DNA of 64,000 nt. It comes from Paraspadella gotoi. Its lineage: Eukaryota; Animalia; Chaetognatha. This document shows, piece by piece, positions 1 through 64,000 of this stretch. Numbering within the stretch: the first letter of the stretch is position 1; every line of letters begins with the position of its first letter. The translations under genes were made by a program, and so were the position numbers. The stretch is from the NCBI GenBank assembly GCA_051294375.1, contig CM119263.1, positions 12,067,130 through 12,131,129 on the forward strand, given 5' to 3'. The notes beneath the pieces are model-generated. The model ran no database searches, had not been told where the DNA came from, and was given only the letters and a program-made list of their open reading frames with translations.

Positions 1-1140
1 TAGTAAGTTAAAAATTTAGATATGGCTTTTCATCTTGAAATAGCTTTGATGTATTCTTATTACATTTGGATTTAAGTATTTTTTGTTTGAATTTCCACTT
101 CATTATGATTTACTGCAATATGCAAATGAGATTATACTACTCATTATAATATCCAAATTAGTATATAGAAATGCTTTAATCTAATTTACATATTGCAGTA
201 TATAATATTGAAGATGAAATTCAAAAAAATTTTATAAATCTATAATAAAAATGGGAAATCAAAGGAACTTTTTAATAAGAAGCTATATCTCAATTTTAAT
301 AAAAATAAAATCTTTTACAAGCTATGATTAGAAAAAATTGTAACAATTTCAAATTGTAAACAATTATAACATTTTTTTTCCTTTCTTTTATTTCTTTAAA
401 TTATATATGTATTTTTCTTCCTATTTTTGTCAGTTGCTGCCTTTTTTCTTTTTTTTTGCCTTTTCTGAACCCTTTAAAAACGAATTCAGGCTCTGCAGTG
501 ATTGTACAACTGCCTTCCAGCGGCTGTCCAGCTTTCTCTTTTTCTCTCTCTGTCTCTGTCTGTCTCTTTCTTTCTCTTTCTGTCTCTCTCTGTCTCTCTG
601 GCTCTCTCTGTACGATCTCTTGCGTGATCGTTTTTTGAAAAATTTTGATTATTTTTTTCCATTTAAAAACTTTTATTATCGCCATTTATTCTGCGCTTTT
701 TTCTCAATGCAAAATCCCAAATTTACATCCGAGATTTTCGTGGATTTATTCACTTTTTCTCTCTCTCTTTCTATCGTGGATTCATTCACTTTCTTTCTCT
801 CTTTCTCTCTCTCTTTCACTCATACACGCATTTGTTTGTTTTATTTATGATGAATGATCCATTGCGTCAATGAATGACTATCATCGCATCAATGAATGAC
901 TATCATCGTATCAATGAATGATTATAATCACATCAATGAATGACTATCATCGCATCAATCATTTGGTTATTATCACATCAATCATTTGGTTATCATCACA
1001 TCGATCATTTGGTTATCATCGCATCAATTATTGGTTATCATCGCATCAATATTTGATTATCATCGCATCAATCCTTTGGTTATCATCGCATCAATATTTG
1101 GTTATCACTGAAGGTAGGCGAGATCCTATTCTTTTAAGAT
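1..1140 (+). mobile_element. HINE family 3 copy (5' end outside window)
   Basis: Collinear with rc of ~15013-16118; CT microsatellite and ~22-bp ATCATCGCATCAAT tandem array at ~850-1105. Confidence 0.82.
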
Positions 1141-1609
1141 TTTTTCAATTGTAAATCTTAAGTTTTCTTTATATAATTCGTTCAATTAGAAAAAATGCTG
1201 TCCTGAGCATATTCTTGACTTTTTTGAATTATTATTTTATATCGTAAGGATTCCCAGATAATTCCCAATTTAATGATGTAAATGAATTTTAATAATTTTA
1301 AGTATTCAATGAGTAATTAATTTATAATGATTTTCTTTTTTAAAAAGATTCAGTTTTTTACTGAAGATGAAATTTGATGACCATTAAAGAAAAGTTGTTT
1401 TACATAAGTAAATATCAAATTAATCTTATGAAATTAAAATATAATAAACGTCCAGGACTTTGCTACAGAATAAGAAAAAAAATTTAAAAAATATTTTTCC
1501 AATGAGAAATGGTACGCATCTTTTTGGTGTCACTCGCGAACGGACTCGGGGTAGTTATTTGTTTTTATTTCGAATAAAGTTAGTTATTTTTTTTTTTTTT
1601 AATTTGGCA

Positions 1610-1895
1610 ATGCTAAAGGCCTTGCACCTCTTTTTGGTTCAAAAAAGTGCTATTATATCTTTTAGAAAAGAGGGAAAGACATGCAACATCAACATCGGGT
1701 CTGAAAAGAATTGCGTTTATGTGGAAAAACAAAAACACATCATACCTTAATTTGATGTATGAGAGCATGCCCAGACGAATGCAGGCAGTAATTGATGCCA
1801 AGGAATGGCATACCAAATATTGAGAATGTTTTACCCATGTTTTGTATACATTTTATTGAATGAATGAATTAAGTTATATACTTTTTCCTAAATAG
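1610..1895 (+). mobile_element. Tc1 derivative with transposase C-terminal remnant
   Basis: ~1743-1823 reads YLNLMYESMPRRMQAVIDAKEWHTKY* (Tc1 SMPRRxxAVIxAKGxxTKY motif); another copy at 11031-~11565. Confidence 0.82.
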
Positions 1896-2193
1896 TAGTA
1901 GTTGGAATGACATGTCACGTATGAACCTTAGATCGATTTAATTAACTGAAAAGACCCATTCGGGAAACTACTTGGAACCATCAATGGAGACCTTCGTACA
2001 TGCCTTAAAGCGCGTTTTTAAAAAAATTAATTTAAAAATAAATTCATTTACAACTGTATTTAAGGCAAGGAAGTAAAATTAGGTATTCATCCTGATATAT
2101 TTTTCAAGACCTTTCAGATGAACCTATTTTTATCATTGTAAAATGATTCATTCACGAGATAATTCAATTTCAAGTAATATTTTCATATTTTTT

Positions 2194-3415
2194 CACGGTA
2201 GGGCAGAGAGGATGTGAAAGAAACAAAAAAAGTGCCATCTCTGAAACCTATAAAATCTTAAAGTATACCCATGAGACACTTAATGTGGTAGGTCAGTTAA
2301 ATTCGATAAAGGCAGGTTTTTTTTAAATGCTCATTAAAGTTTTTGAAAATTTTTTATAAAATTTTTTAAATAGTAAAAATGCTTACAATTTTAATGTCTA
2401 TACATCTATCATTATCTACAGAGCATAAGCTTTAATTTGAGACCTCTCCCAACTTTTTATGATTTTTTGTTAATGAATTATAAGTAAAAATCATAATTTA
2501 AAAAAAAAATTAATAATCAATCAGTTCTTTCAAAGGATTATTTCTTAAAAATAAAAGTACATATAGGTTCTCAAAATGCAGTTCTACTTATTAAGCCCTA
2601 AAAACATTTTTTTAAAAAAATTTATATAAATTTATTATAAAAAATAAATAATACAGATAATTAACTTTATTTTTTAAGAAAAATATGTGATATTTAATTA
2701 AAACTTAATCTCAAATAAAATAACAGATAAATATTAGTTGAGCACTTTAATTCAAATCATATCCAGCTTTAAAAAGTAATTATATAATTTATTACTTATC
2801 AAAAAAAAATTTTATTCATAAAATTATATTATAATAATAACTCACTCAATATTTGATATATATTATTAATAGACAAATGTGTAAAAATATTAACAAACAT
2901 AATGCTTTAACTTTTAATACATATATTAATATTTTTTAAAATATTTTTTTCATTTTTAAAATTTTTATATTAAAATTATTATTAATTAAAAAAAACTTAT
3001 TTTGAAGCCTAATAAGTAGAACTGTATTTTAAGAACATATTTATATTTTTATTTTTAAGAAATAATCTGTTCAATGGTACTAATTGATTAATCTTTTTTA
3101 AAAAATATTTAATTTAATATTTAATTTCAATAGCGAAAAGTAATAAAAAGTTGGGAGTGGTTTCAAATTAAAGCTTATGCTTTGTAGATAATGATAGACA
3201 TATAGATATTTAAATTGTAAGCATATTCACTAAACTACTTAAAAATTTTTATAAAAAAATTTAAAAAACTTTAATGAGCATTTAAAAAAAAACCTGCCTT
3301 TATCGAATTTTACTGACCTACCACATTAAGTGTCTCATGGGTATACTTTAAGAATTTATAGGTTTCAGAGATGGCACTTTTTTTGTTTCTTTCACATCCT
3401 CTCTGCCCTACCGTG
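2194..3415. mobile_element. Foldback/MITE with long TIRs and CAC..GTG termini (CMC/Chapaev-like)
   Basis: CACGGTAGGGCAGAGAGG..CCTCTCTGCCCTACCGTG; near-perfect inverted repeat for >100 bp and recognisable for ~400 bp; interrupts a repeat seen uninterrupted at ~17317-17745. Confidence 0.88.
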
Positions 3416-4351
3416 TTTTATTATTTATTTCTATATAATCATTTATTTTTATAATTATACAAAATTAATCAATATAATTTATTAGCATTAAGTCATTTCT
3501 ACTCCTGCTTATAAAAAGTCAAATTAAATGGTTTAAGGTGTTTTTGTAATTAAACTAAATAAGGACAAATGAGAAAAATAATTAAATTTATTTAAACATC
3601 TTTACTATTATTAGTTATTATTGATTTAACTAACCTTTAAAATTTAATTTTTTATCAAATATCATTCATAGCACTTTTATAAATTTGTAATGTTCTGCCA
3701 AAAAAAGGGTAAGCCTGATCCAACGGTCTAATGTTTTTACCTTGCCAAAATTCTTTCGATTAGTTGTGTTGTGACTTGTAAGATTAGCAAAGAGTATTTT
3801 TTTTATTTCGACAATGATTTTATTTTTATATACGTGTTTCGGCTTTAATGAAAGCTTTCATGAGCGCTTTGACAATTTCACATTTTTTGATTTCCAAAAA
3901 GAGAGAGATGGAAGAAAGTAGCCAACAAAGATGTGAGACAGGACAGTGGTGAAATGTGAGGACAGGTTAAGTTGGGAGAGAGAGAAAGGTGAAGGTGAAG
4001 GAAAAGAAATTAAATTTGTGAGTGAGAGAAAGAGAGAGAGAGAGAGAGAGAGACAAAGAAGCAGAGGTTAGCATTTAATGAGACAATACATTAGTTAATG
4101 TACAACAATAGTAGAAAAAATATCTATTTACATATTAACTAAATCCATTTACACTGTGACTGTCTAGGAGTGGAGAATCGAGATGATTAAATTAAAAACT
4201 ATTCCATGAGTCTCGATATTTGGCCACTTCGGCGCCACATTAGCTTTTGATAGATAAATTATCATAATTGAAACTAATTACCGTTGATTAGAATTTGTTT
4301 TATTGTTTTCAATAAATGTGGATTAAAACCACTGAAAAGAATTTATTTTAG

Positions 4352-4507
4352 GTAGGACTATATTGCTATCCACTCATTTTATGGATGAAGCAGAAGCTCT
4401 TGGTGATAGAATCGCTATTATGTCTGATGGAATCATAATATGTTGTGGAAGCTCTATATTTTTAAAAAAACGTTTTGGATTAGGCTACCAGCTTCTTGTA
4501 GTAAAAG
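4352..4507 (+). CDS. ABCA exon: NBD1 H-loop region
   Basis: ttttag|GT AGG..GTA AAA G|gttatt; [52 protein letters not shown]. Confidence 0.95.
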
Positions 4508-7500
4508 GTTATTACAGTCATGTGAAAAAAAAACATGCTACTTTATATCAGCTTTTAAAATCACTCTGTACTTTGATTTTTCAATAATTTTAAAAGTAAT
4601 TTTAAGTTTATTAAAAGACAAAGAGTATAGTATAAACTTTTTGAATATTAAAATATCAGCTTGGGAGCAGTGATTTTTTAAAATGAAGTACCCTTCAAAA
4701 AACTTATTATAGAAAAAAATTGTAGAAGATTAATTTTCTTTTTCTGATATTTTATATTTTTTGTAGTATATAAAAAATGAAAAACCAAGTTTGAGCATAC
4801 AATGTCGGATCTGCCTACGATAATTTAGTGGTAAGGAGCTAATCAGATGGGATGTCAGATGAATGTAAGAAGAAAATTTATCAATCAATCAATCAATAAA
4901 TAAAAGAGAAACCGAGAAAGATAAACTTTTAAAAATTTAAACTCTTTTCCACTCTTACAATTCCATCAAATCCAGCTTGATTCCATACCTCACACAAAAT
5001 TTCATTTAAATTTATCTTGAATAAATATATTTAATATGAATAAATATAAGTAAAAAAAATTTAAGTAAATACGACTTTTGTTTTTGTCATTTAAACTCAT
5101 TTTCATTCGCACGATTCCATTGAAACTTAATATCCAGCTCAATCGCAGACTTTCATAGCCACACACAAAATTTCATTTAAATCCATCTATCCAATAACGA
5201 GTAATTGGAGCTTAAAGCTAAGAGAGGACACAGATGGACGGACGGACAGACAGATGAACCGACGGACATAATTTTTTCTCCTAAAGCATAATTTATCATA
5301 AATCGAGGTTCTGATATGATAATAACGATTTACCGACAATATTTATTGGTGGGACTGACGAACCGACAAAATGAATTATGGAGTCGGAATCTGCTGATAA
5401 GCAGATCTGACTAAAAATTGTACTGGACGTCCAGAAAAATAGTTGGACAACTGGATTTACCCAAATCCATCAATAATAACTTCAAAGTTATTGAAAAATA
5501 TAATGAATAATTGATAAAAAAATAAATAAATAAATAAATTATTGATAAATCAATGATTCCGAATCTTTTAAATAAAATTAAATGTTCACTTCTTGTTTTG
5601 TAACAATCAAGTTTAAAAAATCACATCTTCTAAACCACTTGCCTGATTGTGATAAAATACAATTAAAAAACCATATAAAAAACTATTCATGTGGAGCATC
5701 TGGAATTTCAAGTTATAAAGTAGCTCGTTTTTTTTGGAAATGAGTGTTTTCTACTGAATATTTTTTATGTATGCTTAATAATATTAATTCATATAATCCT
5801 TTCTGAAGGTCCTAAATGTGATACCGAACAACTGCAAAAAACAGTTGTTTCTTACATATCTAACGTGAGCGAACATTCCTGGTGAAATTTCCTTTGTTTT
5901 TCCCTCAACAAACAAAGCCAGCTTTCCAGGCAATTTTACATATTTTTCTATTATTTTATTTTTAGTCGGATCTGCTTATCGCAGATTCCGACTCTATAAT
6001 TCTCTTTGTCGGTCCTTCTGAGCACCCCTACAATCTTGTGGGTCATTCACTTATATCATGTCAGAACATCAAATCATGATAAATTATGCAAAAAAAAAAT
6101 GTCCGTCTGTCTGTCCGTCTAACTGTCCATCCGTCCCCCTTAGCATTATACTCCAATTAATCATAATTGGATGGATCGATTAAAACAAAATTTTGGGTAT
6201 GAAAGTGTGTTAGATGAGTTAACGGGGGACGGACGGACGGACAGATTGATGGACGGACATCAATTTTTTTGCATAATTTAACATAATTCGATGTTCTTAG
6301 ATGATATAAGTGACCGACAAAGTGAATTATAGAGCCGGAATCTGTAGTAAGCAGATCTGGTTAAGAAATGAATGAATGAAAGATAAAAAAATTGAAGTAG
6401 GAAGAAAACAAGTTTGAGCAAACAATGTCAAATCTGCCTACGATAATTAAGCGGTAATTAGCTAATCAGACGATAAATCACAATATTTTTTAAAAAAATT
6501 TTTAAGTCGCATTATTTTTTCCACTCGCATAATTTTTTCAACTCACATCATTTTTTCAATTTGCATCATTTTTACAATTCACATCATTTTTTCAACTTGT
6601 ATAATTTTTTTAACTTGCATTTTTTTTTAACCTGTATCATTTTTTTTAACTTGCATCATTTTTTTAAACTTGCATCATTTTTAAAACTTGCATAATTTTT
6701 TAAACTTGCATAATTTTTTAAACTTGCATAATTTTATTAAATTTCATCTCAATTTATTAATTCAATTATGATTAATTAGAGTAATTATTGGTTAAAATAA
6801 GTAAAAAGATTTTAGTAAATGCGACTTATGTTTTTTCCATTTAAACACATTTCCACTCGCACGATTCTATCGAAACTTTATATCCAGCTTCATCACACAC
6901 TTTCCTACCCTCACAAAATTTCATTACAATCCAACCACTCAATCACGAGTTATTGGAGCTTTTTGCTAAGGTGGGATGGACGGATGGATGGACAGACAGA
7001 CGGACGAACATCATTTTTTTGCATAATTTATCATAATTCAATGTTCTGACATGATGTAAGTGATTGCCCGACAATATTGAGGGGGCGGAATGACGGACCG
7101 ACAAAGTGAATTATAAAGTCGGGATCTGCTGAAAGCAGATCCGACTAAAAATTTTAAAAATGAATATGAAATTGGTACAACCTATATAAAAATTATCCAT
7201 TCATTTAATAAAGAAGCTATCTTGCCCCTGATTTTAGACAGTAGCGCGGAGCATAAATACAAGATATGATATATGACATCTTGTGCCCCCTTAATTTTTT
7301 TTAAAAAAAAGAAAATTCGCTCGCTCAATTTTTTTCATTTTATCGATTTTAAAAAGCAATTAGATGCAAAAAAAATTTAAAAAAAAGCAAAATACGATAT
7401 GAAATATAGCTAAAACAAAGAAATTAAACCCGTTTTCATCCATAAAAATATAAAAAAATATGTTTATATAAATATTAAATTATTCTAAAAGATAAGTATT

Positions 7501-10500
7501 TTCATAAAAAATAAGCACAATGGAAAATAAGTACCGAGCTACATAACGCAGTCTAAATTATATTTAAAGCTTATAAAATCTTTTAGTAGCTACATTATAC
7601 TTTATACAGCTTTATACAGCTTTACCAAAAAAATATTAGTTTACTTATCCTAGGCCTTACCCATTACCACTTTCCCTTCCTTCCTTAGATCGCTCTGTCT
7701 GATCTGTCTTTTTTTGTTATCAAAATGAAAACAAAAATCTTGTTAAATATTGGTAAAATCTTTTTAAATAAGAAATATTCTATTAAAAATTAGTATAATT
7801 TTACTATAAATTTTAGATCAGAGGTATTTTATGACCATTTTCCTTGTTATTATCCTTTGGTTTTGTTCCGGTATTTGATATTAGAAGACGTTTGAAAGTT
7901 TATACAACGATTTTTATTTTAATTTGAAACATACATGTTTTGGCTCTTGTACGAGCCTTAATCAGCGTTAATAGTTTTTGTGAATATTTTTGAAAAATTG
8001 TGCAAAGGAAGAAGAGAGATAGAGAAAGAGGGCAAAGTTTCCAACACAGAGTAGAGAAAAGGATAGTTGTCAGTTGTGAGGACAGGTTAAGGTTAGGACA
8101 GATAGTTGGTGAAAAGAAATTGAAATGGTGAGAGAGAGAGAGACAGAGAGATATTATGACATTGAGCAATGTACAACAAAATTTATCTTACATTAGTCTG
8201 GCAAGCTTCCTATGGGACAGGTTGGAATATCTTTACAAAACCTTGGGAATATTACCTTGGTACCAAAATAAGAGATTTGAGATAGAACGATTTTTTGTCT
8301 ACAAAGCCAAAAGGTTCGTAATAAAAATCGGGTTACTCCAATATGCAAATGAGATTAACGTTTCACAGTAAAATTTTTATTTAATAAAAAATTATTAATT
8401 TAATATAAAAATTTAAATAAATGTTATAAAATCAAATTAAAAAGCTAGTATGTATAGTTTGATAAGCAGATAGGATAAAAAAAATATTAAGCAATAAAAA
8501 TCACATGAAAATACTATTGCAATGAAGGTTTCTTATAACTTAATTCTTAAAGATAGTAAGACAGTGAAGCAATGACAAAAAGCCATTGAGAGAGATACAG
8601 TTCAATGAGTTTTTTGTTTTGCTCACAACCATTTTGGTACTGTTTACTTGAATAATATCAAAATACTTTAATCACAGAGTAAAAACTACGTAAACCGCCT
8701 CGTAGACTCGCCGTTCAACACAAAAAATTTAAATTGCTCTTCGCGAAAGTCTTTGTTTTTATTCCTTTAAAAAATGGAAACTAAAACCAAAACCTCTACA
8801 TTTTTGCAAAAATGCCAACGATTGCCTACAATTAATAATTATTCCATCAGTTGTAATACTATGCCATGCAAAGATAATCTTTGAAGAAATTTGTGACTTA
8901 GTGAGCGATGTGAAAGAATCATGATTGATAAAAACCAAAAGCTTGAAAAGCAAATTAAAAAAATTTCTGTCTTAGATGAAATTACTTTAAAAAAGGTTGT
9001 CAACGAATCTATTCTAGTTCTTCTTAAAAAGAAGGATACAGAGCTCCGTTCAACCGAAGAACAGCTGGAGAAGGAGCGAGCCCGTTGCTCTTCGCCTGCT
9101 TCTCCAGCCTCATACAACGCTGGAGATTTGGATATGACAAAAATGGAAAATCTCCACGCCGCCGAAATACGCCAAATTCATCTCCGAATTCGCCGCCAAC
9201 TTCGCCGCCGACTTCGCCGCCGATTTCGCCGCCGATATCGCTGCCGATTTCGCCGCCGACCTCGCCGCCGACTTTGAATTGATGAATGAATTATTAGTTA
9301 AAGGCAAAATTGTAGGCATTTTCGCAAAAAACGAGGTTTTTGTTTTTTATTTCATTTTTTAAAGATTCAAACAAGGAATTTTGAGAAGAGGAATTTAAAA
9401 ATATTTTTTTTTGTTTAACGGCGAGTCCACGAGGCGGTTTGCGTAGTTTTTACTGTCGAGAATGTTTATTATTTTCTATGCCTGTAAGATTCGGGCGTTC
9501 GAGGCGACGGCCGTAGGATGAACTGGCTGTAACCGGGAGCAAGGTTTTTTAAATCTCAAAGAGATATAAATGACGAATAAATCGTAAATAAGTTTATTCT
9601 TGTAGAAGTAAATAAATGGCGAAATAAGTGTCGTACAATAAATTCGTGAAGAAAATCCTTGGATTCCGTAAAAATTACGGTTCCAGACGGCCGATCTTTT
9701 CCTGTGAAACGATTATGATCGAGTGATAAGTGAAGAGGTTTTCGGCAAAAAGAAGGCTACGAGAAAGCGACAAGAACGGTGAAAAGACTGGTCTGAAAAG
9801 GTCAACTAAATGACCTGGGAAAATGACGCGAGGTCACAAAATATTTCAATGAGAGTAAAAAAAATTAGTATTATTTAATAATTTTAATTCTGGAGCCACT
9901 TGGAGGTTAATAAAAAAGCGAGGGTAAATTTTTCATTTGTCATGGGTGAGGATCAGTTTTATCAAATTCCAACTTTTAATGCTGTACATTATTATAAAGC
10001 CAATATCCATAAATTATACTTTTGGCTCAATCTGTGTCTTTCTCTCTGCTCTGTCATTATCTTGTACACTAGGGCGAAAAAAAACCCACTTTTTCATATC
10101 GAAAAGAATCGTATTGGATGTTTGAATTTTACAAAGATAGAGATACATAAAATAAAGCTTATTGAACGATAAAGTGATTGGTACAAGTCCCAATAAAATC
10201 GAGCAAAGCGTTCGAAAGTTATAGGACGACAAAGTCGATTGGTACAAAAATCGAAAAAGAAAAAATTAGTTTTTGTCAAAATGAGTCAATAACTTTTCCC
10301 TATTAAAAATGTTTATAATATGTAATAATGTAATTTTCTTGCACCAATCGATAGCTTATTAAAACAGCTATATTTTTAAAAATATTTTCTTAAAATTAAA
10401 AAGAAATAGTTGTTCTACCAATTTGATAATGAAAATATAAAAAAAATACAAATTTGTAAAAAATTGATAGCCATGTTAATATTATTAGATATTTGAGCTT

Positions 10501-13500
10501 TTTCAAATATTTTTTATTATACAGAATTCATATAAACAACTATCAAAACAAATTAAAACATAATTATTAATTGTTTTAAAAAAATAGTTATTATTAAATT
10601 GTTTATGCTCTCTTTTGCCTTATATTCAACCTTAAGATGACGCATTAATCTCATTTGCATATTCGAGTCACTCGATTTTTATTACTAACCTTTTGAGCAT
10701 AATTGACCGACCGGTTGTGTATCTAATTTCCATTAAATATGGTTCTGATCATATTTTGAAAGTTTTTTGAAAATCTGAATTTAGATTCAGGCACTACTTA
10801 CATCTGACCACTATCCTTTTCTCTACTCTGTGTTGGAAACTTTGCCCGTTAATAACCGTTAACTTTTACCACAAGCTACCACCAAAAAAATGTCACGGTT
10901 TATAAAAATCGGTCAATTTCATTGTCAAATATATTCTTTGGCCAATAAATAAGTTTTAATATGTAATATAACCTCCCTAGGACTGAATAAAAAGATTATT
11001 TCTCAACAGCATAAAATTATTTAATGCATACTATCTAGGAAAAAAGTACATCACATTTTTATAAAAAAAAATATCTGCTCGAAAATTTGTTTGATTTTAA
11101 AAAAATATATATTTCTAATCTACATTAAATTTTCTTTCAGTAGCTTCCTATTTTTTTGTAGGTTAAATCGTTTAAAAGTTATAGGCAAAAAAGATTGTTA
11201 CTTTAAGTGAAAAATAGCAAAAAAATCATATTTAATTTTTTATTATTTTTAATAATTAATTATTTATTTTTATTTTAAATAAAGTTAGTAATTTTAAAAT
11301 TTTTTTAAAATTTGGCCATATAGCTCTCAGAAAAGAGGGAAACATCAATATTGGGGCTAAAAAGAATTATGTTAAAGGTGTGGAAAAACATTTTACCAAT
11401 ATACCTTAATTCAATGTACGAGAGTATGCCCAGACAAATGTAGGGAGTAGTCGATGCCAAGGTAAGGTATACCAAATATTAAGAATATTTTACCCATGTT
11501 TTATATATTTTTATTAAATAAATGAACTTTTTAACAATATATGATATTCTTTTTTCCTAAATATATGATATTCTTTTTTCCAAAAAAGGTTGTCTCTAAT
11601 TTTTTTCACCTTTTTTTGATCAAGACGAGTATTCACATTATTGTTAATATTATATCTTTAACATGATATTTTTTATTAGATTTATTAGTACAAAAAATGG
11701 TCTGATAATACATCCAAAAATCTATAAAAAAAATAATAACTTTGCTCATAGAAAGGTTAGCCAGAGCTTTATAACTTTTATTAATACTTTAAAATATAAA
11801 AAAATATTCTGGAGCATTTATAATATCAATGTATTTTTAATTCCACTCTTTTTTGACATATGAATTAAGGTTCATCCATGAATCTATCCTAATGAAAATG
11901 ATGCAACGACGATTAACTCAAAAAGTAATAAAAAACTTAAAAATTAGTATAAATAAAAAGTGTAAATATAAAAAAGATAAAAAAATTTTAAAATTTTTTT
12001 TAAACAACTTATTTTATTTTGCATGGAACTTTTGTATTTTTTTGTTGTACATAAATAAGATAGTTCATATGAATAACAAGAGGAAAAAGTTTTTTGATAT
12101 CTAAATTTAATTTTTCTATTCTTATATTAAAATGCCAAAAAATAGCTGGAAAGTAACCACGACAATTTTTTTTCCATCATGGTATTGTTGTTTTGAATAT
12201 ATTCTTTTGTATTATTCCACAATGAAATCAATGTATCTAAAAGGACGGCATAAGACGGCATAAGTCACTGTCCTTCTCACACAATCATACTTAAAATTAC
12301 ATATTGTAACATAGGTCTTTTTCAGTATCTGGATGATAATAAAGAGAAATTAGGGATCATTAGTTATGGAGCTTCGATGGATAAATTGGAAGAAGCTTAT
12401 ATCCGAGCAATTGGGCTTAATACAGCGAAAAACCAGAAGTAATAATAAAAATAATTCTTGAAAGAAAATTTCAACCTTATGATATATTATTGTACTATTA
12501 TTTATAAACTTTAATTTTTTTTAGATTTATGTCCAAGGAGATGGAAACAGATAAAAAGGAAGGGGTGAGAATAATAATAATATTTTATAATGCAATTGCC
12601 AGTACATGTAAATCACTTTCAATGGCTTAAACCAAACTGTTACTGCGGCACTAATATTATTTTGGTATTACCAAAAATATTTCTTAAATCAAAACAATAA
12701 TATTTTTGTTTCAATATATGATATATGATCAAGACATGGAATAATATTAATAATTAGATAATAAAATAAAATATAATAAGAAAAAAATATTTATTAAAAA
12801 AAATATATATTTTTAAAAGATTTAGGATAATAATAATTTAAATTATTGTTTATGGAGCCATCTGATTTATTAAGACTAAAATGGGCAAAAATTTGCTATT
12901 TTGTATAATGAAATGCAAGTAAAGATCTAGTGGGTGCAGACAGAGGAGAAAATTTCTATAAAAAATTTTTATTCATGTCAAAATTGTGTTCCACTTTGTC
13001 GCGCCTCTCAATCACAAAACAACAATCTCGATGACAAAATTAATTAATTAATTACAAATAATTAATTATTAATTAATTACTTATTTATTAATAATTAATT
13101 AATGTAGCTTGAATTTACATTTAATATAAAAATACAGAAAGCATAATCGAATAGTGAAATAGATTATTTGTTTTTTTATTTTAACTCATTTTATCTTGGA
13201 CAATTCCATCGAAACTTTTTTTCCTGCTCAATCACACACTTTCCAACCCACATACAAAATTTGAAGTCAATCGCCCTATTCACTCATGAGTAATTGGCGT
13301 TCAAATAGTGAAATCTATTTTTTTGTTTTTTTCATTTTAACTCATTTGCACTCGGACGATTCCATCGACACTTGATTTCCAGCTCAATCACACACATCCC
13401 TACCCACACATAATTTTTTTTGCATAATTTATCATAATTCGATGTTCTGACATGATATAAGTGAATGCCCGACAAGATTGGGGGCGGACTGACGGACCAT

Positions 13501-16500
13501 CAAAGTGAATTTTAAAGCTGGAATCTACTGATAACAGATCCGGCTAAAAAAAATTTAAAAAAAAAGGGGAAAAATTGTACGATTTCAGGGAGTAAGTAAA
13601 TCACTAAAATATATAATTTCTTACTAAGTGTTCTTTATTGCCAATTGTTAGTACAAGGCGCCATGAATTTAGTGTTCCGATAACCGTTAACTGTTAACGG
13701 TTATTAACGGTTAAAAATAATTTTTTTGGTATGAAATCTTTAAATTTAAAAAAAAAAACTATTTTTTTTTCTGTTCTCTCTTATTCTCCTCTCCCCTTCT
13801 CACCATATTTTTACCCCTCTCTCTCTTCTCCAATTTTTCCCTGCTTTTTTCCTTTGTTATTTTCTTCTTTTTTTTCTATCCTCATCTCTCTCTTATTCTT
13901 TCTTCCCCTTTATTTATCTCCTCCTGTTCCTTTCTTTTTTCTCCTTTTTTCGCCCTTTGCTTTTACCTTTTTCCTTTTTTTTGCCCTTTCATGCAATAAT
14001 AATTTAATATATATTCAATTTAGCTAAAAATAAATAATCCCTCTTATTTTATTTTTTCTCTCTTTTTCTTTCCCTCTTTAAAATTAACAAAGAAGCAAAT
14101 GAAATAAAACCAAATGAATGAAAAGAATGAATAAAAAACCAAATAAAAAAATTATTTTAAAAAATTTAAAAATTAATAATAGAAGGAACGAATCTTAAAA
14201 AAGACATATAAAAAAGAATAATGATGATATACTTTTTAATTAAACTGAAAAATATATTTATTAATCAATAAATATTTTGATCAATTGATAAATCAACCAG
14301 TCTATCAATAAATTAAAATTCATATTTATATTTATGGTCAATGACCATTGGTCATAGTTTATGAAAGACTAACAACAGAAAACAAGCGTTTAAAAAACTA
14401 ACAACTACAAAAATAATGAGGAAGAGAAGAAGTAGAGAAAGAAAAAGAGAGAAAGAGAAAACAAAATATAGAATTAGAATTTGATGGTATCCTTTCGTTT
14501 CGTTGTGTTATGAGATTAGCAAAAATATTTGTTTTGTTACAACAACAATTTTTTTTGACATAAAAAACAGACATGTTTCGACTCTGTTTCGAGTCTTTAT
14601 CAGCGCATTCAAGAACCAGAGTTAAAGAGAAAATACCATTAAATACTTTAGTTTGTTTTAAATCTTAATATTTTAAATTTAAAGTTAAATTATAAAATTA
14701 ACCGATCTTAACGGTTAACCGTTAAAAATGTTAGTTTTAACGGTTAGGCGAATTTCCTAAAAAATTAACGGTTATCGGAACTCTAGCCATGATGCCCTGA
14801 AAGCTTTACTAGTTAAAAGTTTATCTCAACGGCCTGGGCCATGGCTTGGTTAACATAATCATTTAATTGTGCTTTTAAGTCACATCGTCGTCTTTGTATT
14901 TGTGCTTTTTATAATCCACTTTGTCAGTCCGTCGGTCCCACCCCAAAAGCGTGTCGGTAAGACATTCAAATCTTGTCAAAAAATCGAATTATAATAAATT
15001 ATGCAAAAAAAATCTTAAAAGAATAGGAAGTCGCCTACCTTCAATGATAACCAAATCTTGATGCGATGATAACCAAAGGATTGATGAGATGATAACCAAA
15101 TGATTGATGCGATGATAATCAAATATTGATGCGATGATAACCAATAATTGATGCGATAATAACCAAATGATCGATGTGATGATAACCAAATGATTGATGT
15201 GATAATAACCAAATGATTGATGCGATGATAGTCATTCATTGATATGATGATAATCATTCATTGATACGATGATAGTCATTCATTGATGCGATGATAGTCA
15301 TTCATTGACGTAATGAATCATTCATCATAAATAAAAAACAAATGCGTGTATGAGTGAAAGAGAGAGAGAAAGTGAGAGAGAGAGTGAAAGAAAGAGAGAG
15401 AGAGAAAGTAAATAAATCCACGAAAATCTCGGATATAAATTTTGGATTTTGCATTGAGAAAAAAGCGCAGAATAAATGGCAATAATAAAAGTTTTTAAAA
15501 TGAAAAAAATAATCAAAATTTTTCAAAAAACGATCACGCAAGAGATCGTACAGAGAGAGGGAGAGAGACAGAGAGAGAGAGAGAGAGACGGAGAGAGACA
15601 GAAAGAGAAAGACAGACAGAGAGAGAAAGAGAGAAAGCTGGACAGCCGCTGGAAAGCAGTTGTACAATCACTGCAGAGCCTGAACTCGTTTTTAAAGGGT
15701 TCAGAAGAGGCAGCAACTGACAAAAATAGGAAGAAAAATATATATATAATTTAAAGAAATAAAAGAAAGGAAAAGAAATGTTACAATTGTTTACAATTGG
15801 AAATTGTTACAATTTTTCCAATCATAGCTTGTAAAAGATTTTATTTTTATTTGTATTAAAATTAAGATATAGCTTCTCATTAAAAAAGTCCTTTGATTTC
15901 CCATTTTTATTATAGATTTTAAAAATTTGTATATTAGATATGTAAATTAGATTAAAGCATTTCGTATATTACTAATTTGAATATTATAATGAGTAGTATA
16001 ATCTCATTTGCATATTGCAGTAAATCATAATGAAGTGAAAATTCAAACAAAAAATGTAATAAGAAAATATCAAAGCTATTTCAAGATGAGAAGCCATATC
16101 TAAATTTTTAACTTACTATGATCGCACAATTTTGTTAAACTTTATCATAATTCATAATAATTTTTATTTGAAAAAAAAAGGTAAGTCCCTGCCAAACCTA
16201 TAAAAGCGTAGTAGTTTTATATAAAACAGCGTGACGCCGACGACAACAACGACGACGACGACGTCACAAAGAAGCTGACCTGAATCAATATCGAGCCTGA
16301 ACCAGCTTCGCCAGTAGGCTCGATAAAAATGATGTCCGTCCGTGTTTCTGTCTGTGTTTCTGTCTGTCCGTCCATTCCCAGTAGCATTAAACTCCAATTA
16401 CTCTTGATTCGATAGATGGATTGGAATCAAATTTTGTGTGAGAGTAGAAATATTTATTTACATGAAGTTTTTTACTTTTACTCATGATTATTATATTTAT

Positions 16501-19500
16501 TAAAAATTGGATAGATTAATTGAAATTGAATTTTGTGTGTGGGTAAGAAAGTATGTGATAAAGCTGGATATCAAGTGGAAAAGAGTTTAAATTATAAAAC
16601 CAAAAGACACATTTATTAGAATTTTTAAGTTTCCCTCTATTTCTCTTTGATTGATTGATTGATTGATTGTTAATTTGGTTAAATAATTGATTGATAATTT
16701 TTTTAATTGATTTATTGAGAAATCTATTATGATTCATAATGTTATGATCTAGTTATGATTAGTTATGTAAAAAACGATCTTGAATTAATATTTTTTTCCA
16801 TGAATTTATTTTAAAAATAATTTTGCTAGAAACCTTTGGATTTATGTTATGATCTGTTCTAAAATCATTACTTATCATCTGGGTTTGATACCACAAGGGA
16901 AAAGAAGTAATGATATAAGCGGGTAGAAAAATAACCGACTGGGTCAGTTCCAGTCAGCGAAAGTAAAATTGTGACAAAACCACCGCAAATTCATCAACCT
17001 TCTAATATCAGTGGCGAATGAAAAAGTTTACCCTATATTATGGTATAGTTGGAAGCATTTAATTTTTCTTTTCAGCAAGTTGAGGACACCTCTTCTATAA
17101 CATCTATTCAAGATATTTTTTCTGAAGATATTGAGAACGTTGGAGGGAAGTTGCAGAAGTTTCACAAAAAATCGCCAATCGATGGAAACAAATCAAAATA
17201 CTCATTAGGATGCATAACGTTAAGCAATAACCAATTACAAGTTAGTAGAAATGAAATAATTTGTTTGTTTTACAAAAATTTTCAAAGAAATTTATTTCTT
17301 TCTTTCACTAAGCATGTATGAACCTTAGATCGATTTAATTAACAGAGAAAATCGATTCGGGAAACTACTTGGAACCATCAGGGTAGACTTTTGTACATTC
17401 CCTAGAGTGGTTTTTAAATTTTTTGAGCAAATTTAATTTTAAAAAAAATCAAAGAAAATTAATTTCAAAAAGATTTATGAACAACTGTATTTAAGGCAAG
17501 TAAGTAAAATAAGGTATTCATCCTGATGAATTTTTTAAAACATTTCAGATGAACGCATTTTCATCATTTAAGACTATTCATTCATGAGATAATAGACTTT
17601 CAAGTAATATTTTCATATTTCTTTATTATTTTTTTTCTAAATATTTATTCTCATAATTGTACAAAATTAGTCGATATCATTTATTAGCATTAAGTCATCT
17701 CTTCCTCTGCTTGTAAAAAATAAAATTATATGGTCTAAAGCGTTTTTAGTCAGATCTGCCTATCAGCAGATCCCGACTCTATAATCCAATTTGTCGGTCC
17801 ACCCACACAATCTTATCGGTATGATTCAACCTTATATCATGTCAGAACATCGAATTATGATAAATTATGCAAAAAAGATTATGTCCGTCCGTCAGTCCGT
17901 CTTGTAAAATATTTTTATTTTAAATATATGAAATATATATATCCAATATATTCCTAGTGGGAAGCCTTTTTTCTACCCCCTGTAGCAAGTTTTATTGTTC
18001 CCAAACGGACCGACAAAGTGAATTATAGAGCAAATAACGACGGATTTTCTTTCGATTTGCTCTCTTGCTGTTAATCAGCCAATTAGATTATAAGTTATTA
18101 TCCATCTTACAATCTGATTAAACTTGTAATTTCATAATGGAGTTACTGTGTAGATAGACAAAAAATATTTAAGTCTTTATGTCATCTTCTGTGGCGCAAA
18201 AGAAATTCCACACTCAACAATCCAAACATCTCCATCTAATCCTTAATCCTTAATCGCAGAGAGGCGAGGGGCGAAGAGAGGCCTTTGTTTCATATCAAGG
18301 CTGCAGTATGCATAAAAAAATGTAATCATGTAGTCATAAAATGCATTCCTCTCTCTTAAAACAGACAAAAATAATACTAAAATGAGTATGTATTTACAAG
18401 TATGATCTGTTCAAAATAATTGATGACTGCTAATTCTTTTTAAAAGGCTCTATTCAAAAAGCGGGCAATCGTATCTTTGCGTCAAGTTCAAATTATTATC
18501 TTGGGTGTTATTCTTCCTGTATTTATTGCTTTATTACAATTGATAAATTGGTCTCTACTGAGAAGAGAACCTTTATCGCTACCAGCATTAAAGCTTATCC
18601 CGACTGAAATTCCTCAAAACGCTGTTGTGCTTTTTAGAAATAGCTATAAGGCAAATGATTTATTATTTCATAGTTGTTTAAAACTGGAAAAAGAAGTTTT
18701 AAATTCCCGATTTCAACTTAAAAATATGTGAGTGTTTTCATTTAGTTGAAGACACAATAATATTTATTATGTGAAATTGGTACAACCAAATAAAAATTAT
18801 CCATTCATTTAATAAATAAGCTATCTTGTCCCTGACTTTGGACAGGCTTTGGTTGGTTTAAGGCCTCCATCACACTTACAAGATATAACATAGCAGGTTT
18901 CTGCAAGCTTTCAATCAAGACTCTCTCACAGTCTTATTTATACACTCCCAGTGAACCTGGCTTCCCTATCAATGAAGTGGTATAATATTTCAAAGAATGT
19001 TTCAATTGTATGAAAGACCACTCCCTTATGTGTTAGTGACAGAACGGTTTAATATAAGCTGTCACCGAGCTTCGGACCAGGCTGTAACACCGTGTAACAG
19101 GAGGGTTAAGGGCCTCATCCCATCCCATCCCATGCCATGCAGGCGACTACGGGGCTAGAACCCTGGACTTTGGGTTGGGAGGCTAATGACTTGCCTCCGG
19201 TATCAATGGCCGCTGCATGCAACTGTTGGTGGATTTTAGTCCACCATATAGTTCAAATTGACTAAAAATTTGAGTTGGAAAAATTGAATGTTAATATTTC
19301 TATGAAGATTTTTTTCCTACAACATAGAGTTCTTTCAAAAAATAACAATAATCATAATTTTTATATAGGTTGTGCTAATTTGATTGATTGATTGATTTTA
19401 TTATTGATGTAATAAGAAAACTGTTAGGATTTATAATTAATGATCTGTAATGATCAGGTACGATTCTCTCTCTCTATTTATTTATTTATTATTTTTCATA

Positions 19501-22500
19501 TCCACGTTCATCGGACATAAATGATCGATTATCATCGCATCTACTATTATCGCATCAATAAATCGTTATAATTTTATCCATAAATCCAGAGGAGAAAATG
19601 TCTAATCCTTGGCCCCTTTTCTGGGTTTTTTTGTGTTTTTCGTAGCAGATTTCATGCATCACTCCGAAAAGTTTTCATAATCCTTTTCCCTAGTCCAAGC
19701 GCCGAGTAGAAAGTAAATCTGATTGCAAAAAAATAGGAAAATTTTTATTTCCAATACGAATTCCACTACGAATTCTCACAGTTTAGTTTATTAAGCTGCT
19801 TTCCTATCAATTCCTATCAATCGTATATTTATAATGAATGAATATTATCTTTACCATATTTTTTTCAGAATCAGAGTTTCTTCAAATCAAAGGCGTTTTC
19901 AAAATAAAACCAACTGGAAATATGATTATAAGAATTTTAATAAATTAGAGCAAGCTTTTTTGTCAAACAATGCTGACAATTTTAAAAGTTACAAAAAAAT
20001 TCGATTTGGATTTTTGTTTTCTTCAATTAAGAAAGTTTGCTCATTGAATCGTCGAAAACATAAAAATATACAGGTGTGAGATCATCTTGATATATTGAAG
20101 TAATGTACTGTCTGTATGTTATACTACTAGATTTGAATCAACTTGTTGAAAAATGAAGTCCAGATCTAAAAAGGTTACCTGGCGATTACGAAAATATATT
20201 TACTTTTAAATTTTATGCATTCTACGCCATCGCCATTTTAGATCGATTTTTATGCAGGTCAATTGATATTTTTTATTAATTTTTTTTGGTGAATTTAAAA
20301 ACGTATTAAAAGACATTTTTAAAATTTCAACTTGTTTACTTGGAAACAAAACATTTTTAAACTTTAACCCTAAATACTTTTTGACTCGAATGTCTTTCTA
20401 TTTCCACAAATATTTTTAAGAGAGAAGATCCAGGTCGATTTTTTTTATTGTATAGCAAAAATTCCAATTCCTTTATCATTAACAAAGTGGTTCATATCAA
20501 GGTCATTGTAATTTTATCCCTCGATTTCGAACTTTTCTAACTAAAAATTCCACCTCAACTTAATTTGGCTTAAAAATATTTCGCATTCCGAATTTCTTCC
20601 AATATTGATTTTAGTTCGTTTTTGACTACATGGTGACAGTTTTACAAGCGCCGGTAAAAAAACGCTGTCATTTGCAAACCAGTGGTTATTTCTTTGATTT
20701 TAAAAATTAGTTGAGTATAAACTATTAAAGTCATTTATGTGTTCAAATTTTATATTGATCAGTTAAGATATGCCTTGACAATGAGTGGAGAAAGTTGGCT
20801 TGTAAAATCCGGTTTCATTTTCCAACTCGCTGTTTTTAAATTCTTTTTTTTTTTCAACTTTTAGCACTTTTAGCACAAAGTATTTATTAGGATATTAACA
20901 ATATTAATATCCTCAGAAAGCCCTTAAAAAAAATGAAGAGAATAATATACTTACGAAAGCTCTAACATAACTGACTGTATGGATAAGGCGCTCAGTGGGC
21001 TGAAGACTAATTTCCGTAAGTTCTATACCCCCTCAGCAGCCATGGAATAGGGTCATGGGCCAGGAGGCAGGATTAAGGGATTTCCAGGCCCCCAAGTCAG
21101 TATACGGCCGTCCTCACGGTTGTCGCAGGGTAGGTGCTATGTATCGGTTTGGGATTAAACCCATTTCCTAATGGACATGATCTCATGGCTTTACTCAATG
21201 AGCCAGCGGGTCACGTCTAAAGATGTCATGCTATAGGCGGGGTGAACTTATGCAATGCCCGACTACAACTGGCATCAGAGTTCTGAAGAGCTGACTGAAT
21301 GTCTAAATATTTAGCTGAACATAATATATTTTTAATCGGATCTGCTTATCTATAATTCACTTTGTCGATCCGTTGGTCCGCCCTCTCAATCTTGTCGGGC
21401 ATTCACTTATATCATGTCAGAACATCGAATTATGATAAAATATGCAAAAAAAATTATGTCCGTCCCTCTGTCTCTATCTGTCCGTCCGTATGTCCGTCCG
21501 TCCCACCTTAGCAAAAACACGATTACTCAATTGGAATGAAATTTTGTGCGTGAGTAGGGAAGTGTGTGATTGAGCTGGATATGAAGTTTCGATGGAATCG
21601 TCCGAGTGGAAATGAGTTTAAATTGAAAAAACCAAAAAATATATTTCACAATTTGAACACCAATTGCACATTGAGTGGATGTGGCGAATGACCTCAAATT
21701 TTTTATGTGGGTTGGAAAGTGTTTAAGCTGGAAATCAAGTTTCGATGGAATCTTTTGAGTGGAAATGAGTTTAAATGGAAAAAACAAAAAACCTGTTTCA
21801 CTAATTGATCATGTAAATGCAAGATGTATTAATTAATCAAATAATTAATCAGTTAATTAATTAATTAATCAGTCAATCACTCAAGTCAATCGTTATCGGC
21901 ATTATTCTCATCTTCATTGCTTTTGTCGTGGTTATTGACGAAAAGACCTAAAAACAAACATTTCGGATCTAATTGATTAATTAATTGCCTAATTAATTAA
22001 ATAATTAACTTTAATTATTTAATATTTAATTAACTACCGATAATGATCGTGGGCAGATCCGACATTGTTTGCTCAAACTTGTTTTATTAAGGAATTACCT
22101 TTGTTTTTCAGACTAAACGTCCAATACCGGCCAATGTTGAACACTTGTGTAACTTGTTTTATGCCTTAAATCCCCAAGCCTCCAAGTCAGGTGTGATATT
22201 TATTTAAAACTGTTTTACAATATTTCAGACTATAATCTTTGTAAGAAATCCTTTCTTTCGTTGGGTTTTTATATTCGGAAAAGTTAGACATACAACGACT
22301 TTTATTTAAAAACAGTGGACATGTTTCGACTTGTATTTTAAGTCTTATTCAGCACTTTTGAAGAACAAACAATTTTAAGTTTACAAGAAATGTGAGAGAT
22401 AGAGAGAGAGGGAAAAGGGTTACCAACGAGGATTTGAGAAAAGGACACAGATAAGAGGTGAGGACAGGATCAGTTTTTAGGCCAGATGGAGGGATAGATA

Positions 22501-25500
22501 TTGAAAAAATAGACATCCGCGTCGCTTTGGGGTTCTTTCCACGGGCTCCTTACCAGATCCTTCAATCGTATTTGCGACACATAGCCAATGACAGGCCAAT
22601 GACTCAGCGTCATCGTCTCGTCCTTCATTTTTTGCTGCAAAAGTACTGAATTATTTGCCCTAATTTTTTAGGTGTTAGAAGCTCAGTTGATAAAGAATAT
22701 TGTCAGTAAATCAAACTACTTTTTGTTTAACAAATTGTAATAAAAACTAAAAATGTGAGTTTCTGACTAGTCAATTTGAAAATTAATTCATATGCAAAAA
22801 ATGGGCGATCAACGGCATATGAACTGACTAAAAGGTAAAGAAGACAAAGGATCTGAAAGCCGAAATAAATTTTTTTCTTAAACCATCTTGGCATTCAAAT
22901 CTTAAGAAAACAAGGAACGGTTATTCCAAGATGTTGCGCCGCATTACTTTTCTTTTTACTTATCATGTCATTTATTCTTTATAGTTTAAGATTTTTTTAA
23001 AAAAAAGGCGCTTAGATTTGATTTTTAACAAATGAGCAACTATAGTCAAGTTATAAGCATTTTTAATGTAAGTGGGACAGACCGACCGACCAAAAAGTGA
23101 CTTATATAGTTGCTCCACGAGTGCTCGCGGCGCAATTAAAAATCAAAATGGAAAAAAATGGATACAATTTTTTTTAATTTTTTTTAATTTCAATCAATTA
23201 GTACTTGGGTTCAAATTCAATCAATTTTGTAGATAATAATCAAGCAATAATGGAAAAAGTGCTTTTTTTTCTTAATTCGTCAATCGAAATCACTGCCTGG
23301 AGAGTGAAAAAAAGAAAGTTGCAGATAAAAAGAGCGAGGCATGGATTTAAAAGTAAAAAAAGATTAAGAGGAGGTTGAGAAAAGAAGAGATAGAAAAAGG
23401 GAAAGAGAATCGGAAAGAAAACAAATTTGAGGAAACAATGCCGGATCTGACCACGATCATTAGCGGTAAGCAGCTGATCAGATAATTAATTAATTAATTA
23501 ATCTATTATAATTTCTGCTCAATCACACATTTTCCTACCCACATACAAAATTTGAAGACAATCGCCCCATTCACTCATATACTAGTAATTGGCGTTCAAA
23601 TAGTGAAATATATTTTTTTGTTTTTTTTCCATTTTAACACTTTCCTACCCACATACAAAATTTAATTCCAATCCATCAACCAAATCGCGAACAATTGGTG
23701 TTTTTGGCTAAGGTGGGAAGGACGGACGGACAGATCGACAGACGGACATCATTTTTTTTTTTTTTTTGCATAATTTATCATAATTCCATGTTGTGACATG
23801 ATATAAGAGAATGCCCGACAAGATTGGGGTGACGGACCGACAAAGTGAATTATAGAGGATTAAACTAGAGAGAAAAGAGGAAGAAAAAAGGTAATAGAGA
23901 AAAGACAAGAGAGAAAGAAGTATTGAAAGAGAGAGTTCTAGAAAGAAAGAAGGGGAAAAGAATAAAAAAGGAGGGGAAGAAAGAAAAAGATTATGCGTCA
24001 TCTTATTCTTAAAGATTTCTGTATATCAGCAAGCTTCAGAGCTTCGGATCTGATTCAGTGATACAAATGTGGAGTGGACTCAAGGCCACCAAGTGATAAT
24101 GGAGATGGTTCATTTTATTCACTCTTACTCCTACGTCAGGCGAATGAGTTGACGCGGTGTTTTAATAAAGAGTTTTTTCAAATTCAATTACAGATTTATC
24201 AAAAAAATTTCCTCCTTTTATTGGAATAACGAATAAAAATTTGGAATCAGAAACAATCACAGCGTATTTTTCGGAATTCAGTATTCATTCGTCTGCAATA
24301 AGCCTTCTGCAGGTTATGATTAATCTTTCAATCTTTTTTTTAATACAATTTACTATCAATTTTTAATATTTATAGTTTTTAGACGGATCTGCTTATCAGC
24401 AAATTCCGACTCTATAATTCACTTGGTCGGTCCGTCGGTCCCACCCCAAAATCTTGTCGGTAAATCATTATTATAATATCAAAACCTTGAATTATGATAA
24501 ATTATGCAAAAAAGTGATGTCCGTCCGTCTGTCCCCCCTTAGGTTAAACTCGTGTTTAAATTGATTGATTGGAATGAAGTTTTGTGTGATTGAGCTGTTT
24601 ATTATGTTTCGATGGAATCGTGCGAGTGGAAATGAGTAACTTTAAATGGAAAAAACAAAAGTTTTTTTACTTATATTTACTTATTATTATTATATTTATT
24701 AAAAATTAGATTGATAAATTTTGCTGGCATGATCACTATGAAATTGGTACAACCAAAATAAAAATTATCCATTCATTTAATAAATAAGCTATCTTGTCCC
24801 TGACTATGTGATGAACAGGAGGAGATGACGTTGACATTGATCACGTGACGTTAGAGACAGTTCATAGTTTTTGATAAAAATCATATAAACCAACTTGCTT
24901 GGTTAATTCATAAAACGTTAATAAAACAATCAAAGCATATAGATATTCCAACTGCTTTTACCAGCAAGCAATATCTAATTGTCCATCATTTATCGATTAT
25001 CATTGCATCTACTATTATCGCATCGTTAAATAACTATCATTGCATCAATAATTGCATTGATGAATGATTAACATCGTATCAATAGCTAATTATCATCGCA
25101 ACAATGAATGACTATAACCGCATCAAAGAAGAGATAGGAAAAGAGAGTTATAAATTATAATAAGGAGAGAGAAGAAGAAAAGAAGAGATAAATAAAAAAT
25201 AAAAAAATAAGGGGGTAAAAAGGCAAAAGAGACGGAGAGAGAGGAAAGAGAAAGAGAGAAGGAAAAATAAAAAGTGATAGGAAGAAAGAAAAATATTGTG
25301 TTATGGCAACAGCCGGGTTTCCTGTGATGACCATTGGGTTAGGGCATGTCACTATTGGCTTTCGGGGCTTCCGACCCTCAGTGACGCATCTAGTCACTGG
25401 ACTGTGGATGGAAAACAACGCCTGGGATGGTGTGTTTCCCCTCTGAGCCAATGGTATTGGGTGAACGATCGTGGACGTAAATATACCACCACAGTGTCAT

Positions 25501-28500
25501 CTTTTTCTTGAAGAGTTCTGTAAATCTAATAGACGTGAAAATTCTTACGAGCAATTCAATCTTTAAAAGTTGTTCTTACCAAAAAATCGCATATAGTTTT
25601 TATTAAATTAAGCAGATAACGAAATTTTATTTATTGTCTTAAAACATGTTTTACTGTATTTTAAAGACATAGAAATTCACTAATTTTTTTTAACTGAAGA
25701 ATGTCCAATATTTATCAATGGTATAAAAAATTATAATTATTAAAATTCCAAAATCATTGTCTAAAATACCCGAAGCAGGTATACAGCTCTAAATGATTGT
25801 GGGCAGTTCCGGGCATTGTTTGATCAGACTTTTTCTTCCCACATTCTTATTCACTAACAAATTTTTTTTCAGGCCATTAATACGATTTACCGGTACAATT
25901 TAAAGACAAATGCAAAAAGGTAATTTTTTTACGACTTTCACGTTTAATTATAATAATCAGACTTATTTTTATTTTTATTTTTATTTTTATCACGTGGTGA
26001 CCGTTCACCACATATTATACAATCGTTAATTATTAGTGGGGCCTGCTTAATAGGGATAATCAATGAAAAGGTAGCGAAATCGCCAACCAACTAGAACCAC
26101 ACCTGCGACTCCTGTGTGAATCGCCGGCGACATCGCTATTTGAATGAACTACAACTTAGCCTTCGTCTTAGGATAAATATTTAAAAAATATATACTTTAA
26201 TTATTTTTTTTTAAAAATCACTGAAAATTTTTTTTTCACCAATTGCTTTATGTAATAAATACAGGAGTTTGCTTTGTTCAATTTTTAAAATTTAGGTATC
26301 CTATAAAATGGTTCATACTTGTGTGCATATTTTTTATAATGAATTAAAGTTTTTCGATCTGGTATAGGAGCAGTAAGCTTTTCTTAACAAGCAGTACCAT
26401 TGGGACACACTGTACTTAGTTCATGCTATAAAAATTTAGTAAAAAATTTAACATGCATATACAATTATACATCATACTTGTGAATTCACGCGATCACCTT
26501 AAAGAGCGATCACATGACTCAAAATTTGATACGCTTGTGCTACCTCAGTTTTTAAAAAAATATAATTAAGAAAAAATGACGAAATTTCTATGCAGTGGGT
26601 CTCGAACAAAAACATAGCAACCCAGGATTGAAAATATCGTTCTTGTTTTTACAGATTAATTCAAATTGAAAATGCCCCGATTGAGGCAACAGAAATAGAA
26701 AAGCAGAAAGTTAACTATGATGAGTACAAAAACGGATTAACAGTGGATGTATTAATAACTAGTTACCTAGTTATAACACCTTTTTTTATCCATTTTATTA
26801 TTTTAGAGCGTATCACAGGAGCAAAACACGTTCAAGTAATTATCAATTCCATACATCATAGAATTATTGTAAAAGAACTGGATACAAAAAAGTATTCATA
26901 TACCCCGTGTCCTTTCGCGAGTGACACCGAAAAAATGGCAACTGTAATCGCATGGAAAATAAATCATGAATCGTTTTTTTTAATTGGTAGAAAAGAACTG
27001 GACATTTGTTGTTAACCAACAGTATGATTTTTCTTGTTGGTAACATTTCTTGACAGTATATCTATGTAACCGTAAAATTTATAAAGATTATTGATAGTCG
27101 GTGTTGCAGGTCTCGGTTTGGCATTTTTTATGATATATAAAACATATTTGTAATGAGTCTTCTTTATTTAATCTTCTTTATTTATTTTAGTGACTGTCTC
27201 TTAAGAGGAGGTCAAATTTGAAACTTCATCAATGTTATTTTCAAAATTTTTCTGATGATTAAAAAGTACTTAAAATTAACGTGAAAATAAATATAAGGTA
27301 ATGAACATGTAGCTTTTTTATCGTCGCAATCGCTTAGTGTTTGCGACAATATTGTAATGCTTTTGCGCATAAGTGGCGTCGGCGTCGTCGTCGTTGGCGT
27401 TGTCGTCGTCGTTCCAAATTATAGATCGCCTTTTTTATGATTAAATTTGGGTGTATGGTCGACTAAAATCCACCAACCGTTCATCAGCAGCCATTGGTGC
27501 CGGAGGCAAGTCATTCGCCTCCCAACCCAAAGGTCCGGGGTTCTAGCCCGGTGGTCGTCTGGCAGTTAAGAGGGACGGGGCGCTTAACCCGCCTGTAACA
27601 TGGTGTTACAGCCTGATCCGAAGCTCAGGGACTGCTTATATTGAACGGTTCTGTCATTAACACATATCAATAATTACTGTCTCTTCAGGTGTATGAAGCT
27701 AAAAATTTATATACAGCTTCTCATCATCGATGTACTTAAAATTGAGTCTGGACAGTTATTAAATATGTTTTGTTTACGTTTTATCAAAACAAACAAATTT
27801 TCTTTTATTTTCATGTTTCTTTCTCTCTCTTTTCTCTTTTAATTACATGTCCCTCTCCCTCTCTCTTTTCCCTAGTCACTGATTCATAGAGTCTATTAGA
27901 GAAAGGGAAAAAAACGAGTCTGCAGCTGGCTCTGCAGGGGCTCTTTCTTTTTCTCTTTCTCCTGCTGCTTCTGCTGCTGCCTTTTATTTTTTTTTATTTT
28001 TTCTGGGTGCCTCTGCAGGTGAAAACGATTTGGCTTTTTTCTCTCTCTCTCTCTCTCTCTCTGATTATTTTTTTTCCTCTTAAAACTTTTATTATCGTCA
28101 TTTATTCCCAAATTTACATCCGAGATTTTCATGGATTTTTTTCCCCAAATATTCTAAATATCAATCAGAATAATATTTTTTTTAAAATATATATTTACTT
28201 CACTTTGTTTTTTGTCTGGGAATGTTGACAGTGTTTAGAGAGGTCGCATTCGATCAAACTGCTCGCTTATGCGGGCTAAAAGTAAAACAAAAGTACCTAC
28301 AATAATGTCTCTCCAGACTTAGCACTTGCTAAAAATTAAACTCGAAAATAAGTTATTTTACCGTTTTATATTTATTATTCTTTATTATTTTTTTTTATTT
28401 TATTTTATTTTCTTTATTTTTCTCAAATTTGATTTTTTTAGTATCAAAATTTGTCGTCAATCCAGATTTTTCTTATGCTATTGCGACGATCCTTATGCTT

Positions 28501-31500
28501 TTAAGATTTTTAATTTAAGTTAATTCAAAAATCAAAATACCACTGAGAGCTAAAAAATGTAAATCAAGGGTATTAAAAAAGTTTTTAAGCATTAGTCATA
28601 TTATTGATCAATGCCCGAAAACAAAACCTGTACCAAGTTATAAGGATTAAAAAATAAAATATTTTATGTTACCCATTTAATAAAATTCTTTAAATTTTAT
28701 ATTAACTATAAATTTTTTACATGAAAATAAATTCATAAAATCACATAACATTTTATAAAAAAACCCTCTCATTATTATTCTGAAAAGTTACTATGCATCT
28801 AAGCATTAAACAAATATAAAATCTATATCACATTAAAGAGCAGGCAAAATGCTACATTTTGCATACTATACCTTTTAAATTTAACTAGGTTTTAATTGGT
28901 TATGACTATGTAAAACATTAAAAGGTAAAATAATCAAAAGTCGATCTATAAATATGATGAGTTCATTGGGGCCAAGAAATTAATACTAAAAAAAATTATT
29001 AGAATTATATAAAAATTGATCGATTTTAAAATGCCAGACGGCGATCTATAAAATGAGCCATAACTTAAGTATCTAGGGTTGTTGAGCAAACAATGTCAGA
29101 TCTGCCTATGATAATTAAGTGGTAATAAGCTAATCAGAGTGATCCTAACAGATAATAACATATCGTAACATAACAAATCATAATAGACTTCTAAATAAAT
29201 CTATGAAAAAATCTATAAATCAATTGATCTATCAATCATTACCAGTAGCTGCGTCAATACCAACTTGCATGATTTGGTCAACTTGCATAATTTGGTAATT
29301 TTGCATAATTTGGTCAACTTGCATAATTTTATCAACTAGCATTATTTGGTCAGCTGACAGAATTTGGTCAACAGGTGTAATTTGGTCAACAGGCCTAATA
29401 TGGTCAACTGGTATAAAATGAACAACTTGCTTAACTTGATCAACTGGCATAATTTGCTCAACAGGCATAATTTGGTCAACATCCATCCTATCACGAGAAA
29501 TTGAAGTTTAATGCTAAGGGGGGACGGACAGACGGACGGACAGATGGACATCATTTTTTTTTTCATAATTTATTATAATTCGATGTTCTGATATGATAAA
29601 AATTATTTACCGACAAGATGTTGGGGTGGGACCGACGGAGAGAGTGAGAGTCGGAATCTGCTGATAAGCAGATCCGACTAAAAATCGGCGCAGATTTCTT
29701 GCGACGTCCACAGATTCGTGATGGAAAACTTTCGAGAGCAATGTCGCGTTTGTCTCGATATGCAGGAATGGCTTTTTGAGCATGTTCTTACCCGCTTTTA
29801 GCATTTTTTTTTTAGAGAGAAGAAAGTATTTATGAAATTGTTAACAACGATTTTTATGAGGAGACGGACATGTTTCGGCTTGTTGGATTCAAGCCTTCAT
29901 CAGCATTTGACATTCATTAAAAAGTTGTGTAAAAGAAGAGTGTGAGAGAGAGAGAGAAAGAGAGAGAGAGGATAAAAGTTTTCCAACAAAGTGGTGAAAC
30001 AGAATAGTGGTCAGATGTGAGGACAGGTTGAAAGTGAGGGAAGATTGTGAAAAGTAGTGAAACTTGTTAGAGAGAGAGAGAGAGAGAGAGAAACAGAAAC
30101 AACAGGGATAAATAAATAATAAAGATGCATTTTTGTAATGTACAACAAAGATAAAAGAGTTTGAAAAACTCTCTCTCTCACACTCTTCTTTTACACAAAA
30201 TTTTTAATGAATGTCAAATGCTGATGAAGGCTTAAATCCAACAAGCTGAAACATGTCCGTCTCTTAATAAAAATCGTTGTTATCATTTTCATAAATACTT
30301 TGCTTTCTCTAAAACTAAAAACAACGAAAAGAAAGGATTATCCCATCATTTTTTTTATATTTTACCAAACGTCCTTTACCTAAATCTGTATTATTTGTTA
30401 TTTTATATTAAATATTTGAATTAAGTATTCAAATTTTTTTTGTTGTCACTCGCGAAAGTTTTCAGTTTAAGTCATTGAAGTAATTACAATTATTAATAAC
30501 AAATATTAATAACTTCTTTAACCCCTTCATCAGCCCCTTCACACCATATTTTTTCCCTCTTTCTCTCATTTTTCATTTGTTATTTTTAAACCTTATTTAT
30601 AAACCAATTCTATAAATCACTTTTCGGTTGGTCAGTCGGTATATCTATCCGTCGGTTTGTTCCACTTACGTTAAAAACGCTTATAACTTGCCTATAGTTT
30701 GTTGCTCATTTGTTCTCATTTGTTAAAAATCAAATCTAAGCGACTACTTGCGTCGCCTTTTGTTTTTAAAGAAATCTTATAAACTATAAAGAATAAATGA
30801 CATGTTAAGTAAAAAAAAGAGTAATGCTTCGCAGTGTAATTGCCAAATTAACTCATGATTACAATTATATAAATCAATTGTTTTTACGACTATTACCGCC
30901 CTAGTTGAAATAACGTTAAAGTTCAGTAAAAATAAAGTCATACTATTAAAGTTTAAACTTAAATTTTATAATGAAATTGCAACTATTCCATACAGTTATC
31001 AAAACTATAAAATTTCTCTAGTCATTTCTCTTTTAATTTAAAGCTTGTTAAGTCAATCGTTTTTTCAAGGTTCTTTCAGGATTATGGATTACTTATTATT
31101 GGTTTGTCACATTTGTTTGGGATATTTTGTTTTATCATTTGTCTGTCCTACTCCTAATTCTTTTGGTCGTGGCCTTTAATTATACAACATTATTGAACGC
31201 TGGACTCGATAAAGTGTACGTATCTTATATTCGCTATCATTATAGTCATCAATGGTAGTAATACGAGGGCTTTAGACTTGCGAGAGAGTGCATCCAACGA
31301 CTGCAAAAACTACTGTAGTCGGGCAATGCATCATATAAGCATGATTCCTTAAGTCGTAACCCGGTGGCTCATTGAGTAATACCATCAGCAAATGACCATT
31401 ACGATTATCATAACCATCCCAGGGGGAGTGTGGATTCTTTAAACAAATTTGAGCAAACAATGTCGGATATGCCCACGATCATTATCGGTAATTAATTAAT

Positions 31501-34500
31501 TAATTAATAAATAATTAATAATTAATTCAAGTTATTTAGTAATTAATTTATTCAAGGTAATTATTTGTGTGAAGAAGGCTTGAATACCAAAGCCGAAACA
31601 TGTCTGTTTAATAAAAACAAATTCGTTGAAAACTAATAAAAACTTTGTTTTTCTCTAAAGGTAATTATTTAATTAATTAGCCAATTAATTTATTAATTTG
31701 AAATTATTAATATGGCTCTATACCCTAGTAATTAATTTTTAATATTATTTATAGATAGGAAAAGCCAAAAAAATTTTTAGAATTTTTAAATTTTTAAAAC
31801 CAGATTCAGATAGCTCATAAAAAGTTGTCTACACAAGTATAATTCTTTTTTAAATATTTTTATAATAAGTGTGTCAAAAAATAAGAAAAACCGTAAAAAT
31901 AATCAACATCATCATCTTTCAATAATTTTATCCAGTTTTTTTCATATTTTCACTTAAAAAACATAAGACTTTTTAAAAGCTGTATTATGTTTCTTGTTTA
32001 ACTTTTTATGCTCTATCAGAATCCATCAAAAAATTTTAAGATTTCCTAACAAAAAATTATTTGCTCTATATAGTAATATAATATTTTTAATTAGGCTAGT
32101 TCCCTCAGAAGAAAGCATTTTTGACAAAAAAATATTTGAATATCATAATCTATGGTCATGATAGATTATTTAACGTTGTATACATTAGCATTTAAATTTC
32201 ATCGGCAATGGCTACTTAAAGAAACGTATTAGATAGCTGAATTTCAAAGGGATAATGAAAAATGAAACAAAGTTAATTGAAAGTTAAAATGATTAGTCCA
32301 AGCCCCATTAAAATCGCTGATGAAGGTTCGAAAATAAGAACTGAAACATGTTCGAAATATTATTTTATCCTTAGAAATGGCAATTCAAACACAACGAAAG
32401 AAAGGAAATACCAAGGCTGGGCAGACTAATTTTTATGTTACAGCTTTCATAATTATATAACTCTCTTTACTTTTTTAAGGGCTTCCGAAAATATTAATAT
32501 TGATAATATTTGAGTGGGTAGAGGATTAAGCAAGAAATAAAGTTTTTTGAAATCATTTAAGTGAAAAGTTCAAAATAGAAAATGCAAAAATTAGTTTAAT
32601 AAATTTAATGTTAAATTTTTCTATAAACTGTAAAAGCATGTAACAACAAATGATCGTAGGCAGATCCGATATTATTTCTTCAAACTTCTTAAATAACAAG
32701 TTATTCCTACTCAATCTATCTCCATTTTAAGATGAAAATAGCTTCGTCTACTGTACTATATACCATTATTCATTACAGCTTGATTTACCAGCATAATAAA
32801 AACGCCAAATACTGCATCCTTAAAAGCAAATGAAAATATATAAAACAAATGGGAGCTGAGACATTCCAAAGAGAAGAGAAATAACGTACTTAAAGTAATA
32901 TCTTAATAATCAATTTTGAAAAAAATAACCATGGGCAATCTTGCCGATTTATTAATGAATCAAAAAATTGTTATTATGGTTGTACCGACCATCGAGTATC
33001 GACAATAGTTAATTTTATATCATATGTAACAAATCTATGAGAAATAATAATCCTTGAGGTTAAAAAAATTTAATACTTATAGTTAGTCCTCATAGTTGAC
33101 CACTGTCCTTTCTCAAATCTGTGTTGGAAACTTGCCTATTCCCTCTCTCTCTCTCTCTCTCAATCTTTTCTTCATGCACACAATTTTGTTCAAATTCACA
33201 AACTCTTTTTAACGCTGATGAAGGCTTGTAACTGAGCCGAAACATATCCGTTATTAATAAAAATAAATCGTTGTTGAAAACTAATTTCAAACTCTTCTAA
33301 TCATTACACAATGAAACGAAAGGATTACACCACAATACTTTTTAACATAATTTTTAAGTGGGAAATTAAAAATCGGTATTTTAAATATAGTTTGTTACGA
33401 ATTAACAAACTCAATATTTTGACGAATACCAAATTCTCTACTTTTCCCGATGCTCTTTAGTTCTTTCTTTGCTGACTCGAAGATTTTAATGGAACAGCAT
33501 TAAACTAATCCATTATTGTATTAATTATTGTGTTAAAATATTTTTTTGCAAAAATGTTCCGAAATGAGTAATTCGCTAATTAATATTATTATATCGCTAT
33601 ATAATGTCAAAAATTTTTTTGGATATGTTAAGTTTTTTTAATTTATTCTGATAGAGCTTAAAAAGTTAAGCAAAAAATATAATTACAACTTTTTAAAATT
33701 TTAATGTTTTATTATTAAAAATTAGTAAAAACTGTTAAAATCATTGGATGATGATGATGATGATGATTTTTTAAGGTTTTTTTTATTTTAACCCACTTAT
33801 CATCAAAATATTGAAAAAAGAATTATACTTTGTGTAGATAACTTTTCATAAGCTATTTGAATCTGCTTTTAAAAATAAAAAATTCAAAAAAAAATTTTGA
33901 CATTTCTTATCTATAAATAAATATTAAAAAATTAATTACTAATTGCTTCTTGCCATTTTATAAAATTTTGCTCCATTGAAAGTTTTCTCAGAAATGTTTG
34001 AAGTTTCATTTGGAAAGGTTCCCAAATCAAACTTCTGACCCACCCCATTGACGAAGCTTGGCTCTATCGAAGAAGCCTTTTTTCAAAGCAATTACTAGCG
34101 ACATCTTTTGTTTAAACTTAGTACGGATTCCGAGGCAGTGCATGGCGGATTCAACGATTTAAACTTCGTTTTGACTTTTGTCAACTTCGTTAATCTTTCA
34201 CTGCGTTTTTTTATCTCGTTCTGGCTCTGCAGCTATTGGACTATGGTTATCATCGATCAAACATTTGGTTATCATCGCATCAATGAATGATTATCAACAA
34301 TTAATGAATGACTATCATCATATCAGTAAATGACTATCATCGCGTCAATGAATGATTATCATCACATCCATAAATACTAAGCAACGCATCAATTAATAAT
34401 AATGAATAACTTTCATCGCAGTGAGGCAGTTTAAATGAGTGCCTATTTTCTTTGTTTCAATTTGATTCAAATATTTTTTGTTTGAATTTCCAATTCATTA

Positions 34501-37500
34501 TGATTTACTGCAATATGCAAATTAGATTATATTACTTTTCCATTGATTTTTCTTGATAGTAACGTCTGGCGAGATCACTATTCTTAAGATTTTTTGTACA
34601 ATATTGGCCCATTTTAGAGTAATGATTTTTTAAACTTTGTTCGGATTTATGTTTTTTTACACCACTAAGTCGATTTAAAAAACCGCGCTCACAAGCAAAT
34701 GGTATTTGATAATTTTTGATAGAAGGACTCTATAATTCACTTCTCTGGTCTGTCGGTCCGCCCCCTCAATCTTGTCGGGCATTATCTTATATCATGTCAG
34801 AACATCGAATTATGAAAAATTATGCAAAAAAAAACGAGTGTCTGTCCGTCCGTCCTGTCCCACCTTAGCAAAAAAACACCAATTACTTGTGATTGGAATG
34901 GATAGATTGGAATGAAATTTTGTGTATGGGTAGGAAGTGTGTGATTGAGCTGGATATGATGTTTCGATGGAATCGTCCAAGTGGAAATGCATTTAAATGG
35001 AAAAAACAAAAAAATTATATTTCACTATTTGAACATCAATTATCATGAGTGGATGGGGAGGATTGGCTTGAAATTTTGTTATTTGGGTAGAAAAGTGTGT
35101 GATTAGAACTGGAAATCAAGTTTTGATGGAATCGTTTGAGTGGAAATGATTTAAATAGAAAACAAGAAATCTGTTTCACTAATCGATTATGCAATCTTTT
35201 TCGTTTAAATATAATGCAATGTATTAATATAATAAAATAATTAATCAGTTAATTAATCAATTAGTCAATAATTAATCAATAATTAATTAATCAGTCAATT
35301 TAATCAAAACAAACATTTCAGATCNNNNNNNNNNNNNNNNNNNNNNNNNATAAGTAAATGCCCGACAAGATTGAGGGGGCGGACCGACAGACCGAGAAAG
35401 TGAATTATAGAGTCTTTATAAAAAATTATCAAATACCATTTTGCTTGTGAGGCGGTTTTTAATCGACTTAGTGGTGTAAAAAAAACATAAATCCGAACAA
35501 AAGTTTAAAAAATCATTACTCTAAAATGGCCAATATTGTACAAAAAATCTTAAGAATAGTGATCTCGCCAGACGTTACTATCAAAGAAAATCAATGGAAA
35601 AGTAATATAATCTAATTTGCATATTGCAGTAAATCATAATGAATTGGAAATTCAAACAAAAAATATTTGAATCAATATGAAACAAAGAAAATAGGCACTC
35701 ATTTAAACTGCCTCACTGCGATGAAAGTTATTCATTATTATTAATTGATGCGTTGCTTAGTATTTATGGATGTGATGATAATCATTCATTGACGCGATGA
35801 TAGTCATTTACTGATATGATGATAGTCATTCATTAATTGTTGATAATCATTCATTGATGCGATGATAACCAAATGTTTGATGCGATGATAACCATAGTCC
35901 AATAGCTGCAGAGCCAGAACGAGATAAAAAAACGCAGTGAAAGATTAACGAAGTTGACAAAAGTCAAAACGAAGTTTAAATCGTTGAATCCGCCATGCAC
36001 TGCCTCGGAATCCGTACTAAGTTTAAACAAAAGATGTCGCTAGTAATTGCTTTGAAAAAAGGCCTTCTTCGATAGAGCCAAGCTTCGTCAATGGGGTGGG
36101 TCAGAAGTTTGATTTGGGAACCTTTCAAATGAAACTTCAAACATTTCTGAGAAAACTTTCAATGGAGCAAAATTTTCATAAAATGGCAAGAAGCATTAGT
36201 AATTAATTTTTTAATATTTATTTATAGATAAGAAATGTCAAAATTTTTTTTTGAATTTTTTATTTTTAAAAGCAGATTCAAATAGCTTATGAAAAGTTAT
36301 CTACACAAAGTATAATTCTTTTTTCAATATTTTGATGATAAGTGGGTTAAAATTAAAAAAAACCTTAAAAAATCATCATCATCATCATCATCCAATGATT
36401 TTAACAGTTTTTACTAATTTTTAATAATAAAACATTAAAATTTTAAAAAGTTGTAATTATATTTTTTGCTTAACTTTTTAAGCTCTATCAGAATAAATTA
36501 AAAAAACTTAACATATCCAAAAAAATTTTTGACATTATATAGCGATATAATAATATTAATTAGCGAATTACTCATGGTTCGGAACATTTTTGCAAAAAAA
36601 TATTTTAACACAATATTAATACCAATAATGGATTAGTTTAATGCTGTTCCCATTAAAATTCTTCGAGTCAGCAAAGAAAGAACTAAAGAGCATCGGGAAA
36701 AGTAGAGAATTTGGTATTCGTCAAAATATTGAGTTTGTTAATTCGTAACAAACTATATTTAAAATACCGATTTTTAATTTCCCACTTAAAAATTATGTTA
36801 AAAAGTATTGTGGTGTAATCCTTTCGTTTCATTGTGTAATGATTAGAAGAGTTTGAAATTAGTTTTCAACAACGATTTATTTTTATTAATAACGGATATG
36901 TTTCGGCTCAGTTACAAGCCTTCATCAGCGTTAAAAAGAGTTTGTGAATTTGAAACAAAATTGTGTGCATGAAGAAAAGATTGAGAGAGAGAGAGAGAGA
37001 GGGAATAGGCAAAGTTTCCAACACAGATTTGAGAAAGGACAGTGGTCAACTATGAGGACTAACTATAAGTATTAAATTTTTTTTAACCTCAAGGATTATT
37101 AATTTCTCATAAGATTTGTTACATATGATATAAAATTAACTATTGTCGATACTCGATGGTCGGTACAACCATAATAACAATTTTTGATTCATTAATAAAT
37201 CGGCAAGATTGCCCATGGTTATTTTTTTCAAATTGATTATTAAGATATTACTTTACAGGTACGTTATTTCTCTTCTCTTTGGAATGTCTCAGCTCCCATT
37301 TGTTTATATATTTTCATTTGCTTTTAAGGATGCAGTATTTGGCGTTTTTATTATGCTGGTAAATCAAGCTGTAATGAATAATGGTATATAGTACAGTAGA
37401 CGAAGCTATTTTCATCTTAAAATGGAGATAGATTGAGTAGGAATAACTTGTTATTTAAGAAGTTTGAAGAAATAATATCGGATCTGCCTACGATCATTTG

Positions 37501-39786
37501 TTGTTACATGCTTTTACAGTTTATAGAAAAATTTAACATTAAATTTATTAAACTAATTTTTGCATTTTCTATTTTGAACTTTTCACTTAAATGATTTCAA
37601 AAAACTTTATTTCTTGCTTAATCCTCTACCCACTCAAAATATTATCAATATTAATATTTTCGGAAGCCCTTAAAAAAGTAAAGAGAGTTATATAATTATG
37701 AAAGCTGTAACATAAAAATTAGTCTGCCCAGCCTTGGTATTTCCTTTCTTTCGTTGTGTTTGAATTGCCATTTCTAAGGATAAAATAATATTTCGAACAT
37801 GTTTCAGTTCTTATTTTCGAACCTTCATCAGCGATTTTAATGGGGCTTGGACTAATCATTTTAACTTTCAATTAACTTTGTTTCATTTTTCATTATCCCT
37901 TTGAAATTCAGCTATCTAATACGTTTCTTTAAGTAGCCATTGCCGATGAAATTTAAATGCTAATGTATACAACGTTAAAATAATCTATCATGACCATAGA
38001 TTATGATATTCAAATATTTTTTTGTCAAAAATGCTTTCTTCTGAGGGAACTAGCCTAATTAAAAATATTATATTACTATATAGAGCAAATAATTTTTGTT
38101 AGGAAATCTTAAAATTTTTTGATGGATTCTGATAGAGCATAAAAAGTTAAACAAGAAACATAATTACAGCTTTTAAAAAGTCCTATGTTTTTTAAGTGAA
38201 AATATGAAAAAAACTGATAAAATTATTGAAAGATGATGATGTTGATTATTTTTTACGGTTTTTCTTATTTTTGACACACTTATTATAAAAATATTTAAAA
38301 AAGAATTATACTTTGTGTAGACAACTTTTTATGAGCTATCTGAATCTGGTTTTAAAATTTAAAAATTCTAAAAAATTTTTTTGGCTTTTCCTATCTATAA
38401 ATAAATATTAAAAAATTAATTACTAGGGTATAGAGCCATATTAAATAATTTTTTTGTCCATTGAAATTATTCTTAAAAATGTTGAAATATTCGTTTGAGC
38501 ATGTACTCACTTTAAATTTTTGACTCACCCCATTGAGTTGGGCTACCCCTACTTTAAGGCGGGAAAAGTAGTTTTCTTTGATAGGAAAACGTTTAAAAAA
38601 TGTCTTGAATCAAAGAAACGAAAAGAAATGAATTGAATAAAAAAAATGAAATGAACTTAATTGAATGAAATTAATTAAAAAGTAAACAATTATCTCGCCC
38701 AAGACGGACCTAAGCCCGTCCGGTGAGATAAAAAGTGGCTACTTTTTTTCGCCACAGTGTAGTGATCATATCATTTTCCTTTCTTAACTCCAGCTCATCA
38801 ATATATTGGGAATGTTTGTGCCTCCTATGATCATGATTCTTATTAATTTGATAACAGAAAATAAAGATTTTTTAGATGGTGTTGGACAATTTTTTGAATT
38901 GCTTCTTTCTCCTTATGCTCTTTCAATTGCGTTTAGTAATTTAAATGAAGTAAGTATATTAGGCAATTAAAAATTTATTTTATTTAAATTACCTTTTTAA
39001 TTTTTATTGGTTACAGCAGTTCCAACTCATTATTAAACAAGTTTGAACAAACAACGTCGGATCTGCCAACATTAGTTACGCTCATCAGCTAATGAAATGA
39101 TAACTCATTGTAAATATTAAAAATTTTTAGTCGAATCTGCTTATCAGCAGATGCCGACTCTATAATCCACTTTGTCGGTCCATCATTCGCCCCCCAAAAA
39201 ATATTGTCGGTAATATTGTCACTTATATCATCTCAGGACATCAAATTATGATAAATTAAGCAAAAAAACGATATTCGTCCTACCTCAGTGTGGTTGTCTG
39301 TCCGTACTCGTGGTTGGATGGATGGATTGAGATGAAATTTTGTATGTCGGTAGAAAAGTGTATGATAGAGTTTCGATGGAATCGGGCGAGTGGAAATGAG
39401 TTTAACATAATGAAAATAAGTCAAGTTATAATCCTTTAAAATGAAAGATATTATAAGTAAATAATATTAAAACAAGTTTGAGCAAACAATGTAGGATCTG
39501 CCTACGATAATTAAGTGGTAATAAGCTAACTTATCCAAAAAAGTTGAATCCTTCCCTCTTTCCATACATTTATTTGTTTGTCCATCCATCTGTAACTTTA
39601 ACCTATCATTACACTTGAGTAAATTGATGGATTGATCTGAAATTTTGTGTGTGGCCAGAAAAGAGGTGGATTGAGCTTAATCTTAAGTTTGGACAAAACC
39701 ATTCTGGTAGAAATTAATTTAAATTAAAAAAATATAAAATAATTTTAACTATTTATTTTTTCATTTTAAAAAGTAAAAATATATAA

Positions 39787-39819
<33 letters not shown>

Positions 39820-42800
39820 GTATAAACATAATAACAACAATGACTCTTTCTTTTTCTTACTCAATATCCCTCTTTATTTTTCTATCTTTCTCTCTCTCAA
39901 TCTATTTCTCATTTTCCTTTTTGATCTCTCATTTTTAACTTACCTTTTTTCAAGCTCCTTACTTTTTATACTTTTACCATTCCAATTCATCTCCTCTATC
40001 TTTAAACATTCGTGTGAGCTTTGTTTTATTCATAAAAGTATAAATATTAATTTAAATTTCAAAAAATTAAGTATTTTTTTAAAATTTCCAAAAAAATGAA
40101 CTGACCTATGCTCATTGAGAATTTTATTTCTACTCTAAAATAAAAGATATCAAAAAAAGAAAAAAATCAGATTGTAGCAAAATCAAATAGCTAAAAGCTG
40201 ATTTTTTTGAAAATTCAAAATTCGTTCTCTATTTCCAGATCTAAAATTCTCAATGCTCAAAATCTTTTTTAAGAAATAAAAATGTTTATGGTACAGAAGT
40301 ACAGTAGTCCGAACTGTTTTAAAATATACATAATATTACATATATTATTGCAATAACATGACTTAACTCAAAATGACTTCCTTATTCTTTGACTCAACAC
40401 AGGAGGAATACAGTAAAAAAAGAAAGTCAAATCTTGAAAAAGTGGAGAAAAAAATTCGTCATTTTAGTTTTCAAATTGATTGATCTAAAACTTTTATTTT
40501 CTAAATTCAAAAGTATGAAATAATGAATCAGAGAGTAAGATCTTTTTTTCAGCTATCATTTGGTGTATAATTATAATCATTTTTAATATTTTTTATCCAT
40601 ATAGTTTAACTGACATATCAAGGAGTACAAAATTTTGTCATAGATTTTCGCTACCACGAGTCTGCTTCTTACTGCCTTTTTACTAATTTTTCGTTTTTTG
40701 TAAATAAGTAAACGTTGAAGAGACAGTAATTATTGATAAGTGTTAATGACAAAACCGTTCAATATAAGCAGTCCCTGAGCTTCGGATCAGGCTATAACAC
40801 CATGTTACAGGCGGGTTAAGCGCCCCGTCCCTCTTAACTGCCAGACGACCACCGGGCTAGAACCCCGGACCTTTGGGTTGGGAGGCGAATGACTTGCCTC
40901 TGGCACCAATGGCCGCTGATGAACGCTTGGTGGATTTTAGTCCACCATACATCCCCCCTCCCGTAGGAAGAAGTCTGTTGCGTCTCTTCAGTGAATTGTT
41001 GTTGGTGGAAAGTTCGTCACCAAGTTGAGGCATGTCGCCTGATGTGTTCTGGGCAGAAAGTGCATTGCCAGGTTGAGGCATGTCGCCTGAAAGTGTTGTT
41101 GTTGCTGTTGTGTTAGGAAGTCGGGCTCACCAATGAAGAGACAGTAATTATTGATAAGTGTTAATGACAGAACCGTTCAATATAAGCAGTCCCTGAGCTT
41201 CAGATCAGGCTGTAAAACCATTTTACACGCGGGTTAAGCGCCCCGTCCCTCTTAACTGCCAGACGACCACCGGGTTAGAACCCTGGGAGGCGAATGACTA
41301 GCCTCCGGCACCAATGGCCGCTGATGAACGGTTGGTGGATTTTAGTCCACCATAACGTTATGGTAAAAGTAAAGGAAGTTTGGTAGAACCAAGCGCATGC
41401 AGTATTATTAATGTAAAGCTTTAAGTTTGGCTCACAGATTAAGAAATATGAAAAAAATTTGCCTGTCGAAAGTCAGGGGCAAGATAGCTTATTTTTTAAA
41501 TGAATGGATAATTTTTATATTGGTTGTACCAATTTCATGAAATAGTTTAAATGGTTAAATATTAGAGTGATGTGAAAATAATAAAATTATATAAAATTAA
41601 AATTTAGTATATAAAATATGGAAATAAAAACTAATATAAATTTATTTTTAAATTTTATACTTTAGTGGGTACCAGTGAGCTATATTTATATATAGTATTA
41701 AGTATATAATATTAATAGACTATAATTTCAAAAAAATGTAAATTTTTAAATTCTTTTATTAAGTTAGTAAAAAATATAAAAAACTATATTCAGGATACCG
41801 ATTTTCAATTTCCAGATTAAAAATATAGTTTTTTTTTAATGTTAACCTAATTAATGATATAATTTTTAAAAAAGATTTATATTTTCTTAAATCAACTTTT
41901 TGTAAGGAAACTGAATCTGTTCTCAGAATTTAAAAAAAAACATTTTAAAATTTTGACATTTTATAAGGGTAGCACTATATACAAAATAAGCTAACTGGGC
42001 TACTATATTAGTAAAAAAAAATTAATGTCAGATTAGTATTCACTAATATGATAGTTTTCAAGATATAATTTTTTTTTCTGAAAAAAAAACAGCAAACAAA
42101 TAATTGCGAGAATGGTTGCAAAAATATCTTATGTCAACAATAAACGTGAACAAAAAAGGAAAATAAAAAAGAAAAAGAGATCGGGAGACAAAGTCAAGCA
42201 ACTCCGTCCACATGAGACGGCAACTCAATCACGGGACTTCGGGAAGCGAGCAGGTCCCCGTTGTCGATATAAATGCTAAATTTTGATTTCAAACATTCAC
42301 TTCACCCTATTAAACATGTATTTTGCTTTTTCCATTTAAACTTATTTCCACTTATTTCCATCAAATCTTGATTTCCAACCCAATCACACACTTTTTAATT
42401 AACGTTCAAATCTGAGATGATATAAGTGTCTCACCGACAAGATAATGGGGGTGACCGAGAGACGGACAAACTTAACTAATGAGCCAGAATCTTCTTATTA
42501 GCAGATCCGGTTAAAAAACCTCTTCTTTCTTTCTTTCCTTACCCCCACAATGTGTCTCTTTCTGTCTTTTTTGATCAATCCATCAATCAATCAATAAATG
42601 GATTACCGCTGGCTAATATAATGGTTACTATCTAGGAAAAAGTATATCACATAATTTAGTTATTCAATAAAAAGTATACAAAACATGGATAAAAGATTCT
42701 TAATATTTGGTATGCCCTTTCTCGGCATTGACTACTATCTATATTCATCTGGGCATGCTCTTATACAGCAAATTGAGGTATGACCGTGAAATGTGTTTCC

Positions 42801-45800
42801 ATATCTTTAACGCAATTTTTTTCAGCCCCAATTTTAATGTTGAGCGTCTTTCCCTTTTTTATGAGAGCTATAATAGCATTTTTTTAAACCAAAAAAAGGT
42901 GCAAGACCTTTAGCATTGCCAAATTTAAAAAAAATTAAACTCTTTGAAATAAAAATAAATAATTAAATACTAAAAATAGTAGAAAATTAAACAAATTTTT
43001 TCACCATTTTTCATTAAAAGTAACCTGCCTGTAACTTCTAAACGATTTGACCTACAAAAAAATGGAAGGAAGCTTCTGAAAAAAAAATCAATATAAATTT
43101 GGAAATATTCTGATTTTTTTAAATCAAAAAAGTTTTCTAGTATATATCCTTTAATAAAAATGTGATATACTTTTTTTCTAGATAGTAGATTTAACCGTTA
43201 GGGTTAGACAGGCCCGCGGGCGATGGAGATGTCGTGGCACGTGAACTGAGAAAACTGAGGGAAAACTTAGGGATGTGGAAGACGATGCCGCGAGTAGTTC
43301 ACCGTGTTGGACATAAACTCTCGTTGTAATCCGTCGATTTTATTTACCTTTTGTAAAAGTGTTTGAAAACATAAACAATCGATATTTATTTGTTGCCCAC
43401 AAGTTCCCGAACTTCGGATCGAGCTGTAGTCCGTCACTACAGGTTGGATAGACGCCCCGGCGCGCTTTAATGTGTGAATCAGCAGGGCGCGAACCCGGTT
43501 GGGAGGAGCTCGTGCTAGCTCCGGCGCCATAGGTGCTTCTGATTCTCGGACGAGTAACTGGGTATGAAATACTACCGCTACAGGGATAGGGTTTGGATCG
43601 GGGCCTGGTTTAGAATTAGAGTTGAGTTGAATTTCCAGCTGGCGATGGAATGGAGTAGGTTTAGGGTTAAGGACGCGAAGCCGAGTCGCCGAAAATTCCA
43701 ATGGACTTGCAAAACAGACCGGGATAAAAACAAAATTAAAAATATAAATGAAAGAAAGAAAAATAGGAATCTAAATCTAATAATACCACTCCTATAGTTC
43801 GATAGAGACTTGATTTTCTCTTAATATTGTAATTATAGAACGGAGCCAAGAAGCGATCATGTGCGTTTCAAGTTATAAAAGCAAAGGATGTTTCTGCTTC
43901 TATTTTAAAAAACCCAGTGCATATCGGGTAAGAATAAAAATTAAAGTTATTAATGTTTCAGTTGAAAAAGTACCCACTGACGGAGGTATAAATGGGAACA
44001 TCATTAAACAAATTTGCCAATTATTTCAAAAGTCTTGCCAAGCAAAGTCTTTCATGCCCTCATTCACTCATTCACAAGGTATCAGCCAAAGGTTGAACTG
44101 ACTTCAAGCATATATGTAATAAAAGTAATATATATGAAAATCAATATTATTGAAATAATTCAGCGTATTATATTATTATCATTTTAAATTTTTTTATTAT
44201 TTTTTATAAGTATACCTAATTTTATTAGTATAATTATTTTTTGATAATTTGCAAAATTACATATTTCACTATTTTCTATTTTTATATTTTTTAAAGGCTT
44301 TACTATTTAATCTAAATTATTTAATTACATATAAATTGCATTTAAAAAAATTAATATAATTGAAAAAATTAAATAGGTCATAATATTATTACTTTTAAAA
44401 GATTGTATGAAATTTAAATATTTATAATCCTTAAAAGCTTAATTTAAAATCTAATCTAGTTTTAAAAAAATTTAATTTATTATTTATAAAGAAAATTATT
44501 TAAAAATAAATAAATTATTTATGTTTAATGAAAATTTGCAAATTATTATTATTATATGTACAGAAAGGAAATTGATTTTTATAATAAAAATAAACTTATT
44601 TTTTGGGTGTATTTCTATTTAATATAATATTTAATATTTTTTTCTTTCGGTCTTTTAAAATTTATGAAAGATTTTAGTGACCGAGAGGAAATAGCGTCGC
44701 CATGCCTCTCTGTCTCTGCCCCTCAGTCCAGACTTAGTGAGCTCAGTGGGTCTGTGAGATTTTACCGTCAATTGCCTTGCTTTCCGGAACTTCGGACCCG
44801 GCGATAGGCTACTACAATATCATAAAAGAAAAATATAAGAAAAGAAAAAAAAATAGCAAAATAAAAAAGAAAAGTTAATTACAAAATTAAGGTTATATTT
44901 AAAAAAAAATGAAAATAATCAATGACGGTGATAGCCGCGCAGAAGTCTTGATCAATACTATGGGAACTAAGAACAGGATGTAGTCGGGCATTGCCTAGGT
45001 TCACCCCGCCTATAAGTAGCGGTAGCCGACCAAATTCAAATTTTATTTTTTAATGGGAACAGTATTAAACGAATCCATTATTGGTATTAGTTATTGTGTT
45101 AAAATATTTTTTTTGAAAAAATGTTCCGAACCATTCGCTAATTAAAATTATTATTTTGCTATATAATGTAATTTTTTTTTTTATATTTTAAGTTTTTTTT
45201 AATTGATTCTGATAGAGCTGAAAAAGTTGAGCAAAAAATTACTGAAAATTAGCAAAATCTATTAAAATTGTCGGATGAGGATGAGTTTTTCCTAATTTTG
45301 ACCCACTTATCAAAATATTGAAAGAATAATTATACTTTGTGTAGACAACTTTTATAAGCTATATGAATCTGCTTTTAAAAATACAAAATAAAAAAAAAAT
45401 TTGACATTTCCTATTTATAAATAAATATTAAAAAATTAGCCATTTTAAAAAATTTTGGTCCATTGTCAATGGACCAAAATTGAAAGTTTTCTCAGAAATG
45501 TATGAATTTTCATTTGGGAAGGTTCCCAAATCAAACTTCTGACCCACCCCATTGACAAAGATTGGCTCTACTATAAGCATGACACTTTCAGTTGTGACCC
45601 TGTGGCTCATTGAGTAAAGCCATCAGTTCATGACCACTAGGTACCGGGTTCAATCCCAACCCAGTACCTACCCTGTGGGAAGCGTGAGGACAGCCGTAAG
45701 CTGCCTTGGGGGCATGACAATCCCTCAAGCATGGTTCCAAGCCCAGGGATCCGTTCCATGGCTGCTAGAGAGGGTTATAGAAGTTACGGACAGTCATCTT

Positions 45801-48800
45801 TAGCCCACGTAACGCCTTATCCACAAGGCTAAGTGTATTTATAGCTTAGAAGAGGATCGACACGGGTAGATTTTCCATCGAGCTTGCAGTGTTGCAATCG
45901 CATTAGTCGATTCCATCCTTGAGTCATTCGCCCGATCCTCTGATCCGTTTTCAATTCTCGAAGGGTTAAAGGTCTTTTGATGATGACTAAGGTCATCTTA
46001 ATGACTGTGGTCAATTAGAGTTAATAGGAGTCACCCGAGAAGGAAGGTGGCCTGTGGTAAGTCGCCTCTTAAGTTTAATAATCCGCTGTTATTGTTTTTC
46101 AGTGAATTTTTTTATGACTCTATATTTTGGGGAGGAACAACTTTTTCGATAGATCAAGCGATTAATTACTATGGCAATACTAAAGCGTTTTATTTTGCTG
46201 ATCGGCTCACTATTCAGGATGTTGCCGATGAAGAAAGCGGCTATGATGCCGTTTGCAAGGTAGATTTAAAACAAATTAAATAAAAAAAAAAGTTTGAGCA
46301 AACAATGTCAGGAACCCTCATGATACTCCTAATATTACTATTTTGCTTTAAGAGGAAGGTTTGTTCACCGTAACCATGCGTGAACTTAAATGTGATACAG
46401 CTCTGACATCAAGAAAGACATCGTAGCTACGAGTTAATGAAATTCGTTGTTCAAAAGAAAAACAAACTATTCTCCTTTAATGATAATTCTTATAAAATAT
46501 TTATAATTCTTTTGTCATTTTAATAGAATTATAAGTTTTGAATCAAAACCCTGTAGGAAAAGTCGCTTTTAAAGCAAAATTTATTTGTAATTTACAAAGT
46601 AATTACATTTTAAACATAGGGAAAAGTTTTTAGATGGTTTTGCTCTTTTTAAGGAAAAGTCGATTTACAGTTAAATTCTCTTATGGTGGACTAAAATTCA
46701 CCAAAGTTCATTAGCGGCCGTTGGTGTACGAGGCAAGTCATTTGCTTCCCAACCCAAAGGTCAAGGGTTTTATCCCGTATAGAGGGACGCGCCGCTTAAC
46801 TCGCCTGTAATACGGTGGGCCTTGTTTGCCCAGAACGCCCTATTTTATCTTAAAATCGGAATTAACTTAATTTATTTTGGCTAAAGATTAGGTTAGAAGT
46901 TAAGATTAGGGATTGTTTTATAAGTTTAAAAATTTATTTAAATTAAATATTATAGTTAAAATTTAATTCTGGGAAAAACAAACGGAAAGGGGCACTCTCT
47001 CCAAATGAATAGTTTTGGGTAATTACTTGTTTAGAAGCGCTTTCAATGTTTACTTAATTCGGGTAAAATACTATAACTTTGTTCTTAACTGAAAAAAATC
47101 AATTAAGGTTTATAAATCAGTGGGAAAAAAATCCTTTCTCGGTTACCCTATTGTGAGACATTGCTGCAAAATTGAAATGGTAGACTATTACGCCTGGAAG
47201 CCCCCCGGAATCGGACGTCAACTCTTCTTTTTCTTCATCCAGGTAAATTTGATTCAAAAAAAATTTACATACTTTTTACTTACTTTTTACACAATTTTTA
47301 ATAAAAGGAAAAATACTGTAAAAGTAGTATTATATCTTTAATTTTTAGCCAACCAAATTCAAAATTTAATGGGAACAGCAATAAACAAATAGGTTATCAA
47401 TACTCCTGATAGTGTTAAAATATTTTTTTGAAAAAATGATCCAAATCAATACTAATTCCCTCTTCAAAATTATTATAATCTGGTGTGCCCATCGAGTTAA
47501 AGCTTTCCTTAACATTGCCCAAGAGGGTCATTAGATTCATGGATTATCTCAATGTTCGAGCCCTTAGTTTGTCATTTAGAAAGTGAAATGGGCCAAGTAA
47601 TCCGCCGGTAGTCTGGATTCTGGACGCCATGACTACTCTGTCTCAACATGAGGTAACACACAGTTAAAGCTTTGAGATTGCCTTGTAGAAAGTGAGATGG
47701 ACTGGGTAACCCGCCAGTAGGCAAGGGCCTGCCTCCAGATCCAAAACTCTTGACTCCATAAACACATATACTGTGTATAATGTAAATTGTATATGTATAT
47801 ATAAATTAGGTCACGTGATCAGAATTTTAATGCGGCATAGTTCGTGTAATGCTTGCTTATTTTTGTTGATTTTTAGTTGCGCCGCAAGTCCTCGCGCAGC
47901 AACTCTATAACCCACTTTTCAGTCGGTATGTCTGTCTGTCGATCTGTCCCACTTACGTTAAAAATGCTCATAACTCGCCTGTTCATTTGTTAAGTGACTG
48001 CTAGCGCCGCCATCAGGAAATCCTAAAACAGAATAAAAGACAAAATTCCGATGCAGTGCGTGTCATAAATACATTGCAGCCATATCATGTCGTGTTATGT
48101 AAATAAATAAATAAATAATAAAAAATAAAATAAAATAATAAAATAATAAATAGATACACATGAAAATAAAGTCACTGTGGCGCAACACATTGGATGAACC
48201 GATCTTGTTAAAAGATAAGTGATAAACCATAAGATTATTTTTGGGCATGTATTTTATATTTGTTTTGCCAAATAACCACCAAAGAATGCTTTCTCGATAG
48301 AAAGTCAGTGTAGCGCAACACCTTGAACTTCGGTTTTTTAAAAAAATTGGCCCTACACTTATTAGGATGCCAGGTCCATTAGAATCAAAAATTTACAGTG
48401 AGTACATGCTCGAACGAAAATTTAGACATTTTTAAGTTTACTTTCAATGGACAAAAAAAATCTCTTATGGCTCTATACCCTAGTAATTAATTTTTTAATA
48501 TATATTTATAGATAGGAAATGCCTAAAATTTTTGTGAAAAATTTTAAATTTTAAGACCAGATTCAAATAGCTCGTAAAAAGTTGTTTACACAAAGTATAA
48601 ATCTTTTTTAAATATTTTTATGATAAGTAGGTCAAAAATAAGAAAAACCGTAAACAGTTGTCATCATCATCTTTCGATGATTTAATTGGTTTTTTTAGAT
48701 TTTTATTCAGAAAACGTAAGAATTTTTAAAAGCTGTAGTTATATTTCTTTTTTTAACTTTTTTTGCTCAATCAGAATTAGGGACCAACTCCAGAGATAAT

Positions 48801-51800
48801 ATAAAATTTTGACTATTAGTAAAGTATTTTTAGTTATCTTGACTAAATATTTAAGATTTCTTTTTCAAAAAAAAATTTACATTATATGTCTTGATTAATA
48901 CATTAAATATTACTTGTCTTTTTTTATATTATAAATTTTTTTTTTTAAATCTTAAAATTTTTTGATAGACTCTGATAGAGCATAAAAAGGTAAACAAGAA
49001 ATATAATTACAGCTTTTAAAAATTCTTATCATCTTTCGATGATAAAATAATCGAAAGATGATGATGATGAAGATTTTTACAGTTTTTTATTTTTGACTCA
49101 CTTATAATGAAAATATTGAAAAAAGATTTATACTTTGTGTTGACAACTTTTTATGAGCTATCTGAATCTTGTCTTAAAAATTAAAAATTATCAAAAAATT
49201 TTTGCCTTTCCTATTTATTAATTAATATTAAAAAAATAATTATTTGGGTATAGAGCCAGATAAGAAATGTTTTGTCCATTGAAAGTATACTTCAAAATGT
49301 ATAAATTTTCGTTTGAGCATGTAATCATTCTAAATTTTTGACTCACCTCATTGAGTGGGGCTACCCCTATCAGAATCTATCAAACAATTTTAGGATTTCA
49401 AAAAAATTTTTCTTATAATTAGGCTCGTACCATCAGAAAAAAGCATTTTTAAAAAAAAATATTTTAATACTATAATCTATGCTCATGATGGATTATTTTC
49501 ACGCTGTATACATTAGCATTTAAATTTCATCGGCTATGGCTACCATTAGTAATTAAGTAATCTTTTCAGAAGTAAACAGATTCCTCAATTTTTTTATTTC
49601 GAAATCGAAAACGAAAGTTTTGAATAGAACGACTTTTAATAACAATAGTTATCGAAAAAAGAGAAAAATACACAATTTCTAAATCATATTAAGCAAAATA
49701 TTTTATCAGGAACAAAAGTATATTTAAACTACACCAGATATTATTTATATGATTTTTCTGTAAACTTGAAGTTGCTGATTACCATGGCTTGTCTTCTCAT
49801 TCCTTAGATGATGATTTACACTAACATTCTTCTCATTATCGAGTGGTCGATGTTATGTTGCAATCGAGGAAGAACCCGTGTCAAAAAAATAATTATCAGC
49901 GATGAGGACGACGACGACGTGACGGCGGAAAATTTGCTCGTCAACAAATATATCACGGATCAACGCCTCCTTGAAGGCGGAGCGACAGATCCTCATTTGG
50001 GGATGACGCTTCTCCGGGAAGGCCGACCCGCTCTCGTTATTTCCCATGATGACCTTATTGTTCACAACCTGGGCAAGTCGTTTGGGAACTTTAAAGCTGT
50101 CGACGGAATTTCTTTCGTTGTTCCCAAGGTTTTTAGAAGGGTCTTTGTACAATGTACAGTTTAGCGCTGTAAAATTTTTTAAAATCAAATAAAAAACTTC
50201 GAATAGTGGATCATGAAAAGTAGGTGGCCTGTTCAGTGTCCCCACCAGTGTGGATAGATAGCACTCTTCAGCTTACTAAGCACTTCATACTGGGCTGAAA
50301 ACCACCCTTAAGCCTTGTTCCAAACCAAGGACCCATTCCATGGCTGCCAGAGGGGGTGAAAAACGTTATGAAGAGCATTCTTCAGCCCACTTAGCGCCTT
50401 ATACACACTGGGCTAAACTTCTTTTTCTACCACTATTTTTAACCCCCTCTAGCAGACATGGAACGGGTCCTGGGCTTGGAACCAGGCTTAAGAGTTTTCC
50501 TCACCAACGAGGCAGTTTACGGTCGTTGTCACGCTTCCCGCAGAATAGGTACTACTGGGAATTGATCCATATACCTCATGGTCATGAGTTGATGGTATTA
50601 TTCAATTAGCCACTGGGTCACGACTGAATGAATCATGCTCATAGACGGGGTGAACTTATGCAATGCCCGACGATAAAACTTGTTATAAAACAATTATTGC
50701 GTAAACCTGCTATTGTCAGGGTCAACTTTTTGGTCTTCTTGGATTAAACGGAGCCGGGAAATCTACAACCTTCAAGATGTTAAGTGGAGAAATAGGAATC
50801 ACTCACGGTTTGTATTGATTATTAACCGCAATATACTTAGATTTGCGAATACTTATGAAAGAGCTATTATACGTATGCAAAAACAAGTTGCTGCGCGAAT
50901 AAATGTAAATCGCTTTCAAGGGTTTAAACTGAACCATTATTGCGGTACAAATTGAAGAGACAGTAATTATTATTATGTGTTAGTGATAAATTAATTTATT
51001 AATTAAATTATATTATTTTAGTTTATATAGTTTGTATTAATTATAATACCGCTAATGATCTGTGGGCAGATCCAACATGTTTTGCTCAAACTTAGTTCAG
51101 ATTACGTATCACTGATCTTACTATACCGCCCACTTCCGGCCAATTTTGTTATTGAAACCACATTCATAAATGCATTATCCTCGATAAAATCACACCTTTC
51201 TTCATTTAAAGATGAGACGAGAATGAAGGAAAGAAAGGAGAGGTAATTAAAAGAAGAAAGAAAACTAAAATATAAAAAAAATACGAGAAACCGAGACAAC
51301 ATCAAAAAGCAAATATAAAATTTTAGCAGAATTTTTTTAGGATGTTCTCGCTATATATCTGATATAATTAGGTAAATTTTACATACATCTTATGATTTTT
51401 TCAGGCCATAAAATACTACTAATTCTAATATAACCTTACAAAATTGAGTTGAAAATTCGCGTTATTGCAGTTTTTAGAATAGGTTTAAAAAATAGGTGTT
51501 TTTTGACCATTTTTAGGGCTTTTTGAGGTCCTGTATTTCTTTCATGGGTTATCACAAATTTAAAAAATTTATATTAGTATCAGTAATTATATTCACCAAT
51601 AAGATTTTGCATAAATTTTTTTTAAAAAAATATTATTTATCAAAAAATCATATTTTGTTAGTTAATATATTAAAAATCACTATTTAGTTTAGTATAAAAA
51701 ATTATAATTTGATTACGAAGGATAAGAATTGCCTATCATCAACTAATATTTTCTATAATAAAAAGTTAACTAATAAATAAAAAAATAAATAATAGCTAAT

Positions 51801-54800
51801 TATTATAATATAGCAACTATGCATAAATATTAAAAAAAAATTTTTTATCAGTCTAACACTTTTCCATAGGACCAAGTAATGTTAAGTTAATTTTTAATTG
51901 AGAAAAAAATATATCGTTGAGTATTTTTGAGCAACAGTATGCAAATTAAATTTTTGTTTAAAAATGATGCTTCAAAAACAAAACTTCAAATTTTTTTTTT
52001 GAAATATAGAATGGGAATAGACCATACGAGTTTCCATCCACACATGCATATCAAGTCATTTCCATTCATTATTATTAGAAGATATAGCTTCTGGACTTAA
52101 TGATAAGGAAAAGCCAAGACCGAGTACTGGTAAATGCGGTAGAAAGTGTATGATAGAGGTTTCATTGGAATCGCGGCGACTCTAGTGGAAATGAGTTTAA
52201 CCTAATGAAAATTAAAGTCAATTTATAATCCTTTTAAAATGAAAGATTATTATAAGGCAATAATATTAAAACAGTTGAAATCAAACAATGTAGGATCTGC
52301 CTACGATAATTAAGTCAGGTAAAAGCTAACTTATCCACAAAATTGAATCTTCCCTCTTTCCATTACATTTATTTGTTTGTCCATCCATCTGAACTTTAAC
52401 CTATCATATACACTTGAGTAAAATTGATGATGATCTGAAATTTTGTTGTGTTGGCCCAGAAAAGAGGTGATTAGCTTAATCTTAGTTTGGACAAAACCAT
52501 TCTGTAGAAAAGAAATTAATTTAAAATTAAAAAAATATTAAAATAATTTTTAACTATTTATTGGTTTTCAAATTTTAAAGACAGTAAATTAATTATAGAT
52601 GATATATAGATAAACTTCAATAATAATAATATATAAGGGTAATATAAGTATAAACATAATAACAACAATGACTCTTGTTTTCTTACTCAATATCCCCTCT
52701 TTATTTTTCATCTTTCTCTCTCTCAATTATTTTCCCTCATTTTCCTTTTTGATCTCTCATTTTTCACACTTACCTTTTTTCAAAGCTCTTTACTTCTCTA
52801 TAGTCATCCATTCTCTACCATTCAATAACCATCTTCGTACTGTGATCATCTGACTTTCTTTTCATAGAGTTAAATATTAATTTAATATTTAAAAAATTAA
52901 GTTTATTTTTTAAAATTTTCCAAAAAAATGAACTTTTTGACCTATGCTATTGGAAATTTTTATTTCTACTCTAAACATAAAAGATATCAAAAAAAGAAAA
53001 AAATCAGATTGTTAGCAAATCAAATAGCTAAAAGCTGATTTTTTTTGAAATTCAAAATTCTTCTCTATTTCCAGATCTAAATTCTCCATGCTCAAAATCT
53101 TTTTAAGAAATAAAAATGTTTATGGTACAAGAAGTACAGTAGTCCCACTGTTTTAAATATACTATATTACATTATTATTGCAATTAAACTGTACTTAACT
53201 CAAATGATTCCTTATTCTTTTTGACTCAACACAGGAGGAATCAGTAAAAAGAAAGTCAATCTTGAAAAAGTGGAGAAAAAAATTCGTCATTTTTAGTTTC
53301 AAATTGATTGATCTAAAACTTTATATTTTCTAAAATTCAAAAATATAAAATAATGAATCAGAGAAGTAAGATCTTTTTTCAGCTATCATTTGGTGGTATT
53401 GATTACAATAAGGTCATTTTTACTATTTTTGGTTCATATAGTTTAAATCTGACATATCAAGGAGTACAAAATTTATCGTCAAGTTTTCCTACCACGAGTC
53501 TGCTTCTTACTGCCTTTTTAACTAATTTCCGTTTTTTGTAAATAATAAACGTTTGAGAGACAGTAATATTAATTAAGTTGTTAAATGATAGAACTCAATA
53601 TAAGCAGTCCCTGAGCTTCGGATCAGGCTGTAACACCATGTTACAGGCGGGTTAAGCGCCCCGTCCCTCTTAACTGCCAGACGACCACGGGCTAGAACCC
53701 CGGACCTTTGGGTTGGGAGGCGAATGACTTGCCTGGCACCAATGGCCGCTGATGAACGGTTGGTGGATTTTAGTCCCCATACATCCCCCCCTCCCGTAGG
53801 GAGAAGTCTGTTGCGTCTCTTCAGTGAATTTGTTGTTGGTGAAAGTTCGTCACCAAGTTGAGGCATGTCGCCTGATGTGTTGTGGGCGAAAGTGCATTCG
53901 CCAGGTTGAGGCATGTCGCCTGAAAGTGTTGTTGTTTTGCTGTTGTGTTGGAAGTCGGGCTCACCAATGAAGAGACAGGAATTATTATTATGTGTTAATG
54001 ACAGAACCATTCAATATAAGCAGTCCCTGAGCTTCGGATCAGGCTGTAACACCATTGTTACAGGCGGGTTAAGCGCCCCGTCCCTCTTAACTGCCAGACG
54101 ACCACCGGGTAGAACCCCTGGGAGGCGAATGACTGCCTCCGGCACCAATGGCCGCTGATGAACGGTTGGTGGATTTTAGTCCACCATAACGTTATAGGTA
54201 AAAGTAAAGGAAGTTTGGTAAGAACCAAGCGCATGCAGTATTATTAATGTAAAGCATTTAAGTTTGCTCACAGAATTAAGAAAATATTAGGAAAAAATTT
54301 GACTGAATCGAAAGTTCCCAGGGGAAGATAGACTATATTTTTTAACATGAATGGATAATTTTATATTGGTAGTACCAAATTTCAATGAAATAGTTAAATG
54401 TTATAAATATTAGAGTGATGTTTGAAATAATTAAATTATATAAAATTATAATTATGTATAATAAATATGGAAATAAAAACTAATATTTAATTATTTTTAA
54501 ATTTTATTACTTTAGTGGCGTAACCATGTGAGCTATATTTTATATATGTATTAAGTATATTAAAGTAGAAATACTACTATTGAAATTAAATTCAAAGGGG
54601 CGGGTTCAAAACTTATCTTGAAAGTCTACTTTTAAGAGTAAAAAAGAATTTTTAAAAAAGTTCGATTTTAATGCTTTTATTGTTGCTTTAAAATTACAAT
54701 ATATAACATATAATGTAAAAAATTTTTAATCAATCTTAACTTTTTTCTTTGAATGAATTCTAGTAGAGCATAAAAAGTTAAATAAAAATTTAACTATAAC

Positions 54801-57800
54801 TTTCAAAAATATTTATGTTTTTTGCGTCAAAATTAGAAAAAAAGTAATAAAATTATCGAAAGATTGATGATGATGGATGATGTTAATTAAATAGTTATTC
54901 TATTATTTCACATACTTATGATCACAAATATCGAAAAAAGAAATTATAACTTTTGTATAGACAACTTTATGCAAGCTCACCTAACCTGATCTTAAAAATA
55001 ATCAAAAAATCCGAAAAAAATTTTGCCTTCGATTTATAAATAAATATTAAAAATTCAATATATGGAGTATGGAGTAATATAAAAAATTTTGTCTATTCAA
55101 ATTTTATTAAAAATTGTTCTAATTTTCGTTGAGCAGGTGCTGAATTCAATTTCTTACACTTACAGAGTTAGTTTCCCCCTAAAATAGACTATAATTATCA
55201 AAAAATGTAAATTTAAATTCTTTATTTAATTAGTAAAAAATATAAAAAACATATTCAGGATACGAATTTTCAATTTCCAATTAAAAATAAGTTTTTTTTA
55301 ATGTTAACTAATTAATGATATAATTTTTAAAAAAGATAATTATTTCTTTAATCAACTTTTGTAAGGAAACTGAATCTGTTCTCAGAATTTAAAAAAAAAA
55401 CATTTTAAAATTTTGACATTTTATAAGGGTAGCACTATATACAAAATAAGCTAACCTGGGCTACTATATTTAGTAAAAAAAAATTAATGTCAGATTAGTA
55501 TTCACTAATATGAATAGTTTCAAGATATAATTTTTTTTCTGAAAAAAAACAGCAAACAAATAATTGCAGGAATGGTTGCAAAAATATCTTATAGTCAACA
55601 ATAAACGTGAACAAAAAAGGAAATAAAAAAAAGAAAAAGAGATCGGGAGACAAAGTCAAGCAACTCCGTCCACATGAGACGGCAACTCAATCACGGGACT
55701 TCGGGAAGCGAGCAGGTCCCCGTTGTCGATATAAATGCTAAATTATTTGATTTCAAACATTCACTTACCCTCTTAAACATGTATTTTGCTTTTCCATTTA
55801 AACTTATTTCCACTTATTTCCATCAATCTTGATTTCCAACCCAATCACACACTTTTAATTAACGTTCAAATCTGAGATGATATAAGTGTCTCACCGACAA
55901 GATAATGGGGTGACCGAGAGACGGACAAACTTAACTAATGAGCCAGAATCTCTTATTAGCAGATCCGGTTAAAAAAACCTCTTCTTTCTTTCCTTACCCC
56001 ACAATGTGTCTCTTTCTGTCTTTTTTGAATCAATCCATCAATCAATCAATAAATGGATTACCGCTGGCTAATATAATGGTTACTATCTAGGAAAAGGTAT
56101 ATCACATAATTTAGTTATTCAATAAAAAGTATACAAAACATGGATAAAAGATTCTTAATATTTGGTATGCCCTTTCTCGGCATTGACTACTATCTATATT
56201 CATCTGGCATGCTCTTATACAGCAAATTGAGGTATGACCGTGAAATGTGTTTCCATATCTTAACGCAATTTTTTTTCAGCCCAATTTTAATGTTGAGCGT
56301 CTTTCCCTTTTTTAGTAGAGCTATAATAGCATTTTTTTTAAACCAAAAAAAGGTGCAAGACCTTTAGCATGCCAAATTTAAAAAAATTAAACTCTTGAAA
56401 TAAAAATAAATAATTAAATACTAAAAATAGTAGAAAATTAAACAAATTTTTCACCATTTTCATTAAAAGTAACCTCCTGTAACTTCTAAACGATTGACCT
56501 ACAAAAAAATGGAAGGAAGCTTCTGAAAAAAAATCAATATAAATTCTGGAAATATTCTGATTTTTTTAAATCAAAAAAGTTTTCTAGTAATATATCCTTT
56601 ATACAAAATGTGAATAACTTTTTTTCTAGATAGTAGATTTAACCGTTAGGGTTAGACAGGCCGCGGGCGATGGAGATGTCGTGGCACGTGAACTGAGAAA
56701 ACTGAGGGAAAACTTAGGATGTGGAAGACGATGCCGCGAGTAGTTCACCGTGTTGGCAATAAACTCTCGTTGTAATCCGTCGATTTTTATTTACCTTTTG
56801 TAAATGTTTGAAAACATAAACAATCGATATTTATTTGTTGCCCACAAGTTCCCGAACTTCGGATCGAGCTGTAGTTCCGTCACTACAGTTGGATAACGCC
56901 CCGGGCGCGCTTAATGTGGAATCAGTCAGGGCGCGAACCCGGTTGGGAGGAGCTCGTGCTAGCTCCGGCGCCATAGGTGCTTCTGATTCTCGGACGAGTA
57001 ACTGGGTATGAAATACTACCGCTACAGGATAGGGTTTGGATCGGGGCCTGGTTTAGAATTAGAGTTGAGTTGAAATTTCCAGCTGGCGATGGAATGGAGT
57101 AGGTTTAGGTTAAGGACGCGAAGCCGAGTCGCCGAAAATTCCAATGGACTTGCAAAACAGACCGGGATAAAAACAAAATTAAAAATATAAATGAAAGAAA
57201 GAAAAATAGAGATCTAAATCTAATAATACCACTTTCCTTAGTTCGATAGAGACTTGATTTTCTCTTAATATTGTAATTATAGAACGGAGCCAAGAAGCAA
57301 TCATGTGCGTTTCAAGTATAAAAGCAAAGGATGTTTCTGCTTCTATTTTAAAAAACCCAGTGCATATCGGTAAGATAAAAATTAAAGTTATTAATGTTCA
57401 GTTGAAAAAGTACCACTGACGGAGGTATAAATGGAACATCATTAAACAAAATTGCAATTATTTCAAAAGTCTTGCCAAGCCAAAGTCTTTCATGCCCTCA
57501 TTCAATCATCACAAGGTATCAGCCAAGGTTGAACTGATTCAAGCATATATGTAATAAAAGTAATATATATGAAAATCAATATTATTGAAATAATTCAGCG
57601 TATTATATTATTATCATTTTAAATTTTTTTTATTATTTTTATAAGTATACCTAATTTTATTAGTATAATTATTTTTGATAATTTGCAAAATTACATATTT
57701 CACTATTTTCTATTTTTATATTTTAAAGGCTTTACTATTTAATCTAAATTATTTAATTACATATAAATTGCATTTAAAAAAATTAATATAATTGAAAAAA

Positions 57801-60800
57801 TTAAATAGGTCAAATATTATTACTTTTTAAAGATTGTATGAAATTTAAATATTTATAATCTTAAAAGCTTAATTAAAATCTAATCTAGTTTTAAAAAAAT
57901 TTATTTTATTTATAAAGAAAATTATTATAAAAATAAATAAATTATTTATGTTTAATGAAAAATTTGCAAATTATTATTATATGTACAGAAAGGAAATTGA
58001 TTTTTATAATAAAAATAACTTATTTTTTGGTTATTTCTATTTAATATAATATTTAATATTTTTTTTCTTTCGGTCTTTTAAAATTTATGAAAGATTTTAG
58101 TGACCGAGAGAAATAGCGTCGCCATGCCTCGTCTCTGCCCCTCAGTCCAACTTAGTGAGCTCAGTGGGTCTGTGAGATTTTACCGTCAATTGCCTGCTTT
58201 CCGGAACTTCGGACCCGGCGATAGGCTACTACAATATCATAAAAGAAAAATATAAGAAAAGAAAAAAAAATAGCAAAATAAAAAAGAAAAGTTAATTACA
58301 AAATTAAGGTATATTTTAAAAAAAAATGAAAATAATCAATGACGGTGATAGCGCGCAGAAGTCTTGATCAATACTATGGGAACTAAAACAGGATGTAGTC
58401 GGGCATTGCCTAGGTTCACCCGCCTATAAGTAGCGGTAGCCGACCAAATTTCAAATTTTATTTTTAATGGGAACAGTATTAAACGAATCCATTATTGGTA
58501 TTAGTTATGTGTTAAAATATTTTTTTTGAAAAAATGTTCCGAACCATTCGCTAATTAAAATTATTATTTTGCTATATAATGTAATTTTTTTTTTATATTT
58601 TAAGTTTTTTTAATTGATTCTGATAGAGCTGAAAAAGTTGAGCAAAAAATTACTTGAAAATTAGCAAAAATCTTATTAAAATTGTCGGATGAGGATGAGT
58701 TTTTTCCTAATTTTGACCCACTTATCAAAATATTGAAAGAATAATTATACTTTGTGTAGACAACTTTATAAGCTATATGAATCTGCTTTTAAAAATACAA
58801 ATAAAAAAAAAATTGACATTTCCTATTTATAAATAAATATTAAAAAATTAGCCATTTTAAAAAATTTGGTCATTGTCAATGGACCAAATTGAAAGTTTCT
58901 CAGAAATGTATGAATTTTCATTGGGAAGGTTCCCAAATCAAACTTCTGACCCACCCCATTGACAAAGATGCTCTACTATAAGCATGACACTTTCAGTTGT
59001 GACCCTGTGGCTCATTGAGTAAAGCCATCAGTTCATGACCACTAGGTACCGGTTCAATCCCAACCCAGTACCTACCCTGTGGGAAGCGTGAGGACAGCCG
59101 TAAGCTGCCTTGGGGGCATGACAATCCCTCAAGCATGGTTCCAAGCCCAGGGATCCGTTCCATGCGGCTAGAGAGGGTTATAGAAGTTACGGACAGTCAT
59201 CTTTAGCCCACTGTACGCCTTATCCACAAGGCTAAGTGTATTTATAGCTTAGAAGAGGATCGACACGGGTAGATTTTCCATCGAGCTTGCAGTGTTGCAA
59301 TCGCATTAGTCGATTCCATCCTTGAGTCATTCGCCCGATCCTCTGATCCGTTTTCAATTCTCGAAGGTTAAAGGTCTTTTGATGATGACTAAGGTCATCT
59401 TAATGACTGTGGTCAATTAGAGTTAATAGGAGTCACCCGAGAAGGAAGGTGGCCTGTGGTAAGTCGCCTCTTAGTTTAATAATCCGCTGTTATTGTTTTT
59501 CAGTGAATTTTTTTTGACTCTATATTTTGGGGAGGAACAACTTTTTCGATAGATCAAGCGATTAATTACTATGGCAATACTAAAGCGTTTTATTTTGCTG
59601 ATCGGCTCACTATTCAGGATGTTGCCGATGAAGAAAGCGGCTATGATGCCGTTTGCAAGGTAGATTTAAAACAAAATAAATAAAAAAAAAAGTTTGAGCA
59701 AACAATGTCAGAACCCTCATGATACTCCTAATATTACTATTTTGCTTTAAGAGGAAGGTTTGTTCACCGTACCATGCGTGAACTTAAATGTGATACAGCT
59801 CTGACATCAAGAAAGACATCGTAGCTACGGTTAATGAAATTCGTTGTTCAAAAGAAACAACCTATTCTCCTTTAATGATAATTCTTATAAAATATTTATA
59901 ATTCTTTTGTCATTTTAATAGAATTTATAAGTTTTGAATCAAAAACCCTGTAGGAAAGTCGCTTTTAAAGAAAATTTATTTGTAATTTACAAAGTAATTA
60001 CATTTTAAACATAGGGAAAAGTTTATAGATGGTTTTGCTCTTTTTAAGAAAAGTCGATTTACAGTTAAATCTTCTTATGGTGGACTAAAATTCACCAAAG
60101 TCTCATAGCGGCCGTTGGTGTACGAGGCAAGTCATTTGCTTCCCAACCCAAAGGTCAAGGGTTTTATCCCGTATAGAGGACGCGCCGCTTAACTCGCCTG
60201 TAATACGGTGGGCCTTGTTTTGCCCAGAACGACCCTATTTTATCTTAAAATCGGAATTAACTTAATTTATTTGGCTAAAGATTGGTTAGAAGTATAGATT
60301 AGGGATTGTTTTATAAGTTTAAAAATTTATTTAAATTAAATATTATAGTTAAAATTTATTCGGAAAACAAAGGAAAGGGGCACTCTCTCCAAATGAATAG
60401 TTTTGGGTAATTATTGTTTGAAAGCGCTTTCAATGTTTACTTAATTCGGGTAAAATACTATAACTTTGTTCTTAACTGAAAAAAATCAATTAAGGTTTAT
60501 AAATCAGTGCGGAAAAAATCCTTTCTCGGTTACCCTATTGTGAGACATTGCTGCAGAATAATGGTAGACTATTACGCCTGGAAGCCCCCCGGAACCTCCG
60601 TCAACTTTCTTTTTCTTCATCCCAGGTAAATTTGATTCAAAAAAATTTACATACTTTTTACTTACTTTTTACACAATTTTTAATAAAAGGAAAAATACTG
60701 TAAAAGTGTATTATATCTTTAATTTTTAGCCAACCAAATTCAAAATTTAATGGGAACAGCAATAAACAAATGGTTATCAATACTCCTGATAGTGTTAAAA

Positions 60801-63673
60801 TATTTTTTTGAAAAATGATCAAATCAATACTAATTCCCTCTTCAAAATTATTATAATCTGGTGTGTCCATCGAGTTAAAGCTTTCCTTAACATTGCCCAA
60901 GAGGGTCATTAGATTCATGGATTATCTCAATGTTCGAGCCCTTAGTTGTCATTTAGAAAGTGAAATGGGCCAAGTAATCCGCCGGTAGTCTGGATTCTGG
61001 ACGCCATGACTACTCTGTCTCAACATGAGGTAACACACAGTTAAAGCTTTGAGATTGCCTTGTAGAAAAGTGAGATGGACTGGGTAACCCGCCAGTAGGC
61101 AGGGCCTGCCTCCAGATCCAAAACTCTTGACTCCATAACACATATACTGTGTATAATGTAAATTGTATATGTATATATAAATTAGGTCACGTGATCAGAA
61201 TTTTAATGCGGCATAGTTCGTGTAATGCTTGCTTATTTTTGTTGATTTTTAGTTGCGCCGCAAGTCCTCGCGCAGCAACTCTATAACCCACTTTTCAGTC
61301 GGTATGTCTGTCTGTCGATCTGTCCCACTTACGTTAAAAATGCTCATAACTCGCCTGTTCATTTGTTAAGTGACTGCTAGCGCCGCCATCAGGAAATCCT
61401 AAAACAGAATAAAAGACCAAAATTCCGATGCAGTGCGTGTCATAAATACATTGCAGCCATATCATGTCGTGTTATGTAATAAAATAAATAAATAATAAAA
61501 AATAAAATAAAATAATAAAATAATAAATAGATACACATGAAAATAAAGTCACTGTGGCGCAACACAATTGGATGAACCGATCTTGTTAAAAGATAAGTGA
61601 TAAACCATAAGATTATTTTTGGGCATGTATTTTATATTTGTTTTGCCAAATAACCACCAAAGAATGCTTCTCGATAGAAAGTCAGTGTAGCGCAACACTC
61701 TTGAACTTCGGTTTTTTAAAAAAATTGGCCCTACACTTATTAGGATGCCAGGTCCCATAGAATCAAAAATTTACAGTGAGTACATGCTCGAACGAAAATT
61801 TAGACATTTTTAAGTTTACTTTCAATGGACAAAAAAAATCTCTTATGGCTCTATACCCTAGTAATTAATTTATATATAGTCGGTCCGCCACCACAATCTT
61901 GTCGGGCATTCACTTATATCATGTCAGAACATGGAATTATGATAAATTATGTCTGTCTGTCCGTCCGTCCCACTTTAGCAAAAAATTCCAATTACTTGTG
62001 ATTGGATGGATGGATTGGAATGACATTTTGTGTGTGGGTACTGAGTAAGGAAGTGTGTGATTGAGCTGGATATGAAGTTTTGATGGAATCGTGCGAGTGG
62101 AAATGAGTTTAAATGGAAAAAATAAAAAAAATCTATTTCACTATTTGAACACCAATTACTCATGAGTGGACGGGGCGATTGACTTGAAATTTTTTAAGTG
62201 GGTAGGAAAGTGTGTGATTATGCTGGAAATCAAGTTGGAATCGATGGAATCGTCTGAGTGGAAATGATTTTAAATAGAAAAAACAAAAAACCTGTTTCAC
62301 TAATTGATTATGCTTCTTTTTCGTTTTATATTAAATGTAAATGCGAGATGTATTGATTAATCAAATAATTAATCAGTTAATTAATCAATTAGTCAATTAA
62401 TTAACAAATAATTAATCGGTAAATTAATCAATTAATTAATCAATTTATTAGGTTATCTATTAATTAATTATTCAATCAATCAATTTATTTATAAATTAAT
62501 TAATTATTTATTCAATCAATCAATCAAGTCAATCGTTATAAGCATTATTGTCGTCGCCATCATCGTCATCGACGAAAAGACCTAAAAACATACATTTCGG
62601 ATTAAATTAATTAATTTATATAATATAAATGATATAATAATGTTTTTTGTTGCGCCGCGAGTATTTTTTGGTCGATCTGTCTGTTAGTCGGTATGTCTTT
62701 CCGTCGGTATGTCTCACTTACTTTAAAAATTCATTATGGTGGACTAAAATTCACCAACCATCAGCGGCCATTGGTGCCGGAGGCAAGTCATTTCCGCCCC
62801 CAACCAAAGGTCCGGGGTTCTAGCCCGGTGGTCGTCTGGCAGTTAAGAGGGACGGGGCGCTTAATCCGCCTAACATGGTGTTACAGCCTGATCCGCAAGC
62901 TCAGGGTCTGCTTATATTGAACTGGTTCTGTCACTAAACACAACATAAATTACTGTCTCTTCACTTGGTGAGCCCGACTTCCGAACGCAACAGCAACAAC
63001 AACACTTTCAGGCGACATGCCTCAACCTGGCGATGCACTTTCCGCCCACAACACATCAGGCGACATGCCTCAACTTGGTGACGAACTTTCCACCAACACA
63101 CAACAATTCACTGAAGAGACGCAACAGACTTCTCCCTAAGGGGAGGGGGATGTATGGTGGACTAAAATCCGCCTGAAACATGGATGTGTCAGGAACTGAT
63201 CCGAAGCTCAGGGACTGCTTATATTGAACGGTTTTGTCACTAACACATAACAATATTACTGTCTCTTCAAGCATACTAATTTGCCTACAGCTTGGTTGCT
63301 TATTTTTAGACAGAAAAAAACTTTAAAAAACTTCAGGGAAGCCTAAAACTAAAAGGAATAAAAGAATGGAACTTCGATGCAGTGCATGTCATAAATACAA
63401 GGACTAAAAAAGTTTCGATGTCAATGTCATGACACATCAAAAATAAAGTTACTGCGGCGCAACACATTGGAATCACCGTTTCTTGTTTCTAATTTTTATT
63501 CTTTGATTTTTTTCAAATAACAGCCAAATACTAGCCTAAAAGTAAATTTATTTGAATCTGTTAGGAAATGTTTGGCTAACCATCAAGAAGAATATCTATA
63601 AAAATCTCAGAGACATACAACACCAATGGGATATTGCCCACAAAACAGATCCATTGATTGCAGAAACTTACAG
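4352..63673 (+). CDS. ABCA: Multi-exon ABCA-subfamily ABC transporter (ABCA3-like), partial: end of NBD1 to NBD2 Q-loop
   Basis: Phase-consistent AG/GT(GC)-bounded exons give ABCA motifs in the right order: [88 protein letters not shown]. Exact orthology cannot be assigned by eye. Confidence 0.93.
4784..5412 (-). mobile_element. HINE family 1 copy
   Basis: Both ends present. Further copies at 5964-6362, ~13010-13545, 17748-17900, 23422-23855, 24380-24720, 39040-39520 and 61880-62600. Confidence 0.82.
5809..5929 (+). CDS. ABCA exon: regulatory domain 1 (apparent frameshift; GC donor)
   Basis: [19 protein letters not shown], then in another frame [19 protein letters not shown]; ends CCA G|gcaatt in the phase required by the next exon. 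Confidence 0.75.
6407..7146 (-). mobile_element. HINE family 1 copy with central ~20-bp tandem array
   Basis: Both ends present; (TTGCATcATTTTTTAAAC)n at ~6510-6740. Confidence 0.85.
8678..9454. mobile_element. TIR element with ~150-bp imperfect TIRs, internal ORF and 12-bp tandem repeat
   Basis: AGTAAAAACTACGTAAACCGCCTCGTAGACTCGCCGTT and its inverse at ~9417-9454; (CGCCGCCGAYTT)n at ~9190-9275. Confidence 0.78.
12315..12438 (+). CDS. ABCA exon: regulatory domain 1
   Basis: atag|GT CTT..; [41 protein letters not shown] resembles the ABCA LGIxSxGxSxTTLEEVF motif; donor aa|gtaat. Confidence 0.9.
12525..12564 (+). CDS. ABCA small linker exon
   Basis: tttttag|A TTT ATG..GAA GGG|gtgaga ([13 protein letters not shown]); bridges phase 2 to phase 0. 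Confidence 0.7.
13670..14785. mobile_element. hAT-like non-autonomous element
   Basis: TIR TAGTGTTCCGATAACCGTTAA / TTAACGGTTATCGGAACTCTA; subterminal AACCGTT repeats; imperfect TSD GCCATGA. Confidence 0.8.
15013..16324 (-). mobile_element. HINE family 3 nested in a family 1 copy
   Basis: 5' ATCGAGCCT..AGGCTCGAT hairpin, (GTC)n, ~22-bp tandem array; splits the host A-run with no TSD; inverted homologue of 1-1140. Confidence 0.82.
17076..17240 (+). CDS. ABCA linker exon before TMD2
   Basis: ttttcag|CAA..CAA|gttagt; 55 codons [15 protein letters not shown] joining in frame to ALFKKR. Confidence 0.8.
18447..18727 (+). CDS. ABCA exon: first TM helix of TMD2 and start of ECD2
   Basis: taaaag|GCT..; [37 protein letters not shown]; donor at|gtgagt. 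Confidence 0.88.
19869..20073 (+). CDS. ABCA exon: ECD2
   Basis: tttttcag|A ATC..CAG|gtgtga; open frame, phase matches both neighbours. Confidence 0.72.
20978..21267 (-). mobile_element. Solo LTR of tRNA/twister-bearing family B
   Basis: Starts TGTAGTCGGGCATTGC on the - strand; TSD ACTG (20974-77, 21268-71); homologous to 44979-45825, 50410-50670 (-), 50295-50408 (+) and 31314-31410. Confidence 0.8.
21335..22084 (+). mobile_element. HINE/DINE-1-like element, family 1 (near complete)
   Basis: 5' subTIR TCGGATCTGC, GTCY microsatellite, 3' GCAGATCCGAC then hairpin GTTTG-CT-CAAAC, T-rich flanks. Confidence 0.85.
22112..22190 (+). CDS. ABCA exon: ECD2
   Basis: tttttcag|ACT AAA..TCA G|gtgtga ([26 protein letters not shown]); bridges phase 0 to 1. 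Confidence 0.68.
22909..23137 (-). mobile_element. HINE family 2 (subTIR GTTGCGCCGC)
   Basis: Both ends present; other copies at 47875-48209, ~61251-61587 and 62648-63488. Confidence 0.78.
24194..24312 (+). CDS. ABCA exon: ECD2
   Basis: ttacag|AT TTA..CAG|gttatg; [19 protein letters not shown] resembles the ABCA AxFNNxxxHSxxxxL motif. Confidence 0.85.
25873..25919 (+). CDS. ABCA exon: ECD2
   Basis: ttttcag|GCC ATT AAT..AAA AG|gtaatt ([15 protein letters not shown]). Confidence 0.8.
26655..26835 (+). CDS. ABCA exon: end of ECD2, TM helix and ERxxxAKHVQ motif
   Basis: tttacag|A TTA..CAA|gtaatt; [28 protein letters not shown]. Confidence 0.92.
27454..27687 (+). mobile_element. Solo LTR of TRIM family A
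   Basis: Complete LTR flanked by TSD GGTG (27450-53, 27688-91); older or partial copies at ~19011-19248 (-), 46682-46815 and 50953-50985. Confidence 0.88.
27562..27635 (+). ncRNA. Predicted P5-type twister ribozyme in family A LTR
   Basis: GCAGT..GA-CGG-ggcgct-TAA-CCC-GC-[CTGTAACA/TGTTACAG]-CCTGA-TCCGAAGC-TCAGG-G-ACTGC; manual match to the twister consensus including both pseudoknots. Confidence 0.7.
29080..29679 (-). mobile_element. HINE family 1 copy with central 18-bp tandem array
   Basis: Both ends present; (GCATAATTTGGTCAACTT)n at ~29260-29480. Confidence 0.85.
29864..29906 (-). ncRNA. Minimal type I hammerhead ribozyme (PLE type)
   Basis: rc: ATG-CTGATGA-A-GGCTTG(aatccaa)CAAGCC-GAAAC-AT-GTC-CGT; intact core, palindromic stem III. 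Confidence 0.78.
30218..30260 (+). ncRNA. Minimal type I hammerhead ribozyme (PLE type)
   Basis: ATG-CTGATGA-A-GGCTT..AAGCT-GAAACATGTC-CGT. Confidence 0.72.
31070..31215 (+). CDS. ABCA exon: TMD2
   Basis: tttcaag|GTT..AAA GT|gtacgt; [38 protein letters not shown] (ABCA SGxxxxxYWxxxxxWD motif). Confidence 0.92.
35325..35349. other. Assembly gap (25 N)
   Basis: Run of 25 Ns. Confidence 0.99.
37259..37358 (+). CDS. ABCA exon: TMD2
   Basis: ttacag|G TAC..CTG|gtaaat; [33 protein letters not shown]. Confidence 0.9.
37934..38551. mobile_element. hAT-like MITE with 7-bp TSD
   Basis: Ends GGCTACCCCTA; TSD CTTTAAG on both sides. Confidence 0.8.
38794..38949 (+). CDS. ABCA exon: TMD2
   Basis: ctccag|CTC..GAA|gtaagt; [40 protein letters not shown]. 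Confidence 0.88.
40716..41354 (-). mobile_element. Full-length TRIM (family A) with tRNA-like and twister-like motifs in both LTRs
   Basis: Direct repeats 40716-40949 and 41134-41354; PBS TGGTGAGCCCGAC (rc 41120-41132); PPT GGGAGGGGGGA (rc ~40952-40962); TSD ACGT at 40712-15 and 41355-58. Confidence 0.9.
42628..43185 (-). mobile_element. Tc1/mariner deletion derivative
   Basis: TA TSD; TIR CTATCTAGGAAAAAGTATATCACA; retains decayed transposase C-terminus; duplicate at ~56083-56632. Confidence 0.85.
43230..43582 (-). mobile_element. Divergent solo LTR (family C) related to family A
   Basis: TGT..ACA termini; degenerate tRNA-like and twister-like region at ~43401-43545; imperfect TSD GAGA/GGGA. 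Confidence 0.6.
45017..45570. mobile_element. hAT-like MITE with 7-bp TSD
   Basis: Starts TAGCGGTAGCC; TSD CTATAAG; inserted in a family B LTR. Confidence 0.8.
45676..45753 (+). ncRNA. Predicted P5-type twister ribozyme in family B LTR
   Basis: GA-GGA-cagccg-TAA-GCT-GC-[P3]-CATGG-TTCCAAGC-CCAGG; TCC/GGA pseudoknot. Confidence 0.68.
46028..46056 (+). CDS. Candidate 29-nt ABCA exon ([10 protein letters not shown])
   Basis: A phase 0 to phase 2 bridge is needed between 38949 and 46103; taatag|GAG..CTG TG|gtaagt fits, leaving a 46-nt intron; the acceptor is weak. Confidence 0.45.
46103..46259 (+). CDS. ABCA exon: extracellular loop before last TM
   Basis: tttttcag|T GAA..AAG|gtagat; [18 protein letters not shown]. 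Confidence 0.75.
47108..47242 (+). CDS. ABCA exon: YAWxxPGIGR motif
   Basis: attaag|GTT..CAG|gtaaat; [36 protein letters not shown]. Confidence 0.9.
48778..49369. mobile_element. hAT-like MITE nested antiparallel in a related copy
   Basis: TAGGG..CCCCTA; TSD TCAGAAT (48771-77, 49370-76); host ~48380-49548. Confidence 0.8.
49808..50128 (+). CDS. ABCA exon: last TM to start of NBD2
   Basis: ccttag|ATG..AAG|gtttt; [42 protein letters not shown]. Confidence 0.93.
50720..50807 (+). CDS. ABCA exon: NBD2 Walker A
   Basis: ttgtcag|GGT CAA..CAC G|gtttgt; [29 protein letters not shown] (a different frame from the listed ORF). Confidence 0.95.
52137..61871 (+). repeat. Direct duplicate of 39348-48493
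   Basis: Collinear throughout, with dense small indels especially in 52137-55200. Confidence 0.92.
59504..60625 (+). pseudogene. Frameshifted duplicate copies of exons 46103-46259 and 47108-47242
   Basis: 59504-59659 and 60495-60625 lie in the direct duplication and carry indels. Confidence 0.75.
62735..63269 (+). mobile_element. Second TRIM family A insertion, nested in a HINE; 3' LTR internally deleted
   Basis: TATGGTGGAC..CTCTTCA, PBS tggtgagcccgac, PPT ggggaggggga, second LTR lacking the tRNA-like part. Confidence 0.85.
63565..63673 (+). CDS. ABCA exon: NBD2 Q-loop (homopolymer indels, likely sequence errors)
   Basis: ttag|GA AAT GTT TGG; correcting three A-run indels gives [37 protein letters not shown]|gtgc. 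Confidence 0.82.
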
Positions 63674-63891
63674 GTGCATTCAAAGTTAATAAAAATTAAG
63701 GTTATTTGTTTCAGAGTCATGATTTTGGCAGAAGATTTAGTAGTTAATAGTTTGATTTGGTCTTTTCATGCCAATAATATAAAAGGAAAACAAATTATTT
63801 CTGGAAGTAACTTAATATTTATTTTTAAAATAAGCACTGATCTTCAGAGACTCCTGTCTCCCTCAAAGGTGCAATAACAAATTAACACAAA

Positions 63892-64000
63892 AATTTACAA
63901 AACAGTTTTAGGTAAGGTTTCTACTCTTCAGAGTGAGGAGAAATGGATTTTCAGCCAATGGAAGAGTAGAAACCTTACCTAAAAAACTGTTTTGTAAATT
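63892..64000. repeat. Inverted repeat (centre of a palindromic element running off the window)
   Basis: AATTTACAAAACAGTTTTAGGTAAGGTTTCTACTCTTC and its near reverse complement at 63961-64000. Confidence 0.75.

What the first reader, a model, noticed from the sequence alone, without database searches (positions are those of the whole stretch)
40716..41354. Miniature LTR retrotransposon whose LTRs combine a tRNA-derived Pol III promoter with a predicted twister ribozyme
Seen: a 639-bp element with two LTRs, a PBS matching the tRNA-Trp-type PBS TGGTGACCCCGAC at 12/13, a PPT and a 4-bp TSD. Each LTR has a tRNA-like stretch (acceptor-like GCGGCCA/TGGTCGT, A-box TGGTGCCGGAGG, B-box GGTTCTAGCCC). Directly after it is a motif mapping onto the twister consensus in P5 permutation (GA-CGG..UAA-P2-GC-P3-P4 with loop UCCGAAGC; pseudoknots CGG/CCG and GC/GC). 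Known, from memory: Cassandra (5S) and Helenus-type (tRNA) TRIMs carry Pol III promoters in their LTRs, and plant LTR retrozymes carry hammerheads and make circular RNA. I know of no twister-bearing, tRNA-promoter TRIM. Inference: a Pol III transcript cut at U^A in both LTRs releases a ~418-nt monomer (TTA at 40816 vs 41234) with 5'-OH and cyclic-phosphate ends. It could circularise and be reverse-transcribed in trans by an autonomous LTR element, making this a twister retrozyme.
Basis: partly seen in the sequence, partly recalled or inferred. Interest (0 to 1): 0.93.

Follow-up and report, generated by a model that had tools for sequence, protein, structure and literature searches.

The report
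Twister-ribozyme LTR retrozyme with tRNA promoter
A small, very abundant non-coding LTR retrotransposon carries in each terminal repeat a tRNA-like promoter sequence followed by a twister ribozyme fold that is conserved in other repeat families of the same genome; it is predicted to cut its own RNA into a 418-base unit that would circularise, likely with the two ribozymes pairing up as a dimer.

Summary
Observation confirmed. 40716-41354 (minus strand) is a 639-bp TRIM with TA…CA LTRs, a tRNA-Trp-type PBS, a PPT and a 4-bp TSD. It is abundant and insertion-polymorphic. Each LTR has tRNA-like A/B boxes followed by a type-P5 twister: the core bases and both pseudoknots match, and a relaxed descriptor hits 1 of 559,651 LTR shuffles. 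Rfam misses it because P1 is tiny, P2 short and P3 present. Phage twisters show the short P2 and the CGG/CCG pseudoknot. New here: a second abundant LTR family (45571-45825, 20978-21267) and a decayed third carry the same tRNA-like-plus-twister module, with compensatory changes in pseudoknot T2, P1, P2 and P4. In all three the six bases that replace P1 are self-complementary, with an inner pair that swaps between families. That is the design of dimer-cleaving amphibian hammerheads, so the two LTR ribozymes likely cut as a swapped dimer. Cleavage, Pol III transcription and circles are untested, and a competing helix is predicted. Verdict: a Helenus-type TRIM that likely works as a twister LTR retrozyme; not found in my literature searches.

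The parts
41355..41358 (.). Target site duplication ACGT (5' side of the element)
41134..41354 (-). 5' LTR, 221 nt; 13-nt deletion in the tRNA-like part; ribozyme of this copy imperfect
41263..41321 (-). tRNA-like segment of the 5' LTR (acceptor-like strands 41321-41315 and 41269-41263; A box 41313-41302; B box 41282-41272)
   Evidence: no ARAGORN tRNA
41185..41260 (-). Type-P5 twister of the 5' LTR; predicted cut 41236/41235; L4 UCUGAAGC in this copy
41120..41132 (-). Primer-binding site, tRNA-Trp type (12 of 13)
40982..40990 (-). Internal 9-mer complementary to the last 9 nt of the LTR; predicted long-range helix closing the internal domain
40952..40962 (-). Polypurine tract, followed by TG (40951-40950)
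40716..40949 (-). 3' LTR, 234 nt, TA…CA ends
40845..40916 (-). tRNA-like segment of the 3' LTR (A box 40908-40897, B box 40864-40854)
40767..40842 (-). Type-P5 twister of the 3' LTR; self-complementary hexamer 40824-40819; predicted cut 40818/40817; L4 40786-40779
40712..40715 (.). Target site duplication ACGT (3' side)
27454..27687 (+). Solo LTR of the same family, TSD GGTG, empty site present in 4 of 4 runs laid
27561..27636 (+). Reference twister: P5 27561-67/27630-36; P2 27570,27572-73/27588-90; G27574 A27575; T2 27576-78/27618-20; hexamer 27579-84; UAA 27585-87; T1 27591-92/27623-24; P3 27593-600/27604-11; P4 27612-16/27625-29
53553..54188 (-). Same insertion in a duplicated (or uncollapsed) stretch; both ribozymes keep core and pseudoknots
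62735..63269 (+). Further two-LTR copy; 3' LTR internally deleted; TSD not clear
19006..19248 (-). Old solo LTR of family 1, ribozyme decayed
45571..45825 (+). Family 2 LTR (5'-truncated; duplicate at about 58976-59226): tRNA-like segment, then P5 twister 45675-45754 with T2 GGA/UCC
20978..21267 (-). Family 2 solo LTR, 290 nt, TG start, TSD CAGT, hexamer CGGCCG at 21110-21105; ribozyme core decayed
50440..50671 (-). Family 2 copy followed by an inverted duplication of its 3' part
43398..43582 (-). Family 3, decayed (duplicate near 56844-56929): A box 43529-43518, B box 43495-43485, hexamer GGCGUC 43456-43451, P3, P4/L4, P5; several core bases lost

Best explanation
This is a high-copy, non-coding LTR retrotransposon (a Helenus-type TRIM) whose LTRs each hold a tRNA-like A/B-box segment followed by a type-P5 twister ribozyme fold, and it likely works as a retrozyme: a likely Pol III transcript is predicted to cut itself at U^A in both LTRs, releasing a 418-nt unit that would be ligated into a circle and copied by an autonomous LTR element. 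Shown: the anatomy, TSDs, an empty site, abundance, the twister pattern and its covariation between families. Inferred: (1) transcription starts at the tRNA-like segment. (2) The six bases that replace stem P1 are self-complementary, so the 5'- and 3'-LTR ribozymes likely swap halves and share a 6-bp P1, which would favour cutting once both LTRs have been transcribed. [quoted passage not shown] (4) The unit has no terminal repeat, so reverse transcription primed by tRNA-Trp would need the circle. (5) The helper is likely a Gypsy element.
For: Anatomy and TSDs. Empty-site joint in 4 of 4 runs and 18,083 contig records laid in run X1. Core matches the Rfam Twister-P5 consensus except one T2 pair, which is swapped on both sides; that swap occurs in phage twisters (21 of 126 matches pass the stem filter, most near-identical copies of one sequence). 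A 3-nt P2 is natural: of 15 phage matches with P1 and P4 stems, 14 also pair all of P2 (125 matches examined). Descriptor: 1 of 559,651 shuffles. The folding program finds P5, P3, P4 and the open L4 unaided. Family 2 has no significant BLASTN similarity to family 1 (best E 0.05), yet its core is colinear without gaps from P5 to T1; 5 of 17 pairs change on both sides, 2 of them in T2. In family 2, all 12 listed variants at or above 8% within 45675-45754 keep or restore a pair (6) or lie in the P3 loop or the P2 bulge (6). Hexamers GGCGCU, CGGCCG and GGCGUC self-pair at -8.3, -10.7 and -6.3 kcal/mol; background 4 of 106; the innermost pair, which a hairpin cannot form, is C-G in family 1 and G-C in family 2. 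The swapped dimer is nested and 5.7 kcal/mol better than two monomeric cores. Precedents: amphibian hammerheads with one pair and a palindromic tetraloop cut as dimers, and RtcB circularises the units (PMC7229834); plant retrozyme model (PMC4918200); natural twisters tolerate P1 and P2 flaws (PMC11662667); animal Helenus PBSs match Gypsy (PMC10886601).
Against: No Rfam twister hit for family 1 or 2. My phage-only model scores the copies weakly (about 21 bits, E 0.008-0.019), in the wrong UAA register for the top three, and gives 19 bits to a copy that lacks the 5' half, so the score comes mostly from P4/L4. A competing helix (27576-79 with 27588-91) is 7 kcal/mol better than the nested active fold, and two such folds are 7 kcal/mol better than the swapped dimer; pseudoknots were not scored. 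The covariation rests on essentially one split between two families (239 of 500 shuffles reach 5 pairs). In run X1, CpG-type changes hit core pairs in 2.6-13% of depth. Only 1 of 3 family-2 window copies has the perfect palindrome. Twisters lacking P1 cut at near wild-type rate (PMC5408937), so a dimer may not be needed. The A and B boxes each have one mismatch to the recalled consensus. No phage or prokaryotic P5 twister with a palindromic hexamer was found (0 of 5 passing, 111 examined).
Confidence: 0.6

Rival explanations
1. The twister is active but serves only to make the 3' end. The 5'-LTR copy stays uncut, so a linear RNA runs from the tRNA-like start to the 3' cut, with a terminal repeat of about 100 nt, and is reverse-transcribed like Cassandra. 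The ribozyme replaces a terminator.
For: Many published Helenus LTRs have a T-run right after the B box (by eye); these LTRs have the ribozyme there instead. The competing helix could slow the first ribozyme. A terminal repeat would allow ordinary strand transfer.
Against: Both LTRs carry the same ribozyme, and partition-function runs showed no consistent asymmetry between them. A shared palindromic P1 predicts paired cuts. Absence of T4 runs (none in the 53553-54188 copy) is not significant by itself.
Confidence: 0.2
2. The twister is a captured fossil (from a SINE, RTE or non-LTR retrozyme), or is locked in the competing fold. The element is an ordinary Helenus TRIM.
For: No Rfam hit; short P1 and P2; competing helix favoured by nested folding; many window copies decayed.
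Against: Core bases and both pseudoknots are kept, with compensatory changes, across families whose LTRs are otherwise not alignable. Common variants avoid the core.
Confidence: 0.12
3. It is a retrozyme fed by Pol II or read-through transcription. The tRNA-like part is a structural remnant or a SINE relic, not the working promoter.
For: Imperfect boxes; no tRNA call. Helenus promoters are unvalidated (PMC10886601). Two cuts make a promoter-defined 5' end unnecessary.
Against: Box spacing of 44 nt; acceptor-like stem kept by G·U/G-C exchanges at 27555 and 27558; boxes present in all three families.
Confidence: 0.08

Closest known systems
Helenus TRIMs (Kojima 2024, PMC10886601; read parts 1-4 of 6 of the text and parts 1 and 5-9 of 11 of the supplement, plus term searches)
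   Same: Short, non-coding, two LTRs, PBS, PPT, tRNA-like A/B boxes in the LTR, 4-bp TSD as in animal Helenus, Trp-type PBS as in Helenus-2_SyJa and Gypsy-32_NVi.
   Different: No ribozyme is described in Helenus ('twister' 0 occurrences). No listed family holds this PBS or P4/L4 string (line breaks could hide a match). By eye, Helenus-2_SyJa and Helenus-2_SyUm LTRs hold an unreported type III hammerhead at the same position.
Plant LTR retrozymes (Cervera 2016, PMC4918200; passages and Discussion read; PMC9695139, passages)
   Same: A self-cleaving ribozyme in each LTR, PBS, PPT, 4-bp TSD, no coding capacity, a unit-length RNA without terminal repeat.
   Different: Twister instead of type III hammerhead; tRNA-like internal promoter; Trp instead of Met PBS; 418-nt instead of about 700-nt unit; host probably not a plant (inferred).
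Metazoan non-LTR retrozymes with dimeric type I hammerheads (PMC7229834, PMC7761336; passages)
   Same: Minimal closing stem of one pair plus a palindromic tetraloop; circles of a few hundred nt; schistosome repeats include a tRNA.
   Different: They lack LTRs, PBS and PPT and use hammerheads.
Twister ribozyme type P5 (Rfam RF02684) and Schistosoma Perere-3 twisters (PMC8501958; passages and one section)
   Same: Core bases, T1 and T2, P4/L4; association with a retrotransposon.
   Different: The Rfam model has a long P1, a 4-bp P2 and no P3. Perere-3 is an autonomous non-LTR element with one 5' twister of P1 type.

Membership tests
Helenus TRIM | Under 1000 bp, non-coding, two LTRs with PBS and PPT | tested here: met
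   639 bp; no Pfam family in the frames over the copies
Helenus TRIM | tRNA-like segment in the LTR with box A (TRGCY..YGG) and box B (GGTTC) | tested here: met
   Box B GGTTC exact; box A TGGTG..GG departs from TRGCY; family 2 has TGGCT and GGTTCAATCCC
Helenus TRIM | 4-bp TSD (animal type) | tested here: met
   ACGT and GGTG in 2 of 4 independent family-1 insertions with both ends; CAGT in family 2; empty site
Helenus TRIM | Pol III transcription from the tRNA-like segment | not testable with these tools
   Also unvalidated for published Helenus
Helenus TRIM | Identity with an already listed Helenus family | tested here: not met
   String searches 0; animal families read by eye; Repbase and Dfam not available
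LTR retrozyme | Self-cleaving ribozyme motif in both LTRs of a non-coding element with PBS, PPT and 4-bp TSD | tested here: met
LTR retrozyme | The ribozyme is a type III hammerhead | tested here: not met
   It is a twister fold; no hammerhead hit
LTR retrozyme | Self-cleavage, and unit-length linear and circular RNA in vivo | not testable with these tools
   Only contigs were available
Twister ribozyme type P5 | Conserved GA, UAA, GC and L4 U…AAGC | tested here: met
Twister ribozyme type P5 | Pseudoknots T1 (2 bp) and T2 (3 bp) Watson-Crick | tested here: met
   compensatory change against family 2
Twister ribozyme type P5 | 4-bp P2 | tested here: not met
   3 nt with a bulge on the partner strand; 3-bp P2 occurs in phage twisters
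Twister ribozyme type P5 | P1 of 2 bp or more | tested here: inconclusive
   1 pair as a hairpin; 6 pairs if two copies pair
Twister ribozyme type P5 | Rfam RF02684 gathering score | tested here: not met
   control: 15 of 17 phage loci hit a twister family
Twister ribozyme type P5 | Cleavage at U^A | not testable with these tools
   needs an in vitro assay

The most novel reading that the evidence does not exclude
A whole group of LTR retrozymes outside plants: Pol III-driven TRIMs that replicate through a circular RNA cut out by a twister working as a strand-swapped dimer between the two LTRs, the first natural dimeric twister. Together with the unreported hammerhead in Helenus-2_SyJa and Helenus-2_SyUm, this would mean that tRNA-promoter TRIMs have more than once recruited self-cleaving ribozymes.
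Probability: 0.35. Interest if true: 0.93.

Novelty: new variant of a known kind. Interest (0 to 1): 0.82.

Why it matters
Twister ribozymes have almost no assigned biological roles; the one retrotransposon link I read is the non-LTR element Perere-3. LTR retrozymes are described only with hammerheads in plants, and animal retrozymes are said to lack LTRs, PBS and PPT. This element would join the TRIMp3 and retrozyme lines. It offers a concrete answer to how a Pol III TRIM defines its RNA ends, and it gives a sharp, cheap test of a dimeric twister. It also shows that Rfam's P5 model misses whole high-copy families, so more are probably hidden in repeat libraries.

Tried and rejected
Rfam on the window and on single LTRs: no twister, tRNA or other credible family. 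ARAGORN: none. No whole genome is held, so no genome-wide copy set, tandem-array count or helper search was possible.

Sequencing runs: no RNA holder listed. Run X9 is only guessed to be RNA and covers the flanks like the DNA runs; contigs cannot show ends or circles.

Search for relatives: metagenome scan, 57 matches, none passes the stem filter; viral scans with family-specific strings, 0 matches and 7 matches without L4; hexamer-P1 scans in viral and prokaryotic collections, 5 of 111 pass and none is palindromic.

Host not identified: 70 frames scanned, 2 sub-threshold Pfam hits. Earlier scan findings: none. The supplement of PMC11662667 could not be read, so I cannot exclude that these motifs are among its ~2,600 tested twisters.

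Rejected as evidence: the C-G to A-U change in P3 of the focal 5' LTR (one copy, absent from its duplicate, noisy assembly); the lack of T4 runs (about a 1-in-5 chance event by my estimate); summed depth as a copy number; the MIR869 Rfam match (an inverted duplication in a family-2 copy).

Literature searches that found no twister-bearing TRIM or LTR retrozyme (listings only unless cited as read). Most subscription papers, Repbase and Dfam are not covered.

Full report
1. Observation. The element reads on the minus strand: 5' LTR 41354-41134, PBS 41132-41120, PPT 40962-40952, 3' LTR 40949-40716, flanked by ACGT. The PBS matches 12 of 13 bases of the tRNA-Trp PBS in Kojima's Fig. S2. BLASTN finds the family at eight places in 64 kb, two of them duplicates of others. 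Contigs of public runs fix the LTR ends at TA…CA, show the PPT+TG junction, and show the empty site of the solo LTR at 27454-27687 in 4 of 4 runs; 18,083 records were laid in one run. So this is an abundant, insertion-polymorphic TRIM. The host was not identified; the 4-bp TSD and Trp PBS fit animal Helenus (inference). The focal copy is not pristine: its 5' LTR has a 13-nt deletion and three ribozyme flaws.

2. Is the twister real? In the solo LTR the order is P5 (7 pairs), P2 3' strand, GA, CGG, a hexamer, UAA, CCC, GC, P3 (8 bp), P4 (5 bp) with loop UCCGAAGC; both pseudoknots are fully Watson-Crick. Rfam gives no hit. Its P5 model, seen on control phage loci (15 of 17 hit), has a long P1, a 4-bp P2 and no P3. 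I tested the departures in phage DNA. With a 3-nt P2, 125 matches were examined; 15 had P1 and P4 stems and 14 of these paired all of P2, with changes on both sides (the alignment was 18 hand-picked loci). With CGG/CCG, 21 of 126 matches passed, mostly near-identical copies of one sequence. Activity of those phage variants is not shown. A relaxed descriptor hits 4 LTR copies in the window, 1 of 559,651 LTR shuffles, and twice in 1,304 window shuffles. A model built from 30 phage twisters ranks family-1 copies in the top 5 of 14 matches, but weakly and mostly through P4/L4. Tests of about 2,600 natural twisters report that P1 and P2 flaws are tolerated and pseudoknot flaws are not (PMC11662667, section 32 part 1 and sections 33 and 35).

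3. Sister families. That model's next hits exposed a second family (45571-45825 and its duplicate, 50440-50671, 20978-21267). It starts TGTAG, has a 4-bp TSD in the 21-kb solo copy, has tRNA-like boxes, and is also abundant (3,349 records in run X1). A PBS-bearing two-LTR copy was not seen. It has no significant BLASTN similarity to family 1, yet the ribozyme core aligns without gaps from P5 to T1: T2 is GGA/UCC instead of CGG/CCG, P2 has the same 3' bulge, P3 is again 8 bp. Over 9 copies, 90.8% of 152 cells pair, and 5 of 17 pairs change on both sides. No shuffle of 500 reaches the percentage paired or the covariation score, but 239 reach the pair count, and the signal is essentially one split. 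Where the 45-kb copy mispairs, most read depth carries the pairing letter; none of 12 listed variants touches the core. In family 1 the common variants keep pairs (27555, 27558, 27561) or lie in the P3 loop. Core damage appears as CpG-type transitions, 2.6-13% in X1 and at most about 4% in X5 and X9. A model of both families found a decayed third at 43398-43582. I put the fold being a selected twister at about 0.93 and its being active at about 0.8.

4. Mechanism. The hexamer in place of P1 is self-complementary: GGCGCU in family 1, CGGCCG in family 2 (natural in the 21-kb copy and the majority letters in reads; the other two window copies differ by one base), GGCGUC in family 3. Only 4 of 106 background hexamers are. 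The innermost pair cannot form within one hairpin, yet it switches from C-G to G-C between families. [quoted passage not shown] In the natural two-LTR copy at 53553-54188 the swapped arrangement is nested; constrained energies are -182.9 (swapped), -177.2 (two monomers) and -190.0 (competing helix), without pseudoknots. I infer that the two LTR ribozymes likely cut together (about 0.45 for a real dimer requirement), releasing 418 nt. A 9-bp helix flanking the module and a 9-bp match between the LTR end and the internal region would hold the ends and close the internal domain. Such a unit has no terminal repeat, which is the published argument for a circular template in retrozymes. Against: the competing helix, and the report that P1-less twisters cut well. 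None of the RNA steps was observed.

5. Comparison. It meets the tested Helenus features and matches no listed family. It works like an LTR retrozyme but fails the hammerhead criterion. It is a P5 twister in core and pseudoknots but not by Rfam score. While reading the Helenus supplement I saw, by eye only, an apparent type III hammerhead right after the tRNA-like part of Helenus-2_SyJa and Helenus-2_SyUm, which also use the Trp PBS; the paper does not mention it. The A/B-box consensus beyond Kojima's wording and the twister base numbering are recalled.

6. Novelty and verdict. Nine library searches found no twister-bearing TRIM, no LTR retrozyme outside plants and no natural dimeric twister. 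Repbase, Dfam, most subscription papers and the supplement of PMC11662667 were out of reach. The parts are known kinds; the combination, the sister families and the dimer signature are new as far as I could check. New variant of a known kind; interest 0.82.

Noticed in passing
PMC10886601 Data S1, Helenus-2_SyJa-LTR and Helenus-2_SyUm-LTR: Apparent type III hammerhead (7-bp stem I, CUGAUGA, 4-bp stem II, GAAA; loops I and II complementary over about 12 nt) directly after the tRNA-like part; not mentioned in the paper. Read by eye only.
   Followed up: no
L123, L135, L136, L142, L143, L147, L171, L172, L175, L183, L197, L236 and others: Phage type-P5 twisters with a 3-bp P2, several per contig in some cases; shorter than the Rfam consensus.
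   Followed up: partly
L486, L518, L099: Back-to-back tandem twisters in phage contigs separated by only a few bases.
   Followed up: no
window 60950-61140 (+) and duplicate 47570-47762: Two tandem, decayed twister-like segments (UAA, 3 nt, GC, hairpin); model R2 E about 1e-6; no tRNA-like part recognised.
   Followed up: partly
window 41354-41335 (-) and 21267-21230 (-): Families 1 and 2 both begin with a short hairpin at the LTR 5' end.
   Followed up: no
window 41110-41010 (-): The internal region holds a direct repeat of about 19 nt, each copy able to form a small hairpin.
   Followed up: no
window about 40700-48050 versus 53500-61420: A roughly 13-kb duplication at 94-100% identity with many small indels; it may be an uncollapsed haplotype in a noisy assembly.
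   Followed up: partly
window about 32030-34600 versus 35500-38120: A large near-perfect inverted repeat (arms of about 2.5 kb).
   Followed up: no
window 50265-50495: Inverted duplication of the 3' part of a family-2 LTR; it explains the spurious MIR869 match.
   Followed up: yes
run X10 (organism B): A second organism holds the family-1 LTR-PBS junction, a family-2 piece at about 94% identity, and the empty site of the 27-kb insertion.
   Followed up: partly

Follow-up and report, generated by a model that had tools for sequence, protein, structure and literature searches.

The window, by which is meant the whole 64,000-nucleotide stretch of DNA analysed here, carries at 44979-45825 on its forward strand a solo LTR of about 290 nt, copy B1 of a repeat family referred to as family B, which is interrupted by an insert of 554 bp. 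The LTR start, the A and B boxes and a twister ribozyme motif were each located in the sequence in the order given by the original prediction. The parts of B1 and the further copies of the family in the window are:

44979..45016, plus strand: 5' head of the family B LTR, copy B1; TG start, with a 4-bp target site at 44975-44978
45017..45570, no strand given: nested 554-bp repeat, outside family B; 7-bp target duplication 45010-45016 / 45571-45577
45596..45667, plus strand: tRNA-like segment; A-box-like 45603-45614, CAT loop 45626-45632, B box 45647-45657
45675..45754, plus strand: type-P5 (permuted) twister motif, by descriptor and alignment; domain order per PMC8501958 Table 1 and PMC5408937
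45755..45825, plus strand: 3' part of the family B LTR, copy B1; CCACA end, with the target copy at 45826-45829 (3/4 match)
20978..21267, minus strand: B2, family B solo LTR of 290 nt; TG...TA, duplication 4/4; twister decayed, palindrome intact
50420..50672, minus strand: B3, family B LTR clipped at both ends; P4, P5 and L4 intact, T1 broken; without duplication
50215..50408, plus strand: B4, family B 3' fragment, fused tail to tail with B3
31314..31410, plus strand: B5, family B 5' fragment, from sequence comparison in the window
58394..59228, plus strand: duplicate of B1 within a 6.8-kb segmental duplication (96.7% identity)

Three copies had been proposed originally: that at 20978-21267 is whole, that at 44979-45825 holds but is split, and that at 50410-50670 had to be redrawn as 50420-50672, clipped and fused to B4. 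The stretch at 58394-59228 was not counted as an independent copy because it is the same locus as B1 in the segmental duplication. The nested repeat at 45017-45570 is likely a non-autonomous DNA transposon; in the loose contig ends before 45571 the 5' head of B1 is joined directly to the body in 4/4 sequencing runs. As a solo LTR, B1 is a dead end, with slight decay and an interruption. In the public contigs family B is very deep, the figure being summed contig depth and not copy number. By eye, exon-like pieces in the window resemble an ABCA transporter, although searches with them returned nothing informative.

That five distinct family B copies in the window are all unpaired could suggest a tRNA-derived SINE with a ribozyme body, and not an LTR. 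In keeping with this, a primer-site search of the window gave three matches, all in family A and none in family B; the window contains no paired family B LTRs, and neither an internal region nor a purine tract of the family was seen. Such a SINE is nevertheless very improbable. B1 has LTR termini TG...CA, and the 4-bp target duplication that had been claimed is present in 2/2 whole copies, perfect in B2 (4/4) and with one mismatch in B1 (3/4), although the clipped B3 has none. About 55 nt of LTR sequence lie upstream of the tRNA-like part, and the 3' end is sharp, the depth falling to flank level at 45825 and the loose contig ends disagreeing beyond, with no common tail (agreement 0.44 in the run X1 contigs). 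In one contig each of runs X5 and X6 (2/4 runs) the LTR end is followed by an 18-nt primer site of tRNA-Trp type, which agrees with that of Gypsy-32_NVi at 16/18 positions, the contig being a rearranged single locus. The layout is also that of the paired family A element described below. The ends, 4-bp duplications, sharp 3' end and primer site support family B being LTR-type, not SINE-type. A helper retrotransposon was not found in the 64-kb window.

Within the tRNA-like segment the TGGCT and GGTTC motifs are present, as is the CAT loop, whilst box A is without YGG (the usual GG). The likeness to a tRNA is weaker than first claimed: by eye the stem of the CAT loop forms only 2/5 pairs, ARAGORN called no tRNA in the family B segment, and Rfam scans returned none. 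A functional tRNA-Met was rejected on the ARAGORN result and the anticodon stem. The sense strand lacks runs of at least four T in 3/3 family B copies and the B1 antisense strand likewise lacks them, whereas in family A one of the two units carries a pair of T4 runs on its sense strand.

Downstream of this segment the B1 twister motif, all on the plus strand, is made up of the following parts:

45675-79/45750-54: P5
45682,84,85/45700-02: P2
45686: general-base G
45688-90/45736-38: T1 pseudoknot
45691..45696: 6-nt linker in the P1 position; perfect palindrome in B2 and in 99% of X1 contig depth
45697..45698: predicted cut, U^A of UAA, placed by comparison with the twister consensus (PMC8501958)
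45703-04/45741-42: T2 pseudoknot
45705-12/45722-29: P3
45730-34/45743-47: P4

The conserved twister features (UAA, GA, GC and U...AAGC) are kept 9/9 in B1 and B3 and have decayed in B2, and in B1 both pseudoknots pair fully (T1 3/3, T2 2/2). The helices agree in part with those originally described. P2 is GC or AC with GT, as claimed; T1 is GGA/TCC in two of the three distinct copies but is broken in 50420-50672; P4 as CCTGG/CCAGG, of 5 bp, and P5 as CGGG/CCCG occur in 50420-50672 only and are decayed in the copy at 45598, where most contigs carry the pairing letter. The copies are partly decayed: P4 and P5 in B1, the twister in B2 and T1 in B3. Four paired positions that are wobbles or mismatches in B1 have the Watson-Crick letter in 76-99% of X1 contig depth, and with majority letters P2, P4 and both pseudoknots can pair. 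The loop TTCCAAGC, said to lie one change from that of characterised twisters, was found in 2/3 copies, and the same loop is present in the published candidate Sma-1-119 (PMC8501958). Across the public contigs the 11 conserved nucleotides account for none of 22 variable places, and none varies at 5%.

The element order of family B, its UAA, GA, GC and U-NNN-AAGC loop, both pseudoknots and P3, P4 and P5 are those of the type-P5 twister (PMC5408937; PMC6765202; PMC11662667). It differs in having a 6-nt palindrome where P1 would stand, 3 bp and a bulge in P2, 5 bp in P4 and no Rfam score, and its activity is a prediction. The short P2 is common to families A and B, against a canonical 4 bp; twister P2 has been described as four pairs, an altered number of which might disrupt the active site (PMC5408937), and P2 bulges and deletions were tolerated in type-P1 twisters in CHiTA (PMC11662667). 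Against Rfam, the twister model gave no match at gathering or at E<=10 (255 nt); the whole window gave 0 matches at gathering and 12 weak unrelated ones at E<=10, the B body two and the A LTR one weak unrelated match, with no hammerhead in the family B slot. Pattern scans gave 0 matches in metagenome and viral contigs, which says little as these collections are mostly microbial.

Could a GC-rich repeat produce this likeness by chance? The descriptors were composed after the copies had been seen, and B1, when folded without pseudoknots, does not exceed its shuffles in stability (z -0.26). However, the descriptor matched only 5/20,000 shuffles of the 250-nt body, the fixed-geometry score reached 26/27 where two shuffled windows gave no more than 22, and the same geometry occurs in an otherwise unrelated family. 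The shuffle, alignment and score tests have already largely refuted a chance pattern, which is scarcely credible. A putative family D (47550-47760) was not counted, its score of 21/27 lying within the null range (9.5 per shuffled window).

Two further families in the window bear on this comparison:

40716..41354, minus strand: family A full element; LTRs 41134-41354 and 40716-40949, primer site 41120-41132, duplication 4/4
43274..43582, minus strand: family C solo LTR; TG...CA, duplication 4/4, tRNA-like boxes, decayed twister-like motif

The palindrome in the place of P1, the P2 one pair short and the third family, C, were not part of the original prediction. In the family A element the purine tract adjoins 40950 and the twister sites are 418 nt apart; it has the Helenus layout of two LTRs and a short non-coding internal region, at less than about 1.3 kb.

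That families A and B would have little sequence in common proved correct, for outside the twister their alignment scores were reached by 167/500 and 97/500 shuffles, as against 8/500 for the twister; there is no detectable common sequence outside it. Alignment on sequence alone brings the two twisters into register. In this alignment 90.1% of 162 cells pair, compared with 80.3+/-2.0 when shuffled, and sliding leaves no more than 51.9%. This count excludes P5 and inner P3, whose columns have no one-to-one alignment. Six pairs are changed on both sides between A and B (one in P2, two in T1, one in P4 and two in the palindrome), a number that alone is not above the column shuffle (180/500). The covariation put forward originally as the strongest evidence for a selected RNA fold holds insofar as pairs are kept while letters differ, but the selected fold rests on six double changes and one split: this is in effect one comparison across a single lineage divergence, not many independent lineages.

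It should be considered with caution whether the motif still cleaves. It may be the relic of a twister, which a tRNA-headed SINE resembling the schistosome promoter-plus-ribozyme repeats may have introduced, the fold and palindrome being kept as a dimerisation or packaging signal or as passengers in successful master copies. The short P2, the missing P1 stem and the lack of an Rfam match would fit such a relic, as would the predicted fold of B1, which prefers another hairpin that buries the cleavage loop and leaves P2, P4 and P5 at near-zero probability; by eye, this competing hairpin can still form with majority letters. Palindromic 6-mers are dimer signals in retroelement RNAs, and this also counts in its favour, as does the finding that most published Helenus LTRs examined by eye have no obvious ribozyme (PMC10886601). 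A non-cleaving motif is nonetheless unlikely, because residues important to the chemistry, namely the catalytic G and A and those of L4, are kept in A and B whilst elsewhere in the LTR no likeness can be recognised any longer. A different ribozyme class, moreover, by eye occupies the same slot in the Helenus LTRs of Synergus gall wasps, which points to selection for cleavage.

The closest known systems are the Helenus TRIMs and the plant LTR retrozymes, family B being likened to Helenus by its features and not by a sequence match. Helenus TRIMs, or TRIMp3 (Kojima 2024, PMC10886601), are likewise short non-coding LTR elements with A and B boxes inside the LTR; animal Helenus shares the 4-bp duplication and a Gypsy-type tRNA primer with family B, and the tRNA-Trp primer is that of Helenus-2_SyJa/SyUm (PMC10886601). 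Unlike the published Helenus elements, family B has a twister motif behind the tRNA-like segment and an A box that departs from theirs (PMC10886601). In Helenus-2_SyJa-LTR and Helenus-2_SyUm-LTR the order is that of family B, namely LTR start, tRNA-like segment, ribozyme motif and LTR end, but the motif appears by eye to be a type III hammerhead and not a twister, with CTGATGA and GAAA cores, helices of 7, 4 and 6 bp and a 12-nt complementarity between loops 1 and 2 (PMC10886601). The main text of PMC10886601 contains no occurrence of 'twister', names no ribozyme in Helenus and does not remark on the hammerhead in these two Synergus LTRs. Plant LTR retrozymes (Cervera et al. 2016, PMC4918200; PMC7761336) resemble families A and B in being non-coding with a ribozyme in each LTR, a 4-bp duplication and many solo LTRs, and they have a primer site and purine tract and are mobilised by Gypsy elements. 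They differ in having type III hammerheads, a tRNA-Met primer, LTRs of 300-400 bp and a larger size; the available text of these papers reports no tRNA-derived promoter, and their circles have been shown experimentally whereas those of family B are only predicted. In the available text of a 2026 preprint (10.64898/2026.07.22.740005) LTR retrozymes are still placed mainly in plants. Among non-LTR elements, Perere-3 of Schistosoma, which has twister T-variants at its 5' end, similarly combines a retrotransposon with a twister of weak P1 (PMC8501958), and the Schistosoma Pol III SINE-like hammerhead repeats place a Pol III promoter before a ribozyme, as is proposed for family B (PMC6765202); the T-variants, however, are type P1 and cut once at the 5' end (PMC8501958; PMC6765202). 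A search of titles and abstracts, with most subscription papers outside it, revealed no twister in an LTR, no ribozyme in Helenus and no natural double twister.

The linker that replaces P1 could form only one pair and a tetraloop within a monomer, the full 6 bp being available only between two ribozyme copies, with a homodimer energy of -10.7 kcal/mol for B2 and -8.3 kcal/mol for A. Self-complementary 6-mers make up about 5% of those in these LTRs. Amphibian retrozymes offer a parallel: in axolotl hammerheads, with a helix reduced to one base pair and a palindromic tetraloop, dimers cleave better and RtcB circularises monomers (PMC7229834). These are hammerheads in tandem non-LTR repeats, and dimer activity has been shown there but is a prediction in family B (PMC7229834). 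P1 is dispensable for twister activity (PMC5408937), so a dimer may not be needed.

Family B, a non-coding LTR repeat present in great abundance, has a tRNA-like segment and a type-P5 twister motif, and we consider it slightly more probable than the contrary that it works as a retrozyme. The observed basis lies in the LTR ends, the 4-bp duplications, the tRNA-like boxes, the twister with its conserved residues and the pairs kept across A and B. Very probably family B would be a TRIM that a tRNA-Trp-primed Gypsy element mobilises. In the 5' LTR, Pol III would probably start transcription at the tRNA-like segment and read through, and the twisters are predicted, with only a little less assurance, to cleave at sites equivalent to 45697^45698. 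A full element, cut in both of its repeats, would in this way release a unit-length RNA, which is predicted to circularise and to be copied back into DNA by the helper retrotransposon. With both LTRs cut, strand transfer would have no terminal redundancy to use; an RtcB-type activity would hence ligate the 5'-OH and cyclic-phosphate ends, and reverse transcriptase would travel round the circle. The palindromic linkers of two copies may further pair into a common 6-bp P1, giving a double twister with boosted cleavage, a step about which we are almost evenly divided but lean towards doubt; under such activation solo LTRs and the finished circle would be mostly quiet.

An active twister could instead form the 3' end of a linear RNA, cutting mainly the 3' LTR in place of a terminator whilst the 5' copy often escapes, so that the tRNA-like segment and the 5' ribozyme half provide terminal redundancy for ordinary LTR strand transfer and a circle is unneeded. 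The family B LTR copies are without a T4 terminator, the weak P1 and the competing hairpin could leave cleavage partial, and the standard LTR mechanism is assumed for Helenus. However, the two LTRs have the same sequence, with no sign that either is favoured, the palindromic P1 predicts symmetric cutting, and plant LTR retrozymes with the same two-ribozyme layout yield circles (PMC4918200); this too is unlikely.

Returning to family B as a retrozyme, few biological roles have been assigned to twister ribozymes (PMC8501958), and the cycle proposed here has so far been described with hammerhead ribozymes in plants. With nearly all of its sequence changed yet the twister pairs kept, family B turns a one-off motif into an element class, and as the short-P2, no-P1 geometry is missed by Rfam, more such ribozymes may hide in repeat libraries. 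Quite tentatively, and as a doubtful proposition when taken whole, Trp-primed Helenus TRIMs could be a hidden animal lineage of Pol III-driven LTR retrozymes with an interchangeable ribozyme class, a hammerhead in gall wasps and a twister here, in which the twister is a domain-swapped double ribozyme whose palindrome brings about mutual activation between the LTRs of a single transcript and keeps thousands of solo LTRs and the finished circle quiet. The results suggest that circular-RNA mobile elements of LTR type, each with a Pol III promoter of its own, may exist in animals, that one ribozyme module may be exchanged for another in Helenus, and that twisters can function as dimers.

Family B, the twister-bearing LTR repeat under study, is represented in the window (GC content 30.4%) by five distinct pieces and one duplicate, which are listed here with the other features discussed.

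Features of the window
44979-45825, +: family B copy B1, with TG start, CA end and target sites agreeing at 3/4 bases
45017-45570: 554-bp insert splitting B1, with its own 7-bp duplication and ends TAG...CTA
45596-45667: tRNA-like segment of B1: TGGCTCA resembling an A box, a good B box at 45647-45657, and CAT at the centre of a 7-nt loop
20978-21267, -: copy B2, an uninterrupted 290-nt unit with a 4/4 target duplication
50420-50672, -: B3, fragment of family B
50215-50408: B4, fragment of family B
31314-31410: B5, fragment of family B
58394-59228, +: duplicate of B1
40716-41354, -: full element of family A, a neighbouring LTR family with a twister motif; two LTRs, 13-nt primer site of tRNA-Trp type, purine tract, 4/4 duplication
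43274-43582, -: solo LTR of family C, with TG...CA and a 4/4 duplication; tRNA-like boxes are present and the twister-like motif is decayed; duplicate near 57026
47550-47760, +: two twister-like pieces in tandem behind a B-box-like motif; duplicate near 61065

Copies B1, B2 and B3 share 74-79% pairwise identity across ~200 nt, and the 4-bp target duplication predicted for the family is complete in B2 but matches at only three of four bases in B1. Contigs from four of nine public sequencing runs (X1, X5, X6 and X9) were aligned to 45560-45860 at 80% likeness. In all four, loose contig ends ahead of 45571 read the LTR head, and the insert is therefore foreign to family B; it is likely a non-autonomous DNA transposon, with relatives at 33484-34066, 36073-36658 and elsewhere. 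Behind 45825 the loose ends diverge (agreement 0.44 in X1, 0.54 in X9), so that the family has a sharp 3' end without a common tail. Family B is very abundant, as its summed contig depth in X1, which is not a copy number, reaches 5.9e5 against ~50 in the flanks. CpG-type decay accounts for 4/11 sites at which B1 departs from the majority letter (45663, 45676, 45692, 45702), a hint of host methylation.

Several arrangements were also observed around these copies. At 50215-50672 two family B pieces are joined tail-to-tail, with CTGG, as the primer site starts, directly after the LTR end, which hints at a template switch. A ~9-kb duplication (39344-48493 vs 52134-61871; offset ~13.4 kb, 89-97% identity, numerous small indels) may be genuine or an artefact of the assembly, and a 3.1-kb inverted duplication (31701-34790 vs 35350-38451) is 98% identical. 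Exon-like pieces lie on the plus strand at 18444-18731, 26632-27015, 46005-46283, 49808-50164 and 50700-50790; from their motifs we take them to resemble an ABCA transporter, a likeness that database searches with these pieces did not confirm. If such exons are real, the LTR copies would be intronic, with B1 on the sense strand.

Following the order of domains given in Table 1 of PMC8501958 and in PMC5408937, B1 maps as a type-P5 permutation of the twister: P5, P2, GA, pseudoknot strand T1 (GGA), a 6-nt linker, UAA, P2, GC, an 8-bp P3, a 5-bp P4, the loop UUCCAAGC, P4 and P5. A descriptor permitting linkers of 3-30 nt matched eight times in the window and 5/20,000 times in shuffles of the B1 body; the eight matches are B1 and its duplicate, five copies of family A, and an AT-rich match due to chance. 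By fixed-geometry score B1 reached 26/27, the five A copies 26-27 and B3 23, whereas two shuffled windows did not exceed 22; both measures were composed after the copies had been seen. Rfam gave no twister match even at E<=10. We consider a chance likeness extremely improbable. As predicted, individual copies are partly decayed: B1 carries a wobble or mismatch at four paired positions where most X1 depth has the Watson-Crick letter (45676, 76%; 45702, 95%; 45731 and 45750, 99% each). The sole minor P2 variant (45700, 8%) changes G-U to A-U, and none of the 11 conserved twister nucleotides is among the 22 places variable at a 5% threshold in the contig comparison. Since majority letters pair and the conserved nucleotides show no variation at that threshold, B1 has decayed while family B keeps the fold.

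The original prediction rested the fold on covariation with family A, with which little sequence was thought to be shared, and this latter point was borne out: outside the twister, A/B likeness is at shuffle level (5' part 167/500, 3' part 97/500; twister 8/500). In a sequence-only alignment of four B and seven A rows (nine distinct) the twisters fall in register, and pairing over 162 cells at 18 pairs is 90.1%; column shuffles give 80.3+/-2.0%, and slid partners never exceed 51.9%. Both partners are changed in six pairs, of which T1 and the linker hold two each, and P2 and P4 one each. These changes support the fold but are not a phylogenetic covariation test, as all six derive from one two-family split and their count alone is not above shuffle (180/500).

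The motif departs from the twister consensus in P2, which in both families consists of three pairs plus a bulge. A twister P2 normally has four pairs, and an altered number was suggested to damage the active site (PMC5408937). Type-P1 twisters tolerate bulges and deletions in P1, P2 and P4, whilst pseudoknots and catalytic residues are sensitive (CHiTA; PMC11662667), and both of these are intact in family B. We call the motif a twister variant: its residues and pseudoknots agree, but P2 is short of four pairs, a P1 stem is missing and the Rfam threshold is not reached. The pseudoknot-free fold of B1 is of unremarkable stability (z -0.26) and favours a hairpin across the cleavage loop, P3 being the sole twister helix formed; one family A copy folds with P3, P4 and P5 (z -2.0). 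As modelled, the B1 fold would speak against easy monomer cleavage and for a weak or non-cleaving motif, but the hairpin need not be fatal as plant retrozyme RNAs are likewise predicted with a blocked ribozyme (PMC4918200, PMC7761336); we think it unlikely that the motif is a non-cleaving relic or dimer signal.

P1 itself has shrunk to a hexamer: B2 and 99% of X1 depth read CGGCCG, and 6/7 A copies GGCGCT. Both are self-complementary (duplexes of -10.7 and -8.3 kcal/mol), as are roughly 5% of all 6-mers in the LTRs (12/245, 10/229). The two central bases are swapped between A and B; being adjacent, they can pair only between two copies. As the linker is the sole covalent tie between the halves of a type-P5 twister, two copies could, on this model, swap halves around a common 6-bp P1. 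In the axolotl, hammerheads that have a single pair plus a palindromic tetraloop show better cleavage in dimeric form (PMC7229834); that P1 is dispensable in twisters (PMC5408937) counts against the dimer reading.

Ahead of the twister, the predicted A and B boxes and CAT loop are present in the tRNA-like segment, but its anticodon stem has 2/5 pairs by eye and ARAGORN called no tRNA there; a functional tRNA-Met was rejected on these grounds. By analogy with Helenus, a TRIM group whose tRNA-like part was argued to be a promoter remnant (Kojima, PMC10886601), it reads as such a remnant. Downstream of it, the sense strands of B1, B2 and B3 all lack T4 runs. This would agree with Pol III read-through, though weakly, since the B1 antisense strand has none either and two such runs are present in one of the two family A units.

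A full-length family B element was not found: no paired LTRs or primer site of the family occur in the 64-kb window, but in one X5 and one X6 contig the LTR end continues into 18 bases, 16 of which match the Gypsy-32_NVi tRNA-Trp primer site (PMC10886601, Fig. S2). This locus is rearranged and, at the sequence level, is evidence for the primer site, not for a whole element. The LTRs of family A (40716-40949, 41134-41354) start with TA, not TG, on the sense strand, their boundary being set by loose contig ends piling up behind 40949 and 41354-41355. Its paired LTRs, primer site, purine tract and target duplication are features of animal Helenus TRIMs (PMC10886601); family B agrees on every feature testable, paired LTRs and purine tract being known from family A alone, and that it is instead a SINE is very improbable.

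In the cycle we propose, Pol III would begin transcription within the 5' LTR, at its tRNA-like segment, and both twisters would cleave, releasing a unit RNA (the sites lie 418 and 417 nt apart in two family A elements). Having no terminal redundancy, this RNA would be ligated into a circle; that it stays linear, with the ribozyme forming its 3' end, seems to us a minority prospect. A tRNA-Trp-primed Gypsy reverse transcriptase would copy the circle, restoring two LTRs, integration would give the 4-bp duplication, and recombination would leave solo LTRs, B1 and B2 among them. The anatomy is observed and the later steps predicted, and we lean only slightly towards this cycle as a whole.

A wider class may exist. 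The family C motif keeps P3, P4, T1 and a self-complementary linker; T2 is changed on both sides (AC/GT), GA and UAA are altered, and its score (21/27; nhmmer E 0.0017) is inside the null range. The pieces at 47550-47760, scoring not above null, are possibly a decayed fourth family. A search of metagenome contigs and viral contigs by sequence pattern gave no matches. No description of this combination, a tRNA-like segment with a twister in an LTR, was found in the literature covered. By eye, the Trp-primed Helenus-2_SyJa-LTR and Helenus-2_SyUm-LTR (PMC10886601 supplement) have a type III hammerhead directly behind the tRNA-like segment; the main text, as far as covered, names no ribozyme in Helenus. 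If this hammerhead holds, the slot behind the promoter would accept either ribozyme class. Family B falls outside the hammerhead-based definition of LTR retrozymes but, by analogy, likely works like one.
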